A DNA stretch of 64,000 nt from assembly GCA_965637545.1 (NCBI GenBank), contig OZ281501.1, positions 6,572,001 through 6,636,000 of the forward strand, read 5' to 3'. The notes under the pieces are model-generated. The model ran no database searches. It saw only the letters and a list, made by a program, of their open reading frames with translations, and was not told where the DNA came from. Positions within the stretch are counted from its first letter, which is position 1. The number at the start of each line of letters is the position of its first letter. Source of the DNA: Phallusia mammillata. Its lineage: Eukaryota. The translations under genes were made by a program, and so were the position numbers. This document shows positions 1-64,000 of the stretch, piece after piece.

Positions 1-371
1 TTCGGGGTTATAGTACCAGCTGTGGTAGCTGGAAAGATTGAGATCGAGTCTTGTACAGAGAGGAGTACGCCATTAATCTTGTTAATTCTAATTATCCAAA
101 CGGCTCGGTTGTTTTTATCCTGCTATTGTGTATTCATTTGTCAAAATAAACTCGTTCAAAACTTCAACGTTTGTGTGCGGCAGAAAATAAAATAACAATT
201 CTACTGGTTTTGTACATAGAATTCTAAATAATATTTATGGAGTGGTGTATAGATTAATTTTAGTTGCAATAAATCGAGAGATCTAACTTTGTGGAAGAAA
301 ATCGCGAAATGACGTAACTAATTATGACCGTTCCGCACCATTGGATATTTGGCGTCAAGCGGAACGCCGTT

Positions 372-385
372 GTTGCATGGACAAC
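372..385. promoter_or_regulatory. X-box-like (RFX) palindrome upstream of NPHP3
   Basis: GTTGCATGGACAAC, two mismatches to the RFX X-box consensus, about 125 bp upstream of the ATG of a ciliary gene; CCAAT-like box near 340. Confidence 0.4.
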
Positions 386-510
386 AAAAACGAAAATTTG
401 TTTTGCTTTTGTGAATTATCGACAAATTTAAACTAAACGGCGGGTAGCAATTCATCTCCTAATTAGAGTTCGGACGAATATTTCTAATTAAAAACATGCC
501 ATAACAAAAA

Positions 511-3500
511 ATGGGATCGACTGGTTCAATAGTCGCCGGTCAAGACAATGGAGTTGAGGTTAATATTCCCAACGAAGCATCAGGGCAAGAAAATGGGCGA
601 TTTGATGTCTCCATGAAAAGACATCACAGTCAACCAGCTAGTAATTTTCTCCAAATGATTCAAAGACAAAAGGTAGATCATTTTGTATTCCTCAAATTTT
701 GTGAATTATTTTTAAATATGGTAACTTGTGCATTTTGGGGTGTACATTCAGATTCCTACGATGTTTTTGTACCAGGGTTTCTGAATCATTTTACTTTACC
801 ACTTTTTTGTACACTGAGAAACACTAGTCTGCATAATATGGCAGTTCCCGGCAAGATCTCGGACATGCAGGACCACTTTTTTATTCAGCATGCATGCGCT
901 CCTGCAAACCATTTATGCCGTGGTGCAATGCAAGTAATAAACAGGACTGGACCGTACTAAAAGCTAAATTTCTGTGTACAATTACAAAAAAACAGGGTGC
1001 AAAATATAAAAAAAAAACATGTACAGCTGCCATACTTTGCAGACTGGCAGAAACACGTAGGTTGAGGGGCTCTGGTACAGTTGATTGGGGTTATTAGCAA
1101 CTCAAATTTTTTATCTTGCGAATAAGGAAGGTTCTGCATGTCAAAAACAACTTTAAAAAGTTTTACTTGGCTTCATCACAATTCACAAGATTAAACAAGT
1201 ACATATCAATCAATCAATCAATGCTCAGGACTTGGCGTCCCCTCGCTTTGTTGGACACAATGTTCTTTCTTCGGATCGTACATATACACTATACAAGTAC
1301 ATAATACACTATATTTTCTTCAACAGCATGGTGATGTTGTGTCAAGGCCTACTGCAAACATACGTTCTTCTGGATCGTTTGACCCCTCGTCATCTATATT
1401 TGCCCTTCCAGAAGCAAATGACAAAATACGAAAGGAATATGAAACATTCAAGTTTACAAAAGACCAAGAAATCCAAGCCCTGCAAAGAAAGGTTAGTTGT
1501 TTACAATTGCACTACATTTCAATTAGGTCTCAAATGGTTTCATCAAATTGATAATAGAGGGTAAAAAGTAGTGATGTACCAAACCATCTTCAAAAGATAT
1601 AGGCCAAAATTTGTTAAATGACCGAAAAAAAAATTTTTGGGGCTAAATTTGCCCAAACCAAATGAATTGTATGAAGAACCATTTGTTGTCAATGCAAATT
1701 ATTATGTATATTGATACTGTATGTAAGCTGAACATTAGGGATGCGCCGAGCAGAGCCAGAACCCGAGTACTCGGTACTGAGCATCGCTATTTTTGATGCT
1801 CGGTGCTCGGCCGAGCAGTTGCACAAACTGACCCGAGCATTAAATTTGCATATTCATGCCTTGCTAACATAGGTAGCTAGTGTTCGAAAGGGTGTCTATG
1901 AACAAAAACAAATGATTTTTCAAATGTATTAAATTGTGGAAAAACGTGTACTTCTGAGGCCTGTACAGCTTAATACACCGCTGGTGACGTAAGAGGCCTT
2001 GTAGAGCTAAAACTTAGAAAGGGTATTTTTTGTGACATCATAATGCACCGAGCGTGCTCGGCCGAGCACCGAGCATTAACATGAGATGCTCGGTGCTCGA
2101 CCAAACAGAACATTTGCAATTTTGGCACATCCCTACTGAACATAACATGTTTTTTAACATTGCAATAATAGCGTACTTACCGAAATGTTTGGGCGTATTA
2201 AAACTTTCAGGCTTTATAAGTAAAAGTTGCATGTTTGTTAGGAACAAAAACTGGACATGGAAAACAACAGACTGAGAGCTGAATTACAAGCATTAAATAG
2301 GCAATGTCAGAAGCTGAGAACTGAACGAGATATTGCAATGGAAAGTAGCTATGAAGCAACTGAGAGAGCCACAGCCTTGGAACAGGTTTTTAAAAACTTG
2401 ACTAAAACTGACTAGTTGTGGTTTTAACCCTTTCTTAGTTAAACATATAATTATGTTACTTTCTGCAACTTCATTTCTAGTTGGAAAAAATTGTTAATCT
2501 TTTAGATATTAAGTACAATTGTTTACGTTAGTAGAACACAATACGTTTTCAACTGTTTTTTATTTTGCGACTTTGGTATCAATCTTTGTGCCAATCTCTG
2601 ACACATATTCTTTAAAAAATGAATGGTAATTGAAATACTTCTCTCTGACTTACCTTTTTTTAAACAGGACAGACAAAAAATTCAACGTCAGTTTAAAATA
2701 TTTCGTGAAACAAAAGAATCCGAAATCCAAGCTCTTTTGCATGTAAGTACATTATTAGTAATTCACACAAGGTAATTCTGTTGTTAACAAGTTGCAACGC
2801 TTTTCAGGCAAAAATGCAGTTGGAAAGTCAACTTCGAGGTTTGCGTGCCCATGGCGTTGCTACCGGCGATGACCACAATTTTAGTTCAAACAATGTTGCG
2901 GATGTCATGGATAGTAAGTAACTCTTGAATAGTTTTTAGCACAAGATATAGATTCAATAAGTGAATAACTGAATTATTAGCATCAATGCGAACTACCAGC
3001 GAATGGTGGGCAGCACCTGAAAGTGAAGCAACGTCTTTGTTTGGAAGTTATGCACAATTGAGAAATGGCTCTCATGTTGGATTTGCTGAAAGTGCAGCGG
3101 ACATCAGGGAGCCAGTAAGAGCTGTAAGTTGTTGTAAGTAAAAAATGTAAAACTTTGTTCTCTATGTAATCTCTGTGGTGTGGTGCATGGCCATTTTATC
3201 TCTGTTTGGCAACTTGAAAACTTTTCACAGCAAAATTTTTTTTAACTAAATGTATTGCGATCTGTTGTAAGTATTATGAACATTTAGGTAACCTTTGTCA
3301 GAATAAATTTTTAAACTTTATTTACTAATATAAATACTATTAAATGAAAGTAGGATGAAAACCATATTGTATGTTTTGATGCAAAAGTTTTCTTCACGCT
3401 TAATTTCATGACAATAGATAACACAAAAGCTCAGACTTACCTACTTTTAGTGGCTTAGGCAACTGTCATGCCCAAGGTAAGCCCAACCCCTGACAAACAC

Positions 3501-6500
3501 TGTTTTTTTTCATGCGGCATTAGTGGGCACTATTTTGAAGATTTTTGACTTCCGTCCTTAGTGCTTGGAAGTCTACACAAAGTTGAGGTTTATCATTAAG
3601 AATTAACCACTAAATTTTTATATGATACTAAACACACTAAACCCCATAAGAAAGTCATGCTCTAGGCCTAATTCAGTGAATGCCAAGTGTTATTATTTAA
3701 ATTACCCAAACAAGCCACTAAATCTCATTTCAGGTATAGTGAACAAAAGCGATTTTAAAGACTATTAGTAACAAACTGTACATCAAGCTGTAAAGTGGCT
3801 ATTTTCGATTATAATCTACAAAAAAATTAAACTACAATTTTTTATACCACAGGAAAGTGGTCCTGACCTTTCGCTACAGTCTGGTGACAAGCAAGCCTGG
3901 CTAACCACATCTGCAAACCTATCATCTGTCCTACCTCTTGCCAACACAACTGAAATATGTGGAAGTACTTTGTTAAGGTAGGTCAAGGATAGCAAAATTG
4001 ACAAGCAAAATTGTCTGGACTACAGCACTATTAGAAAAGTGACTAAATCACTTGACAGGTTTAACTAAGTCCAATTATCAGTGAATAATTAGTATGACCT
4101 GCTGTGACTTGACTTATCTTGGTTTCAGCCTTATCTTGGTTTTAAAAGGTTGCCAACCCCTAGTATAACGGAACCATGTATGACTTAACTCTAAATGAGC
4201 ATAAATATAGTATTACAATTAGGGTTTGACAAGTCTAAAAACTTTGGAAGCTAGGTCAGTGCTCTGACTTGGGAATATAATACCTGCATTATAATTTTTC
4301 AATACAAGTGTCATGACATACACACCAGTTAAATATTACAATAAGACTGGCCAAAGCAAAAATCTGACACAACAGGTTTCTGTTTAATATGCCTCTGTTG
4401 TGTATTTGCTACAGGCCTCCTTGCAGGTTTGAATTACAAAACATTGACTTGCTTTTTTTCAGATGTTACCTAGCTGCCACACCAGACACTGTGAATGACT
4501 TGAAGTGTTTTATCAATCATCCTAATATTCGTTTATTGCAAAATGCCTGTGAAAAAGAGGGATATCACCTGACACTGATTCACTTTACTGGTAATGAAAA
4601 GTTGCCAACAAAGACACTCAAAATGGGATCATGTTTGCTTCTACTTTGTATATTTTGTGTTACAGACCTTAATGACTACAACCAAGAGCAGGATGAGTGT
4701 ATTTCTGACGATTCTGAAAAATCTGAGATCATTAAATTGGCCATCAAGCGCACATCCATGTTTTTTATGTTTGTTGGAAATGCTGTTGGGCCGTAAGTAC
4801 CTGTATATTTGTCTTAACCATAGGACTAAGATGTTGGGGGGCAACAACCTTGTGATCACAATGTGTTTGTGCTAACATCTTAGAAACATTTTTTAGTTTG
4901 CACTTTGTCAGATCAATGACACCAATTTGCTGAATAGAGTTTCAACTGTAATGAAAAACAAAACAATTTAAAATTTTGATTTTATATTTATCACTCATGT
5001 TTTTGTCTTAATTGTTTCACATATGTTTAGTGTCATAATCTTTGATTGACTCAAACAAGAAAATACTATGTAACCAACCATTGTGTTTGAACATGCAAAA
5101 AGCAGTATTTTGACAAACAAAGCACAACAGTTTTGACTCTTTTAAAACCATAGATATATTTTCAAGGTACACCGATGTGGAGTGCCAAGAAGGTCATTTT
5201 AATCATCCAGGATGGAAGTCATCCTATTTTTATCTCAAACAATCAACAAATGTGGTAAGAAGTCTGTTTTGTTATACTGCAGTCCAGTGGTTCTCAAACT
5301 TTGTAAGCATGCAGCACATTAACAAACTAATTTTTGTTTGTTTGGTGCACATACAGTCCAACCACACAAAAGTTTCAAAAAAGTCAATTTGTAACTATAT
5401 TTTGCTGATTTAGATTGCGTTTGTACAAATAAGAAAAAAATGAGCTTTTAAATGTTGTTATGTACTCACGTATTTCTTCCAGAAAATTGTTGCTCTTTAT
5501 AATAGCTAATATTTTGTGTCACTTTGGAAATCTGTGCCGACACACAAGTTTAAGAATCGCTGCTGTAGTCTCTCATTTCACAAACCTTTGATAGTTAAAA
5601 TCGAACCAAGTGGTTTCCAACCTTTGGTAGCACTAGCACCAGTTCTTTTTTTACAAACAAATTAGGGGTGCATAAACTCTCAGAAAGGTATCCCTTAGCC
5701 TTCTTTAGAAACTAGCTAAAAAACTGTTCAGATGTTAACTATTAGAATTATCTGGCACTTTGTAACACTGGCATAATAAAACATGTTTATTTTTGTAAAA
5801 AAAAATAAATGTAACAATTTTTTTTTCTTGGTCAGGAAAACAATTCATGCACCACTTTACGCAAGCAGATTATTGGCAGCAATTGCAAAAGAGTTGCAAG
5901 CTACACTGAGTCAGAAGATGGATGTCAACTTGCTGTGAATAACTTGATGAAAGCAGTTCAACTGGTATATCTTGTCAGATAATAACTAGAATTGTAAAAT
6001 AATAGTTACCAGCAAGAGTACAGATAGAGAAAAAAATATTTGCACAATATAAATTTGAAACCCCTGTATAGGAATTTGGAGTTAAGCTTTCTGATCTTAA
6101 CACCAGCAATGTCAGTGACAGTGAACAACATGAGGTATCATGTATTGATGAAATGCCATCAGATGAACACATGGAACAACTGCAGCGAGAAATTATATCC
6201 ACATGTGATAAAATGTTAATAGGGCAACCATTCGGTTTTGAAAAGGTATGAACAAATTCTTGACAAACCTTTTATGTGTGGAAACTGACCACAAAAACAT
6301 CCGATAAAATATCCAACTTAACAATACTTTACCTGCATATCAATCAAAACTTTTACATCAATAACCACTTAAGATCACAGAAACAGTAGCGATCATTAGT
6401 CAAATAAATTAATCAATCATTTTTGTTTTGTGGATCAGCAATGGATAAGATGCTCTGTGGGCTGGTTAAATTAATTCTCAAATCCTTGTCTTTGCTTAAA

Positions 6501-9500
6501 TTCGTCTTAGCAATATCTGACAACATGATATTTTGCACTTAAATAGGCTGTTTCTCACCCTCAACAAATATTTTTGCGTTTAATCTACAATCTACATGGA
6601 CATTTCTGTTTAGTGTTATGAAAGACTGGATGAGGTGGTGACTTCACCAGGTCCAGTTCCACCACTGTTAATATCAGGAACAAAGGGATCCGGAAAGACT
6701 TTACTTTTGTCCAGGTATCTTATTTGCCCTAAAACAGTTGTTGATTACCTTTTAATTGCCATTACCTTTGAGAACAAGCAACTACGACATAACAAAACTA
6801 AAATATGCTTGTGTAATTACGACCTGCTAAGCGTAAAAAAATATACAAATCTAGGTATTTCACAAATTAGGGCAATTACTAACAGAAAAGTAAATTGATC
6901 AATTTTTCCTTTGCCATAGTTGGGAAAGTATAAGTTACCCATGAAAACCAAAAGTTTTTATGTTTGCAGTTGGTTGCAAAGACTAAAGAACTCAAGTCCG
7001 GATATTATTATCCTTCAACATTTTATCACTGGAGGAAAATCAATCGACTCTGATCCTGTTATCATGTTAAGGTAAGGTTGTACCCACAAGCTACACAATG
7101 TTTTTTTAAGCTTGTTGTTTTATTTTGATCCAACAAACTAAAAATCACATGACGAAAATAAACAAACACGCTTTACTGTATTTTAATAAAATATGCATAT
7201 AAGAGATAAAATAGGCTTTCTGTGCAGTGTTTTGTAGAAAACATGCAATAAAACATTATATTTTCCCAATAGCTTTGAAACATTTTTATGCGTTTTTAAA
7301 AACACATTTTGAAAAAAAATTAGGTTGACCTGCGAATCGGGGTGGACTTCCTGGTAAAACATCGTGGGTTCGAATCCCACCACAGGCTACATTTTTCTGG
7401 CCTAAGCCTTGTCACATAAAAAAACGGTGCCCCGAATATTCCCGGCGAATTGTGATTTAGGTTGACGTGAGTTTAATTTCCCTTTCCCGCAAAACCAATA
7501 GAAATTTAATCGTCCATTATAGCGCTTATTGAGAATTCCTATTGATAACTTGTATCTGCAGGCGCTTGTTAACTCAACTGAGGCAACACTTGCCACTTGC
7601 CAATCAGCCTCCTGTGCAAACCTTCTCAACATTTGACGTGAATCGACTACGAGAAACTTTACCCCGGTGGCTCGAACAATTTACTTCGAGAAGAAACAAC
7701 CGAATCCTGTTGGTGGTCGACTCCCTTGATCTCCTCAAGGTAAGTGTTTCTTGCAGGGCATTTTGTTGCACTATTCTTCGAATATCGCATTTTTTAGATT
7801 GTAAACCAAGGCTTATAAAGTTTTTACCCCGATGTTTGTGTGGCTTACAATCAGTGGGCGGCTTATATATTTCGAATCTTGTGCCGATTTTTTTGCATTT
7901 CGATACAAATTGAGCCCTTTTTGCGCGTACACATTAACCTCTTTTAACTTCATAATATGGAAACATTAGGCTTGAAAATGAGTAAATGCGGTACGCCCTC
8001 CATTTAAACTAGCGTTTTATCCTTTTTATCCCCGCGTATTTACATCAAAAACTTGCACACAATCCGCAATTGCTCACTATACCTGTTTTAATTTGGGGAA
8101 AAAACTCTTCGGGACTGACTGAATTTATGTTCAACGTAACTGATACTGGTCAATCTGGCGATCCTGCTACAAAGCTGACAGGTGCAGTATAAAACGTGCA
8201 GGCAACGGTGGTTGAGAATTTTCGAGCCTACGCCTTGCCATATGGGAATGCTTGGTGACCGGGTGATTAGGTTACGCCGTCAATAGGCCTGGGATGCTAT
8301 GACATACCTTTTTGCGCTTTATTTTTCAACTCAGTGCAGCGTGTTGTTTTGGTGCATTTGTTTCAATATGTCACTCTGCAATATAAAATATTTTTTCTTA
8401 AATCAAGTGAAACATTGTGACACAGGATGCTCAGCGCAACTTCCATTGGCTCCTTGATCCTCTTCATGTGGGAGTGAGAGTTGTCATCTCAGTTGGAGTG
8501 GATTCGTGTCCGGAGGAGTGGAGGCACATCCCTACTCTTCATCTCGAACCTCTTTCAATTCAATCTGTGAAGTTACTTCTGAATCATCATGCTAAATCAA
8601 GGGATGTTTCGATTCCAAATACATTGGTAAGAATGCCTGACAAAAAAGTTTGTGTTGTTTTCATGTACGACTATGGTTTTAACGTTCATGGACATACCGA
8701 TTTCTATTGTTACTCAATATGTTTCTGCCAAATCTTCATTTTTCTGTTTTTATGGTTTAGTTTTAGTGGACTTCTAACCAAAATACTGCTTGTTGAAACC
8801 AAGATTAAGAATCATTAAAGCATGTTAACATAAATGCATGGTTAAGTTGAACATATACATTCATATTACCCTAACCCAGTGGTTCCCAAACTATGCGCCG
8901 CGGCACACTGGTGAGATGTCATTAGGTGTGCCGCAAAAAATATTGAAATTAAAATCAATCAAGTAGGGCAGGAACTTGGCCGAACGGTCTGGTGCGCCTG
9001 ACCCATATACAGACATAAAAAACCCTGTTAATGGGGCATCGTCCCCGGGAGAGTCCTGGGTTCGAACCCCGTAAAAAAATCAATCAAGTAGAGTAGTAGC
9101 ACCAGGTGCTTAGACCACTAGGCCAACATGCTTCACGTCTCTGGGATGTTCAACTAGGCTATTTAACTATGAGAGTGACCTGCATAGCGGCTTTATGACC
9201 TCATAGTTAGTGCCTTTGTGAATATAATTTTTTTATTCAAATGTTCGAAGTGCGCCAAATAATTTTTGTTTTTTCTAAAATGCGCCTTAAAAGAAAAAAG
9301 TTTGGGAACCACTGCCCTAACCTAATGGGATCAGCTCTGAAGCGTTCATTTTTAGACTCCCTAAATCCCACCTGTGCCTTGCCAAATGGGAATGCTTGAG
9401 AGACCGTCTTGGTTCAATATCACGTCTTCAATAGGCCTGGCGTACTTTATTTAACGTATATCACAAAATGACTATTTGTTTTTGTACTCACTGATTGTTT

Positions 9501-12500
9501 TATTTTTGTCTTACGTTGGAATGCTTTTCATGTTTTGCATGATATTTATGTTCAGGAGCGTGACGTGGTATCACAATGTCGTACAGCCACAACTTGTCAT
9601 CCTCTATACGTCACACTTCTTTCAGTGGTTGCTTGCAGGTATTCATTACGTCATTGGTTTGCAATATGATTTGTGCTTGCACATCTTATGCTTTTGTACA
9701 ACGTATTGGTACCTATTGTCTACAATAACGGACGGAAGTAATTTCAACTGAAATAATTGACTTAAAACTCCGAAGTAATGTCGCCAGATACTTTACATAT
9801 TGAGTGATATTTTATGTATGTTAGTCATTAGGTAATCTAAACCATACTTCTTTTAACTGACTGAAATGTCATTGTTTTGTAACCTCATCCCGATCACGTA
9901 CCCCCTACTTAGGTATTTCGTACCCTTGGGGTTTACACATACCCTGGTTAAGAAATGCATTGTGTTAATGTCTGCACTGCAAAATTTCTTTAAACAACTT
10001 ACAAAGTTAAAAATGTCATCAAACGTTTATTTTCAGTCATTGGGCTGTTACAACATGCAATCATGCCTTTGATCTTTGATGCTGTTAAAGATACGAATTA
10101 CGAATCATATTAAAACTCCCACAATCAAAATAAACGTCTTCTGACTATATCCTTTCACCGTTATGTAACCAAAGCCTGCTGGCTAATAAGAATGCCACAA
10201 TTAAATACAGCTTTGCATTTTCGGGTGTAATATCTCTTTCAACAAATTGATTTTGTTTTTCAAATTGTTTTTCGTCCAGCGTCTGTGAGAAGAACATTTC
10301 CGAAAACTTTTTCCAAACTTGCCTGCGATCACGTGACCCTGTTGAACTTTATCAGCTGTTGTTACGCTCTGTTGAGCACCAGTTTGGATCCAAGATTACC
10401 AAAACCTGTTTGAAGCCATTCTTTCAGGTAAAGTGCTATTTTGCGCCAGCGTAGGTCCAGACGAGCTCGGTTAATCGCCTATCCCGTTTAATTACATATT
10501 GATCGTAAATCTCAACCGTTTGTGTGGAAAATGATCGATTAACTCGATACAAAGCTCGGCAAACTGGTTATGCTATTAACCGGATCCGACTAAATGTGTT
10601 AGGTTTAACCAGTTGCAAGGTCAAAAAGTTGCTGAACTTCTGATGACAACCGTATTATAGGTAACAATTGTGGCCAAAAATGTAGAAACTGTGGCAGTTT
10701 TTGCACTCAAACGCTCATGCGATAAAGAAGAAAGTTTATTATACACCCTAAGCCCACAGCTCATTCAAATAGTTAATAAAATTGTTTGTTTAGTTTCTTG
10801 CCTGTTCGCGCAATGGTTTATCGGAAACTGAAATATTGTCTCTTCTCCCTGATTTGACCTGGTGCAGTTGGATTGCAATACACAGACAACTATCTACATT
10901 CTGTGTCATCAAAGAATCGGTTGGACTTATCACTGTGCACAATTCGGAGGTAATTCCAGAAGTTTTGATAATAGTAATATGCTGTGAATAAAAATTATGA
11001 CAAATGGCAGAATGTTTTAAACGTTGGTGAGAAAAACTGGCTTTTATCTGTCTTTTAAACTGTGTGTAGTAATCACCAGTCACCAGAGTCTTAGTATGTA
11101 GCGAAAATCACAGACTATAAATTTTAATAAGCCTCAAGTCATCCACTGTTTATATACAGCAAGTATATGTACATCCTAAAAAAATGTGGATTATTTTAGG
11201 ATTATCAAAGTTTAGTCTGCTTGTGTTATATCTTTGTTTTTCGCAAATATGTCATGTTTTGAATTAAAAAAAACGGCTTTTAATCATTTTTTTGGAATTG
11301 CGACTTTTGTGGGCTAGAAATAAATGATTTGTCATTTGTGCTACTAATTGGCCGCAAACATTTGTACATGCTGGACAAAATCTACACAGATCGCAGCCGT
11401 ACTGTACGATCGTTACGTCAGCAATGACGTACATCTGAAGCGGTGTCGTCAGAAGATGCTCGCGTGGTTACAGAAGAGATACGAAGTTGTCGTCACACCT
11501 AGGAACAGCGACATGCTGCTATGGTTACTGCATAAAGAAGAAGATCGAGAAAAGTTGGGAGAGGTTGTCAGGTCACCTATGGTTTTTCATCTAATGTATA
11601 CAAGGTGTGTATATTTGCATGGATTATGGATAGAGATGATTTTTCAAAACAGCATAGCACTTGGTCTTATAAAACTAACTAGCTACTTTGAGGACCCATG
11701 TTTATTGATGTGTTTTTAAGTTTACTTAAATTATGGATAACATGTGCTATATAACCTTTTGACCCCCACTTAATCTGTGACTTCTCAAACGCGGCATGTT
11801 AAAACCATCTGAACAGTGTTCATCAGGAAAACGACCGACGCAATAGCCAAACAAATGGTTAACCCTAAAATCCAATTTGACACTAACATGGCAAACAAGG
11901 TTTACATTTGGACTAATTTATTCATGCAATGATCTTAAATGAGATAGAACTATGTTTGCTAAAGTTCTTCTATAATATAAGTGACGTTTGTCGTTGCTAT
12001 AGTTCTCGATATAGTGTTCTTTGCTAATCCGTAAAGTAATTGTTATCATTTCAAAATCAGTTTCGTACATTTGGTTGAAAAAAGTCTGTCACAATTTTCA
12101 TGCAGAGGTAGAGCTTGCGAAATCGTTCGTTTGTGGAATTACCTTAATGAAGAAAAACGGACAATCGCACAAGAGTATGCCAACGCTTTGAAGCTCGCCG
12201 AATCGAATGCGTCATCAGGTCGAAGCGATGACGTCACGATGAATGACGTAGCGCAGATGTATCAATCACTCGGGAGGTTTCTCAAAGATCTAGGACTAAT
12301 GGAAGAAGTATGATTTAACTTATGGCCAACAAATGGGTTTTCTTATTAATGCTGGTATTATTTTATCACACATAAAAATTTTGGAATAGATATTGTACTG
12401 CATTGACTTTTATGAGATTATTGTTGGCCCCTGTTCCTGATTTCAGACCACACTTTTTTTTCTTTTCTTTTTTTTTCTTTGAAGGCCAGTTAAAATATTC

Positions 12501-15500
12501 TCCAGTTGAATTAGTAAATCACATATATCTGTTGGAAATATGGCAAATAGTATATGTGGTAAATGTTTAAATAGAAACTTTAATTGGCAGCATATAGTAA
12601 AGGCACATTTCTATATTTTTAAAAGTTAAACTCTCGACAAGTTTATAATGTCAAAGGTTTTTCTCAAAATTAGGCTTTCAATTTGAATGGTCAACTTTTG
12701 GTGTTGATCAGATTTAGGTATTGTGTTTATTACAAGAGTTTATTTATCCCCAGGCAGTCGCAGCTCTTCAAAAATCGCTTGAAATCCTGGAAAACATTCT
12801 CGATCCTGACCATCCTGCAGTGGCTGATTCTCTTCATCACCTCGCATCAGTCTACAGTCAGTGGGGGAAGCACTCCCACGCTGAACCTCTGTACAGGTAA
12901 GACACGCAAAATATTTTGTCGTTGCTCTAGTACAGCGGTTCCCAAACTTTTCTAAAAATTTTGCCTGGTGGACCCATTGCAATTATTTTGTTATTTCGCG
13001 ACCCTATAAAAATCAAAGAATGCTATAGGAAAAATGCAAAAACCGCACTAGTGAAAGAAAAAGCAAAAACTATCAAATACGGTAAGTGTGTAATGGGATG
13101 GGTGCACTATAAAGCTTTAAAGACTAATTCTCATTGCAGACCCTCTGAAACTGCTGTATGGACCCCAGTTGGTCCGCGGACCCCAGTTTGGGAACCGCTG
13201 CTCTAGTCTCTGAAGTGTGACACAGCGTAATATCCTGCTGGGTCAAAATCGTAAAGTGTATATTTCCCATTGCAGCTTCTGTTTGCATTTATTTTTTAGA
13301 GTACAAGACTTGGTGTTTTCCTCCTGTTTGAACTTTTGCGTGATAGTAGACAGAAAACTACAATCAAAATAGATGAATTTGTGTCAATTTAGTGTACTTG
13401 CAACCTCCGAAAAATTGTTACAATTCTAATGAAATGAACGGTTTCTCATTGTAACTATACGAGTTGCAATCTTACCTTTTTGAAAGGGCGCAAATAAATT
13501 GCGATTTATACATATGACTTTCTTTTCGATTATTGAATTCGCGACCCCCGAATTTTCACATGTTACCCACAGTTTCGAAAGCCCTGCTTCTAGCATTTAA
13601 CTCAATGACTTTTTCGTCCAGGCAAGCTTTGGAGCTGGTTGAGTGTGCTGTGGGTCGTGATCACTTGCGGGTTGCCCAGGAACTCTCAGCCCTCGTTCGT
13701 ACAGCGCGTAAGACCGGTCGACATGAAGTGGCGGATGGAATGCAACAAAGAATGGTTTCGATTATGCGAAAGAACAGCTCGCTAGGATCGGTAAGTTTCC
13801 TATGCTAAAAGTGTAAGATCAAGCACATAGTAAACAGATCTTTGTGATGGTATATGATTTGTCCACGTTAACATTTTGCCATCTTTTGACTTGAAATGTT
13901 TATTGGTCCAAAGTTCTATTTTACTTTTAAACATTTGTCTAAACCACTTTTAGACAGTGGAAAAATGTTTACCATTACTTAACGCTATTTTTGTGTTCAC
14001 ATTTTCGAGTTTAAGTGGACGTATTTTAATAGGATATGCAGGGTATAGGTATTTTTCTTGGGCCCCTTTTTTGTTTTTGGTAATACGTCATTTTCGTATG
14101 TTCAGAGCAATTTGAAACGCTTGTTGAAACGAGCAGTGCGCCTTGAGGAACTGACATTAGGAGACGAAACCTTGGAAACTGCTCAAGCTCTCAATGACCT
14201 TGGAGTTCTCTATCAGATGCAAAACAACCTTGAGTAAGTCGATCTATTTAGTCTACTTCGAAAATTAGCCATATATACTTGAAACAAACGACTGTTTGTG
14301 AGACATGTAACCTAACCCGTGTTTTTGAACGTTGTTAATGTCATTTTATTTGACTTTTTATTGGGCTATCTTTTACCCTTTGAAAATAGGGACATTTGAT
14401 GCATTGTAGTCTGCCTGTTTTAATGCCTTTTGTGCCACTTTTTGTTACGCTTGGTTCAACCACTGCTTATTAATTAAATTTATGCCAAAACGTTCTTTGC
14501 CGAGTAATACAATGATATCTATCAATTGCCTGTTTCATAAACAAAATGTATAATACACTCTATTATCTCAATTTCACTTTTTAACCTTATCATATTATTA
14601 TACATAACCTACCTCATGTTATTGTATGAGTGTCTTTAAATGCATTTTGCAGCAACGCCGAGTCGTTTTTTAAGCGTTCACTTAAAACGCGGGAAAAATT
14701 GGTGGGGATTTCCCATGCTGACGTGGCTCAAAGTTACCACAACCTCGCAGCTGTTTATAACGAGAAGAAACAATTCAAGAAATCCGCTGAGTGTATGAAC
14801 GCTGCGTTAAAAATCAGGTGGGCCAAACTTAAAAATAATTTGACCTAATTGAGAATTGTGTAAAAGGTCTTTGTTGTGAGTGACATTTTTAAGGTTAGTT
14901 GTAATTAAATTGCACATGCATTGAAGCAGCATTTTGATTGGTCAAATCCCTAGTAAAGGCCAAGGGTCGGAAAAATAACGTGCCAGATCTTCTGGCTCAA
15001 AATGCATGGGAGAAAAATGTTTTAATTAAAAGTATCAGTTTTTGTGGTTTCTAATTTGCCCCCTTCCATATGTACAAATTTACTTTTAACAAGGCACACA
15101 AAATATTGAACACAGTACAACCTACCCATTGCCGTTTCGGCATTTTTTACCATGTTTATTACAATTTTAGAACCGAAGTAATGGCGGATGACGATGTCAG
15201 TATTATTGCAACGATGAAATATCTTGCATTCTTGTACAAGAAGTCCAAGCAGTACGCAAAATCTACGGAGATGTACAAATCAATACTGGAGCTCACTGAG
15301 CAAAAACATGGGCCCGACAGCGTCCCTGCTGCGAACGCAATGGTAACTATTGCTCCTTCTTTTTGCGTTTTTAACAGAGTTGTAAGCGGACCAGAATTTG
15401 GGTTCCATGGCCCCAACCCAAATGTTTTGTAAACAAATATAGCCCAAAGTTGGTGAAATTGCTGTAAAAGTGATTCCAAGTGTGAAGTTAGCCCCTAAAT

Positions 15501-17407
15501 AAACCGATTTTTGTCAAACTTATCCCAAATCCGAACCCGGTCCGAAAATATCTCATGCGACGGTTAAGTTTTGGTAAAAATCAAATAAAGTTTCTGTCAC
15601 ATTGTCAACAAAAGTATAATTGGCTTTGTCTATTTTACCGTCGTCGGCCGGAGATATGTAATCTCCGAATTACACTAAAATGTGTATGTCAATGCATTTT
15701 TTGACTTTGGTCTTCACCCTCTTCGCACACAATGTGGGTGTAGAATGTGGTGGAAAAGGTTTCTCGTTCGAAACGATAATTAATACGGCTGCCTATGTGT
15801 GGTTCAAAGCTGCAATTCAAGCTTGTTTTATTATTTTTTTTAAACAATTTAACCGCTGAATAAAAATGTTTCAACACAATCGTATTGTGTTTATGTTTGT
15901 TGAGTTATGGTCATAATCAGTCCACCATACAGTTATATATCCCTTATGCAACACTTGTGGGCCGCCCTTCTAGAACGAGGATACATACTGCACTGCGTTT
16001 TTTCTACCGCCCCTTTTTTTGTGTGTGTTTCGCCGTCCTTTTCGCTTTATAATAACTTGTGTTTGCAATGTATGTCATTACCCTGATGAAGGTGTTTCGT
16101 ATGGGACATCGAAACGTTGGCATAATAAAATAAATAAAACTGCCGGAAGAGCTAAAATTTTGTTGATACATACTGTTTTTGTCTATGAATTTTTCTGTCT
16201 ATTGCGAATTTGTTAGATAATTTTGGTGAGAAAAGAGTGGCTTAAAGTCATGCAAGTTTGCACAAATGACAGATTTGTACATAAAGATGTTGCCTGCACA
16301 TTTTGACCCTGGTTGACCCAAAGGTTTATCCACAGGTCCCTTAAATGCGAGAAAATTTAAAATCGGCTATATTTCCTGAAGTACATGACTCAAAGAATTT
16401 CATAAGTTTTTAATTGGTACAATGTAAAGACAAATCGTTTTGTAACTTTAAGTTAGATTTACACGTTCTTTATTCATTTTTGTGTTCTTTGCATCGACAG
16501 ATTAACCTTGCTGTGTCGCAATGTCAGCAAGAAGAACTCGACGGTGCTCTTCCACTTTACGAGGGCGCTCTTTCAATTTATCGCAAAAATCTTGGAAGCA
16601 AGAGTCCCCAAGTGTATCAGACCCTAAGAAATATCGCCGTACTTTTGTAAGAATTCGAATCTATTAGTTTCCCAAGCAATTATACGTTGTTAAGTTTTCT
16701 ATGCCTTTTTGATGTTGGATAAATTTTGCTTTACTTACAATACTATGATAATAATAGATGTAGAAGAAATTTGTTTGGTAGATATATTGAGATAAATGCG
16801 TTTTGGCCAAGTTTAGTAAAATATTAAGGTATTTTCATCTTACAATGTCGTGTTACTTCGATGGAATAATGTCACACATTTTAGAGCTTTTTATTTAGAA
16901 AGTTTGTACAACGTATGATATATATTTGCAAAACTTTGTACAAAATATCAGTGGTTTTCAAATACTTTTTGCAAATGTCTTACTTGACAATTTAAAATAT
17001 TTACATCCCATCTTGATGTACCACTAAGTAGCCACTAAATCAAACAAAGAACATTTCAGATTGGGTTATATTGTATCAACTTCACATATTAAGTGTCTAT
17101 TTACAAACCACATGCAAAAATTTAAGTTAATTTCTCCTAAAATGTTTTAATAAACTCAATGGTAAGAATCAATGGTAAACATGGAAAGAATTTGTATGCT
17201 ACAAAAAATGTGAAAATAACGTGTCAAAAATATTCGTACAACCGAAATTTATATTTTTTATTTTGGGTTGCAAGCATTTAACCTCATGTTATCTCAGACT
17301 TGACTTGTTTTAGATACCAGAAAGGTGAAATGGCTGGCGCAGCAGTTGCCTACAGACAAAGCATGGGAGGATCAGATACCAAACCACTTTCAACGTCAAG
17401 GTGGTAA
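511..17407 (+). CDS. NPHP3: Nephrocystin-3 orthologue, 28 coding exons, about 1322 aa (N-myristoylation motif, coiled coil, NACHT/AAA-like P-loop, C-terminal TPR array)
   Basis: Exons joined by hand with GT-AG and consistent phase: 511-672, 1327-1491, 2242-2385, 2668-2742, 2808-2913, 2981-3123, 3853-3977, 4463-4590, 4666-4792, 5167-5254, 5836-5964, 6072-6245, 6614-6714, 6970-7071, 7562-7739, 8426-8626, 9556-9638, 10280-10427, 10794-10949, 11390-11604, 12106-12307, 12754-12896, 13622-13790, 14106-14233, 14653-14817, 15171-15342, 16501-16646, 17314-17407 (sum 3969 nt). Peptides recalled as NPHP3-like: [58 protein letters not shown] (Walker A), ILLVVDSLD (Walker B), [56 protein letters not shown]-terminus MGSTGS fits MGxxxS. 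The exon 6 donor and the last exon are the least certain. Confidence 0.95.
1736..2135. mobile_element. hAT MITE (Ac-like TAGGGATG ends), NPHP3 intron 2
   Basis: TIRs TAGGGATGCGCC...GGCACATCCCTA; perfect 8-bp TSD CTGAACAT (1728-1735, 2136-2143); subterminal CCGAGCA/TGCTCGG repeats. Confidence 0.9.
5285..5562. mobile_element. hAT (Charlie/Buster-like) MITE, NPHP3 intron 10
   Basis: TIRs CAGTGGTTCTCAAAC...GTTTAAGAATCGCTG; TSD CTGCAGTC/CTGTAGTC. Confidence 0.8.
7330..7456 (+). mobile_element. tRNA-derived SINE-like fragment
   Basis: tRNA-Leu-like T-arm CGTGGGTTCGAATCCCACC (B-box 7366-7378); flanked by 10-bp direct repeat TTAGGTTGAC (7320-7329, 7457-7466); no complete cloverleaf. Confidence 0.5.
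8877..9314. mobile_element. hAT (Charlie/Buster-like) MITE with nested tRNA-derived insert, NPHP3 intron 16
   Basis: Perfect TIRs CAGTGGTTCCCAAAC...GTTTGGGAACCACTG; perfect TSD CCCTAACC (8869-8876, 9315-9322). Confidence 0.92.
8967..9075 (+). mobile_element. Short tRNA-derived SINE / retroposed tRNA-like sequence
   Basis: A-box TGGCCGAACGG (8977-8987), B-box GGGTTCGAACCC (9058-9069), A-rich end, 16-bp direct repeat AAAATCAATCAAGTAG at 8951-8966 and 9076-9091. Confidence 0.6.
12933..13200. mobile_element. hAT (Charlie/Buster-like) MITE, NPHP3 intron 22
   Basis: Perfect TIRs CAGCGGTTCCCAAAC...GTTTGGGAACCGCTG; TSD CTCTAGTA/CTCTAGTC. Confidence 0.9.
16071..16129 (+). ncRNA. Minimal type I hammerhead ribozyme motif (Penelope-like element end) followed by AATAAA
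   Basis: CC-CTGATGA-A-[GGTGTTTC GTAT GGGACATC]-GAA-ACGT-T-GG: intact core, 8-bp stem II (with G-U pairs), palindromic loopless stem III (ACGT), GUU cleavage triplet, only 2-bp proximal stem I, AATAAA at 16124-16129. Confidence 0.7.
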
Positions 17408-17689
17408 ATCACGTGATCTTTGAAGCCTCTTACAATCCCAGCATGTGCAATATTTATTTATTTGACTTAGCCCTTTGTTTTGTTTCTTTCTTTCGTTGCA
17501 TCGTTCCTGTGGGATTTTTGCACAATTCTGTTTTGAGGGAAATTTTCGTTTTGTTGCCTTATCCTTTTAACGCAATGCCAAGTACAGGCCGATTTCAATA
17601 CAAGCGTTCGCTAAAGGAAAAGTCAACAATATTTGCCAGAAAACTTTCATTAGGGTTTAAACCAGTTAATAGCGTGACATTTTTCGGGT

Positions 17690-20277
17690 TTAAACCGGTT
17701 TGGAGGTTCAGTAAAGGGCAGAAACCGGCTCAAAACAGTTAAAATGGAATATTTCGACTTTCGGTAGCAGGTAAAAACTGGTCACACCCGGTTGGAAATT
17801 GGAATTATCCCGCGAAAACCCACCAAAAACCAGATTTTTCTTCGATGTTTGACTCCAAAAACACGGGAAAGGCTATTAGGGCTTTTCAAAAATCGAGTCA
17901 AAATTTTAGATTAAAAAAACGGTTTGGAGGATCGGCACGAAGCAGAAACTGGTCATAACCGGTTTGAAACTGGAATATTCCCGCGAAAACCCACCGAAAA
18001 TCGGATTTTTCTTCGATTTTATGACCCCCAAAAATCGAAAAAACGGAAAGGCTACAGCTTTGTTTTTTTTTCAAAAATCGGGTCGAAATTTTCGATTTTA
18101 TAAACCGGTTTGGAGGTTCGGCAGGAGGCAGAAACCAGTCATAACCGGTTTGAAACCGGAATATTCCCGCGAAAACCCATCGAAAACCAGATTGTTCTTC
18201 GATTTTTTGACCCCCCAAAATCGAAAATACGGAAAGGCTTAGGGTTTTTTCGAAAATCGGGTCAACATTTTCGATTTTGAAAACCGGTTTGGAGGTTCGG
18301 CAGGAGGCAGAAACCGGTCATAGCCGGTTTGAAACTGGAATATTCCCGCGAAAACCCACCGAAAACCGGATTTTTCTTCGATTTTTTGGACCCCCAAAAA
18401 CCGAAAAAGGAAAAAGGCTATAATAGGTTTTTTTCAAAAATCGGGTCAAAATTTTCGATTTTGGAAACCGGTTTGGAGGTTCGGTAGGAGGCAGAATACG
18501 GTCATAACCGGTTTGAAACCGGAATATTCCCGCAAAAAAACGGATTTTTCTTCAATTTTTTGACCCCCCAAAATCGAAAAAACGGAAAGGCTTAGGGTTT
18601 TTTCGAAAATCGGGTCAACATTTTCGATTTTATAAACCGGTTTGGAGGTTCGGCAGGAGGCAGAAACCAGTCATAACCGGTTTGAAACCGGAATATTCCC
18701 GCGAAAACCCATCGAAAACCAGATTGTTCTTCGATATTTTGACCCCCCAAAATCGAAAATACGGAAAGGCTTAGGGTTTTTTCGAAAATCGGGTCAACAT
18801 TTTCGATTTTGAAAACCGGTTTGGAGGTTCGGCAGGAGGCAGAAACCGGTCATAGCCGGTTTGAAACTGGAATATTCCCGCGAAAACCCACCGAAAACCG
18901 GATTTTTCTTCGATTTTTTGGACCCCCAAAAACCGAAAAAGGAAAAAGGCTATAATAGGTTTTTTTCAAAAATCGGGTCAAAATTTTCGATTTTGGAAAC
19001 CGGTTTGGAGGTTCGGTAGGAGGCAGAATACGGTCATAACCGGTTTGAAACCGGAATATTCCCGCAAAAAAACGGATTTTTCTTCAATTTTTTGACCCCC
19101 CAAAATCGAAAAAACGGAAAGGCTTAGGGTTTTTTCAAAAATCGGGTCAAAATTTTCGATTTTGTAAACCGGTTTGGAGGTTCGGCAGGAGGCTGAAACC
19201 AGTCATAACCGGTTTGAAACCGGAATATTCCCGCAAAAAAACGGATTTTTCTTCAATTTTTTGACCCCCCAAGATCGAAAAAACGGAAAGGCTTTGCCTT
19301 GGGTTTTTTTCGAAAATCGGGTCAAAATTTTCGATTTTCAAAACCGGTTTAAACCGGTTTGGAGGTTCGGTAGGAGGCAGAAACCGGTCATTACCGGTTT
19401 GAAACCGGAATATTCCCGCGAAAACCCATCGAAAACCGGATTGTTCTTCGATTTTTTGATCCCCCAATATTAAAACCGGATTTTTGTTCGATTTTTGACT
19501 CAGAAAATTCGAAAAAACGGAAAAGGCTGTAGCCTTAGGTTTTTTCAAAAATCGGGTCAAAATTTTCGATTTTGGAAACCGGTTTTGAGGTTCGGTAGGA
19601 GGCAGAATCCGGTCATAACCGGTTTGAAACCGGAATATTCCAGGGAAAACCCACCGAAAACCGGATTTTTCTTCGATTTTTTAACCCCCAAAAATCGAAA
19701 AAGAGAAAGGCTAATTAACCTTTCCGTGTTTTCGAAAATCGGGTCGAAATTTTCGATTTTTAAAACCGGTTTAAACCGGTTTGGGGGTTCGGCAGTAGGC
19801 AGAAACCGGTCATGACCGGTTTGAAACCAGAATATTCCCGCAAAAACCCACCGAAAACCGGATTTTTCTTCGATTTTTTAACCCCCTAAAAACCGAAAAA
19901 GGGAAAGGCCATAATAGGTTTTTTTCGAAAATCGGGTCAAAATTTTCGATTTTGTAAACCGGTTTGGAGATTCGGCAGGAGGCAGAAACCAGTCATAACC
20001 GGTTTGAAACCGGAATATTCCCGCAAAAAACGGATTTTTCTTCAATTTTTTGACACCCCAAAATCGAAAAAACGGAAAGGCTATAATAGGGTTTTTTCGA
20101 AAATCGGGTCAAAATTTTCGATTTTCAAAACCGGTTTGAACCGGTTTGGAGGTTCGGTAGGAGGCAGAAACCGGTCATAACCGGTTTGAAACTGGAATAT
20201 TCCAGCGAAAACCCACCGAAAACCGGATTTTTCTTCGATTTTTGTCCCCTAAAATCGAAACAACGGAAAGGCTATAG
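17690..20277. repeat. Tandem array of about 14-15 palindrome-rich ~171-186-bp monomers
   Basis: Repeating unit AAAATCGGGTCAAAATTTTCGATTTT..AAACCGGTTTGGAGGTTCGG.AGGAGGCAGAAACCGGTCATAACCGGTTTGAAACCGGAATATTCCCGCGAAAACCC..GATTTTTCTTCGATTTTTTGACCCCCAAAAATCGAAAAAACGGAAAGGCT; contains a 532-bp three-monomer higher-order duplication. Confidence 0.95.
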
Positions 20278-21404
20278 CAGGGGTGGGCAACCTTTGTTAC
20301 TTTGGGGGCCAAAAACAAAAGCCAAAATTAGCTCTCGGGCGGCACCTGTGTATAACACAAGGTGATTTTACTTGGTTGCTTACCAAATATGCTTAACTAC
20401 AAGTGAAATTCGCATTTAATTCTAGCTTCATATTTCGCAAAAATAGCATCGGCGCATTAATCTGCTCAAAAATATATAAATGATGCCGCATGCGGCTCTT
20501 ACGTCGTTGTCGAAGTTTGGGGCCACTGTGTATATTTTGGTTAGTTAGTGGCGATCTGATACAAAAATCGTTAAATTTAAAGTAGGCTTTAACTTTGCTT
20601 TTGAACAAACTGACTATCGGTATGACCACAAACCTTGCCTCAAAACTGCAACCTTATGTGGCAAATGTCTTGATTATGATCGCATATATTCAATTGTTGA
20701 AGAATTAATGGTTGCTCATTGTTGCGTAATGAGACACAAAACGACAGCAATATTTACAACAAGTGTGTTACAAAGTAAATAATGCTTCAATCCGTTGTTT
20801 TTCGGGTTATGATGAACGTTATATTTTATGGGCAGTTTGTATTTTGAATTGAGCGATTGTTGGTGGGGAATGCATCAGTGACGTCGCAATGAATTTAGTT
20901 TCGCCATTTTGCATTTTTGTAAAACTCGGCGCCTAAGTTTGGGGCATATGCGCGTTAGATGAAAATACCGCAAAGTTTTTCAGCAGGGAAAATCTTTTGA
21001 GTAATCAATTTTTGTCATGTTAGTCTTAAAAATTGCAGTAAAAAAAAAGTTTAGCAATTCACCAGTCATGAATCTCACCGCACGTTATTGATAGAATGAG
21101 AAAAAAAAGGGATATTTTAATTCATATGTTTTTGTGTGTGGGATTCGTTAAAATGAGAGTTTTGTGTGAGAGACTGTGGAAATCATTTATTGTTGAAAAT
21201 GACTGGCCCGTGGTCTGTACAATTCAAATTGTGTTATTATTATGTTTGTGTGCGACATTTAGAAAAAGTACGACTAAGCACAGGTCTCTATGTGTGAGGA
21301 AGGGACGAGGCATTAAACATATGTGCTTATGTGCATAATGTGGCCCTTTGTGGTAACACAATAAAAAATATGGCTCTTAGGCTTTGACCGGTTGTCCACC
21401 CCTG
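20278..21404. mobile_element. Chimeric hAT MITE inserted in the 175-bp array
   Basis: TIRs CAGGGGTGGGCAAC...GTTGTCCACCCCTG; left ~200 bp homologous to the 24864-25180 MITE; same left target GGCTATAG but no right TSD and a different right end. Confidence 0.75.
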
Positions 21405-21424
21405 CCTTAGGGTTTTTACCGTTC

Positions 21425-23448
21425 CAGTGGCGGCTCGTGCCTAAAATTTGTGGGGGTGCTGCTCAAAATTTTAGCCTTTATTGAACATATATAAGTTGGC
21501 AATATATAGAAAACCTACATTTATAGTTTTCTAGCCATTGTTTTGTGTAGAAAAACAAGTAATACAAATCTTAATTAGAAACTCCATTGTGACGTAATTA
21601 TTGTTACGCAATAATGTACACGAGTGTAAACACCAGACGATATCATTTGTGTATTTTGTTTACTTACACAGCGACGGCTAAACACCATAACATGCAGTAA
21701 TAATGGGGAACAAAAACACACGTGACACAGACTCGAAACTAAGCGGTTGTAAATACGGTAAAACACAACAAGAATATAGAAAAAAAAGTAATGATTCCAA
21801 AAAGGTCGAAGTATTTCAGTTCGACAACATTTAAAAAAATGGCCATGTTTCATTTAAGTAACCTTATGGTCACAGTCAGCGTTTTCAACATATTATATGA
21901 CACTTCACAGATTATAATTGTCACACAAAAAACTAGCCATACAGCTGTTTATTGGTATCATAACTGACAAATTTAACAACCACTTTACATTTGTGTCAGA
22001 ACTTGTTTATTTTAACATCTTTTTTTGGAATTTTTGTGTACAGACTATTATTTGTCTTTCAGATTTTTAACTGCTATAATTGCTGCTTTATTTGCTGGCA
22101 AATAGCTTATGATTGCTTTTTTTAAGTGCAAAACTCCTTCAAGCTTTAAAATTTACAACACTCTCACTTAAATTTAAACCATATTATTAAACCTTGTGCT
22201 TCCTTTTTACAACCAAAATGAATCATAAAGTTATAGTTTGGGCATGATAATTGATAGCTTCTTCCTTGATTCCAAATGACAACTGAGAAACTGTTTTTCT
22301 ATTTAATAGTACTAGCACTGCATTTGCAAGTCTTTTGGAAATAATGGTGTTCCTAACAAAGGTTTGCATCCAAACTGTTTTGCCTTTGAAGGACTCATGG
22401 AAACAGCAAAAAGGATTTTTCATCCTAGTAATTTCACTTGTCAAAACATCATCTAGATTATTTTCAAAGTAATCATGAACATCAGATCTACAGAAACATT
22501 TTCATTTCAGTAACTAGCTTTTCTTTGTCAACAATAGGATGTGCTTGGTGGTCACTATACTATCTTGTCTGTAGAATGTTCATTCTTAAGAAACACTTCC
22601 TGTGAAGCAATTTAGCAGCTACTGTTTAGACAAACAGTACATGTCCATTATATCAATACTCATCTTTTTCATCATGTCCACGTAAGGGAGTTTCAAAGTT
22701 TCCACAGAACAAAATGCAGTCTATTATTTTGGACAAAATTTCACGCTTTTTTCCACTTTTTTGTTGTGTTCAATAATTGAAAGTCTATATACGCCTCACT
22801 AAGTTTTTCCTTAATACTTACAGTTCCCAAAAGTGAAAGTGAAACATCGTTGTCCACATGCTTCTTTGACTTCTCATGTTTTTCTGCTTTCTCACCTATT
22901 TTGGCTACATTTGTAAAACCATCTTTTGTCCAGCATTTTTCATCACCTCCAAACAGCAAACATGGAAAACAGAACAGTACATTTTTAACTTCACAACCAC
23001 AAAGCCATTTTTTCTTTTGATACCATTCAGAATTAAAACTGCGTATATATTTGCTTTGGCACACAATAAACGCGGAACAGACAACTACTTCCGGGTGCCC
23101 AGGTCACACGCTACGTGATTGGTGGAGCTGCGCGAGCCGCAGCACCCTGGCTCCTATTTCGCCCAGCATGTAGCTTTTCAAAGTGCGCATGCGCAGAACC
23201 GCAAAACGTCACGAAACGTCAGAAAACTGGAGCTGTAGTTCCAGCATTGATATACATTAGTGTTTCCAAAAAAAAAATTTTTAATGAAAAAAAAGGTGAT
23301 TAGGGCGGAAATTATGCTTATTATATATTGCTAAGGAATAAAAAAATAAAAATAATGAAAGTTATTTGTAATATTATGGTAGATGTATTAAGTAAAAATA
23401 TCTAGGGGGTGCTGCAGCTCCGCAGCACCCTAGCACGAGCCGCCCCTG
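21425..23448 (-). mobile_element. Decayed hAT transposon (2024 bp) with TTF-type zinc-finger transposase remnant
   Basis: TIRs CAGTGGCGGCTCGTGC...GCACGAGCCGCCCCTG; perfect TSD TACCGTTC (21417-21424, 23449-23456); internal minus-strand transposase fragment. Confidence 0.9.
22741..23064 (-). pseudogene. hAT transposase N-terminal fragment (ZnF_TTF, ZMYM1-like)
   Basis: RSFNSEWYQKKKWL..LFCFPCLLFG..WTKDGFTN..HEKSKKH is the typical TTF zinc-finger pattern; the frame is lost afterwards. Confidence 0.8.
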
Positions 23449-23479
23449 TACCGTTCTAAACCGGTTCGAAACTGGAATA

Positions 23480-24057
23480 TTTCCGTCAAATACTCGGGTT
23501 AATCAAGAATTCCGTTTAATCGAATATTTCGTTTAATCGAATAATTCGTTTAATCGAATATTTCGGTTGATCGAATATTCCATTTATTTGAATACTCCGG
23601 ATAATCGAATACTCTGTTTAATCGAATATTCCGTTTGATCGAATATTCCGGTTAATCGAATATTCCGTTTAATCGAATATTTCGTTTTATCGAATATTTC
23701 GGTTAATCGAATATTCCGTATAATCGAATATTCCGTTATATCGAAGGTTCCGTTTAATCGAATACTCCGGTAAATCAAGTATTCCGTTTAATCGAATATA
23801 CCGTTTAATCGAATATTCCGTTGAATCAAATATTCCGGATAATCGAATATTCCGTTAATCGAATATTCCGTTTTATCGAATATTCCGGCAAATCGAATAC
23901 TCCGTTTAATCAAATATTCCGTTTAATCGAATATTTCATTTAATCGAATCTTTCGTTTTATCGAATAATCCGTTTAATCGAATATTCCGTTTAATCGAAT
24001 ATTCCGGTTAATCGACTATTTCGTTTATTCGTATATTCCAGTAATCGAATATTCTGG
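23480..24057. repeat. 17-bp minisatellite (TTAATCGAATATTCCGT), roughly 30+ copies
   Basis: Visible periodic array built on the GAATATTC palindrome. Confidence 0.95.
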
Positions 24058-24705
24058 ATATTTTCCATGGAAAATTAAAGTAGGTTTGTTTCGATGTATC
24101 GTTTTATCATTCACCGTGATCAGTATGAGAACTTTTTTTAAAGAAATATCAGAAAAGTTGTTTTTAAGTTAATGGAAGAAACTTGATATTGCTTTATTTC
24201 TGGTGCGTCGTACATCTAATCAATTTTTCCAAGTTTCCAAATATTCTATTTGAATAAGGACTGACGATGCCATATATTTGGGCGAAATCGATTTCCGAAA
24301 GGGTTTGCAACAAAAATACACAGACTGATTTAAGTGTGTGCTGAATTTGTCAGCTAAGTAATGTCAATATATGTGACTGGATTCGTCTGTTGGGCACTCG
24401 TGGATCAGGACGATTTCTGTATTTGTACATCGTTATAGAAATGCCGTTTGTTCCAAATTATCATTGTAAATTGCATGATTGTTCTTGAAACGAAGCCATA
24501 AAAGTCATAGAACTGTGGCAGAAATATGATGACAGGCAAATAACTATAACAATTTAAAAAGCGGTATTTAGGAAGTTAGTATTAAACCCTACACTAATGG
24601 GCGGTAAAGAGTAATAATCTAGATTTTTCGTGGAAGATGGTTTGATGCTACTTTTACTGCGTTGATATTGTTACTTTGCAAGCAACCCAATTAATTTTTG
24701 AAGAT
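24058..24705. repeat. ~620-bp tail of the composite element, copy 1
   Basis: Near-identical to 25813-26432; starts with the palindrome ATTTTCCATGGAAAAT and contains a hammerhead motif. Confidence 0.92.
24255..24297 (+). ncRNA. Minimal type I hammerhead ribozyme motif, copy 1
   Basis: GGA-CTGACGA-T-GCC(ATATATTTG)GGC-GAA-ATCGAT-T-TCC: intact core, 3-bp stems I and II, palindromic loopless stem III ATCGAT, AUU triplet; predicted cut 24293/24294. Confidence 0.7.
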
Positions 24706-25560
24706 ATTTCGATTTTGAAAACCGGTTTTGTAGGTTCGGTAGGAGGCAGAAACCGGTCATAACCGGATTTAAACTGGAATATTCCCGCGAAAACCCACCG
24801 AAAACCGGATTTTTCTTCGATATTTTGGCCCCCCGAAATCGAAAAAAAACGGAAAGGCTATAGCAGGGATGGGCAATCTTTGTTACTCTGGGGCCATAAA
24901 CAAAAGCCAAAATTAGCTCGCGGCCCGCACCTGTGTATAACACAAGGTGGATTTTACTTCGTTGCTTACCAAATATGCTTAACTACAAGTGAAATTCGCA
25001 TTTAATTCTAGCTACATATTGCCAGGTCGCAAAAATAGCATCGGCGCATTAATCTGCTCAAAAATATATAAATGTTGAACTCGTTTGTCAGTACATTTCA
25101 AATTCAAGCGTCTCCGCGGGCCGCACAACCTTGAATTAAGGGCCACATGTGGACCGCGGGCCGCAGGTTGCCCACCCCTGGGCTATAGCCTTAGGGTTTT
25201 TTCCAAAATCGGGTCAAAAATTTCGATTTTGAAAACCGGTTTAAACCGGTGTGGAGGTTTGATAGAAGGCAGAAACCGGTCTAAACTTGGTTGAAACTGG
25301 TATATTCCTGGGAAAAACCCACAGAAAACCGGTTTGAAATGGTTTAGAAGTTCGGTAGGAAGTAGAAACCGACCATAACCGGTTTGAAACTGAAATATTC
25401 CGGCGAAAACCCACCGAAAACCGGATTTTTTTGATTTTTTGACCAACAGTTGTCGAAAAGCGGAGTCAAAATTTTCGGTTTTTGAAATTGTTTCAAACCG
25501 GTTTGGAGGTTCGGTAGGAGGCAGAAACCGTTCAAAACCGGTTTGAAACTGGAATATTTC
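24706..25560. repeat. Second, shorter run of the ~175-bp monomer (about 3 units) interrupted by a hAT MITE
   Basis: Same monomer sequence as 17690-20277, more diverged. Confidence 0.9.
24864..25180. mobile_element. hAT MITE (317 bp) in the 175-bp monomer
   Basis: TIRs CAGGGATGGGCAA...TTGCCCACCCCTG; perfect TSD GGCTATAG (24856-24863, 25181-25188). Confidence 0.9.
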
Positions 25561-25812
25561 CGTCAAATACTCCGGTTAATCAAGTATTCCGTTTAATCGA
25601 ATATTTCCTTTGATCGAATATTCCGTTTAATCGAATATTCCGGTTAATCGACCGTTCCGGTTAATCAAATATTCACGTTTAATCGAATATTTCATTCAAC
25701 CGAATCTTTCGTTTAATCGAATAATCCGCTTAATCGAATATTCCGTTTAATCGAATATTCCGGTTAATCGACTATTTCGTTTATTCGTATATTCCAGTAA
25801 TCGAATATTCTG
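25561..25812. repeat. 17-bp minisatellite, second array
   Basis: Same TTAATCGAATATTCCG unit; its end (..TTATTCGTATATTCCAGTAATCGAATATTCTGG) is identical to the end of the first array. Confidence 0.93.
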
Positions 25813-26432
25813 GATATTTTCCATGGAAAATTAAAGTAGGTTTGTTTCGATGTATCGTTTTATCATTCACCGTGATCAGTATGAGAACTTTTTTTAAAGA
25901 AATATCAGAAAAGTTGTTTTTAAGTTAATGGAAGAAACTTGATGTTGCTTTATTTCTGGTGCGTCGTACATCTAATCAATTTTTCCAAGTTTCCAAATAT
26001 TCTATTTGAATAAGGACTGACGATGCCATATATTTGGGCGAAATCGATTTCCGAAAGGGTTTGCAACAAAAATACACAGACTGATTTAAGTGTGTGCTGA
26101 ATTTGTCAGCTAAGTAATGTCAATATATGTGACTGGATTCGTCTGTTGGGCACTCGTGGATCAGGACGATTTCTGTATTTGTACATCGTTATAGAAATGC
26201 CGTTTGTTCTAAGTTATCATTGTAAATTGCATGATCGTTCTTGAAACGAAGCCATAAAAAGTCATAGAACTGTGGCAGAAATATGATGACAGTAAAATAA
26301 CTATAACAATTTAAAAGCGGTACTTAGGAAGTTAATATTAAAGCCCTACACTAATGGGCGGTAAAGAGTAATAATCTAGATTTTTCGTGGAAGATGGTTT
26401 GATGCTAAGCAAGCCAATCAATTTTTGAAGAT
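25813..26432. repeat. ~620-bp tail of the composite element, copy 2
   Basis: Near-identical to 24058-24705 at an offset of about 1756 bp. Confidence 0.92.
26011..26053 (+). ncRNA. Minimal type I hammerhead ribozyme motif, copy 2
   Basis: Identical to 24255-24297; predicted cut 26049/26050. Confidence 0.7.
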
Positions 26433-26869
26433 AATCCAGAAATATCAAAAAATACATTATTCGCAAAACAGTTTACCTTATTAGACACCGAAAGCGGGTA
26501 GTAAGACATTCAATAAATCTAACCTTAAAATCAGTGAAACCTCTTGTTCTATAACCCACACACCCAAAGTACCACACGCAAAGATCATATCAAGCACAAA
26601 AAACACAAACATACCCATATCCTGTAACCATTGGCAACGGCGTCGATACACTTTTGATTCGCATTAGGGGGAACGTTGCTGGCAAAACAGAACACCCTTG
26701 TGCACAAATATGACCAGCTGGTTCTAACAGGTGGGCCCACGGGTTAATGCCCCCGGATGGGTGGGGTTAAGGTAACCCACGCATGTGGAGTAAAAACCCC
26801 TTGGTACGGTTTTGATTTTCCCACGTTAATTTGTTTCTAGCAACATGTTTCAGTTTGTTTCATTTAAGA

Positions 26870-27275
26870 ATAGGACTTGTTGCAAGTGTTTTACTTACAC
26901 AATGCCAAATACGCCTGTGTTTGTTACAATGCAGTTTAAGCAGCATGCAATGCTTGAAAAAAAAACAATGTACTGAAGATATTTCTTTTAATTGCCGCAC
27001 ATTTTATCACAACATTAATGCGTAACTTAAAAATGAAAACAAGCATCGTTAATTCTTTGTTGTGAGCAATATGATTTTGGTTTGTTTCAGTAAATAATAG
27101 CATTTGCAGTTACTTACACAATGCCAAACACGTCTGTGTTTGTTACATTGCAGTTTAAAGTAACATAAAACGCGTAAAAGAAAAACAATGCACTGTAGAT
27201 AGTTTTTTTGAAATGTCGTAAATTTTGCCATTACATTAGTACATAATTTAACAAGGTAAAACTAGCATCGTCGCT
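26870..27275. repeat. Diverged direct duplication, period about 220 bp
   Basis: TTACTTACACAATGCCAAAYACGYCTGTGTTTGTTACAWTGCAGTTTAA at about 26891 and 27112, with colinear similarity beyond. Confidence 0.8.
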
Positions 27276-30200
27276 TTTCACCACAAGACTCGCATTTTGG
27301 TGCAAGACTACGTGACTTAGGCGTCATAAATCACATGACCAGGCTCTAAAGTAGTCGCGCGTTCTCGCTAATTAAACTTTACTGCTGCACGTTTGTCCCA
27401 TCATCTTGTCGAACGCACTCACCGCACTTGCTATATTCATTTCCGAGCAGAAGCAGCAGGTGTTATTCATGCAAGAGTATGCATTGCTTTTGAATGTTAA
27501 GAGGTTTCATTCCGCGAGATATTGCCAACACATGAGTTTGGAAGTAAAGCAGCAAATTTGAGAAAATAGTAACTTTCGGCCAGGAATGAATATCTCCTGC
27601 TAACAGCATTGTAAAAAATGCTAAACATAATTTGATATGTTATACTTCCTAATACATATGAAACCAAACTTATGGTGTACTGTAAGTGGCATAAAGTCAA
27701 AGTAAGTTATAAAAATAAAATCCAGCGTTTTTTACCCAAAAAAGATTGAGTTGAGTCTGATGAGGGTGGGTTTGAGCTAGCTTACTGAAAAGTTTATAAG
27801 TTTGTATTTGCAAAGTTTCATAAATATGTTTGAAAGCTTCCACTCCAACGACGCAAATATACGGAGCTTTGAATGCGCGAGAAGGAAAGAGTTATGTTGT
27901 TGTTCTCATGTACATTTGTGGGTTCAGAATATACGTGTTATTTTATTTATCCTATATGCAGAAAGACTCATGGCCTAACTGCTTATCGTCTGCGGACTGT
28001 CGTATAGTTTTATTTAGGGTAACGCTTATAAATTATGGTACATTTTAGCAATGCCAAAGCATAAAAACAAATAACCACTGAATCGAAGGGTATTTAAAAC
28101 AGTATACATTTTAAAATGAAAACGCAAAGCTGCTTTGAACTTCAGGCATTCTATATTACGTAGTTTCCTAACCAATGAGTAATTTTAAAGGTATTTTGCG
28201 GACTCAAACCTTTTTTGCGATCAAGTTCGCAGTCGGCAGCAGACCGCACTAGCTTATGGGTTTTAGACACCACACTCAACTACCAACGAACCCAAAACCT
28301 TTTGTTAATACGGATTAACGAGCCACGGGTTAATGTTTTGCGTGGTGCGCAGCCAAGCATGACCGTGACCGACCTTTCCGCGCCTTTTCCTTGACGTCAT
28401 TCGTCCTTTCGAATGCAGCAGAAGGAAAAACGTAATAGATTTATATATAGCTACTGAAGAAGCGGAATTTATCGTGGTTACTGTGTTTTGGATGGAATTC
28501 GTTTAAGCACCAAAACAAGTTTTTATTTTTATTTTTCCTTGCGTGATTTTGATTTTAAAACAACTTTTTGACAAAAGTACAGAAACTGATTTGATAGTTT
28601 TGAACGTTTGGCTGTAAAAGTTCGATAATTAGCAACCTAAACGCACAAAATATGAAAGATCGAAATCAAACTCTAAAAGCCCGCTTTAAATGCACATTTT
28701 CTCTATGAAGTCATAGATAAAACAGATAAATTTGAAAATATTTTTAAATAGTTCATTATGTAGAGGGCTTATACCGCTTTGACCCTTTTTAAGTTAGGCG
28801 CACAGGCTTTCGGTAAAAATCACTTCTGTAAACCTATAGGTTTTGCAAATAAGCACCACTAAAACGCATTGTCCATATTCAACTCGTCTTGCATAACCTG
28901 TATGCACTGGTTATTTACGTGTGATACAGCAAAATCCGTTGAATCCGTTGCATTTGATTTGCACTCGGAATAGATAACATGACGAATAGCAAGCGCGGTC
29001 AACGGTTAAATATTTTGCTAGAGGCAGCTACATTTTTTTATAAACACCAACTTATCTAAATATCTATTTTTGACTATTTTTTTGCATCAAAGGAGTAAGT
29101 TTAGTGCGATGTGCGTCAATGCCGAAATGGGTTTATTAACCTTTACTCTGCTTCCCGGGTGATTGATCCTTCCCGCTTTTCCCTCGAATCGCTAAGCGCA
29201 CCATTCGTTGACGTATTAGGGCAGCGTAAACCATTTCTAAACTGTAACAGTATAAATTTTCTGAGTGATCTAAATGTCAGTCAAACTGGTTACAACGCAA
29301 TTGCAAAAGCGAAGTGCCCCGAACGGCGCAGCGTTAATGGACGCAATTGCTCGAAATCAAGATGCCGCGAATACCTGTTCGATAAGACTGCACCTCCTCG
29401 ACCCACTGGCAAAACAACCAAGGCGCTAATATTATGACGCACAAGAGCCGTTGCGGCGAACACTGGGAATTTTATCGATCACATTTGCCGGATTGTAACC
29501 CGAAATGAGGTGTTTATCTTCAACCCGACTTGCAATTTGATTGCCTTTGCCGCTAAGACGCTTTTAGACGGGCCGATGTTGACGAATTGAGTGACCGCTT
29601 GCATTAGGAATTATAGCCTTGCAGCGCAAGCACCCCAGGTGTGAAGCAAAAACAAGATATTAAGTTACGTTCGACATCGTCAACTTGAACCAAGTGGCCC
29701 TGTCAGGCAGGTGCGTTCGAAGACTTGTAGCGTAGCATTCCGGCTTATTCGGCGTTATCGGTGCGTCTTGGTGGTGATGCAACGGCACTGCGTCACAAAC
29801 AGAGGATCTAGACCAGTCGTCGGGTTCGATAATGACTTGCGACGCCCGTTTGAACACTGCCTGGACTTAATGTCGCAGCTGAAAAGTCGCGCAAACATTT
29901 CACATACCCAAGGTACCAACACAGGCAGGGCGCGTGGCACCAGGGCTAATGGATGACAATTGGTGTCGACTATGATTAATTTTGAAGCTCTTTCGTTTTT
30001 TTCAAACGCATAGCGCCGCTGGTTTAGCCTTTGATGTACAAGCGTTGCGGCTGTAACCGAAGCTGTGTTATTCCGAAGTGCTAACGGGAATGAAATCACT
30101 CCATTTGTAGCAAAACTCGTAAACAAGCGCAAATTGGTAAACAATTTTATGTCGCGTCTGACGATGTGATGGTCGAATGTCGTGCTGTGTCTGAAAATAA

Positions 30201-33185
30201 AAGCTTGAACTTATATACCACACTTAACTTCTGTTAACAAAAAATGATTATGGATAACGTTGTAGCTTTGAAAAGGCCAACAATTTCGGATGCAATTTTA
30301 ATAAAATCTGCTTTAAAAAACCTAATGAACATTAGAACAGGTTATCGTATGATAGGACACTTGTAATGTTCAAGTGAAAACTTTCCTATTTATCTCAGGT
30401 GTACCGTAATCTAGTGTTTAAAACAGACATAAACGTTACGGGCCGAAGTTTTGTAAAATTTTAAAAATATTCCTGAAACACAAGTTAATAATGTGCAATA
30501 AATTTTGCCCAACCCGACATACGTAATTCTCAAAATCTACAAAGCACATTTTCTCATTTCTAAAAAACTTTAAAATAAACAGAATCCCGCCAGTTCGTGC
30601 GCTGAAATTCTAACCAAAACAACACACCTAGATTTTTTGCTTTACTTCAATTAATCTCTTATCCCACAAAACGAAAGACAAGCCCCCATTTTGGCTTATG
30701 TTTGACCCGCGCTTCAAACCCTCACCTCAAGTTTAGTCCATCACTGTAAGCAGAAGTTTTCGTTTACTCGATCCGTGGTTTATATGAGTAATGAGCGGGG
30801 TAACTATTCCTGGCCCCATGATGGGTTGACAGCTGGGGCAGAGGTGCGATCCTGTCGATTCAGCACGCCCCCAGGGCCCCAACACCAATTACGTAACTGC
30901 CTCTTAGTTGTGTTGACGTAGTGATTAGGACATCAGGGAGCCGTCAGCAGTTGTCCGAATGTTCCAAACGCCGCCGTGCCGCCAAACAATGGCGATTTCT
31001 AAGGAAACAAATCGCCTCTTGATCGCAACTGGGCCTAATTAACCAGCATCTATGCAGTCGGCCTTTCCCGAGACAATAGGTCGTGTGTGTTAGTCCTCTT
31101 TCCACTGGTTCGGGTGAATATGACGTAGCCGGATTCGGCGAGGCGTGACGGGTCCGGTTGCACAGATTAGCGCTGGCGTAATTGTTCTCTCTCTCCAAGC
31201 ATTGCCACGCAATAGACCAACACCCGGCTCGGGTGGCGATGACGTCATGTGCTCGCCAGAAGATGTAACAAAATCCCGTCCAAAGGGGTTCACGGGCGGC
31301 TGGACTTGACACATGAGCGTCAACAGCGGACCGCACGCTGGGAAACAGAGCCTGGGCGGTGTGGCGCGCGTTGTTATGGCAACAGTGGATATGCAACAAA
31401 GTGCGAGGCTTTTAGCGTTTCAGCAAAATCACAGAAATCGGTAATTGGCATTCGGGACGTTTGTGAGGGCAAATTAACGTCCGTCGGGTCAGGGCTGTGC
31501 GCAGATGAACGACCGGATAGCAAAGCCCCTTGTGTGGTGGTGTTGTGGACTCTGAGCACCGAAAACAAGTTGTTACATTTGCGCTGCCGAATCGAAAGGT
31601 CGGCTATTGCGCGCGTGCGGCCAGAAGACCCTATTAGAATTACCCAAATTGCCGACGAGAAATTACGGGATTTAAATATAGATCCGGCCTCATCTCTGAC
31701 TTCCGCAGTCAGTCCTTTATTTTTTGAATGATTGACGCATGTTCCTTTAAAATAAAATGCATTAAAACTGGTACAGAGACTTATCCGATATCAGTTCCTG
31801 TCCTAATCTAATCAACAAACAAAATCATGCCTTGGGATGGCATAAGTTTCGCGTAGATTTCACCAGAGGTATGGCGACAAGACTTAAGGAATGCGCATAA
31901 TTTTGACGCGACCAATTCCGGTACGTCATATAATTTCGGCCTACCTGGCTACGTCGCCTCAGTGGCTGTCGAAATGTTTTGATAACGCCACGCCACTGAA
32001 CCTATACGTATAAGGGCGTTGGTAGCGGGCACGGCGTGGCCCATCTGCCCCAGTAATAAATCATATGCAAAGCTCGCGAAGGAAAATATGGTCGGAAAAA
32101 GGTCTTTGTGGTTTTTGCGAGCCTTTAAATAGGAACGAACTTGCGAATTTTGCAGCACAGGTTTCGGTGGTCCTAAACCGAAGCCTTATGGAACCAGAAG
32201 AGGTTTCGAAATTCTGCAATAAAACGAGAGAGTAAATATTGCAGATAATTTTCAGCTTGCTAATGTGTTGTCAAGGCAGAATATTCGCATTTTAAATTTT
32301 AAACCGTAAAGCATATATGACTGTTTCGATAATAAGTTGTTACCGATGGTGCATTTTCCAACAGGAGAATTCTTCTTTAGATAACGATTTTTATATCGAG
32401 TTAATGTACTAATGTGATTAATAATTTGACTATTTCGTCATTTGCCGTAAAAAAAACTTTCAAACGGTTGATAAACGAGTTTCTCATAAACTCAATTTAA
32501 AGCCGCGTCTTACTCATATCTGGACCAAGTCGTTTTTCAGGGGCAAACGAAAATGCGTTCCAGTAATAAACAACTAATAATTTTGGACGTGTTTGCGTCA
32601 ATGACATTTAACCTTTACGCTTACGCGAGACTAAAATAGCTCAGCAGCGGTATCAGACGCTTAATCCAGCGATAACCACTAACGGCGCACGTCCAATCAT
32701 CATGTACTGAATATTTCTGTTTAGGGTTTGACGCAAAACATTGGCTTCACAGCTTAAAATGAGCTAACGCGATTTGCATGGTGGTAAGTGGCAGAGGAGC
32801 GATAGTATCAGTTAAGAGTCGATCTAACGCGTAGAATCACTTCGGCGGTTTTGAAGTATATTTAGCCATCATGCCTGCAAGACCGCAAGGTAGTAGATGA
32901 TTGCAAAACTGGTACGGGTGAAAATTTCGCCGGGCTTTCGTAGGCTACATTTTCATATTAAACTGTTAAATTCGATTGACAGTATTGTATAAAACTCTGC
33001 TTCATTTACTGACTCAACGTGCATGCATGTGAACATTATTTTAGTATTGTTTTGTTTGACCTCAAACTGAATAGAACAATAACCGGGTATAAACACACTG
33101 TACGGTATCAAAGTCAAAATATTGTCAGCCATGGTGGTTGTAAACATTTCGGGCTCATTATTAACGCATGGGAATATTGAAAATG

Positions 33186-33292
33186 TGACGTCATCGCTTG
33201 AGGCTGACGTCATCGGCTCAGGCGGCGAAGCGCGAGAAAAAAATACGCAGCGCGTGTATATAAGCGCCCTAGCCACCTAAATCACAGTCAGA
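33186..33292 (+). promoter_or_regulatory. Putative core promoter of CCN gene A: two perfect CREs + TATA box
   Basis: TGACGTCA at 33186-33193 and 33205-33212, TATATAAG at 33257-33264, Inr-like CAGT/TCAGAT about 25-30 nt downstream. Confidence 0.65.
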
Positions 33293-34006
33293 TAGTGCGG
33301 TGGTAACATGATGCAAGAATTCGGTTGACGGGATTCGCTCAGTCGCTTGCAAATTGCTTTGTGTCAGCAAGGTCGCTAAGAGCAAGAGTTTGCAGTTAAG
33401 CATATAGGGTCGTCGATCTTCAAAACTCGACATGTCGCTGGTGAATGCGCCCACCGTTCCGGGTCAACTACTAGGGCAAGCTTGCGTTTCATGCTAAACA
33501 GCGCAAGGACGATTCCACAAATCGAGAGACTATTAAGTGATGGCAGCTTGCATGTTTCGGCTGCGCGAAAAATCTCAGCGGTTCAGAGGGCCCGGAGTTG
33601 TTGATGTTTTTGCTTTAAACCACTAATTCGATTTAGCAGGGATTTCGGGTCTCTTCTACCTTGTACAGTGTTTTGCGTCTCATTTTACCCCGAATACGTG
33701 ATAGAGTTATTTTTAGAGTGTGACGCAGCTCTGGAGGGGACAGAGGGGGTGCAGCGATTTTCTGCGAGCTTAACGCAAACAATAGGGGGCAGACGCGCGT
33801 CTCAAGAAGAAAGAGTGTATCGCTTTCTGTTGGGTCCAATCAACAGCGATGTTGGAACAGGCCGCTTTGACGGGTGACCTATGACAGTTAACATGGCAAC
33901 TATAATATTTACTTGTGTTTACAGGAGATATAGGTATAAAAATCATTGTTTCTTAAACATCGAAAACATTTGTTGTACTCACGTAAGTCAGAAGCAACAG
34001 ACAAGC

Positions 34007-37000
34007 ATGCTAGCACAAAGAGTTATTTTATCAACGCTTTTATGTGTTTTCTTAGCACAAACGGTAAGTACAAATTTTTTGCCTAATTATTTCGAAAATT
34101 TATTCTGTTATTATTGAATGTAAGATTATGATTTACGTTCAATTCAAGTGAAAAACATTAAAATTTAATGACCGTAATGGGATTTTTTGTCATCATAATT
34201 TGAAAAATTATAATCTAAACAAATCAAAAAATATTAATTTTTGTTACAGATTTCAGCACTCTGTCCGTATGAGTGTGACTGCAGTGAAGAGCCTAGCCAC
34301 TGTGCACCGGGTATCAGTCTCGTGCAAGACGGCTGCAATTGTTGCAAGGTGTGCGCCAAACAGTCTGGGGAACAGTGTGACGGTCATGGGGCTGTTTGCG
34401 ACGAACATCGGGGCCTATTTTGTGACTTTTCAAGAGAGAGTTCTGGAGATTGGGGCGTTTGTAAAGGTAAGCCCATGCTTTTGATTATTTTTGACGCTTG
34501 CCACATTACCATTAGGTAGTAAAGGATCAGAGCAATCCGTAATTTTAAAATGTCTTTGCGACATCACAATTAAAAACGTGTTGTTTGTTTATTGTTAAAT
34601 TATTGAAATTTACAAAGTTTTTAAGTAGTTTATAGATTTTCGTATGTTGTTTTTTGGAAGTTTCACCCGTGTTTTGTTAAATGTTAAACAAATTGAATCT
34701 AAAATAATATTCGTATAACGTTCGCAATTATAAAACACAAAGGAGACCAACGAAATATTTTAAATTCCTATGAGAGAAAACGTTATATTTCTTTCTCAAC
34801 GGTCACCAGGCAGTAAACAAGCAAAAGTCACATTCCCCACAAATCGCAGCATACTTATAGCTCTGTTGACGTCAAACGACGTTGTCGCTCGAATGCCCCC
34901 AAATCGAACGGCCGTCGTTCCTCTCGGGACACAGAGATGATTGACAGCTTGTGTGTGACGTCACAATGCAAGCCCCGCCCTTGGTACAAAATAAACTGCG
35001 ACGTCCCAGCCGGGAGCCTAATATAAGGGAGAGTCACATTTGTTTACTTACCGGCTTTGGGCAACGTTCATTGGTTATGCCTCCGACATATTTGATTGAC
35101 TGATGGGGGTCGTGATACCAAAAGGGTCCGGTAATAACACTTTGGGGGCGGAGAGGGATTTTCAGGACACCGGGGCCTTTGAGAAACACCCCTAGATGGA
35201 ATGAGTCACCGTCAGGTACAAGCGTTTACATTTCATACCCACTATTAACATGTCGGCACAGGCTTATGTGTCATTATGGAGAAAATCTGAGATCAAAAAC
35301 AAGCGAACACAGAACTTTGGTTTCCAAGAAAAATTGCTGAGTTGCAAAATTGCGTAAAATAAGAAATGACGTAACCCTTTGTCAAACCTGTGTGGCCAAC
35401 ATGTGACACATGTTCCGTTTAAAATGTTTCGCTTTGGGCCGCTTTTAATGCCCGCGAACACGTTAGTGACGTTACGCATTGGCACACGCCTGACAGAAAA
35501 ATTTAAACGTGAGATAGAAAACTATTTTTATACAGTGGGCTAATCAGTCGACATTATTAAAAAGGCTACAAGCCGTGCACAACATTTACTCTCACCATTT
35601 CAGCTGAAGATTTGAGCACAAAAAATCGATTTTCGGGCAATTTCAAACAATTTGTATCCAGAAATTTACCTTCCTTGAACAATTAGATAATGCGGTTTCG
35701 TGATACGTTTTTCTTATATTTTAGCGCGTTCTGGACGACCATGCTTCGACGGTGACATTCGCATTCTTAGCGGTAGCATGGTGGAGCCATCTTGCAAGAA
35801 GAAGTGTTGGTGCCTTGATGGCTCTCTTGGTTGCATGCCACTCTGTCCTCACGAGATCCACTCACCAAGAGCTGACCTCTGTCCCAACGCGCGGCTCCAA
35901 ACCGTTCCAGGCGAGTGCTGCGACCAATGGGTGTGCGACACGCCGTCAGGTGACATCCGCGTTCTCCCATTGGACAATTTCTGGGACGAATACGTTTCGG
36001 AGGACGGGGGGAGATCGATGCCTGTTCAGGTGCCTTTAAGCGTGAACCGTGCTGAAGATTTGGAGGACATTGATGCAGATTGGAGTGAAGATGCTGATGG
36101 GGACTTCGAGTATCAATTCACCAGAAATCAAGATAGGAGCCAGGAGCAAGAGAGAGATTATCACTGGTTGAACAACATCATTCCTGGAGACAGAGATGGT
36201 AAGTAATGCCAGCGGCGTTGGTGCAAAATAAAACAAGGCGTAGGTGGAGAAACGGTTAACCAAAATGGTTCATCGTAAAACCTAGTTTGAAATTGAAAAT
36301 GTAATTGGAATTTTTGATGGTTTGATTTGACCAGAAGTAACCTTTTCCTAAACCGGCTGTACAAGAACATTATGTACGTGAATGATTCACATGTCTGCGG
36401 AATGTCAATTAGTCCCACCCGCGACGACATTTACTATTCCCAAATCGACCGTTTATAAAACATGTCGTCTGTTCTCCTAAAATGCGTGCGCAAAAAAATG
36501 ATTATTATTCGAACTATTTCGTCTTGGAAAAGGCCACCACGCGCCCAACGACATCATAGATTAGGATCACTAAAATATTGTCGGCGTACTTTACGCCCAA
36601 GACCAACCGCTCATTAGCGAGAAATTGCGTTCAACCTGCCCGTACCATCCCACACAGGGTACGTAAACGTCATTCAACGGCGGTTGGTAGTGATTTGTTC
36701 ATTTAGTCAACCCTTGTACATCTAATTCGAATTCGTGTTCGTTTGTACCCTGCTCCAAGGCTCCGCAGTGAACCCTTTACAACAGCCATACATAAATTCA
36801 ACCACTATAAATAGCTGGCCGCATGTCTGTGCGAAAATCCTGCAGGCCTTTTAACGCACAAGCGCCATTGCAACTCAGTTTGATTAACGTGGCAGCCGTG
36901 AACAGATCGGTTTGGAGTTTGAACAATGCCTGTGATTTTCTGACTAGCAATTTATCACAAAATGGTAACAATCACTCGTTTTACAAAATTGTTACGTTGG

Positions 37001-40000
37001 ACCATGCAATATGTATTGTAATTACAATCCAATACAACACAACACTTTGTTGTATAGATTTCTATGCATTAAGGCATTTGAAGTGTCAGTCGGTGCTAGG
37101 GTCAAGGTTTTCTAGTCAAGCGCTCGCTTGTGGAGTCGAAATTTTCTCATTTGAATATGGTCCGAGATGTAACGAGTAGTTTAGCGGTTAACGCTTACCC
37201 GACCAAATAGGTAAATATATGTGGCCGTGGCGAGACTGTCTTCCTTCGGCTCACTCGACCGTCGGAGTACAGGCATAGTAGAAGAATCAGACGAGACATA
37301 AGTCTAGGAATAGCCTGCATAACACCTGCGCTTTACGACTGCCAAATCGCTGATCTCTAACAAGAACAAAGCGATCTGAGTGCCTAGAGACAACAAATCG
37401 GTGTCGAGTTAAGGTAAAGCACTTAATTATCGAATTCCAGCTGTGTTGAACGCAAACCGCGCACTTAAAACAGCTACAGCGAACGCGCGTTTGTGATCGA
37501 AAATCACAAGCAGTAAACAAGCCAAGTGTTTGCAAACAAGAATAGTCGAGATTAAGTTGCGACCTCGACTACGGGATCTTGGTCACCGCTTTTGTGGTCT
37601 CTATTTATAAGCTCAACGTGTGCTTGGGATAAAGTTCCACCACACCAGGGCTCGACAAAGCGGTGCTCTGTTGTTAAAACCCGATCACTGGCCCCAAACT
37701 GACCGCAGAAGGAACGCGGCCTATAACTAATCGGTTGTTACGTGGATAGTTGGACCGGTCGGCTCTTGGCCACGGAATTCGACTAGAATTAGCGGCTGCT
37801 TCCAAGTTCAGTCCTGATGTCGCGTTTCTCCAGCTGCTAGGCGACGGGCGCTTAGCTTTAATCTGTAAACGAGCGCTTATTATGCGATTACGCAAGTTAA
37901 AAGCATAAAGGGCGCGGCTGCTTTCGAGTAACTCATACTATCCACCATTTTGTCTTCAACGAACCTGAGTGTCCGTTGGCTGACCGACGTAACCGACTCT
38001 CCACTTAAAAATCCGGCAAAAAATTGTTTTTTGTGTAATGCTGTGTTGGTTAATTATTTAGACTGCAGCTTGCAACCAAAAAAAGAAACATTGCAAACTG
38101 TTAACGCACTTGAAAAAAAATCTACAAATTTGTGATGAGCCCTGCATTAAATCTGCCAAACTGCCGTTCATATGCTGCGCTTCTTTTCGCAAATTCACAA
38201 AGTAAATGACGGAAAAAGTATACCGAGATAAACATTAAACATTAGTTTTGCTTGCGTTTGTTAAGGATCTTTCACATTAAATTGGTTATTTGTTTTGCAC
38301 AACCACAAAAGAAGTGGGTTTATGCTTTGTTTTTGACAATTAAAATTCAATTTTTTCGTAGAAATATCCAGTGTTCATAGACGCGAAGAAATGCCAAACG
38401 AGAAGCACGAACCTGTTTAGCATTTAAACCTCTATACCGCAGAACGCGCCTGCAAGCCACAGTCAACTATACACTTGCCTCTTATTTTGCAGCCGCCGTT
38501 CGTCATGCGCACGAAACACAACGAAGAAGATCACGCTGTAATACCAAGGCATCAGCGTGGAGTCACTGCTCCAAGTCTTGTGGCCTGGGTCTCTCCACTC
38601 GTGTCACAAACGACAATCCTCAATGCGCTTTGGTGCGAGAGTCAAGACTCTGTGAGCTGCGAACATGTGAAGAGAATTTATACAAACCCAAGGTACGTGA
38701 AATTTTGGAAATAGGAGACTTGCTGAAAACACGAAAGAAGCGTGTTTAGTATTTTTAATTCTTGCGATTTTAATAGGTTTAAAAACCATTTGAAAGCTGC
38801 AAGCTAATAAATAATTAGCTGCAGACAGTACACACTGTTTCGATCTATAACGTCTCATCAGTGCAGCTGGTAACAAAAGATAGGCCGCTGGTGTAGTCAT
38901 GCAACGACACTCCAGTTGGTTGTGAGCAACATGTTAAAAAGCCATACCTCACCTATTCTGTTCGATGCCACAACTGGGTATGCCACAAAATCAATTTGTT
39001 TTGGGAAATGGCGTCTGGATCAAACACCGTTTAAAATTTATCCAGTTAACCCAACTTTAAAATGCAAAATGTCGTTTTAAAATTACGCGCTTTTTATTGA
39101 ATACTCCTATCTTCCATAATCTTGAATAGTTAACCAACAATATAAAGCTGCATGTTTGAGGATATTAGGGTTAGAAGACTTGGTTTCTCAGATGAAAATT
39201 TACCAAGCATACGTAATGCATTAGCCAACGTGACATGTTTGCGGTGCCACGACGGCAAATTTGAGATTCGACCACGAGTGGTGACCGATTCGCTGTCAGA
39301 GCACTCTATAATTTACGGTTGTCGCGCGATCACGGTCGGGGACAAAAAACAAACTGCGCGAGGTTACAGTGCGAAATTCCTCGCATATTTTGCAATTGGA
39401 CGTCGGTCCAAGCACTGACGTTACGACTTTTCAATGCGTTTGCTTGGATGTCAGATTCCGAATGACGGAATGTCACACAAACAAGTCATGCTGTTACAAC
39501 CTGTTGAAAAGCTAGTCCACCAATGCGAAATTTCGGACAAATGTTGGGTTTCCGAGCGGCCTTACATTTAGTGGCAAGTTAAAAATGGGGGAAGTCATTT
39601 TGGTGGTTAACAAACAAATGTTTTTATGATATGGTTGTAAACGACGTGAAGAAAATAAGTCAGTTGGGACCGGCAAAAATAATCAAAATACGGTGGTAAA
39701 TTCAATTAATAGCTTGTGTTACGTTACGCATCTATAAACCCTTCTCATTCACTTCATATACTTTCAAGTATCAAATAAAACAGGCACCGAAAAACCTTAT
39801 GAAGCGTGAAGCTTCATTAAACACTGAAAACTTATCATTGGCATTTGAGTTAACCTGAAAATGTTCCAGTCGCTTCATTTCGTTTCAAGCTTGTAATTTT
39901 TGTTTCCAGAGAGGTAGGCAGTGCAGCAAACCAACTCGTCGGTCACGCCGAAAGGTGACTGTTACATATGCCGGGTGCAGCAGTGTGAGAAAGATCAAGC

Positions 40001-40422
40001 CCAAGTATTGTGGAGAATGCCGCGATAATTCAAGGTAAATTGGTTCGATTTCATATGCAACTTGATTGTGTTCACCAATTGTTTCGCAAAACCTCTATAA
40101 CATAAATCATGTTTAAAAGGTAAACCCCCCTAAACTCAATACATCACTCCTATAGTGCTATATATATACCACTTGGAAAAAAATCGTACAAAACGCTTAA
40201 CCGTACTGCTTTAAAATTTCCAGGTGCTGCACACCGACCGCTACAAGGAATCTACGCCTGCGGTTTAGGTGCGGTGATGGCCGGTATTTCACCAAGACGA
40301 TGCTGATCATCAAGAACTGCGAGTGCAGCCGTAACTGCGCGGATTCAAGCGCAAGGACTTCGCCAAACCACATCAGACTTTCATTGTACGGCGATATGCT
40401 GCGTAAGACAGAGGAGCGGTAA
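34007..40422 (+). CDS. CCN: CCN family matricellular protein A (SP-IGFBP-VWC-acidic hinge-TSP1-CT), 6 exons, 423 aa
   Basis: Exons 34007-34063 (signal peptide MLAQRVILSTLLCVFLAQT), 34250-34466 (IGFBP, 12 Cys, GCNCCKVCAKQ), 35725-36198 (VWC, 10 Cys, plus acidic hinge), 38493-38692 (TSP1, WSHCSKSCGLGLSTRV), 39910-40034 and 40224-40422 (CT: YAGC..YCGEC / CCTP..FRC..CECSRNC). Phases 0-1-1-0-2 are consistent; sum 1272 nt. The vertebrate paralogue (CCN1-6) cannot be assigned. Confidence 0.95.
38814..38870 (-). ncRNA. Type I hammerhead ribozyme motif with GUC cleavage site, antisense in CCN-A intron 4
   Basis: Minus strand AGCTGCA-CTGATGA-GACGTTATAGATC-GAA-ACAGT(GTGT)ACTGT-C-TGCAGCT: intact core, 7-bp stem I, 5-bp stem III, stem II G-C/A-U/C-G with a bulged A and a GUUAUA loop; predicted cut 38824/38823. 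Confidence 0.82.
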
Positions 40423-43400
40423 TTGGTCAGGACACTTTTGGGAGGCATCTTGAAGCTGTGATATTGAACTACTGCTGGGTCGGACGCCCGTCTTTCCTGT
40501 TCTAAGCAGTGTCATGTACCTAACGCACTTCTGGGCCATTCTTTAGCATTTAGATGCCAACTGCGTTCGCCATACGGCGCCTACCGCAACGACAGACACT
40601 GTGATACTTTAACGACCATGTGTTCAACTGAAAAGGGACCAATGATTTGTGTTCCTTTCTGCTAGAATCACACTACCACTGCCCGCAAAGCACACACACA
40701 CTTTTAACTTTGACACGCCGTGTAAATATAAACCCTTTTCTATTGAGATCTTTATTTTGATAAGTTATTGGCTTTCTATATCGTACTCGTGGCAACCAAC
40801 TCCCCACGCGATTTCTTTGTGTATTTCCCTAAATGAAACATCTTAAACATGGTGCACATACCTTGATTTTACTATTCCCAGCGCTTCGGCTATATTTATT
40901 GTCCGGCTTTATTCAGTTAATGTGGCAATTCTATTTCACAAAGCCTATTCGTTTGCTCCAGGGATAGAGCTTTTGTTGCATATTTACCACTGCGCGCCGT
41001 CGTATTCGTTTATTTATTCGCTTCTTTTTGTTTTGGCTATGTACAGCAGTTGTGCTGCATATTTTGATGACCAATTTTTAGGACTTCCAAAAAATGATGG
41101 CGCTACTTTAATTGGCTATGTAATTGTTTCCTTTGAAGTCATACAGTCATTCAGATGTGAGACATTTTCAGAAATGTTCACAAGTTGAAGAAAGCACAAA
41201 ACCAGTTTGGAAGGGAAATTGGTAGTTCCTTGGAATTGTTATAAACAGCTGACTTACAACAGAAGTTAACTTTCAAAGCAAGAAACCAGACATAATGACT
41301 AACTATAGGTTCACCTTTATTATTTAAGAAAAATATTCATTAGATTACACTTTTTACCCATTCTTTTCTCCCCTTCACTGAAATAGTAAACAGTTTCAAA
41401 CAAGTTAGTTTAAATATTGTGACATATTGTTTTGAGAAGAGTATCTATATAAACCAACCTAAGAAAATGAAAACTATTTAGTATTTCTTTGAGAAATGGC
41501 TCTCATGTTTACAAGTGATCAAGTTACTTGACCAAGCGCACCATGTATGAATCACACGTACAGTAAAATACGGACAGCTCATTTTGTTTGAAAAACAACA
41601 AATCATGGCAAGTGGACAACAAGCGGCAAACAACAGCAGCGCCATTAGTTTCATAAGTTCAAAAGTAACGTAACCTACCCAAAATAGGTTTTCGAAAGCG
41701 ATACGTCATAGCAAACGTCATGGCGCGTTGACGTGCGGCGCAGTTAATCAAAAGCGCGCCACGTGATTTGATTGGTCCATCGCTGTCGCACGGGCAATGA
41801 GGCGTAACGACCGGATTCGGTAAATTCCAAGCGAACTGCTGCAGAGAACAATCAGGCTCAAATGGAGTAGAAGACTTGAGTTGACTTTTGCTATAGATTA
41901 CCGTCGACTCGATAGCAGGTAGCTGTTTCCGTACGCGCCTTGATAATCCCTCAGTCCTCTAACAAGGAACACCACTGTTCCTAGAGGGGGTCTATTTTTA
42001 CCCCGTTACGTAACAGGCTTTGGGGTCATGCTTGAGGGGCAGGCTGCGGCGCCCGAGGACCCGCGCGGGGTCAGGATTTGCTGGGGTTGAGCGGAGTGGG
42101 GTTAAACACAACGTTACAAACGTTTTGAGGGTAAGTGGGGGCCTTCTTAATACCTGCCAATACTGTAGACATATATTCCGGCTTGTAGCGACGGCAACCT
42201 GTCATTTGTCCTTGACTTTCGGGGTAAAATCCGATAAACCCTTCGGGGATGGGGGAAAATCGCTGTCATTCCCTGGGAAGACAATAACATGTTATTTATT
42301 TGCCTTCCTAAATCAACCATTTCTAATCCAACATAGTTCGAAGGTTTCGTCCGGACAGTCTTGTCATTGTACGCATTATGTTTGGTGATCCATGTTACGC
42401 CCCAAATACTGAAAACCCAAACAAAATAGAACAGGGTTTGACACGTTGTATACACAAATAAGGACTGTTTGGTATAGAGTTAGATTTACAACTGTGTTCA
42501 AATGTCACATATATATTAATGGATTATTTGTAGTTTGAAAGCGTTGTATATTTACAAGGGTTTGGCTTAAACCAGAGTAAATCCCATATCGCCCGAAATT
42601 TATTTTTACAAAAAATGTTTGGGTGCGGTTTCAAATAAATTCAGACTATTGCAATAAAAAAGTTAAATAAATAGAAGGAAATTCTCCAATACACCATGGT
42701 TTGGTTTGCTTTGGTAACCAGAGGACAACAAGCAGTTCGTTGAGTTTGTGACTCAGTCGTGACTTGCAGAAAATATACCCTTGGTCAGGACGCCAGAATT
42801 GTAAATCGGTCGGAACCCGAAATCACAGGCCCAAAACCCGACCCGCACCCAATTTTTGAAACCGGAAAGTTAGATCGATTAAGGTGGTATTTGATACAAC
42901 TACATGTTTAAGTCTGAAGTGCCAATGAAGCCAGTTTCATTGGAACATACGTCCGAAAAGCCCGACCAAACTCACAACCACACAGAAAGCAAAACATTAC
43001 AACGCTATAATCCTTGCCATTGACCATGCTAGTGGTGATGCCTAATTGAGAAGCTGAACCTTGCACAAACTCTACAAAAGCTATAGGTTGATTTTTGAGA
43101 AAACCGCGGTTTTGTTAAAAAAAGAATAAAGAGGTAGAAGTAAAAAACCCTTTTTAAAAAAAAATTTAACATCCAAAAACTTTTTAGTCTAATATGCTAA
43201 TGTAAAATAAACGAAGTCTAATCAATTCCAGAAGCTATCCGTTGGTTTAAAAAAGAATTTTGTAACTGAAGCACAGAAACAACTTGCATTGGCACCAGCT
43301 CATAAACACAAGTAAAAAAATGCTTTAGACTTTAGAGTGTATCTGCGTCAGTGTGCGATAAAAAATTCCCGAACGTTTAAAATTGACATCTTGACTTTTC

Positions 43401-44387
43401 CCAAAAAATCTCCACAAGCAGGGAAGCACATGCGGTAGGTTTGTGGGATCTAGATGCTCCCTGTTTGTATCACAAATAGGAAGTCAAAATGCTTTCTTCG
43501 ACAACCAGCTGCGATATTTTTCAACTTTGAAGCAACAACAAAAAATATATTCGTTATACTGAATTCATCTTTAAACGTTGTTATTTATTCGAACCTTAAA
43601 CACTCTTGAGCCTTGGTGTGGTACACCAACTGCACCCATCCCTCTCGTGGGGCCTGTCGAAAGTGCCACAAACGTTTGCCGATATTCATGTTAAAGTACA
43701 GGCAAAAACTATGGCAACAGCATCGCATTGAGTTATAGTGGTTTATAAATTTGTGTTAAATTAAACCAGAAGTACCCGGTATTTTTTTCTTTGGTCATAG
43801 TTTATAGCGTTTTTTTTACAAATCATTGCAAAAAAACAATCAAGTGCAAAGGTATTTGGACGAGCAACCAACGCAAAAATATTAGTATTTGCAAATTGGC
43901 CAAGTTTTGAAATCGTGTAGCAAAAGGTGCTTAATTATTGGTGTCGTGAAAAAGTATGCATCGAATTTCCTTGTTCAAAAACTCAGTTGATAACGATTTC
44001 ATGATAAAAAAAACTTATTCTTTATCGCTTGATGATGCCGCAAGTACTTCATCTGAAGAATGTGAGTTTTGTCCAACAGAGCTGCATTAAAAAATACGAT
44101 TTTAACCACGTTGTTTAGACTCAACCAGGTACATGTTTAATTACCGACTAATACATCCCAACCGAAGATTCAAACCGTATATTCAGGCTTTTAACTGTGT
44201 CCTGCCATCAGGTTACAACCAATAGCTATAACCAAATGCTAACAAAAGTATTTCATAGCGTCGCCGTTTTCTGTGAGCTTTTTTCTGTGTTATACAAACG
44301 CAATGTCCTCCTTAATGAAGTTTGTTATTTTCTTGGCCTCAAGCAAAAGCAGTAAAAATTTTGTAGAAATTACTAATGATCATACAA

Positions 44388-44840
44388 TTACATTACTCTT
44401 CGCAAATTTGCAGTAGCTTGTAAAATAGTGCCAGTTGACCTGTTGCTATAATTCGGATTCGCCCGTGCTTGTCCAGAACTCATCGCTGTGGAAGACGTAG
44501 CATGGAGCTGCGACAAGTACTGAAGAAAGTCGAGTTCACTGTTGAACTGCTGCGTGAAGGCATCGCTTGTCGAGATCCTACGAATTAACTGTTTTACATC
44601 ACGTTTGTTCATGGTATCTGCTGGGACTTCTGGCTCTACTCCAGTGGTTTGACACAAGTCTTCTAGAATTTGATCCTCTTTAATTCGAGGAGTCGATGGA
44701 GCAATTGACGAGCGGCGCCGGATTCGATTCGGGTGGTTCCGAATCATAAGGAGGTCGGCATCGCGTCGGACAACATCTTCTTTGTTTGCTGAAACTTTGC
44801 GGGGACTTTGACGATTGTCATGTGTCCAGCAATTTCCCAT
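44388..44840 (-). CDS. Orphan protein exon (148-150 aa), putative dual N-terminal acylation
   Basis: Longest GC-richer ORF in AT-rich surroundings; starts MGNCWT (G2, C4, T6); acceptor TTATTTTCAACACAG just upstream (44859-44858) and donor-like GTAATG at 44396; no family recognised. Confidence 0.6.
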   Translation of the reverse strand: MGNCWTHDNRQSPRKVSANKEDVVRRDADLLMIRNHPNRIRRRSSIAPSTPRIKEDQILEDLCQTTGVEPEVPADTMNKRDVKQLIRRISTSDAFTQQFNSELDFLQYLSQLHATSSTAMSSGQARANPNYSNRSTGTILQATANLRRVM

Positions 44841-47800
44841 TTTGTCATGGCAGCCTGCTGTGTTGAAAATAAATAACTCTCATGGCGCTGGGCTACACAT
44901 TTACCACCATGTCCCTAATTCTTACAGACTTCACAACCTACAAGCCTTGAACACTATGAAAGCAAATTTTCAATAAAGCCTTGTTTGTAGACAAAGGGTA
45001 TTGTTTGAAATAAGATAATTGTTTCGTAATGACAAGTAAATAATAAACAGTGATGGGCGTACCTTTAGATACAACACACAACAGATGTTATTTGGCACCA
45101 AATATCAAAATTTATGAACCGACTAGGTACATTGCTAACAGCACATTCTACGACTCACTAAACTTTGTCCACGGGGTGACAGTCTTGAGCAGCAACCAGG
45201 CAAAATCAAAACGAAAAAGGTAATTTTGTACGTCATAAAACTCCCTTCATGCAAAAAAGGATTGGCCCAAACCCCAAACAATGCGTTCTTATTATCAGCT
45301 TGAAACAAGGTGGAATAAAAACGCCTTGACAGTAAAGCATGATCTAATAATTCAAATCTTTTCTGATTCAAATACAACCAAATACATACAAAAATTCAAA
45401 TACATACAAAAAAATATATATATCTAGTTTTTGTAAAATGTAAGCTACTAAAGTTTTCCACATTTCATGGAATTAGCAATCACAAATAAAACTGATTTAT
45501 AGGACGTTTGGTTCGAGGTTTTAAGAACCAACTACTTTATCGATAATTTAGTCCAAATGAGAACTTTTAGACCGAATGCGGGTGCAAAAATAAAACCAGC
45601 TCATAGTCAAACAGAGTCCACACAAAGATAAAATTATGAAGGCAAGTCAATGGATATATGAAGGCATCAGCTGCTTGAACCACATAATATATTTGACAAT
45701 CCCCACAACCCAAGATGGGCAAATAAAGTTGGCCGCTAAACAAATGCCCTATTCAACAATGCAGAGGTTTGCAAGGAGCACTAAACTATAACTCTCAGGT
45801 GTGAAATTCCTTTGGCGTTTCTGCAGAACGCAGCTGCGACCCGCGTACTAGCTGAAGCAATCAAGTCGAGACTTAGAACCAAGATTGCGGGCAGGTGATA
45901 GGGCATGAATAGCTAGCTAACGAGCGTTGGAATTGTTCATGGAGGGCCTCGCGAGCCGCCTTATCGCAGGCCGTTAGTTTGATTAGGCCGCCGTCGCAAT
46001 TAACGACTGTTGACTCAAGGCATGTCGGACAATGGTGCATCTGTGAAGACCGCTATACGATGAGCAAACACAAATTGGTGCACAAAAAGACTAGCTTGGT
46101 ACGAAATCCCGGGCATTGCATTGCTTGCTAGCGTCGCGATTATCCCTTAGTGGGGGTTTTGTCAACAAAACGATCAATACTCACGTGTCTACCTTTACGT
46201 GATGTTTGGGTATAATGACCAATCGGGTGTATATTGAGACTGGTACGATTCGAACAGTTTTTAGAAATGTTAAGCGAACTTTGATGTATTTGAAAGTTTA
46301 TTTTAAGATGGAGAAACGTAGGCAAAAACAGATGATAAAACTAAATTGCTTTGTAACGATGTCGGAATTTATTAATGTATATTAAACAAGCAAACATGCA
46401 CTTGTCGTTTACAGCATAATAAATGGTGATTTTTCTCAATACTTTTATAGGAATTACCCTTCAATTTGGATGTTCGCAATAGTTGGAGTTTACAACTTTT
46501 ATAAATATTTGATTCTGATAAAAAGCTTCAAATAGGAACAGATCTGGGAATAGATTGAAAAAATGAAAAAATATGACCTGTTTTTTTTTCATGTAGCCCG
46601 TTTTTTCTTTTAATTTCAAAATAAAGCCAGAGACGTGGTGCCCTAAGTAGAACATGGTTGTCATATTTGGAGATGTAGGCCTACATCTCGCCAAAGCATT
46701 TGCGCACGCACAATTTACATTCCGCAATGGCGACAAAGACGGACGACGGAACAAAACCTCCACGTCAAACTTGACCTGTTCCGTTACTTTCAGTTTTAAG
46801 TGAACACTAAACACTTTTCAAAGTTGTAATATCATTCTAAAACATTTTTTTCCAAAAAAAGCAAGAAATGAAAGCCAATTGATATTAAAGCATGTAATTG
46901 GAATAAGGGATCGTTTATCCTTTAAGATTACATGTAAGATTACATGGCCGTGGACAAATTCCAAACCAAATATATCAAACTTTAAAAAAAAACTGTTAAC
47001 TGTTAATGAAAGTTAAACTTTACAACAAATTCGACTGTAGTGTACTTGCCACTTTTGGTTTTTTATCATGGAAAAGTTGTGATTTGTTTGTTTTTGACAA
47101 AGATTTACACCACATGGTCAAGCATGCAAAAGTTTCACACATCGCCAATTTCAATTTTTAACACTGGTGCGTGCAATGGCAATATATATCCTTCTCAACA
47201 ACTTTGATTTCATATAAAATGGCTTGCTGTTGATGTGGGTGCGTGGATTGAGCATTTTGGGAATTTTGAGTAGACCCATTTCTCGAAGGGGACAGGGTCT
47301 GCACACCTGAAAAATTTGTTGTGGTAAACAATCAGAAATAGTGCAAGTATGGGGAAACAACTGTAAAGGGTAAAGTGCATCAAAACGCGAGTTGACGCAA
47401 ATTGCTCTGCGTGCCAAGCATTCCAGCCATCAGACTTGGGGTCGGTTAAGGCCCCGTGCCACGCGAACACTGACAGGTTTCGAGGCTTTTAGCGTCTTGC
47501 ACTGTTTGCCCTGTGTGCCTGTTTAGCAGCGCAAGAGCTAAAACGACCTCTGGGCAGAATAACGGCGCCCCAAAGAAACACGACTGTCCAGGATTTTCAG
47601 AGAAATCTACCTTTTGTTAAGATACCATCGAGATCACGTGAGAGTCGACGTGCTGACATTTTGTATGTTGTTGTGAAATTATTTGTTTGAAATTTTGCAG
47701 TAAAACCAAAGGGCTTGTTTGTGGTTATCCGCTTGCCTCGAGTATTCGTTCAATTTTGTTCCTAATGGTGATACTAACAATGAATGTTGAAACTAACATT

Positions 47801-49694
47801 ATGTCTGGTAGTATAAATGATTCACCATAAATACAAAACACTTGGTAGTACCGGAACTGATCTATGTAAAAAAAACAGTCATCTCGAACAACAGTATAGA
47901 AAGCAATATCCTAAAGACAAATACACCCAATTGACCCAACTTGAAACCGCACATTCACTGAAGCGAAAATACCAGTAGGAAGCAGTGTCAGTGAACTTTG
48001 TAGGATATAAACAAGGGTTGTTAGGACATGAATCTCCGGAGCTTTGATATCGAAGCCTCCGTCTCTGTCCGCTTTGTGCCCTAAATCCGCGGCTTATCCG
48101 AACAACACCCGGTTGAACGTCGCTCGCAAGACCGCGGATTCGAGGGCAAGCTGACAACTTTATGTGATTGAAAGGCGTGATAATTTATTTACGCCGTAAA
48201 CCACCCCTTACAAGAGGGGCTCCCCTGGGGTGCTAATCGGGCCTCGCTTCCTCGCAGGCCCCTTTCGTCAACACGGCGCCCCGCCTAAAAAGAGGGGCTT
48301 TAAATGCGTGACGGATGGAAGAAATGAAAGACGTCGTAAGTGAAGTTTGCGCTGGGTTATAATTAGTTCAGGGAACATTTTGCCAGATTGCAATCGCGAA
48401 AATGGAGGGGCTGAACGCACACGTTTTCAAGCATATTTCCGCAAGATACGCCTGCCTGGTGTAACAAACGTCACAGATGCCTATAAAGTGTGCATATTTC
48501 GGATTTATCCTACCAGTTCGAGTGACAGATGCGGTTAGGGGGCGTGACAACAGGTAATGGTAACCGTGACGTCAATTGTGACGACAGCAAAGGACATCTC
48601 ATTTTGAATAATGACGTCAAAATAGAGAGAATTTTGCGGCTTTGCATGATCTTTAATTCAATAAGAACGTTAAAGGCTGCACACATTATACGATGTATGT
48701 GTAAATATAGTCTATAATACTAAATGTACAAAACAAATAGTGGTATCAGCTGGAGGTTCCAAGCTGGGTTAAATAGTATTTAGTCCGCGGCAGTCAGTGG
48801 GTGGGTCGGACCGCTTTTTGACAAATCTGTCAAGTTTTCTATTTTTAACACAGCTTCAAAGGCAGAAAGGGTTACGGCAGCAGGTCAGCATGTACCTTCA
48901 ACACATTGGCCTCGGTGCAGATCAGAATCCTTCTGTAGCTGCTTTTCACGCCCTGTAACGAGCAGTCACTCATTTCCATTCGTTCAGGACGCCTGGTGCC
49001 CGCGACTTGAATTTGCGAGAAAAAAAAGCCGTGGTGTAAAAGGAAGCTGGCTACTTAAAAGCAATACAAAGGGCAGCTAAGGCCGCGACGCGCAAAAAGA
49101 CTCGTTTAATTTCAGTGCTGGCGACGTCATGTCGCAGGGGACCAGAGAGCAAGCTATTAGACGCAAAACATCGGCGCCGTAGTCAACATTACGGCGCGCT
49201 GCGGTGGTGTTTTTCCGGCGGAATGGCTTCATCAAGCCTGGGGTCGCAGGCTCGATTAGAGCGGAATTTTTGTTGAGATTGCGGACATTAATGGGATAAT
49301 GAGAGGAATTTCCGATCAAAGTAGATGACATTCGCGTGCGAGTTCTTAACCTAGCAGGAAAGTTTGAAATCAACACGTGAAAGAAAAAAATTGAAAAATG
49401 CGTGCCACGCCAAATAGCCTCGATTATTGCTGAGGTTGGCATAAATTCCAAGGCATCAAATGCACTATGCGCACAACACAGGTTTGCGGCAAACTGACTT
49501 TTACGCGCAATTAGAGTGGCAGATCGGGGATTTGTGCTTCACTGGCTCGGCAGACTTCGCACAAACAGCACTATTAAAGGTTTTTACTTACCAGTGATCT
49601 CTTCATGCCGTTGCAGGATTGTTTACAAACGCATATTATATAACTGTGCTTACTGTCAGAAGCCGGTGTAGAATATTAATCTGAAAACAATAAT

Positions 49695-52600
49695 ATGGGG
49701 CATTCAGCACGACGACCGATCAGTATCAAGGCTGTCATATCAACAGCTGTAATCACCACCTTTGTGTTTCTGCTGCTTCAAACGCAAGAGATTGAAGCAG
49801 GAAGGAACAGATCGTCCAAGGGCGGCAGGCGCGGCAAAAACTCGTGCAAGAAACAAGTTTCGCCATGGAATGAATGCTCGAAGCCTTGCGGTCTTGGGTT
49901 ATCATCGCGTGTCAAGAAGAAGAGACATTGCAAATCGAAGCTCGAGACCAGGCTCTGCATCGTTCGACCCTGCGAAAATGACACCAAGGTAAGTTGTGTC
50001 GCAAATTTTTGATATGCAAGTTGCCTACTGAACATATTTCGGTCTTGACAAAACATATGGCTAAATAAAGAATCGAAAGTAGTTACAGGTTCCGTTTGCG
50101 TGTGTAAATTTCGGTTTGCCTAATATTTCGCTAGTGTTTTTTTTTTTCAAATTTCGTTTATTGTAAGGCTGCAGTCGGCCAAACACCGTCCCGAAAGTTC
50201 AAGCCCAAAACCCAGGCCGTACGCAAATTTTACACAAAAATCAGTCCGACTAACGTTTGAGGGTTAGATTTTGGAAAAGAAATTGCGACCCAAATGTAAA
50301 GTCGGGCCCGAATCAAGCTTGTTTTAATGTCCGGGGCGACTCTGCGCTTCATTTCACCCGTTCAAGTGGACTAAAAACAGTTTCAGACGCCTCAGCGCTA
50401 CTACCCAAGCCCCTAGTGCGGAGAAGTACGAAGATTTCTATTGTGCATTACCATATCACATAATTAAATTCAAAGACATCGTTTTTCATAACAGACATTG
50501 ACGAATTGAGGTTGAATTTGCCACTGGTCCCGGAAGTCAGTGAGAAATATGTTCGTTGCCACATAAACAATTTTCATTGAAAACGTGTTTACAAAATAAT
50601 GTAACCTTTACAGTTGTATATAGAGCTTGCTCAACAAAGATTGTTTATAAGTTACGGGAATTTGGCTTCAATTTGCGGGGAACAAAACCGCTGTTGACCC
50701 GATAACACCACGGAGCAGTAACATGAATGACACAATAACCTTGTTGGTTAGGTCAAAATCGTATTAAGCCCGTCTAGCGCCATGATTAGCACAAACTGTA
50801 AACCGGTTTATCGAGCCTTCCCATGTACCAAATTTACGCGCCCTGCTGATTCCCAGAAACACAGACAAAAGTCCAAATTGTTTACATTAGTAAAGGGCAT
50901 GTTTTGTAAAATACAGATTGAGGGCTATTGAGAAGAAGCTTTTGAAAAATAAAAGTTTTGAACACGTCCGCTTAAACTTAACAAAACAAGATTGATTTTA
51001 ACGTTTTAAAACCACGAAAGTGTGTTACGATTTGAGATGAAAACCAAAAAACACAATTCCATTGTTACGGATGGCATGCCAGTTTAAAGTGAATATATGA
51101 ACAAAGATAGCCAAAAAGACATATTGCGTGGCGATTGGAGTTCATTCAAAGCGCAAGTCAAATCTCCAAGCGGTTAGTAAAGTCAATATTTCAATTAAAG
51201 TGTCAAATGTTTAATCATCATATATGCGTATGTGAAACTACAAACTGAGTGATTGAGAGTGCTATCTGATCGCTTTTTGCACAAAACCATTAATCAGTTT
51301 AATTGGTGATTCACCGTTTTACTCTTTAACATTTTAAAAAGAGCAGTATTCCTTTAACATTAAGTTAAGCGTGGTGGTAAATACATTTGCATATGCGAGC
51401 AATCATCAAAGTTCTACATCAAAGTATACGTTAATGTGCGCATCGCAGTCTGGTATGCGAAACATGGTGGTTCGGTACAACGCCCTACAACGAGCGATTT
51501 CATTGATGTCGCGTGCCACACCTACGGACGATTAACGGCGGCTGAGCGGATGAGAAGGCCACATAAATCCGTCTGTACACCCAGGGGTGGCAGCGTGCAT
51601 GATATCATTTCTTTTCATGGGACCTTGGCACACAAGTGCGATATAGGTTGCGATTGTCGTTGCATAAACTAAATTTGGAAATAATATGAAAATCCATTTG
51701 GAAATGTTTGGCCAAATGTAAAGTTTTAACTGTAACTTTTGAATTATTTTTATGAAACAAATGCGTTACAAAGATAAAAAAAATCTAGTTTAGAAGTCAA
51801 TTGGTGTATAGGCCTGCGAATGTTTTGACGATTTTAAGTTATTTTGAGAAAAATGTGCTTTAAATATTGTTTAAGGGCAGAAATGGCGGACTGTGGTTTC
51901 GCATCAATTAAAATCTCAACCAGTTACTAAGCAAATTCAATACCTTCCGTAAAATTGCAATAAAACTTTCGTGGGGGTCGGTTGAACAGAAACTCATTGT
52001 TCCAATCGCAGTAGCGGCCGATTCAAGAAGGTGTTCAGCGAGGTTTCAACTGGTGGGTTTTTTCGACCGATTTTGCTTCGCAGCAGGCAAAACAAACAGC
52101 AAAAGCAATGAAAATCGAATCTTTCACGGGATCGCAAACAAACCAGATGTAACGGGACGTTCATAGCCGACGCATGCCCAAGAACCGATTTACGAGCAGC
52201 ACAATACATTGTCAACAAAACCCATTTGACTTACCACCTGCGAAATCTCTTAAATCAACCCCCTGCCGAGTTGGAGACAAAATTGCGTAGAATGGATGCT
52301 TTGTCGAAACTTGACTTTGCTTCGATTTTATTACGTTTTGACACAATAAAATCCAATACATTGGTGTTTGGCGATTCCAAGAATATTTATTCAAAATTTA
52401 AAAGATGGAAAGTCAAATAGATTTTTTCATGAAAGTTTATCGTTTTTCACCATTACCTCGGTACTAAATAATATATTTGTAAACATCGTTTTTCAACAAA
52501 AACGAACATACAGTTTCGTGCATGGTCAACACCAATTTTCAAAAAGACCAATGTACCTATACAGTTACACATATAAAATAGTTCAATACCTATGATCACG

Positions 52601-54941
52601 AAATTTAAAAAAAATTGTTTCATGTCTTTTCGGTAAACATGGCTCATCTGCAAGCGCATGTCGTGGTCGCCATGCGGCAAGCAGCAAAATCATCTTTTCT
52701 ACGCTCTGTCATCAGTCGCAGCTTCCACTTGCATTCAGGCGCCATTTGGCAACGCCGGCGCCTTCCCTACGCATTCCTGGCGCTCTTCTGCCAGTCACAT
52801 GAGAGCGCCGGCAAGTACGTACGGCGTCGTCGGGTCGAAGTTAAACACCAGAGTTTGTCCCCCTTTCGCCGCCGAAAGCCAATAAACAGTCATTAGGCGG
52901 CGGTCTTGGTGCCAAGGACAGACCCAATCTTGGGCGTTGAAAGCTCCCATTGGAAGATTTGACTGCAAACGCGTCAATGCCGTGTATCAATAAACGATGT
53001 GGCTTAACGAGTAAATACAAAATAAATTGTTTACGTGCTTTCGGAGCATGGTGATGACGGGGCACGTCACAATTGACTTGCGAATCACACGTAAACTTTA
53101 TACAGCATGTAATGAGTTTTCCTAAGTTTCAACTGCTTGTCAATTATGTCCATTCATAGACAATAGCGCTGCCACGTAGCAATGCGCCTCTCCGTCAACA
53201 AAACGCCACTGACGTTTGAGCATAATTCCATTGCATGCACGAGCGTCTTTCGCATTGGACAAACAACGCAATAGAAACCACAAGGCATCGGCGCGGAAAG
53301 ACGGATTTAAAATTACGGGTTCCTGCACTTTTTGCCCGATCCCGATTTCCGGGAAAGGAAAAAGATACCTGGACGAGCTTGGGCGATGACGTCATCGTTT
53401 GATCGAAAGCGACGAGGGAATTAGTTTCGGCACAGTGACGTATCCGTGGCAGGGGAATTGAGAGGATGTAACAATATCCTAACCAGCACAGTATATGTTG
53501 ACGATTACTCACTGAATGCGGCTGTGGGAATTTGCCTTGACGCACAAATGAGAAATATCTTAGTAGTTTTTCGCACCCACAATTATCACCATATCCTCGT
53601 TAATCTAACGGGGTAATACCATATTTGGTTGTTTGAGGCCTATAGGTTAAAACGTTCGTTTGCAAATCAAATTGAAAATTGACAAAACCACATTTTAAAG
53701 CAATAAACAAAAAATTCACCGTAATACAGTGACACTAATGTTTACCAAAAAATAAATTGCTCGACCAAATCTTTTGGTAAATAATTTTAACCACTGCTAA
53801 TACTAGAATGATTTCCATTGGCGATTTTCTTAAAAACCTAATTCTTAAGCACAAGTATATTTTGGTCGAATTACAGATCGACACCAGTGGGAATAGGACA
53901 AATAATGGCGGCTTCGAGCAAAAAAATAAATCTGCCGTAACTATTAACGCACCAATTACAGAAATAACTTCATGTTTGGCCATGACCGTGAAGGGAATTT
54001 TGTCATAAAACCTAAAACGAATTCAAAAAGGCCTTAAAAATACATATTAACTATATTAGTGATTTAGACTTTAGTCGACGTACAAACAAATAATATTTTA
54101 TCTTTTAGAAGCTTCCTACAACCAGGGCTTGTCAGCCAAACCTACCCAGAAAAGGGAGGGAATATATCAAGTACATCAAAGCAAAGAGTGAGAAAAAATA
54201 CAAGATGAGATATTGTGGTTCTTGCACTGACACAACCAAGTAAGTGATTCAGAAGTAAACTATGACCACAGTGCGTTAAGGCGCCCGTATATAGATGTGA
54301 AACTGTAGATGTTTAAACGTGATTCAATGTACAACAATTTAATTAGGTGTCGAAAATACCAATACGATTAAAAAAAACAGTAGCTTTACCAAAATTCTGT
54401 AGAAAATCTCTTATCTTTGTCATGTATTTTATTTATAGTGTGTTTTCCCCAAATCAAATGCTATATTTTCGGCGCTTTTGTTTCAATTAGGTTGCGTTAC
54501 AGGTCGAAAATGAAATGTCATAAACAGAAAAACAATGATTTCATTAAACATCTGAAGAAATCGTTGTTTTTCTCAAATGAACGCCTATGTTTCCCGCTAT
54601 TTAAGTTTCATGTATCATATACAAAAAAAAGAAAGATTTTTTTCTTTTGTGCTTCGTATTTATATTATTAAACACGTGCCTACACGTGCCTACACGTGCC
54701 TACACGTACCTACGCTTTGAGTGAGTGCTAAGGCCAAATTGTCACCAAAAATATTTTTTATAGATGCTGCACGCCACTTAAGAGCAAGACCAAAAAGATC
54801 TGGTTCGCTCGCGCAGATGGAACACGGTTCTCTAAGAAGATGATGTTCATAAGAAAATGTCACTGCCACCGGGACTGTCCGACCGACCTGGTTCCGGTGA
54901 TCCCGCTTCAACAAGACACGATCCGGCCGCCGAGTCAGTGA
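49695..54941 (+). CDS. CCN: CCN family protein B, apparently N-terminally truncated (SP-TSP1-CT only), 3 exons, 200 aa
   Basis: Exons 49695-49988 (signal peptide MGHSARRPISIKAVISTAVITTFVFLLLQTQEIEA, then TSP1 CKKQVSPWNECSKPCGLGLSSRV..C..ETRLCIVRPC), 54109-54239 (CQP..YKMRYCGSCTD), 54764-54941 (CCTP..MMFIRKCHCHRDC). Phases 0 and 2 match gene A; in-frame TAA at 49677-49679 upstream of the ATG; TATATAA at 49637-49643. Confidence 0.88.
53619..53628. promoter_or_regulatory. CArG box (SRF site) in CCN-B intron 1, near a perfect CRE (53387-53394)
   Basis: CCATATTTGG matches CC(A/T)6GG exactly. Confidence 0.35.
54673..54712. repeat. 10-bp tandem repeat ACACGTGCCT x4
   Basis: Directly visible; each unit carries an E-box CACGTG (last copy degenerate); the flank resembles about 56605-56630. 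Confidence 0.85.
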
Positions 54942-57900
54942 CGCCCCGGTGACAAGCGAACCGAATGTACCGAGCGGTCTCGGCCGGACCTGGGTCAGAT
55001 ACGGTTGACTGCGCCGCTGACATCCGGCCAATAATGACGACGCTGCAAAGGCCGAGCGCAAAACTCATTGACAAATGCACTTGTTACGTTACAAACACTG
55101 CGCACGCGAACAAATTTCAGTGGACCTCGGCGGACTTTATCCAATTTGTTATGTCTTGTTTTCGTGTCTTTCCAAATTTATTTTTTTGCTTTTTGGGCGA
55201 TAGTAGTGGCTAATGTAAGGATCCGGGGCAATCTTTTACGTTAATTCGTCTGTTTAATTGCTTTAAACAATTTCAAAAAAATTCTGCAAAGCCTGCCAAT
55301 AATTACTGTAAACTCAGGCAAATTACCATAGTGGATAGGATTGGATTGGCTTCGTATTTGACTGACACTGCTCACAATATAGTGCGAAGTGACAAATAGT
55401 GACAGGGCTTATAACCGAGCTTTAAAAGTTTAAACAGCGAATGCCAAGTTTCTTCCCTAGATGCCCCAGTAATGAAGATGACATTTCGGTCGGGTACGAC
55501 CAAATATACATCACACGGTAAAAATACAACCGAAAATCCATCAACGAATTCCAAACGTTTGATCCACGCAATAAAAGATAAAGCCACTGAGTCAGCTGAA
55601 TGTCAGACATACAAACTCAAGCTAATGACCTTTACTTCAAGAAAACAAGTGATATGTCGTCTAATCGGCAGTTGACATCGCCAAGCCTCAACACACCCCG
55701 AACCCTAATCTTACCCTTGTACGTTATCAGGTGGGCTGAGTTCGTTCACACGCCACAAACAGCGCAACAGTATTCGACAACCCCTTGCTCAAAACGCGAC
55801 CATCAGAAAACTGAAGACATGAGCCTAAAGTAATTTGTTACATTTCAAACTTACAGGGACCCGGAGGGAGCCCCCGAAGACCGTTGCCATTTACCCAACG
55901 CGTCTGTTATCACCCGCTGGGGCACAAGCGCAAATTGCTTCACTGGGTTACTGTTGGTCTTGCTTGGGGCACGCACGTTGGTCCTATTTTGTCAACGGTA
56001 ATTTAAATCCGCAAAATGGGTCCTGACTCAAGGAGTGAGCCTTGCACGCGAGCAAGTAACTTTCGACATACATTAGACATGCTTTCTTCGGCTACGAGGA
56101 CACAGAAAAACAAAGCTCCGACGCTCTTCGACCACAATGCATTTCTTCCACAATTGTAACCGACGCGTTAATTCATTTTGTCAACGTTACCGGCGCCTAT
56201 TTTACAAACGTTTTGACCACAACTGCTCAAATTTTGTGGAGAAATAGACTACAGAAACAACTTACCACTGAGCAATCTTATACGAATGTACAAATGATTT
56301 GACTCATGAAACAACTTTTACTTTGTGGTTTACCTGTTTTCACCAACTGATTATCATTCCGTTTATCAACCAAACTTTAAATAAAGGAATTACCAACAAG
56401 TTTCTGGTTATTTTAGAAATAATATTTATCGCCTTCTATCATTTTTGTTGTAGACCATTTGGCTCCCTTCTGTTGGTATAATGTGCACCTTACTGTTCCT
56501 ATTATTGTTGTTATTCTTTCTGTTTCTTGTATTTTCTCCTGTTTTGGATACAATCTTATTGTACATATTCTTTTTCTTATGTGCTTGGTATTTATTTGAT
56601 TGAACACCTGCCTACGTTTTAAGTGAGTGCTATTGTTGAAATGGTAATCTCGTTATTGTCTTTTGCCCCAAGTTGTCAATAAAACTTTGTCTACAAATTT
56701 TATCTTGTGAAAAAGTTTCCACGCACAAGGGCAAGAAGTTGGAACTAAAATGGTAGTTTTAATACAAGCGCTTTAAATGAGGGTATGGCTTAACGTAGGA
56801 TCCGTACAACTAGTTTTAATACGGCTAACCAAAATGCCAGTTTTGACAAACTTAAATTACATTTGTATTCTAGTTTTGACAAACTTTGAATACATTTGTA
56901 TTTTAAAGCAAAGGGTATATTTGCTGCTGCCAAGCATAAATGTACACACCACTTATTGAGATTTTATAATTCTTTGCATTTAGTAAAGGATAAAATAAAA
57001 GTATTTGCCCAAATTAGTGCCACACCATTTCAATGCTCGGTCAATACATTGGATGGTATTACTTAACCCCTTAACATAGCTGTGGGTTTTCACCACAATA
57101 GGAAGGCTAAGAATCATAAGAGGTTTTTGTAAAATTTGGAATAGGGCCACAACCGAAGTGACGGATAGAGCACAGTCTCCCATCATTTCTCAACCATTGC
57201 TATTTCAACGCGTCTATTCAGAAACAAATTTAAAACAAATAAACTTCCGTCGGCCCCTTTACGGGTGAACGAAGTAGCCGAAATTTTGACTCCGAATAAC
57301 CTTTGAATTTGATACAGAGGCATATGTACAGCTAGATTCGCTTAAGGTTTTTCCGTGAAAGACAGGCGATCGAAGAAGGCACGTACCGACAATGCAAGGA
57401 CTGCAGGTGGTCCACAAAAACCGGAAACATTTCAGTGAATATTCTCCTCATGTGAAAAGTCCCTTAAATTCGATTTAAGTTCATACACGAAGTTTCAGAT
57501 TCGCTTGGAAAGCTGTCAAAGGGCCTGTCAATAACAGACAGAGACTACAGGTGGTCCACAAGCGCAGTAAAAGCGCATGTGTGTTATGTTACGGGCTGAC
57601 GAACATATCCCCTCGTGATGGGTGTCCAACGCAACGTAGTCGCAGTTTCTAAAAAGGCGCGTGTGTCATACGGTTGTAGAGGATGCCACACACAGAGCTT
57701 CTAAACTGTCAAGAATCTATGCAACCTGATGGACTAAGGAATCCTGACTTTTTGGAACTGGAAGATTGGTTTCAAAATTTGTAACTCAGCTACTAGGAAA
57801 GAACAGAAACGCTCTACCCCCTTTTGAATTCACACAATAGGTTTAAAGCGGTGCGGTATCAGCAAGTATAAAACCCTGATGAACCAAACCATAGCGTAAA

Positions 57901-60166
57901 ATCAAGCATATCAAAATATTTGTGACTTTTAAAATTAATGCGATTGCAACGTTCTTGTTGTAACGTTGCACATTTTTTAATACAATATATTTTTTTTAAT
58001 ACAATAGCAAATTGCATTTCTTCAAAAGAGGTTTGTTTTGTGTCTTGCGACGCCTTTGCAATGAGAAAATTTACGTGGGATCATTACTACGCGACGCTCC
58101 ATTTCGGAACCCATGGTTCAAATTGTTTCATTTTTTAGTCCAAACCACACCTTGTCATCAGCAGAGTAAGCCTTAAAATACACAAGTGACGGACACTCGG
58201 CAACAGCCCAGCACGTAAACTTGTCTGGTTGCTTTTTGGCATGCGACTTTATGAGCAAGTGCATTACAGAAGGTGGATGTCTGTCGTCGGGCATGGGGTG
58301 TAATAGGGGTGCAGTGAATTTTTCAACTTATCGATAATATCTGCACCACAAGCCCCATGGGTGGTAAGGGTGGGGGGTATTTTAGTTTTGCACCCAAATG
58401 CCGCCAAGAAAGTAGAAACAAAAAAGGTATGATGTCAAAAACTACCGTCACAATTTGGCGTTTTTAGGGCATATTGTAGCCTATAACTGTGTTTTGCAAC
58501 AAATTTTGCCAGCAGAGGCTGTAAACAGTCGATGACATGGCCAATATTGATCTAATCTACGTTTAAATGTTGAATTTTCAAACTGAACCAATTTAGTCAA
58601 TTTGAACCCTTTGCAACGGTTGCACTAACTTACTTCTCTCGGGAATATTGGCAAATGCATCTACGTGTTAAGCCAATCGTTCTGAACAAGCAAATCTGAA
58701 CTCGTCGTCTAGGCATCAACAAAAGAACAATAGTGCCCTAAGACATCGCAAATCATCAGGACGAGACAGTAAAATAAATATGAATTCCTGTCGCAGTGAG
58801 GGCACTTGATAGAAGTGGACGAGTTGAGTGGTTGATATAAGACAAGTTCGTATATTTTACGTGCTTCGAGAAGATTCTTGAAACAAACACAAACCCGTGG
58901 TGCTTTCACGGATCGACAGGCAAGATAAACAATGGCTCTGTTTTCGGTAATCGGCGCAGCATAATAGACAAATGATTGACAGGTCAAATTTCGGAAAATA
59001 TGCTATTATTGTTGAGTGCACCTTGGCGCAGCAGAAATCGACAAATTAACCGGGACAATTGAAGAAAAATACTTAGTTAACGAAGAAAGTACCTCAAAAT
59101 ACATTAATGCATGTTTAAATATACAAACTCTGCAAGTATTAGGGCCGGGTTCGAGATTAGATTTTTTTAACAAACGAGTTTTTTTACATTCTCTGTCCGT
59201 AGTTTATACAAAAAATACCTAGTTAAGTATAGTAGCTTGCTGGACTTAACACAATGCCCAACAACTATGCCCTCTAATTTTATGTTTAAGCTGTTGTCCA
59301 ATGTGTATGTCCTCTTTACTATAGGCCTGTTATTCAAACTTTCAGGCGTAAACAGGCTCCTCAAAAGTGATTTGGGTTCGGGCATTGCTATTGGCTTACA
59401 CTTTCGGGTTCGGGCTAGAATTTCGGACCAGTTCATAACTTTACCCAAACTACAAGTCGGAAACCAAAACTTGTGGTTAATTACAAAATAACATTCTATG
59501 AAATTTTTAAAACCAAGTAGAACTGTGGTTAACTATATTGTACATGCATGACTGTTGAAAGCTAACACTAACAGTGCATAAATTACTGTGGGAAACCGTA
59601 ACAGGTATGTAGCTGAAATAATTACGACCACATGTTTTCATGGGTATGATGTGGTAACTTACAACGTTCACGAATTGCAGATTTTGCTATAATTATGCAC
59701 AAGCATATTTCAAGCATACCAAAATATGTTCCCATGGCACAAAAACAAATTACGATCTGCCCAAATTCCCCAGAAAGCAACAACAAAGGAGCGGATACGC
59801 AATCTCGAGTTCCGGGTTTTTAATCCCAGGCATCCAAACCGGATATCCGAAAAACCAGATGACGCAAGGCAGTTAAGGGGCCACAGGTTAACGGCCAAGA
59901 AAGAGGTTTCTTCTTAAGTTTCAACCAACACTTGGTGTAGCGTTGCCAAAATTAGCCGAGTGCCGAGAATAGACCGTGCAGTTAACGACGACATTCAATC
60001 CAACTGGAATGCCTTCCGTTAATCGCGTTTCCCGTGCAACAGGTGGGAGGCTTTTGAACCGGATCACCGCAATACCGCAATACTACCGCTGGCGCGGACT
60101 TTGGACAAATGTTTTCGCGAGCGATCGCATTTTTATCCAGTATACATAATAGTGAAGTTCAGGGGT

Positions 60167-60240
60167 CGGCAACCTATTTTGCATTGCGGACCGTTTTGAA
60201 ACTTAAATTTTTATTGCGGGCCGGTGTTCAACAAACAGAA
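60167..60240. mobile_element. Left end of a degenerate hAT MITE
   Basis: CAGGGGTCGGCAACC followed by GCGGACCG/GCGGGCCG subterminal motifs; no right TIR found. Confidence 0.45.
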
Positions 60241-61676
60241 AATGTTAAATTGTTACAGCTCATACAAGTTACATATTTGACAGCACATTCGTGTGCATGG
60301 ACTGCGACAAAAATGCTTTGAAGCATTTTGTTTAAAATGTAAGAATATGATGTAACTAATTATGTGCCAATCAGTAAACGGGAAAAATGTTAGAGAAATG
60401 TCAGCCAATGAGTAAACGGGAAGAGGTATTAAACTTAAAAGACTGAAAAATTGTTGTCATTTTTTCAAACATCCATAAGAAATTTAAACCCGGAAAGCTT
60501 TGTTCAAGAAAAGTACCCGTTTGGGAGAAAAATCATATGATCGTGCAAAGAATGAGAAATTACAACCAAAATGTGGCAAAGTTCGTTTACAAAATTCTAA
60601 ATCCAGACTCCCGCAAGATCAACAACTCTTCTATTTATTGGACGCATTTGTTTTGTCAATAACTTGAAAACAACACTAAGACCTAAAGACGTTTGTGCAA
60701 TCGAGCCGTAAAATGGTCATTTAAGTAATGTCATAAAGATTAAATGACGAAGATTACTACATGAGCTATGTACCCATGATTTAGTTAAGATATGTGTCGT
60801 ATTTAGATTTTTTGTACAACAGTGAATCATGTTTCACACGATATTTAAATCCAGAAAAAGACCGCGCAAGTCGTTTTTAGAAACCCTCATGGAAATTGAT
60901 AGGTTGCTTTTAAATGCGTACGTTGTTTCAAAATATACAATTTATCCACTTAAAATCACATTGTGTAGACTTCAAAGAAAGGTTTGAGTTTCGTAGACTG
61001 GCAGTACAAAATTAAGTAAAAAGAATGTATATTTAGCTCTATTTGTCACCCTTCAAACAAAACTCGTAACAACTTTACCGGCAATTTGTCAACGCAGAGA
61101 ACTGCAATTCAATCCAACATGGCACTTTGTGGGGATTTCATCTGTCATAGAAATGTCAAAAAGACACCGATTTTTTTGTATTTTTGGTCTGAAAGATTTT
61201 GCAAAACAGGCTAAGTAACCGACACGGGAACAAAGAGACTTACAACTTTGCAACGGCAATTGTTTGGTAAATGCACTAAACGCATTGGATATACTAACAG
61301 AGAGAAACAGTCCTGTGTAACCAAGCCGTGTCGATGTCTCGGCTCTATTTGCATGTTCAATAAGGGCGACTGCTTTTGTGTTTCGCCCGTTGAAATGCAA
61401 AATCTGCACGAAGCACTTGCAGTGATTGAGGTTAAGCCCAAATAGGTATACGTTCTAGGCCTAAAATAGAAGCCGTGTAAAAAGGGAGACGATTATGGGG
61501 GACCTTTTTTGCATTTTTCTTTTTTACATAAATCTCTCGTGTTTGCACATTTTCTTATAAAAACAGCTTGTTATACAGCATGTTTAAACTTTGAACCAGA
61601 ATCTTCCAGCTCATAGCTTGGTGGTTGAATACTACAATGAACCTTTTGCTTATTGATTCATCCTTATCAATTCAAC

Positions 61677-61711
61677 ATAAATATATTTGGCCTATATGGC
61701 ATCTTCAGTAT
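61677..61711 (-). ncRNA. Degenerate hammerhead motif (G12 replaced by C), related to the 24.3/26.0-kb family
   Basis: Minus strand ATA-CTGAAGA-T-GCC(ATATA)GGC-CAA-ATATAT-T-TAT: same U insertion, GCC/GGC stem II and palindromic stem III; one core base mutated. Confidence 0.45.
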
Positions 61712-64000
61712 CATATTGCGCAGCGGTTGTTTCGATACCACACCTCACACCCCCTGGAATCGCCTAAGTCAACATTTATTTCCATCTATCACCAAAACAG
61801 AACATTGACCGCCTTGTCCACATTATCGCCCAAGCGCTTATTGTTTTTGGGTCTCACAAATTTGTGGGTGTGTGACCCTGAACAAACACCCCCTATTTGT
61901 GTCGTTTGCCACCACACTTGTATGACCTGGCGAGAAGCGGCAAGCCCCGGAAAAAGTCTCGGGCAAAGATCGCGCCTCGCTTCACGGCCTTCAACTGCCG
62001 CTGTTTTTCGAAATGCCGTCGAAATGCTTCCCCGCATTGCTAGTGAAACTTCAACACAACAAAATTGACCCTTTATCTTCAAAAAGGCAGAAATAGGCAA
62101 ATATGGAAATGTGTAAAATTTTTAGTGCTGTAAACAGTGTTACATGCGCTTGGGAAAATGAATAAAAAAAAACTTTTCCTATACCTTGTTAAAAACTTTT
62201 CCAAAAAAGCTAGATCATTTTTACCCAAATTCTAGTTTACTGAAAAAAACTTGCAAATCATAAGCTATGTATAGGAGTTGGTCTATTTAGTTGCATCACT
62301 CTAACCAAAACCCTTATCTAAAAAAACAGTTTCTTGTATTTTTTTGACCATATAAAAGTCCTATATACTGCATACAAAAAAATTTATAAATGCAGAAAAT
62401 AAGACCCCTGAAATGTGAAAACTTTGTCGCGTAAGGTAATATGGAATGTAAAGCTTTGATACAATTTGACAATACAAAGATACTCGTTACTATTACCTCA
62501 TGTAAACTAATTCAGCAAAATGATATTGATTTTGTCGCAATGATATAAGTGAAATATTAATTATTTGGAACTGTTGTTCAATGTTTAAAATGAGACTGGT
62601 TGTACCTATTCCACTACATTCCATGGCCAAACAGGGTCATACAAAGTCGGTTTGAAATTGGGTCGTAAACAACCCTTTATTTCAAAGCTAAAATTGTCAC
62701 TAGTCCTGTACGTTTTGCATTTTTGTGTTGCTTAAGCCACGTTTCAACGTATTCCACAGGTAATGCGATGTTTTCAGGAGTTAATCTTCATGTACATCTT
62801 GTTCTGGTGGTGTAACGAATTCAAGATTTATCCGTGGATAAAATAACATTTGTTTAGCGAACAAAACCTAGGTAATAATTTCGTTCATTCCAGCTCTAAA
62901 AACAAGCCTGATGGGCGGCCAAATTGCAGCAGGCACATGAACACCTGCGTCTTGGCCCCAGCGGTACCAATGACGCATATGAAATAGCGATCAATCGACG
63001 GGCCAAGACCACTGAGTGTGACAAATTCGCGACTCCGGGCAAGTATTAGATATCCCCCGGATCGAAGCCATGTTGACACGGGCACTGTGTTTTGCTTTCG
63101 CGCTGCCCAGGAATGTGTCAATCACGTAGTCTTGCCTTGTGCGGAACGTGCGCGCATCTGGCAAATCGCCACATTTGTTTGCCTAAATCGACCAGGGAGC
63201 AAAGATACGCTATTACCCTGCGTTGTCCGCAAATGTTTCCATATCATGTGTTGCAAAAGTGCATGGGGTCATTTGATACGTGCTGCCAGTTGACGTAATA
63301 GTTCGTTTCACAGGTGGACATAAAGTAGGACGCAAGCTGCAAGTTTTTTATGCAAGAGACTTTAAGTGTATCATGTTGTTGCGGCCTAACTGAAACGACC
63401 CTATATATAGGTAACATACATCTGTTAAAACAAAAAACTGAATCACAGACAAAGTTTCATGCCAGAAATAGTGCAAATTACTACTAAGTTATATTAAAAA
63501 CATGTTGCAAAGAGCTCAACAAAAGGTATTTTACCTTTTTCACACAAATTATATTAACCTATACAGCTTAAAAGATCAGAAGTAAACTCTCGTTTCATAA
63601 AGATAGCTACTGTTCAATCAAAATGGCGCCACGCCTAAATATATTTAATCTGTCCCTGGCCGTAACTTATAACAAGGAGTAGGCGACGCTTGTGCGCTAC
63701 CACGCGGTAATAACCGTCTACCTGAGCCGCAGCCCAGAAGCAAGTGCAAACACGGGGCCATCAGACAACAATACCTCGCTCTATGTATGAGCGATGGGCG
63801 GCAATACACGAACAATACAAGTCATTGTAATTAAACAGTTTGATTTGCCCTGCGGTGGGCGACCCACGCACAACGCCAGTACTGAGATTGTATCCTTTGT
63901 TGCGATAATAAATGAATTAGCCAGTTCCTGTGGTACAATACCCCATTACCTGCGGTCTCGTGGCACGACGAGCACATATTACAGGCATTTAAATGACTTT

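Follow-up and report, generated by a model that had tools for sequence, protein, structure and literature searches.

All of vertebrate CCN1-6 carry IGFBP and VWC, and CCN5 lacks CT instead (PMC6610741, Table 1), which bears out what a sequence-only reading of the DNA analysed here had stated. Whether the four-domain proteins are pro-forms, with the TSP1-CK half as the real ligand, is a matter of debate: the TSP1-CK fragment of CCN2, freed at the hinge, is reported to be bioactive and full-length CCN2 to be inactive (PMC10326224), again as that reading had it. CCN5/WISP2, Drosophila Ccn and Echinococcus 'CCN2' are all natural CCN relatives without whole modules, and the Echinococcus protein is tabulated as signal peptide, TSP1 and CT (PMC6610741, Table 1).

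Closest to the present case is the Ciona gene 'Ctgf' (KH.C9.172, LOC100184755, XP_002130917; 207-214 aa), whose protein was tabulated without IGFBP and VWC in 2019 (PMC6610741, Table 1); beyond that paper we found no literature on Ci-CTGF or the accession numbers. A 2024 paper reports notochord expression of KH.C9.172 at mid to late tailbud and a notochord enhancer in intron 1; there the gene goes by the name Ctgf/ccn2 and vertebrate Ctgf serves as its point of comparison, with no mention in the accessible part of the absent N-terminal half (PMC11728170). Because the published primers of the Cr-Ctgf enhancer study map to the first exon and first intron of the Ciona half-CCN, the notochord gene 'Ctgf' is this half-CCN, and a full-length Ciona CCN gene lies ~5 kb upstream of it. 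What has been likened to vertebrate Ctgf is then the truncated paralogue, an identity to be weighed in claims of conserved notochord Ctgf function.

The orthologue of this Ciona gene, here termed CCN-B, lies in a window of 64,000 nucleotides of Phallusia mammillata DNA (contig OZ281501.1) and shows 43% identity to the Ciona protein over 194 aa (E 5e-52). The two genes share three exons, their intron phases, the order of leader, linker, TSP1 and CT, the same two missing knot cysteines and the same neighbours (a full CCN, then an opposite-strand gene), and they differ in that the N-terminal stretch before the hydrophobic core is longer in Ciona (31 vs 12 aa) and the linker shorter. With the C-terminal fragment of CCN2, CCN-B has two domains in common, in like order, and both are strongly basic; vertebrates, however, cut a four-domain precursor, whereas the sea squirt encodes the half directly, with its own predicted signal peptide. 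CCN5 drops CT and CCN-B drops the N-terminal half, a layout like that of the Echinococcus protein, although the cestode and fly cases, set beside CCN-B by their tabulated layout, belong to independent lineages. The CCN-B protein is already known, having been deposited as CAB3267754.1/A0A6F9DWC9: this cDNA-derived entry differs from the protein encoded in the window by a single residue, 192, where it has E and the window Q; the difference is probably allelic.

The CCN-B gene, its transcripts and its neighbours

CCN-B (plus strand) consists of three exons (49695-49988, 54109-54239 and 54764-54941), all with GT/AG borders, whose splicing gives a 603-nt open reading frame of 200 aa for a hydrophobic leader, a basic linker, a CCN-type TSP1 and a C-terminal cystine knot. 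The features of the locus are:

34007 to 40422, plus strand: CCN-A, full four-domain CCN gene, six exons, 423 aa, upstream of CCN-B
44388 to 44840, minus strand: intervening single-exon gene, 150 aa, starting MGNC, kept in Ciona and at tunicate locus L002
49601 to 49694, plus strand: CCN-B 5' untranslated region; RNA contigs start at 49601, 49632 and 49646
49695 to 49799, plus strand: start codon and predicted signal peptide, aa 1-35, with uncharged core AVISTAVITTFVFLLL (16 aa)
49800 to 49844, plus strand: basic linker GRNRSSKGGRRGKNS, aa 36-50; the linker is K/R-rich in all orthologues
49845 to 49988, plus strand: TSP1 (aa 51-93, six Cys) and end of exon 1; donor GT, intron phase 0
49989 to 54108, plus strand: intron 1, 4120 nt; joint seen in four runs
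54109 to 54239, plus strand: exon 2, cystine knot part 1; Cys 1, 3 and 4, with Cys 2 replaced
54240 to 54763, plus strand: intron 2, 524 nt, phase 2; joint seen in RNA contigs
54764 to 54941, plus strand: exon 3, knot part 2, tail and TGA stop; Cys 5, 6, 8, 9 and 10, with Cys 7 replaced
54942 to 56283, plus strand: 3' untranslated region, probable extent, from the 1994- and 2014-nt contigs

The evidence supports CCN-B as an independent three-exon gene that encodes leader, TSP1 and CT directly, without IGFBP or VWC, neither of which was found in the protein (Pfam), in the transcript contigs or in the 9 kb upstream. As the sequence-only reading had described, the ATG at 49695 is preceded by an in-frame stop (TAA at 49677), the leader and linker of exon 1 run straight into a six-cysteine TSP1, and two CT exons follow with the intron phases of CCN-A; no other ATG lies upstream, back to 49601. 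Spliced contigs from four runs in three studies join 49988 to 54109 and 54239 to 54764, showing that CCN-B is expressed; the RNA label of these runs is a guess, and we took them as RNA because their contigs carry spliced joints. The 1994- and 2014-nt contigs extend ~1.2 kb past 55090, which gives the probable extent of the 3' untranslated region; no clear poly(A) signal was seen close to the contig ends.

The full CCN gene that had been placed about 9 kb upstream on the same strand proved complete: in CCN-A, Pfam recognizes IGFBP (E 3e-12), VWC (E 3e-5) and TSP1_CCN (E 7e-19), plus CT. CCN-B adjoins it in tandem and aligns with its residues 259-396 (38% identity, E 1e-32), and both genes have phase 0 in the intron after the TSP1 exon and phase 2 in the intron inside CT. 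With the four-domain CCNs in general (CCN1-4, CCN6, CCN-A), CCN-B has in common TSP1_CCN, a CTCK-type fold and, after TSP1, two introns alike in position and phase, but it is without IGFBP, VWC and the acidic hinge and has eight knot cysteines, not ten. The gene between the two, which has no family match in Pfam or the protein atlas, forms part of a conserved neighbourhood: in Phallusia, in Ciona and at tunicate locus L002, a full CCN is followed by this gene on the other strand and then by a half CCN.

Domains, orthologues and selection

Exon 1 matches Pfam PF19035 TSP1_CCN (E 9.4e-15; 54-55 bits, cut-off 27), and its TSP1 matches PDB 6rk1, CCN3 TSP1 (E 4e-11); CCN3 TSP1 is also the best fold match of the TSP1 model (pLDDT above 90, TMt 0.81, rmsd 1.7). 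Exon 3 matches Pfam Cys_knot (E 7e-5); the Phallusia protein reaches 19.5 bits against it, below the cut-off of 24, which the Ciona orthologue passes with 26.5 bits, and the knot model (pLDDT 88-97) has the VWF CTCK domain, 4nt5, as its best fold match. Eight of the ten CTCK cysteines are present, and the domain is most readily viewed as a CTCK without its finger-tip disulfide: the missing pair is Cys 2 and Cys 7, which we take to correspond to C273-C307 of human CCN2. Mass spectrometry found a finger-tip disulfide of the C273-C307 type in the CCN2 fragment, the only one of the two proteins for which activity is reported, whereas CCN-B lacks it; dimerisation or receptor use may have changed with this loss.

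The product is as basic as had been proposed, mature CCN-B having a pI of 10.2 and a net charge of +33 (orthologues +31 to +35) as against +2 for the whole mature CCN-A, in which the TSP1-CT part carries +26 and the hinge -16. In CCN-B, a 15-aa basic linker replaces the acidic hinge of the full gene.

The search for SP-TSP1-CT orthologues that the sequence-only reading had suggested was productive: six complete CCN-B orthologues were rebuilt, all of which keep 14 cysteines and lack knot Cys 2 and Cys 7, and intron phases 0 and 2 occur also in Ciona and at loci L002, L003, L007 and L008. In a tree with a tick CCN as outgroup, the orthologues form one clade (support 100/100) with a long stem branch (0.91), nested among tunicate full-length CCNs; TSP1_CCN domain, intron phases and tree together indicate that CCN-B belongs to the CCN family by descent. 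Between orthologues, pN is 0.13-0.35 and pS, which is saturated, 0.67-1.0; because synonymous sites are saturated, dN/dS was computable for two pairs only, giving 0.07-0.11 in the mature region. Both measures argue against neutral evolution, an outcome the earlier reading had raised, and show that CCN-B is under purifying selection.

A word-indexed protein search with the 200-aa CCN-B returned only itself, and the sole matches to a B-type profile were unnamed exon-1 ORFs in metagenome-style assemblies. The Clavelina locus resembling CCN-A has no intervening gene and no half-CCN within 10 kb downstream, and the Styela locus has a full-length CCN gene only, with no half-CCN. P0050, a candidate for a further half-CCN, was rejected, since its TSP1 exon belongs to a full-length gene and appears there together with intron sequence that happens to stay in frame.

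A probable secreted C-terminal half and its alternatives

We consider it probable, if well short of certain, that the product of CCN-B, an independent gene orthologous to 'Ctgf', is a secreted, heparan-binding half that resembles the CCN2 fragment. Exon 1 supplies the start codon, a putative cleavable signal peptide (predicted cut after EIEA) and the basic linker fused to TSP1; the strongly cationic product, once secreted, would be a matricellular protein attached to heparan sulphate and matrix, and it would act like the protease-released TSP1-CK fragment of CCN2, made without the masking IGFBP-VWC-hinge half and possibly active constitutively. The putative 'pre-activated ligand' of the sequence-only reading, which allowed for an antagonist too, fits the charges, with +33 on the mature protein and the acidic hinge absent. 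For the pro-form debate, a lineage in which a half-only gene is kept by purifying selection next to a full-length one provides a comparison made by nature, and Ciona allows both CCN genes to be knocked out and both proteins to be compared.

That the secreted protein is instead an antagonist or decoy, occupying heparan sulphate, integrin or other CCN sites without signalling and so damping the neighbouring full-length CCNs, seems to us unlikely. Such a role would suit the disappearance of the finger-tip disulfide from every orthologue and the length of the clade's stem branch, and the literature offers parallels, with the TSP1 of CCN5 alone reported to counteract CCN2 and the knot proteins inhibin and Lefty acting as antagonists (PMC9860493, PMC10326224). 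However, CCN-B retains, in well-conserved form, both domains of the CCN2 fragment reported to be active, and it shows no sign of receptor-site loss.

We regard it as improbable that the leader is an uncleaved signal anchor, which would make CCN-B a type II membrane protein with TSP1-CT at the surface, possibly shed at the linker. For the Ciona orthologue, SMART called no signal peptide but a TM segment at 25-46 (PMC6610741, Table 1). In five of the six orthologues the hydrophobic core comes after a charged, K/R-rich stretch of 22-43 aa (12 aa in Phallusia); so long a stretch, about 20-45 aa, is unusual for a signal peptide, and the N-terminal dN/dS of about 0.3-0.4 among L003, L007 and L008 indicates moderate constraint. 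The cores themselves, however, are short for a membrane span (13-17 uncharged residues in all six), and the Ala at -1 in six of six, the small or aliphatic residue at -3 in most and the linker that comes next make up the pattern of signal peptidase, in keeping with the cleaved, secreted product that we favour.

An incomplete gene model, in which IGFBP/VWC exons lie farther upstream or are shared with CCN-A in some transcripts, is very improbable. Because assembled contigs lose rare isoforms, a minor transcript carrying upstream exons could have escaped them, and the TSP1 exon that corresponds to it in Styela and at locus L004 lies within a full-length gene, as an internal exon. Yet the in-frame stop lies 18 nt 5' of the ATG, and the four CCN-B contigs, from three studies, all start within 49601-49646 at record position 1, 50-95 nt 5' of the ATG, with no upstream splice joint or loose end; none of the contigs of the four runs has IGFBP/VWC exons spliced onto the TSP1 exon. 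The interval from 40.4 to 49.7 kb, where no such exons had been seen by eye, was likewise empty of them by every approach: tblastn of CCN-A gave a best E of about 5, in matches that contain stops, IGFBP/VWC cysteine-motif patterns found nothing on the plus strand, and Pfam gave no match on the Cys-rich ORFs. Moreover, a conserved opposite-strand gene stands between CCN-A and CCN-B, and for two species the protein is recorded in this short form, in RefSeq and in cDNA-derived entries.

A transcribed but functionless, decaying partial duplicate, to which the loss of two knot cysteines and the Pfam Cys_knot score below cut-off might point, is refuted by the conservation data, with the frame intact in six species, the 14 remaining cysteines invariant, pN far below saturated pS, synteny kept and a notochord enhancer dedicated to the Ciona orthologue.

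Origin of the half-CCN

The sequence-only reading had derived CCN-B from a tandem duplication; the tandem arrangement with a full CCN was confirmed, and the tree supports neither CCN-A as the parent of CCN-B nor any exact sister. The duplication is old, not recent, because the two proteins share 38% identity and the half-CCN is present in at least six tunicates.

We tentatively offer a scenario for its birth, possible though doubtful, in which a partial duplicate retained no more than the last three CCN exons and the tail of the intron before them, the T-rich tract of that intron becoming the hydrophobic core of a new signal peptide and the old acceptor region the cleavage site; Styela-type loci would make both forms, and in Ciona and Phallusia the jobs would be split between two genes. 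The motif gcag/GA in Phallusia exon 1 matches the CCN-A acceptor in phase and spacing, and as a relic acceptor it was given little weight because AG occurs often in the linker and the upstream 20 nt are purine-rich. Styela clava and a related assembly have full-length CCN genes in which an in-frame ATG and a hydrophobic frame run straight into the acceptor of the TSP1 exon, and an intronic promoter in such genes might drive a short TSP1-CT isoform; if so, one type of locus would yield both the pro-form and the free C-terminal half for which Ciona and Phallusia use two genes.

A separate half-CCN gene beside a complete one

The half-CCN described from the sequence is confirmed as a genuine gene; the CCN-B protein and its truncated layout had, however, both been recorded before. 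Added here are RNA contigs with nothing spliced upstream of CCN-B, the link between a tabulated Ciona protein (XP_002130917) and the notochord 'Ctgf' gene, a conserved three-gene arrangement, and the breadth and constraint of the half-CCN clade.

Features of the locus
49695-49988, plus strand: CCN-B exon 1, from the ATG, GT donor at its end
54109-54239, plus strand: CCN-B exon 2, AG/GT borders
54764-54941, plus strand: CCN-B exon 3, completing a spliced ORF of 603 nt (200 aa)
34007-40422, plus strand: CCN-A, complete CCN of six exons (423 aa), ~9 kb upstream of CCN-B
44388-44840, minus strand: single-exon gene between the two CCN genes (Ciona locus L001, 7405-7824, and tunicate locus L002, 5178-5372, both minus)

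The three exons proposed by the sequence-only reading proved exact, with an in-frame TAA at 49677 ahead of the ATG, and Pfam TSP1_CCN and Cys_knot are matched by exon 1 (E 9.4e-15) and exon 3 (E 7e-5), respectively. The complete tandem CCN that it placed upstream is also there: CCN-A comprises a signal peptide, an IGFBP domain (E 3e-12) and a VWC domain (E 3e-5), then an extended acidic hinge followed by TSP1_CCN (E 7e-19) and a C-terminal cystine knot (CT), its residues 259-396 align with CCN-B (38% identity, E 1e-32), and both genes have intron phases 0 and 2 after the TSP1 exon.

Four lines of evidence indicate that the N-terminal half of CCN-B is truly missing, as had been judged by eye. 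Between 40.4 and 49.7 kb, tblastn with CCN-A as query returned nothing beyond noise (hits at E above 5 that contain stops), while recovering CCN-A's own exons and those of CCN-B; the IGFBP GCxCCxxC and VWC CCxxC patterns had no match on the plus strand of this interval, nor had its Cys-rich ORFs any match in Pfam. Expression without upstream IGFBP/VWC exons is borne out by contigs from four public runs (three studies), which are joined precisely at 49988|54109 and 54239|54764 and start at 49601, 49632, 49646 and 49646, each time with the contig's own first letter; no loose ends or additional joint were seen in the four. The RNA label of these runs is a guess, but their contigs are spliced, as RNA gives, and because contigs drop rare isoforms, the structure is that of the dominant form. 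Finally, the interval is occupied by another gene, the minus-strand ORF.

Within CCN-B intron 1 there are also short contigs of low depth (~3), at 51488-51651 (plus), 52044-52297 (minus) and 53242-53418 (minus) in run X1 and at 53516-53668 (plus) in run X2; that at 53242-53418 spans a full palindromic TGACGTCA at ~53388 and two more TGACG half-sites. They may come from RNA that was not spliced, or from an element within the intron that is regulatory or transcribed.

Orthologues, constraint and the Ciona 'Ctgf' gene

A profile of exon 1, searched exhaustively, recovered a 200-aa protein identical to our model except for Q192E (CAB3267754.1 / UniRef A0A6F9DWC9, 'connective tissue growth factor [Phallusia mammillata]'), which places the window in Phallusia mammillata. 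Residue 192 is Q in the window (LQQDT) and E in the public protein (LQEDT), probably an allelic difference in an unconserved tail. The Ciona orthologue, XP_002130917 (207-214 aa; 43% identity, E 5e-52), was listed in a 2019 CCN survey without signal peptide, IGFBP or VWC, with TSP1 placed at 59-99, CT at 118-188 and TM called at 25-46; the survey also remarks that IGFBP and VWC are absent 'in some ascidians' (PMC6610741).

A 2024 paper dissecting the enhancer that drives Ciona 'Ctgf' (KH.C9.172) in the notochord describes mosaic expression of this gene there, from the mid to the late tailbud stage (PMC11728170). Mapped onto L001, that paper's 'Int 1' forward primer lies at 10120-10141, in the signal-peptide codons of half-CCN exon 1, and the reverse primer in intron 1 (11239-11258); the 150-bp enhancer core lies at 10656 and the 5' fragment runs from 8666, directly upstream of the ATG. 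Because these published primers map onto the Ciona half-CCN, the 'Ctgf' of the Ciona field is the orthologue of CCN-B, likewise without IGFBP and VWC; the full-length Ciona CCN gene, ~5 kb upstream, is distinct from it. In the passages covered, the gene is called Ctgf/ccn2 and set beside vertebrate Ctgf, with the missing half unmentioned (PMC11728170). The 'Ctgf intron 1' enhancer fragment (10120-11258) itself begins in coding exon 1.

Complete three-exon half-CCN genes were rebuilt from Ciona and four other tunicate loci (L002, L003, L007, L008), making six with Phallusia, and exon-1 ORFs were found in two more cases (P0002, P0176). Each of the six carries a hydrophobic core with Ala at -1 behind it, a linker rich in K/R, and cysteines that are invariant across the set, six in TSP1 and eight in the knot. 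Of the ten cysteines in the CCN knot, Cys 2 and Cys 7 are missing together from every one, which dates the loss to the origin of the clade. We take these two to correspond to C273 and C307 of human CCN2, and the position of Cys 7 in the CCN-B model, a hairpin turn at 159-162, fits this mapping. On it, B-type knots would lack the finger-tip disulfide. The C273-C307 bond linking the finger tips was seen by mass spectrometry, according to a review (PMC10326224).

A maximum-likelihood tree built on TSP1-CT unites the six half-CCNs in a single clade (support 100/100) whose stem is long (0.91); the clade falls within the tunicate full-length CCNs, with no sister singled out. Mature-region pN is only 0.13-0.35 against a saturated pS of 0.67-1.0, and dN/dS, where dS was computable, is 0.07 and 0.11, which indicates purifying selection rather than neutral decay; orthologues with dN/dS below 1, proposed as a check in the sequence-only reading, are found.

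Protein properties and proposed function

The AlphaFold model of CCN-B (60-row alignment) has a mean pLDDT of 78, with both domains above 88, and its top solved-structure matches are the VWF CTCK (4nt5) and CCN3 TSP1 (6rk1, rmsd 1.7), then Norrin. The half is indeed very basic, as had been proposed.

Net charge and pI
CCN-B, mature: +33 (+31 to +35 over orthologues), pI 10.2
CCN-A, TSP1-CT part: +26, pI 10.1
CCN-A, hinge: -16, pI 4.05
CCN-A, whole mature protein: +2, pI 7.63

A separate, expressed and constrained gene encodes leader, linker, TSP1 and CTCK. We suggest that the leader would be cleaved, that the cationic product would bind heparan sulphate and matrix around the secreting cells (in Ciona, presumably notochord cells after intercalation), and that CCN-B would then work as an exposed CCN C-terminal half, by analogy with the CCN2 fragment reported as the active ligand. 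The charge contrast within CCN-A is compatible with masking of its basic half by the N-terminal half and acidic hinge. This functional reading is a reasonable hypothesis; with the finger-tip disulfide presumably lost, an antagonist role or altered dimerisation is also conceivable. So is a membrane-anchored form, given the long N-terminal stretches of half-CCN orthologues, most with a long charged stretch ahead of the leader core, but the uncharged cores, at 13-17 residues, have the length of a signal peptide, not of a membrane span.

Gene order and a possible origin of the leader

The intervening gene encodes ~140-150 aa (150 in Phallusia, starting MGNC) with the motif RNHPNRIRRRSS(I/V)AP(S/T)TPRI...PAD.M, and had no match in Pfam or the protein atlas. 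Its Ciona orthologue lies at the same place (42% identity, E 5e-32), and it is kept in three tunicates, Phallusia, Ciona and L002, which share the order full CCN, minus-strand gene, half CCN. Loci L003, L007 and L008 instead have DSS1/SEM1 upstream of the half-CCN; no half-CCN was found within 10 kb of the Clavelina CCN-A-like locus.

Two full-length CCN genes, one from Styela clava (L005, 13372-13457) and one from a related assembly (L004, 9286-9440), have a 3' intron end before the TSP1 exon that is open in frame (46 and 84 codons, respectively) and reads ATG, basic residues, a hydrophobic run, then Ala before the TSP1 acceptor, resembling the half-CCN leader. Since T-rich splice tracts give hydrophobic residues in any frame, this may be chance, or it may be an alternative first exon, an intronic promoter in these genes being a possibility. 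A partial duplicate keeping such an intron end could acquire a signal peptide.

BCD1 (zf-HIT) and DSS1/SEM1 adjoin CCN-A-type or B-type genes in differing orders across tunicates (L001, 20816-22426, minus; L009, 1-2337, minus; upstream at L003, L007 and L008), and this recurrence suggests an old neighbourhood that has since been rearranged.

What the first reader, a model, noticed from the sequence alone, without database searches (positions are those of the whole stretch)
54109..54941. CCN-B cystine knot has lost both cysteines of a single disulfide
Seen: CCN-A has all ten CT cysteines; CCN-B lacks the 2nd (YAGCSS vs YIKAKS) and the 7th (RFRCGDG vs WFARADG) and keeps the other eight. Established, as I recall the CCN2 annotation: the 2nd and 7th CT cysteines (C273-C307) pair with each other outside the knot core. 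Inference: the coordinated loss leaves no free thiol, which argues that CCN-B is a folded protein under selection, with loosened finger tips and possibly altered receptor or dimer specificity.
Basis: partly seen in the sequence, partly recalled or inferred. Interest (0 to 1): 0.7.

Follow-up and report, generated by a model that had tools for sequence, protein, structure and literature searches.

The report
Sea-squirt half-CCN lost one disulfide
A short secreted signalling protein of the sea squirt Phallusia mammillata, related to connective tissue growth factor, is expressed and conserved. It has lost exactly the two cysteines that normally staple the two finger tips of its cystine-knot domain, which makes it a tidy natural variant rather than a new kind of system.

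Summary
Window 54109-54941 holds the last two exons of a three-exon gene, CCN-B. Its product has a signal-like segment, a CCN-type TSP1 domain and a C-terminal cystine knot (CT). The CT keeps eight of the ten CCN cysteines. Cys2 is Ala123 (GCA, 54181-54183) and Cys7 is Arg158 (CGC, 54810-54812). The neighbouring CCN-A keeps all ten.

The genome is Phallusia mammillata. The spliced product equals the database protein CAB3267754.1 except for Q192E. RNA-like contigs from four runs in three studies show both splice joints.

Orthologues in Ciona intestinalis and C. savignyi have the same three-exon structure and, in C. intestinalis, the same position next to a full-length CCN. All of them lack the same two cysteines: Ser or Val at position 2, Arg at position 7.

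The two cysteines are partners. Mass spectrometry reportedly found CCN2 C273-C307, and Norrin C55-C110 is seen in crystals. The AlphaFold2 model keeps a confident cystine-knot fold.

The loss is therefore a real, old, paired loss in a gene under purifying selection. Any effect on binding remains inferred.

The Ciona orthologue is the notochord gene published as "Ctgf" (KH.C9.172).

The gene and its truncated architecture were already known. I found no report of the disulfide loss.

Interest is moderate.

The parts
49601..49694 (+). 5' leader of the CCN-B mRNA. It holds an in-frame TAA at 49677 and a short upstream ORF starting at 49605.
   Evidence: RNA-like contigs begin at 49601-49646 in four runs.
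49695..49988 (+). CCN-B exon 1 coding part: Met1, a hydrophobic signal-like segment and a CCN-type TSP1 domain with six cysteines (residues 51-93).
   Evidence: Pfam TSP1_CCN at E 9.4e-15. The model matches the CCN3 TSP1 structure 6rk1 with TM 0.80 and 51% identity.
49989..54108 (+). Intron 1 (GT..AG, phase 0).
   Evidence: A joint skipping 4120 bases is seen in contigs of X1, X2, X5 and X7.
54109..54239 (+). CCN-B exon 2: the linker and the first part of the CT, with Cys1 (C106), the Cys2 position (Ala123), Cys3 (C134) and Cys4 (C137).
54181..54183 (+). Codon GCA = Ala123, at the column of CT Cys2 (human CCN2 C273).
   Evidence: The position is Ser (AGT) in C. intestinalis and Val in C. savignyi.
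54240..54763 (+). Intron 2 (GT..AG, phase 2), just before the CC doublet. It holds four tandem copies of the 10-nt unit CACGTGCCTA at about 54674-54714.
   Evidence: A joint skipping 524 bases is seen in four runs. CCN-A and both Ciona genes have an intron at the same position.
54764..54941 (+). CCN-B exon 3 coding part: Cys5/6 (C143, C144), the Cys7 position (Arg158), Cys8/9 (C174, C176), Cys10 (C180), a non-conserved tail and the stop TGA at 54939-54941.
   Evidence: Pfam Cys_knot gives 23.5 bits, E 7e-05, against a curated cut-off of 24.
54810..54812 (+). Codon CGC = Arg158, at the column of CT Cys7 (human CCN2 C307, Norrin C110).
   Evidence: The position is Arg in all three species (CGG in C. 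intestinalis).
54942..55300 (+). 3' UTR. It continues beyond the stretch that was laid; the two longest contigs are about 2 kb in all.
   Evidence: table 8.
39910..40422 (+). CCN-A CT domain, for comparison. It has two exons (39910-40034 and 40224-40422) and all ten cysteines. Cys2 is TGC at 39976-39978 and Cys7 is TGC at 40270-40272.
   Evidence: Pfam Cys_knot at 4.5e-06.

Best explanation
CCN-B is a functional, transcribed gene of Phallusia mammillata. It encodes a 200-residue, very basic protein made of a signal-like N-terminus, a CCN-type TSP1 domain and a C-terminal cystine knot.

It belongs to a lineage of 'half-CCN' genes that lie next to a full-length CCN gene, and it arose before Phallusia (Ascidiidae) and Ciona (Cionidae) split. 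In that lineage the CT lost Cys2 and Cys7 together. These two form the one disulfide that lies outside the knot and staples the tip of finger 1 (beta1-beta2 loop) to the tip of finger 2 (beta3-beta4 loop).

Shown here:
- The six knot cysteines and the Cys5/Cys10 pair are kept, so no thiol is left odd.
- The domain is still predicted to fold as a CTCK.
- The tips have not decayed. Position 7 is an invariant Arg, encoded by different codons in the two genomes.
- The flanking residues I121, K124 and W155 are invariant in the lineage and absent from other CCNs.

Inferred:
- The tips are no longer covalently tied. They were remodelled into a more basic surface that is itself under selection.
- This probably changes which partner binds there (LRP-type co-receptor, heparan sulphate). 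In Norrin the same site and the same disulfide serve Lrp6 binding.
For: Gene model and expression:
- Joints 49988|54109 and 54239|54764, both GT..AG, appear in contigs of four runs from three studies. None shows a sequence difference from the window.
- An in-frame stop lies 18 nt before the ATG.

Identity:
- The spliced product equals P0001 (Phallusia mammillata CAB3267754.1) except for Q192E.

Orthologues:
- P0002/P0015 (C. intestinalis XP_002130917) and P0017 (C. savignyi H2Z9U0) have the same architecture.
- Their cysteine columns read CSCCCCRCCC and CVCCCCRCCC.
- The Ciona gene has the same three exons and lies downstream of a 420-residue full-length CCN.
- The three half-CCNs form a clade with 100/99 support.

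Selection, Phallusia against Ciona:
- In TSP1+CT, pN is 0.345 and pS is 0.868 (saturated).
- In the linker and N-terminus, pN is 0.55-0.66.
- Lineage-specific invariant residues flank the lost pair.

Pairing: PMC10326224 and PMC3828517.

Fold:
- CT pLDDT is 84-96.
- The best PDB matches are VWF CTCK (Z 6.9, rmsd 2.4 over 77 residues), sclerostin (Z 6.7) and Norrin (Z 6.3).
Against: - No disulfide map, structure or binding data exist for this protein, and no CCN CT structure is in the PDB by sequence.
- I could not read the model's coordinates, so the proximity of residues 123 and 158 is inferred from topology, not measured.
- The structural Z-scores are below 8 and the Foldseek E-values are above 0.001.
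- The primary mass-spectrometry paper (Kaasboll 2018) could not be read.
- The three species are related, so they count as one loss event.
- Only Phlebobranchia could be sampled.
- The signal peptide was not tested with a predictor. A published table lists the Ciona protein with a transmembrane segment and no signal peptide.
Confidence: 0.85

Rival explanations
1. The loss is real but functionally neutral. In a half-CCN without the N-terminal modules the finger-tip disulfide was dispensable. It was lost by drift, one cysteine first and the now-useless partner soon after, and binding specificity did not change.
For: - Position 2 varies freely (Ala, Ser, Val).
- Norrin C55A/C110A still folds and binds Fz4 normally.
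- Cystine-knot folds tolerate removal of disulfides: VEGF disulfide-deficient mutants crystallise (1mkk and 1mjv).
Against: - Arg at position 7 is invariant although its codon differs (CGC and CGG).
- I121, K124 and W155 next to the lost pair are invariant in the lineage and absent from 29 other CCN CTs.
- The Norrin double mutant does lose Lrp6 affinity and signalling.
Confidence: 0.3
2. The remaining eight cysteines are wired differently from canonical CCNs. For example, Cys5 and Cys10 might form intermolecular bonds in an obligate dimer. In that case the loss of Cys2/Cys7 would be part of a wider change in disulfide topology or oligomeric state.
For: - In Norrin the cysteines that by motif correspond to Cys5 and Cys10 are C95 and C131, and both form inter-chain bonds. 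This correspondence is my own reading.
- The review notes that C292-C329 of CCN2 is only predicted and may instead serve dimerisation.
Against: - AlphaFold2 gives a canonical monomeric CTCK with high confidence.
- The Cys5/Cys10 question applies to all CCNs, so nothing ties it specifically to the loss of Cys2/Cys7.
Confidence: 0.1
3. CCN-B is a decaying duplicate (pseudogene) of CCN-A, and the missing cysteines are early damage.
For: - It is a truncated tandem neighbour of a full-length CCN.
- Its stem branch in the tree is long (1.05).
Against: - The ORF is intact in three species from two families.
- Splice sites and intron positions are conserved.
- Spliced RNA is found in three studies.
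- dN is far below the saturated dS in the domains.
- The Ciona orthologue has a characterised notochord enhancer and expression pattern.
Confidence: 0.02
4. The apparent loss is an assembly or sequencing error in this window.
For: None found.
Against: - Contigs from four independent runs carry no differing letters.
- The transcriptome-derived protein P0001 has the same residues.
- The orthologues agree.
Confidence: 0.01

Closest known systems
CCN family (CCN1-6; CTGF/CCN2, NOV/CCN3), Pfam TSP1_CCN plus Cys_knot
   Same: - The TSP1 domain is CCN-type (E 9.4e-15).
- The CT is closest to CCN CTs, at about 48-52% identity over the last exon.
- The gene lies in tandem with a full-length CCN and shares its CT intron.
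- Databases name it connective tissue growth factor / CCN family member 2.
   Different: - It has no IGFBP or VWC module.
- Signal segment and TSP1 sit in one exon.
- The CT has 8 rather than 10 cysteines.
- All 27 other CCN CT domains aligned here that cover all ten columns keep all ten cysteines.
The bioactive C-terminal fragment of CCN2 (domains 3-4), released by cleavage of the hinge (Kaasboll 2018, as reviewed in PMC10326224)
   Same: It has the same two domains, TSP1 plus CT, without the N-terminal half that the review describes as auto-inhibitory.
   Different: - Here the two-domain form is encoded directly rather than made by cleavage.
- The C273-C307 bond, reported in both monomer and dimer of the CCN2 fragment, cannot form.
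Norrin (NDP) and its C55A/C110A mutant; VWF and mucin CTCK domains
   Same: - They share the CTCK fold (Z 6.3-6.9).
- Norrin C110 aligns with Arg158.
- The C55-C110 bond staples the same two loops.
- The laboratory double mutant is the nearest analogue of the natural state seen here.
   Different: - Sequence identity is about 20-24%.
- Norrin and VWF have 11 cysteines, with inter-chain bonds.
- Norrin has no TSP1 domain.
- Whether CCN-B binds any LRP is untested.
CCN5/WISP2 and CCN6/WISP3 as precedents for divergent CCNs
   Same: - CCN5 lacks a whole module, the CT.
- CCN6 lacks four conserved cysteines in its VWC.
- Loss of modules and of cysteines therefore has precedent within the family.
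   Different: In those precedents the losses are in other modules. I found no report of a CCN that lost a CT disulfide.

Membership tests
CCN family (four-module matricellular proteins) | N-terminal IGFBP module | tested here: not met
   Transcripts start at 49601-49646. An in-frame stop precedes the ATG. Pfam finds only TSP1_CCN in exon 1. The orthologues also lack the module.
CCN family (four-module matricellular proteins) | VWC module | tested here: not met
   Same evidence as for IGFBP. P0001, P0002 and P0017 carry only PF19035 among the precomputed Pfam domains.
CCN family (four-module matricellular proteins) | CCN-type TSP1 repeat with six cysteines | tested here: met
   PF19035 at E 9.4e-15, 55 bits against a cut-off of 27. 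Six cysteines lie at residues 51-93. The model matches 6rk1 (CCN3 TSP1) with TM 0.80.
CCN family (four-module matricellular proteins) | CT domain with ten conserved cysteines | tested here: not met
   Eight cysteines are present. Cys2 is Ala and Cys7 is Arg. The domain is otherwise CCN-like.
CTCK / cystine-knot domain (Pfam PF00007) | The six knot cysteines (CCN2 C256-C293, C284-C323, C287-C325) in the CGxC ... CC ... CxC arrangement | tested here: met
   C106, C134, C137, C144, C174 and C176 are present and aligned. The disulfides themselves cannot be tested here.
CTCK / cystine-knot domain (Pfam PF00007) | Profile match at or above the curated threshold | tested here: inconclusive
   Exon 3 alone scores 23.5 bits against a cut-off of 24, E 7e-05. 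The joined domain was not scanned as one piece. NCBI and UniProt label the orthologues 'CTCK domain-containing protein'.
CTCK / cystine-knot domain (Pfam PF00007) | Two-finger beta-hairpin fold around the knot | tested here: met
   The AlphaFold2 model has strands 116-120/123-129 and 143-157/163-177 with pLDDT 84-96. The best structural matches are VWF CTCK, sclerostin, Norrin and DAN-family proteins, Z 5.4-6.9.
CTCK / cystine-knot domain (Pfam PF00007) | Finger-tip disulfide (Norrin C55-C110, CCN2 C273-C307), conserved in Norrin, mucins and VWF | tested here: not met
   Both cysteines are absent in three species.

The most novel reading that the evidence does not exclude
The tunicate half-CCN is a genetically encoded counterpart of the proteolytically activated CCN2 C-terminal fragment. 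Its finger tips were unstapled and rebuilt around an invariant Arg and Trp into a new, highly basic binding site, which gives it a different co-receptor or matrix specificity from full-length CCNs. If so, the Ciona notochord gene 'Ctgf' is not a functional equivalent of vertebrate CCN2 but a lineage-specific ligand.
Probability: 0.25. Interest if true: 0.6.

Novelty: new variant of a known kind. Interest (0 to 1): 0.4.

Why it matters
(1) The paired loss is independent, evolutionary evidence for the Cys2-Cys7 pairing in CCN CT domains. No solved CCN CT structure turned up by sequence search, and the review of the field says the bonding pattern cannot be reliably read from AlphaFold models.

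(2) It offers a natural, selected version of the Norrin C55A/C110A experiment. It therefore gives a starting point for asking what the finger-tip staple does in CCN and CTCK ligands.

(3) It bears on how a published gene is interpreted. The Ciona notochord gene studied as 'Ctgf/Ccn2' (KH.C9.172) is this half-CCN, not the full-length CCN next to it. It lacks the N-terminal half and one disulfide, so statements about conservation with vertebrate Ctgf need care.

Tried and rejected
Searches that gave nothing further:
- PDB by sequence for a CCN CT structure. Only Norrin, VWF and VEGF-type hits came up, at E of 0.07 or above.
- More orthologues. The exhaustive HMMER search with exon 3 gave only the Phallusia and Ciona clusters plus canonical CCNs. 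The profile search added C. savignyi only. A CT-only search from C. savignyi had four candidates and found nothing new.
- Distribution outside Phlebobranchia is therefore unknown. No tool here searches eukaryotic genomes by translated similarity.

Analyses with limited yield:
- dN/dS proper was not obtainable, because synonymous sites are saturated (pS above 0.75). I report the contrast between domains instead.
- The tree does not resolve whether CCN-B derives from the neighbouring CCN-A.

Papers and primers:
- The primary mass-spectrometry paper is not held.
- One of the six published Ciona primers tried did not map within three mismatches.
Full report
**What is in the sequence**

The stretch 54109-54941 holds two coding exons on the + strand.
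- Exon 2 is 54109-54239. It ends with AA, and the donor GT follows at 54240.
- Exon 3 starts at 54764 with the A that completes Lys142. It runs to the stop TGA at 54939-54941.
- The product reads ...RACQPNLPRKGREYIKYIKAKSEKKYKMRYCGSCTDTTK|CCTPLKSKTKKIWFARADGTRFSKKMMFIRKCHCHRDCP....

A first exon (49695-49988) encodes Met1, a hydrophobic segment and a TSP1 repeat. Pfam calls that repeat TSP1_CCN at E 9.4e-15. It calls exon 3 Cys_knot at 23.5 bits, E 7e-05, just under the cut-off of 24.

About 9 kb upstream on the same strand lies CCN-A. It has an IGFBP exon (34238-34516), a TSP1 exon near 38537 and a two-exon CT (39910-40034 and 40224-40422) with all ten cysteines.

- Aligned on CCN-A, the ten cysteine columns of CCN-B read C A C C C C R C C C.
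- Cys2 is Ala123 (GCA, 54181-54183).
- Cys7 is Arg158 (CGC, 54810-54812), one transition from the TGC of CCN-A.
- The 27 other CCN CT domains gathered here that cover all ten columns have all ten cysteines. They are vertebrate CCNs plus the full-length CCNs of Phallusia and Ciona. Two further rows are N-terminally truncated fragments and have the nine they cover.
- The mature protein has 14 cysteines, six in TSP1 and eight in CT, so none is left without a possible partner.

**The gene is real and expressed**

Contigs of four runs from three studies were laid on 49400-55300. The runs are RNA by the tool's guess. They cover only the exons at depth.
- They join 49988 to 54109 and 54239 to 54764, both GT..AG.
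- They start at 49601-49646 and run on past 55300.
- They show no differing letter.
- An in-frame TAA at 49677 closes the frame 18 nt before the ATG. This mRNA therefore cannot encode IGFBP or VWC modules.

The exhaustive HMMER search with exon 3 returned P0001, a 200-residue protein of Phallusia mammillata (CAB3267754.1, named 'connective tissue growth factor'). It equals the window's spliced product except for Q192E in the tail. The window is therefore from this ascidian.

**Orthologues share both substitutions**

- P0002/P0015 (Ciona intestinalis XP_002130917, 207/214 residues) and P0017 (C. savignyi H2Z9U0, 214 residues) have the same architecture, a signal-like segment plus TSP1 plus CT.
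- Their cysteine columns read CSCCCCRCCC and CVCCCCRCCC.
- The Ciona gene has the same three exons, including the intron just before the CC doublet.
- It lies downstream, on the same strand, of a 420-residue CCN with IGFBP, TSP1 and Cys_knot. The CT of that neighbour keeps all ten cysteines.
- The three half-CCNs form a clade with 100/99 support on a long stem. The tree does not resolve where that clade attaches.

The pair was therefore lost once, before Ascidiidae and Cionidae separated, and the state has been kept since. I found no further orthologues. The tools cannot search other tunicate genomes, so the wider distribution is open.

**Selection**

Synonymous sites are saturated between Phallusia and Ciona: pS is 0.86-0.91 in TSP1 and CT. 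A proper dN/dS cannot be given. The contrast within the gene is still clear:

| Region | pN | Amino-acid identity |
|---|---|---|
| TSP1 | 0.34 | 56% |
| CT | 0.30 | 53% |
| N-terminus | 0.55 | 27% |
| Linker | 0.66 | 17% |

The finger tips themselves are conserved in a lineage-specific way.
- Arg158 is invariant, with different codons (CGC, CGG).
- I121, K124 and W155, next to the lost pair, are invariant in the three species and absent from 29 other CCN CTs.
- Position 2 varies (Ala, Ser, Val).
- The CT is very basic, with 22 Lys+Arg against 5 Asp+Glu in 75 residues.

**Do the two cysteines pair?**

No CCN CT structure is in the PDB by sequence.
- The 2023 review from the laboratory that did the work assigns the CCN2 knot to C256-C293, C284-C323 and C287-C325.
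- It says C273 and C307 are placed to connect the finger tips, and that this bond was identified by mass spectrometry in both monomeric and dimeric C-terminal fragment. C292-C329 is only predicted (PMC10326224).
- I could not read the primary paper.
- In the Norrin crystal structure, C55-C110 connects the beta1-beta2 loop to the beta3-beta4 loop and is conserved in mucins and VWF (PMC3828517).
- HMMER aligns CCN-A Cys7 and CCN-B Arg158 with Norrin C110.

The paired loss seen here is itself covariation evidence for the pairing.

**Fold**

AlphaFold2 was run on P0001 with 20 homologues.
- Mean pLDDT is 75, and the 10-residue block means are 84-96 across residues 111-180.
- There are two hairpins, 116-120/123-129 and 143-157/163-177.
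- Ala123 opens the second strand of finger 1. Arg158 is the first loop residue at the tip of finger 2, which fits the Norrin topology.
- The best solved matches to residues 103-184 are VWF CTCK (Z 6.9 and 6.7, rmsd 2.3-2.4 over 77-79 residues), sclerostin (Z 6.7), Norrin (Z 6.3) and DAN-family proteins.
- The TSP1 part matches CCN3 TSP1.
- These Z-scores are middling by the tool's own note, but the list is homogeneous and agrees with the sequence family.
- I could not read the coordinates, so the distance between residues 123 and 158 is not measured.

**How it most likely works**

Shown:
- The knot and the Cys5/Cys10 pair are intact.
- The staple between the finger tips cannot form.
- The tips carry their own conserved residues.

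Inferred:
- The two fingers are held only non-covalently, possibly by W155 and R158 packing on finger 1.
- They present a remodelled basic surface.

The closest experiment is Norrin C55A/C110A. That mutant folds and binds Fz4 as well as wild type (IC50 37 against 34 nM). It competes threefold less well for Lrp6 (207 against 72 nM) and signals less, and K54 and R109 next to those cysteines are essential for Lrp6 binding. By analogy the change would tune co-receptor or matrix binding rather than the fold.

The two-domain architecture also mirrors the CCN2 C-terminal fragment, which the review describes as the active form released from an auto-inhibited precursor. Whether the loss was adaptive or merely tolerated is not settled. 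I put neutral loss at about 0.3.

**Link to published work**

- Five of the six published Cr-Ctgf (KH.C9.172) enhancer primers tried (PMC11728170, Table S2) map uniquely to the Ciona locus.
- The '5-prime upstream' forward primer maps at L001 8666. The 'intron 1' fragment spans 10120-11258, inside the half-CCN gene at 10001-12426. One reverse primer did not map.
- The Ciona gene reported as expressed mosaically in notochord cells from mid-tailbud I to late tailbud I is therefore the orthologue of CCN-B, not the full-length neighbour.
- A 2019 comparative paper already lists XP_002130917 as a 207-residue protein with only TSP1 and CT (PMC6610741).
- In the papers I searched and read I found no mention of the missing cysteines.

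**Verdict**

The gene and its truncated architecture were known, and the paired disulfide loss appears unreported. This is a new variant of a known kind, of moderate interest.

Exons were given to search tools by reference. The joined product of the window was never sent to a search or fold tool; the database protein P0001 stood in for it. Joining was done only in local scripts.

Noticed in passing
L001:8666-11258 (Ciona AP043575.1) and window 49695-54941: Published Cr-Ctgf (KH.C9.172) notochord enhancer primers map onto the Ciona half-CCN gene. The 'Ctgf' of the Ciona notochord literature is therefore the orthologue of CCN-B, not the adjacent full-length CCN.
   Followed up: yes
window 54674-54714: Four tandem copies of the 10-nt unit CACGTGCCTA (the last one degenerate) lie in CCN-B intron 2. 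Each contains an E-box-like CACGTG.
   Followed up: no
window 49601-49694: The 5' leader has an upstream ATG at 49605 that opens a 12-codon ORF. Only the longest contig (run X5) reaches it.
   Followed up: partly
window 51488-51651, 52044-52297, 53242-53418, 53516-53668: Short, low-depth contigs from runs X1 and X2 lie inside CCN-B intron 1, some on the opposite strand. They could be unspliced precursor, repeats or separate transcripts.
   Followed up: no
window 40034/40224 and 54239/54764; L001 about 4475/4772 and 12061/12247: A phase-2 intron just before the CC doublet of the CT domain is shared by Phallusia CCN-A and CCN-B and by both Ciona genes. From memory, vertebrate CCNs encode the CT in one exon, so this may be a tunicate-specific intron that marks common origin.
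   Followed up: partly
window 54912-54914 (codon 192): The window encodes Gln192 where the database protein CAB3267754.1 has Glu. This is probably an allele, and it lies in the non-conserved tail.
   Followed up: partly
L001:6956-7824: A 158-residue gene with no Pfam hit lies on the minus strand between the two Ciona CCN genes. I did not check whether Phallusia has a counterpart in window 40500-49600.
   Followed up: no
P0002 residues 1-46; window 49695-49805: The Ciona protein has a long N-terminal stretch before its hydrophobic segment. A published table lists that segment as transmembrane, with no signal peptide. Cleaved signal versus signal anchor is open.
   Followed up: no
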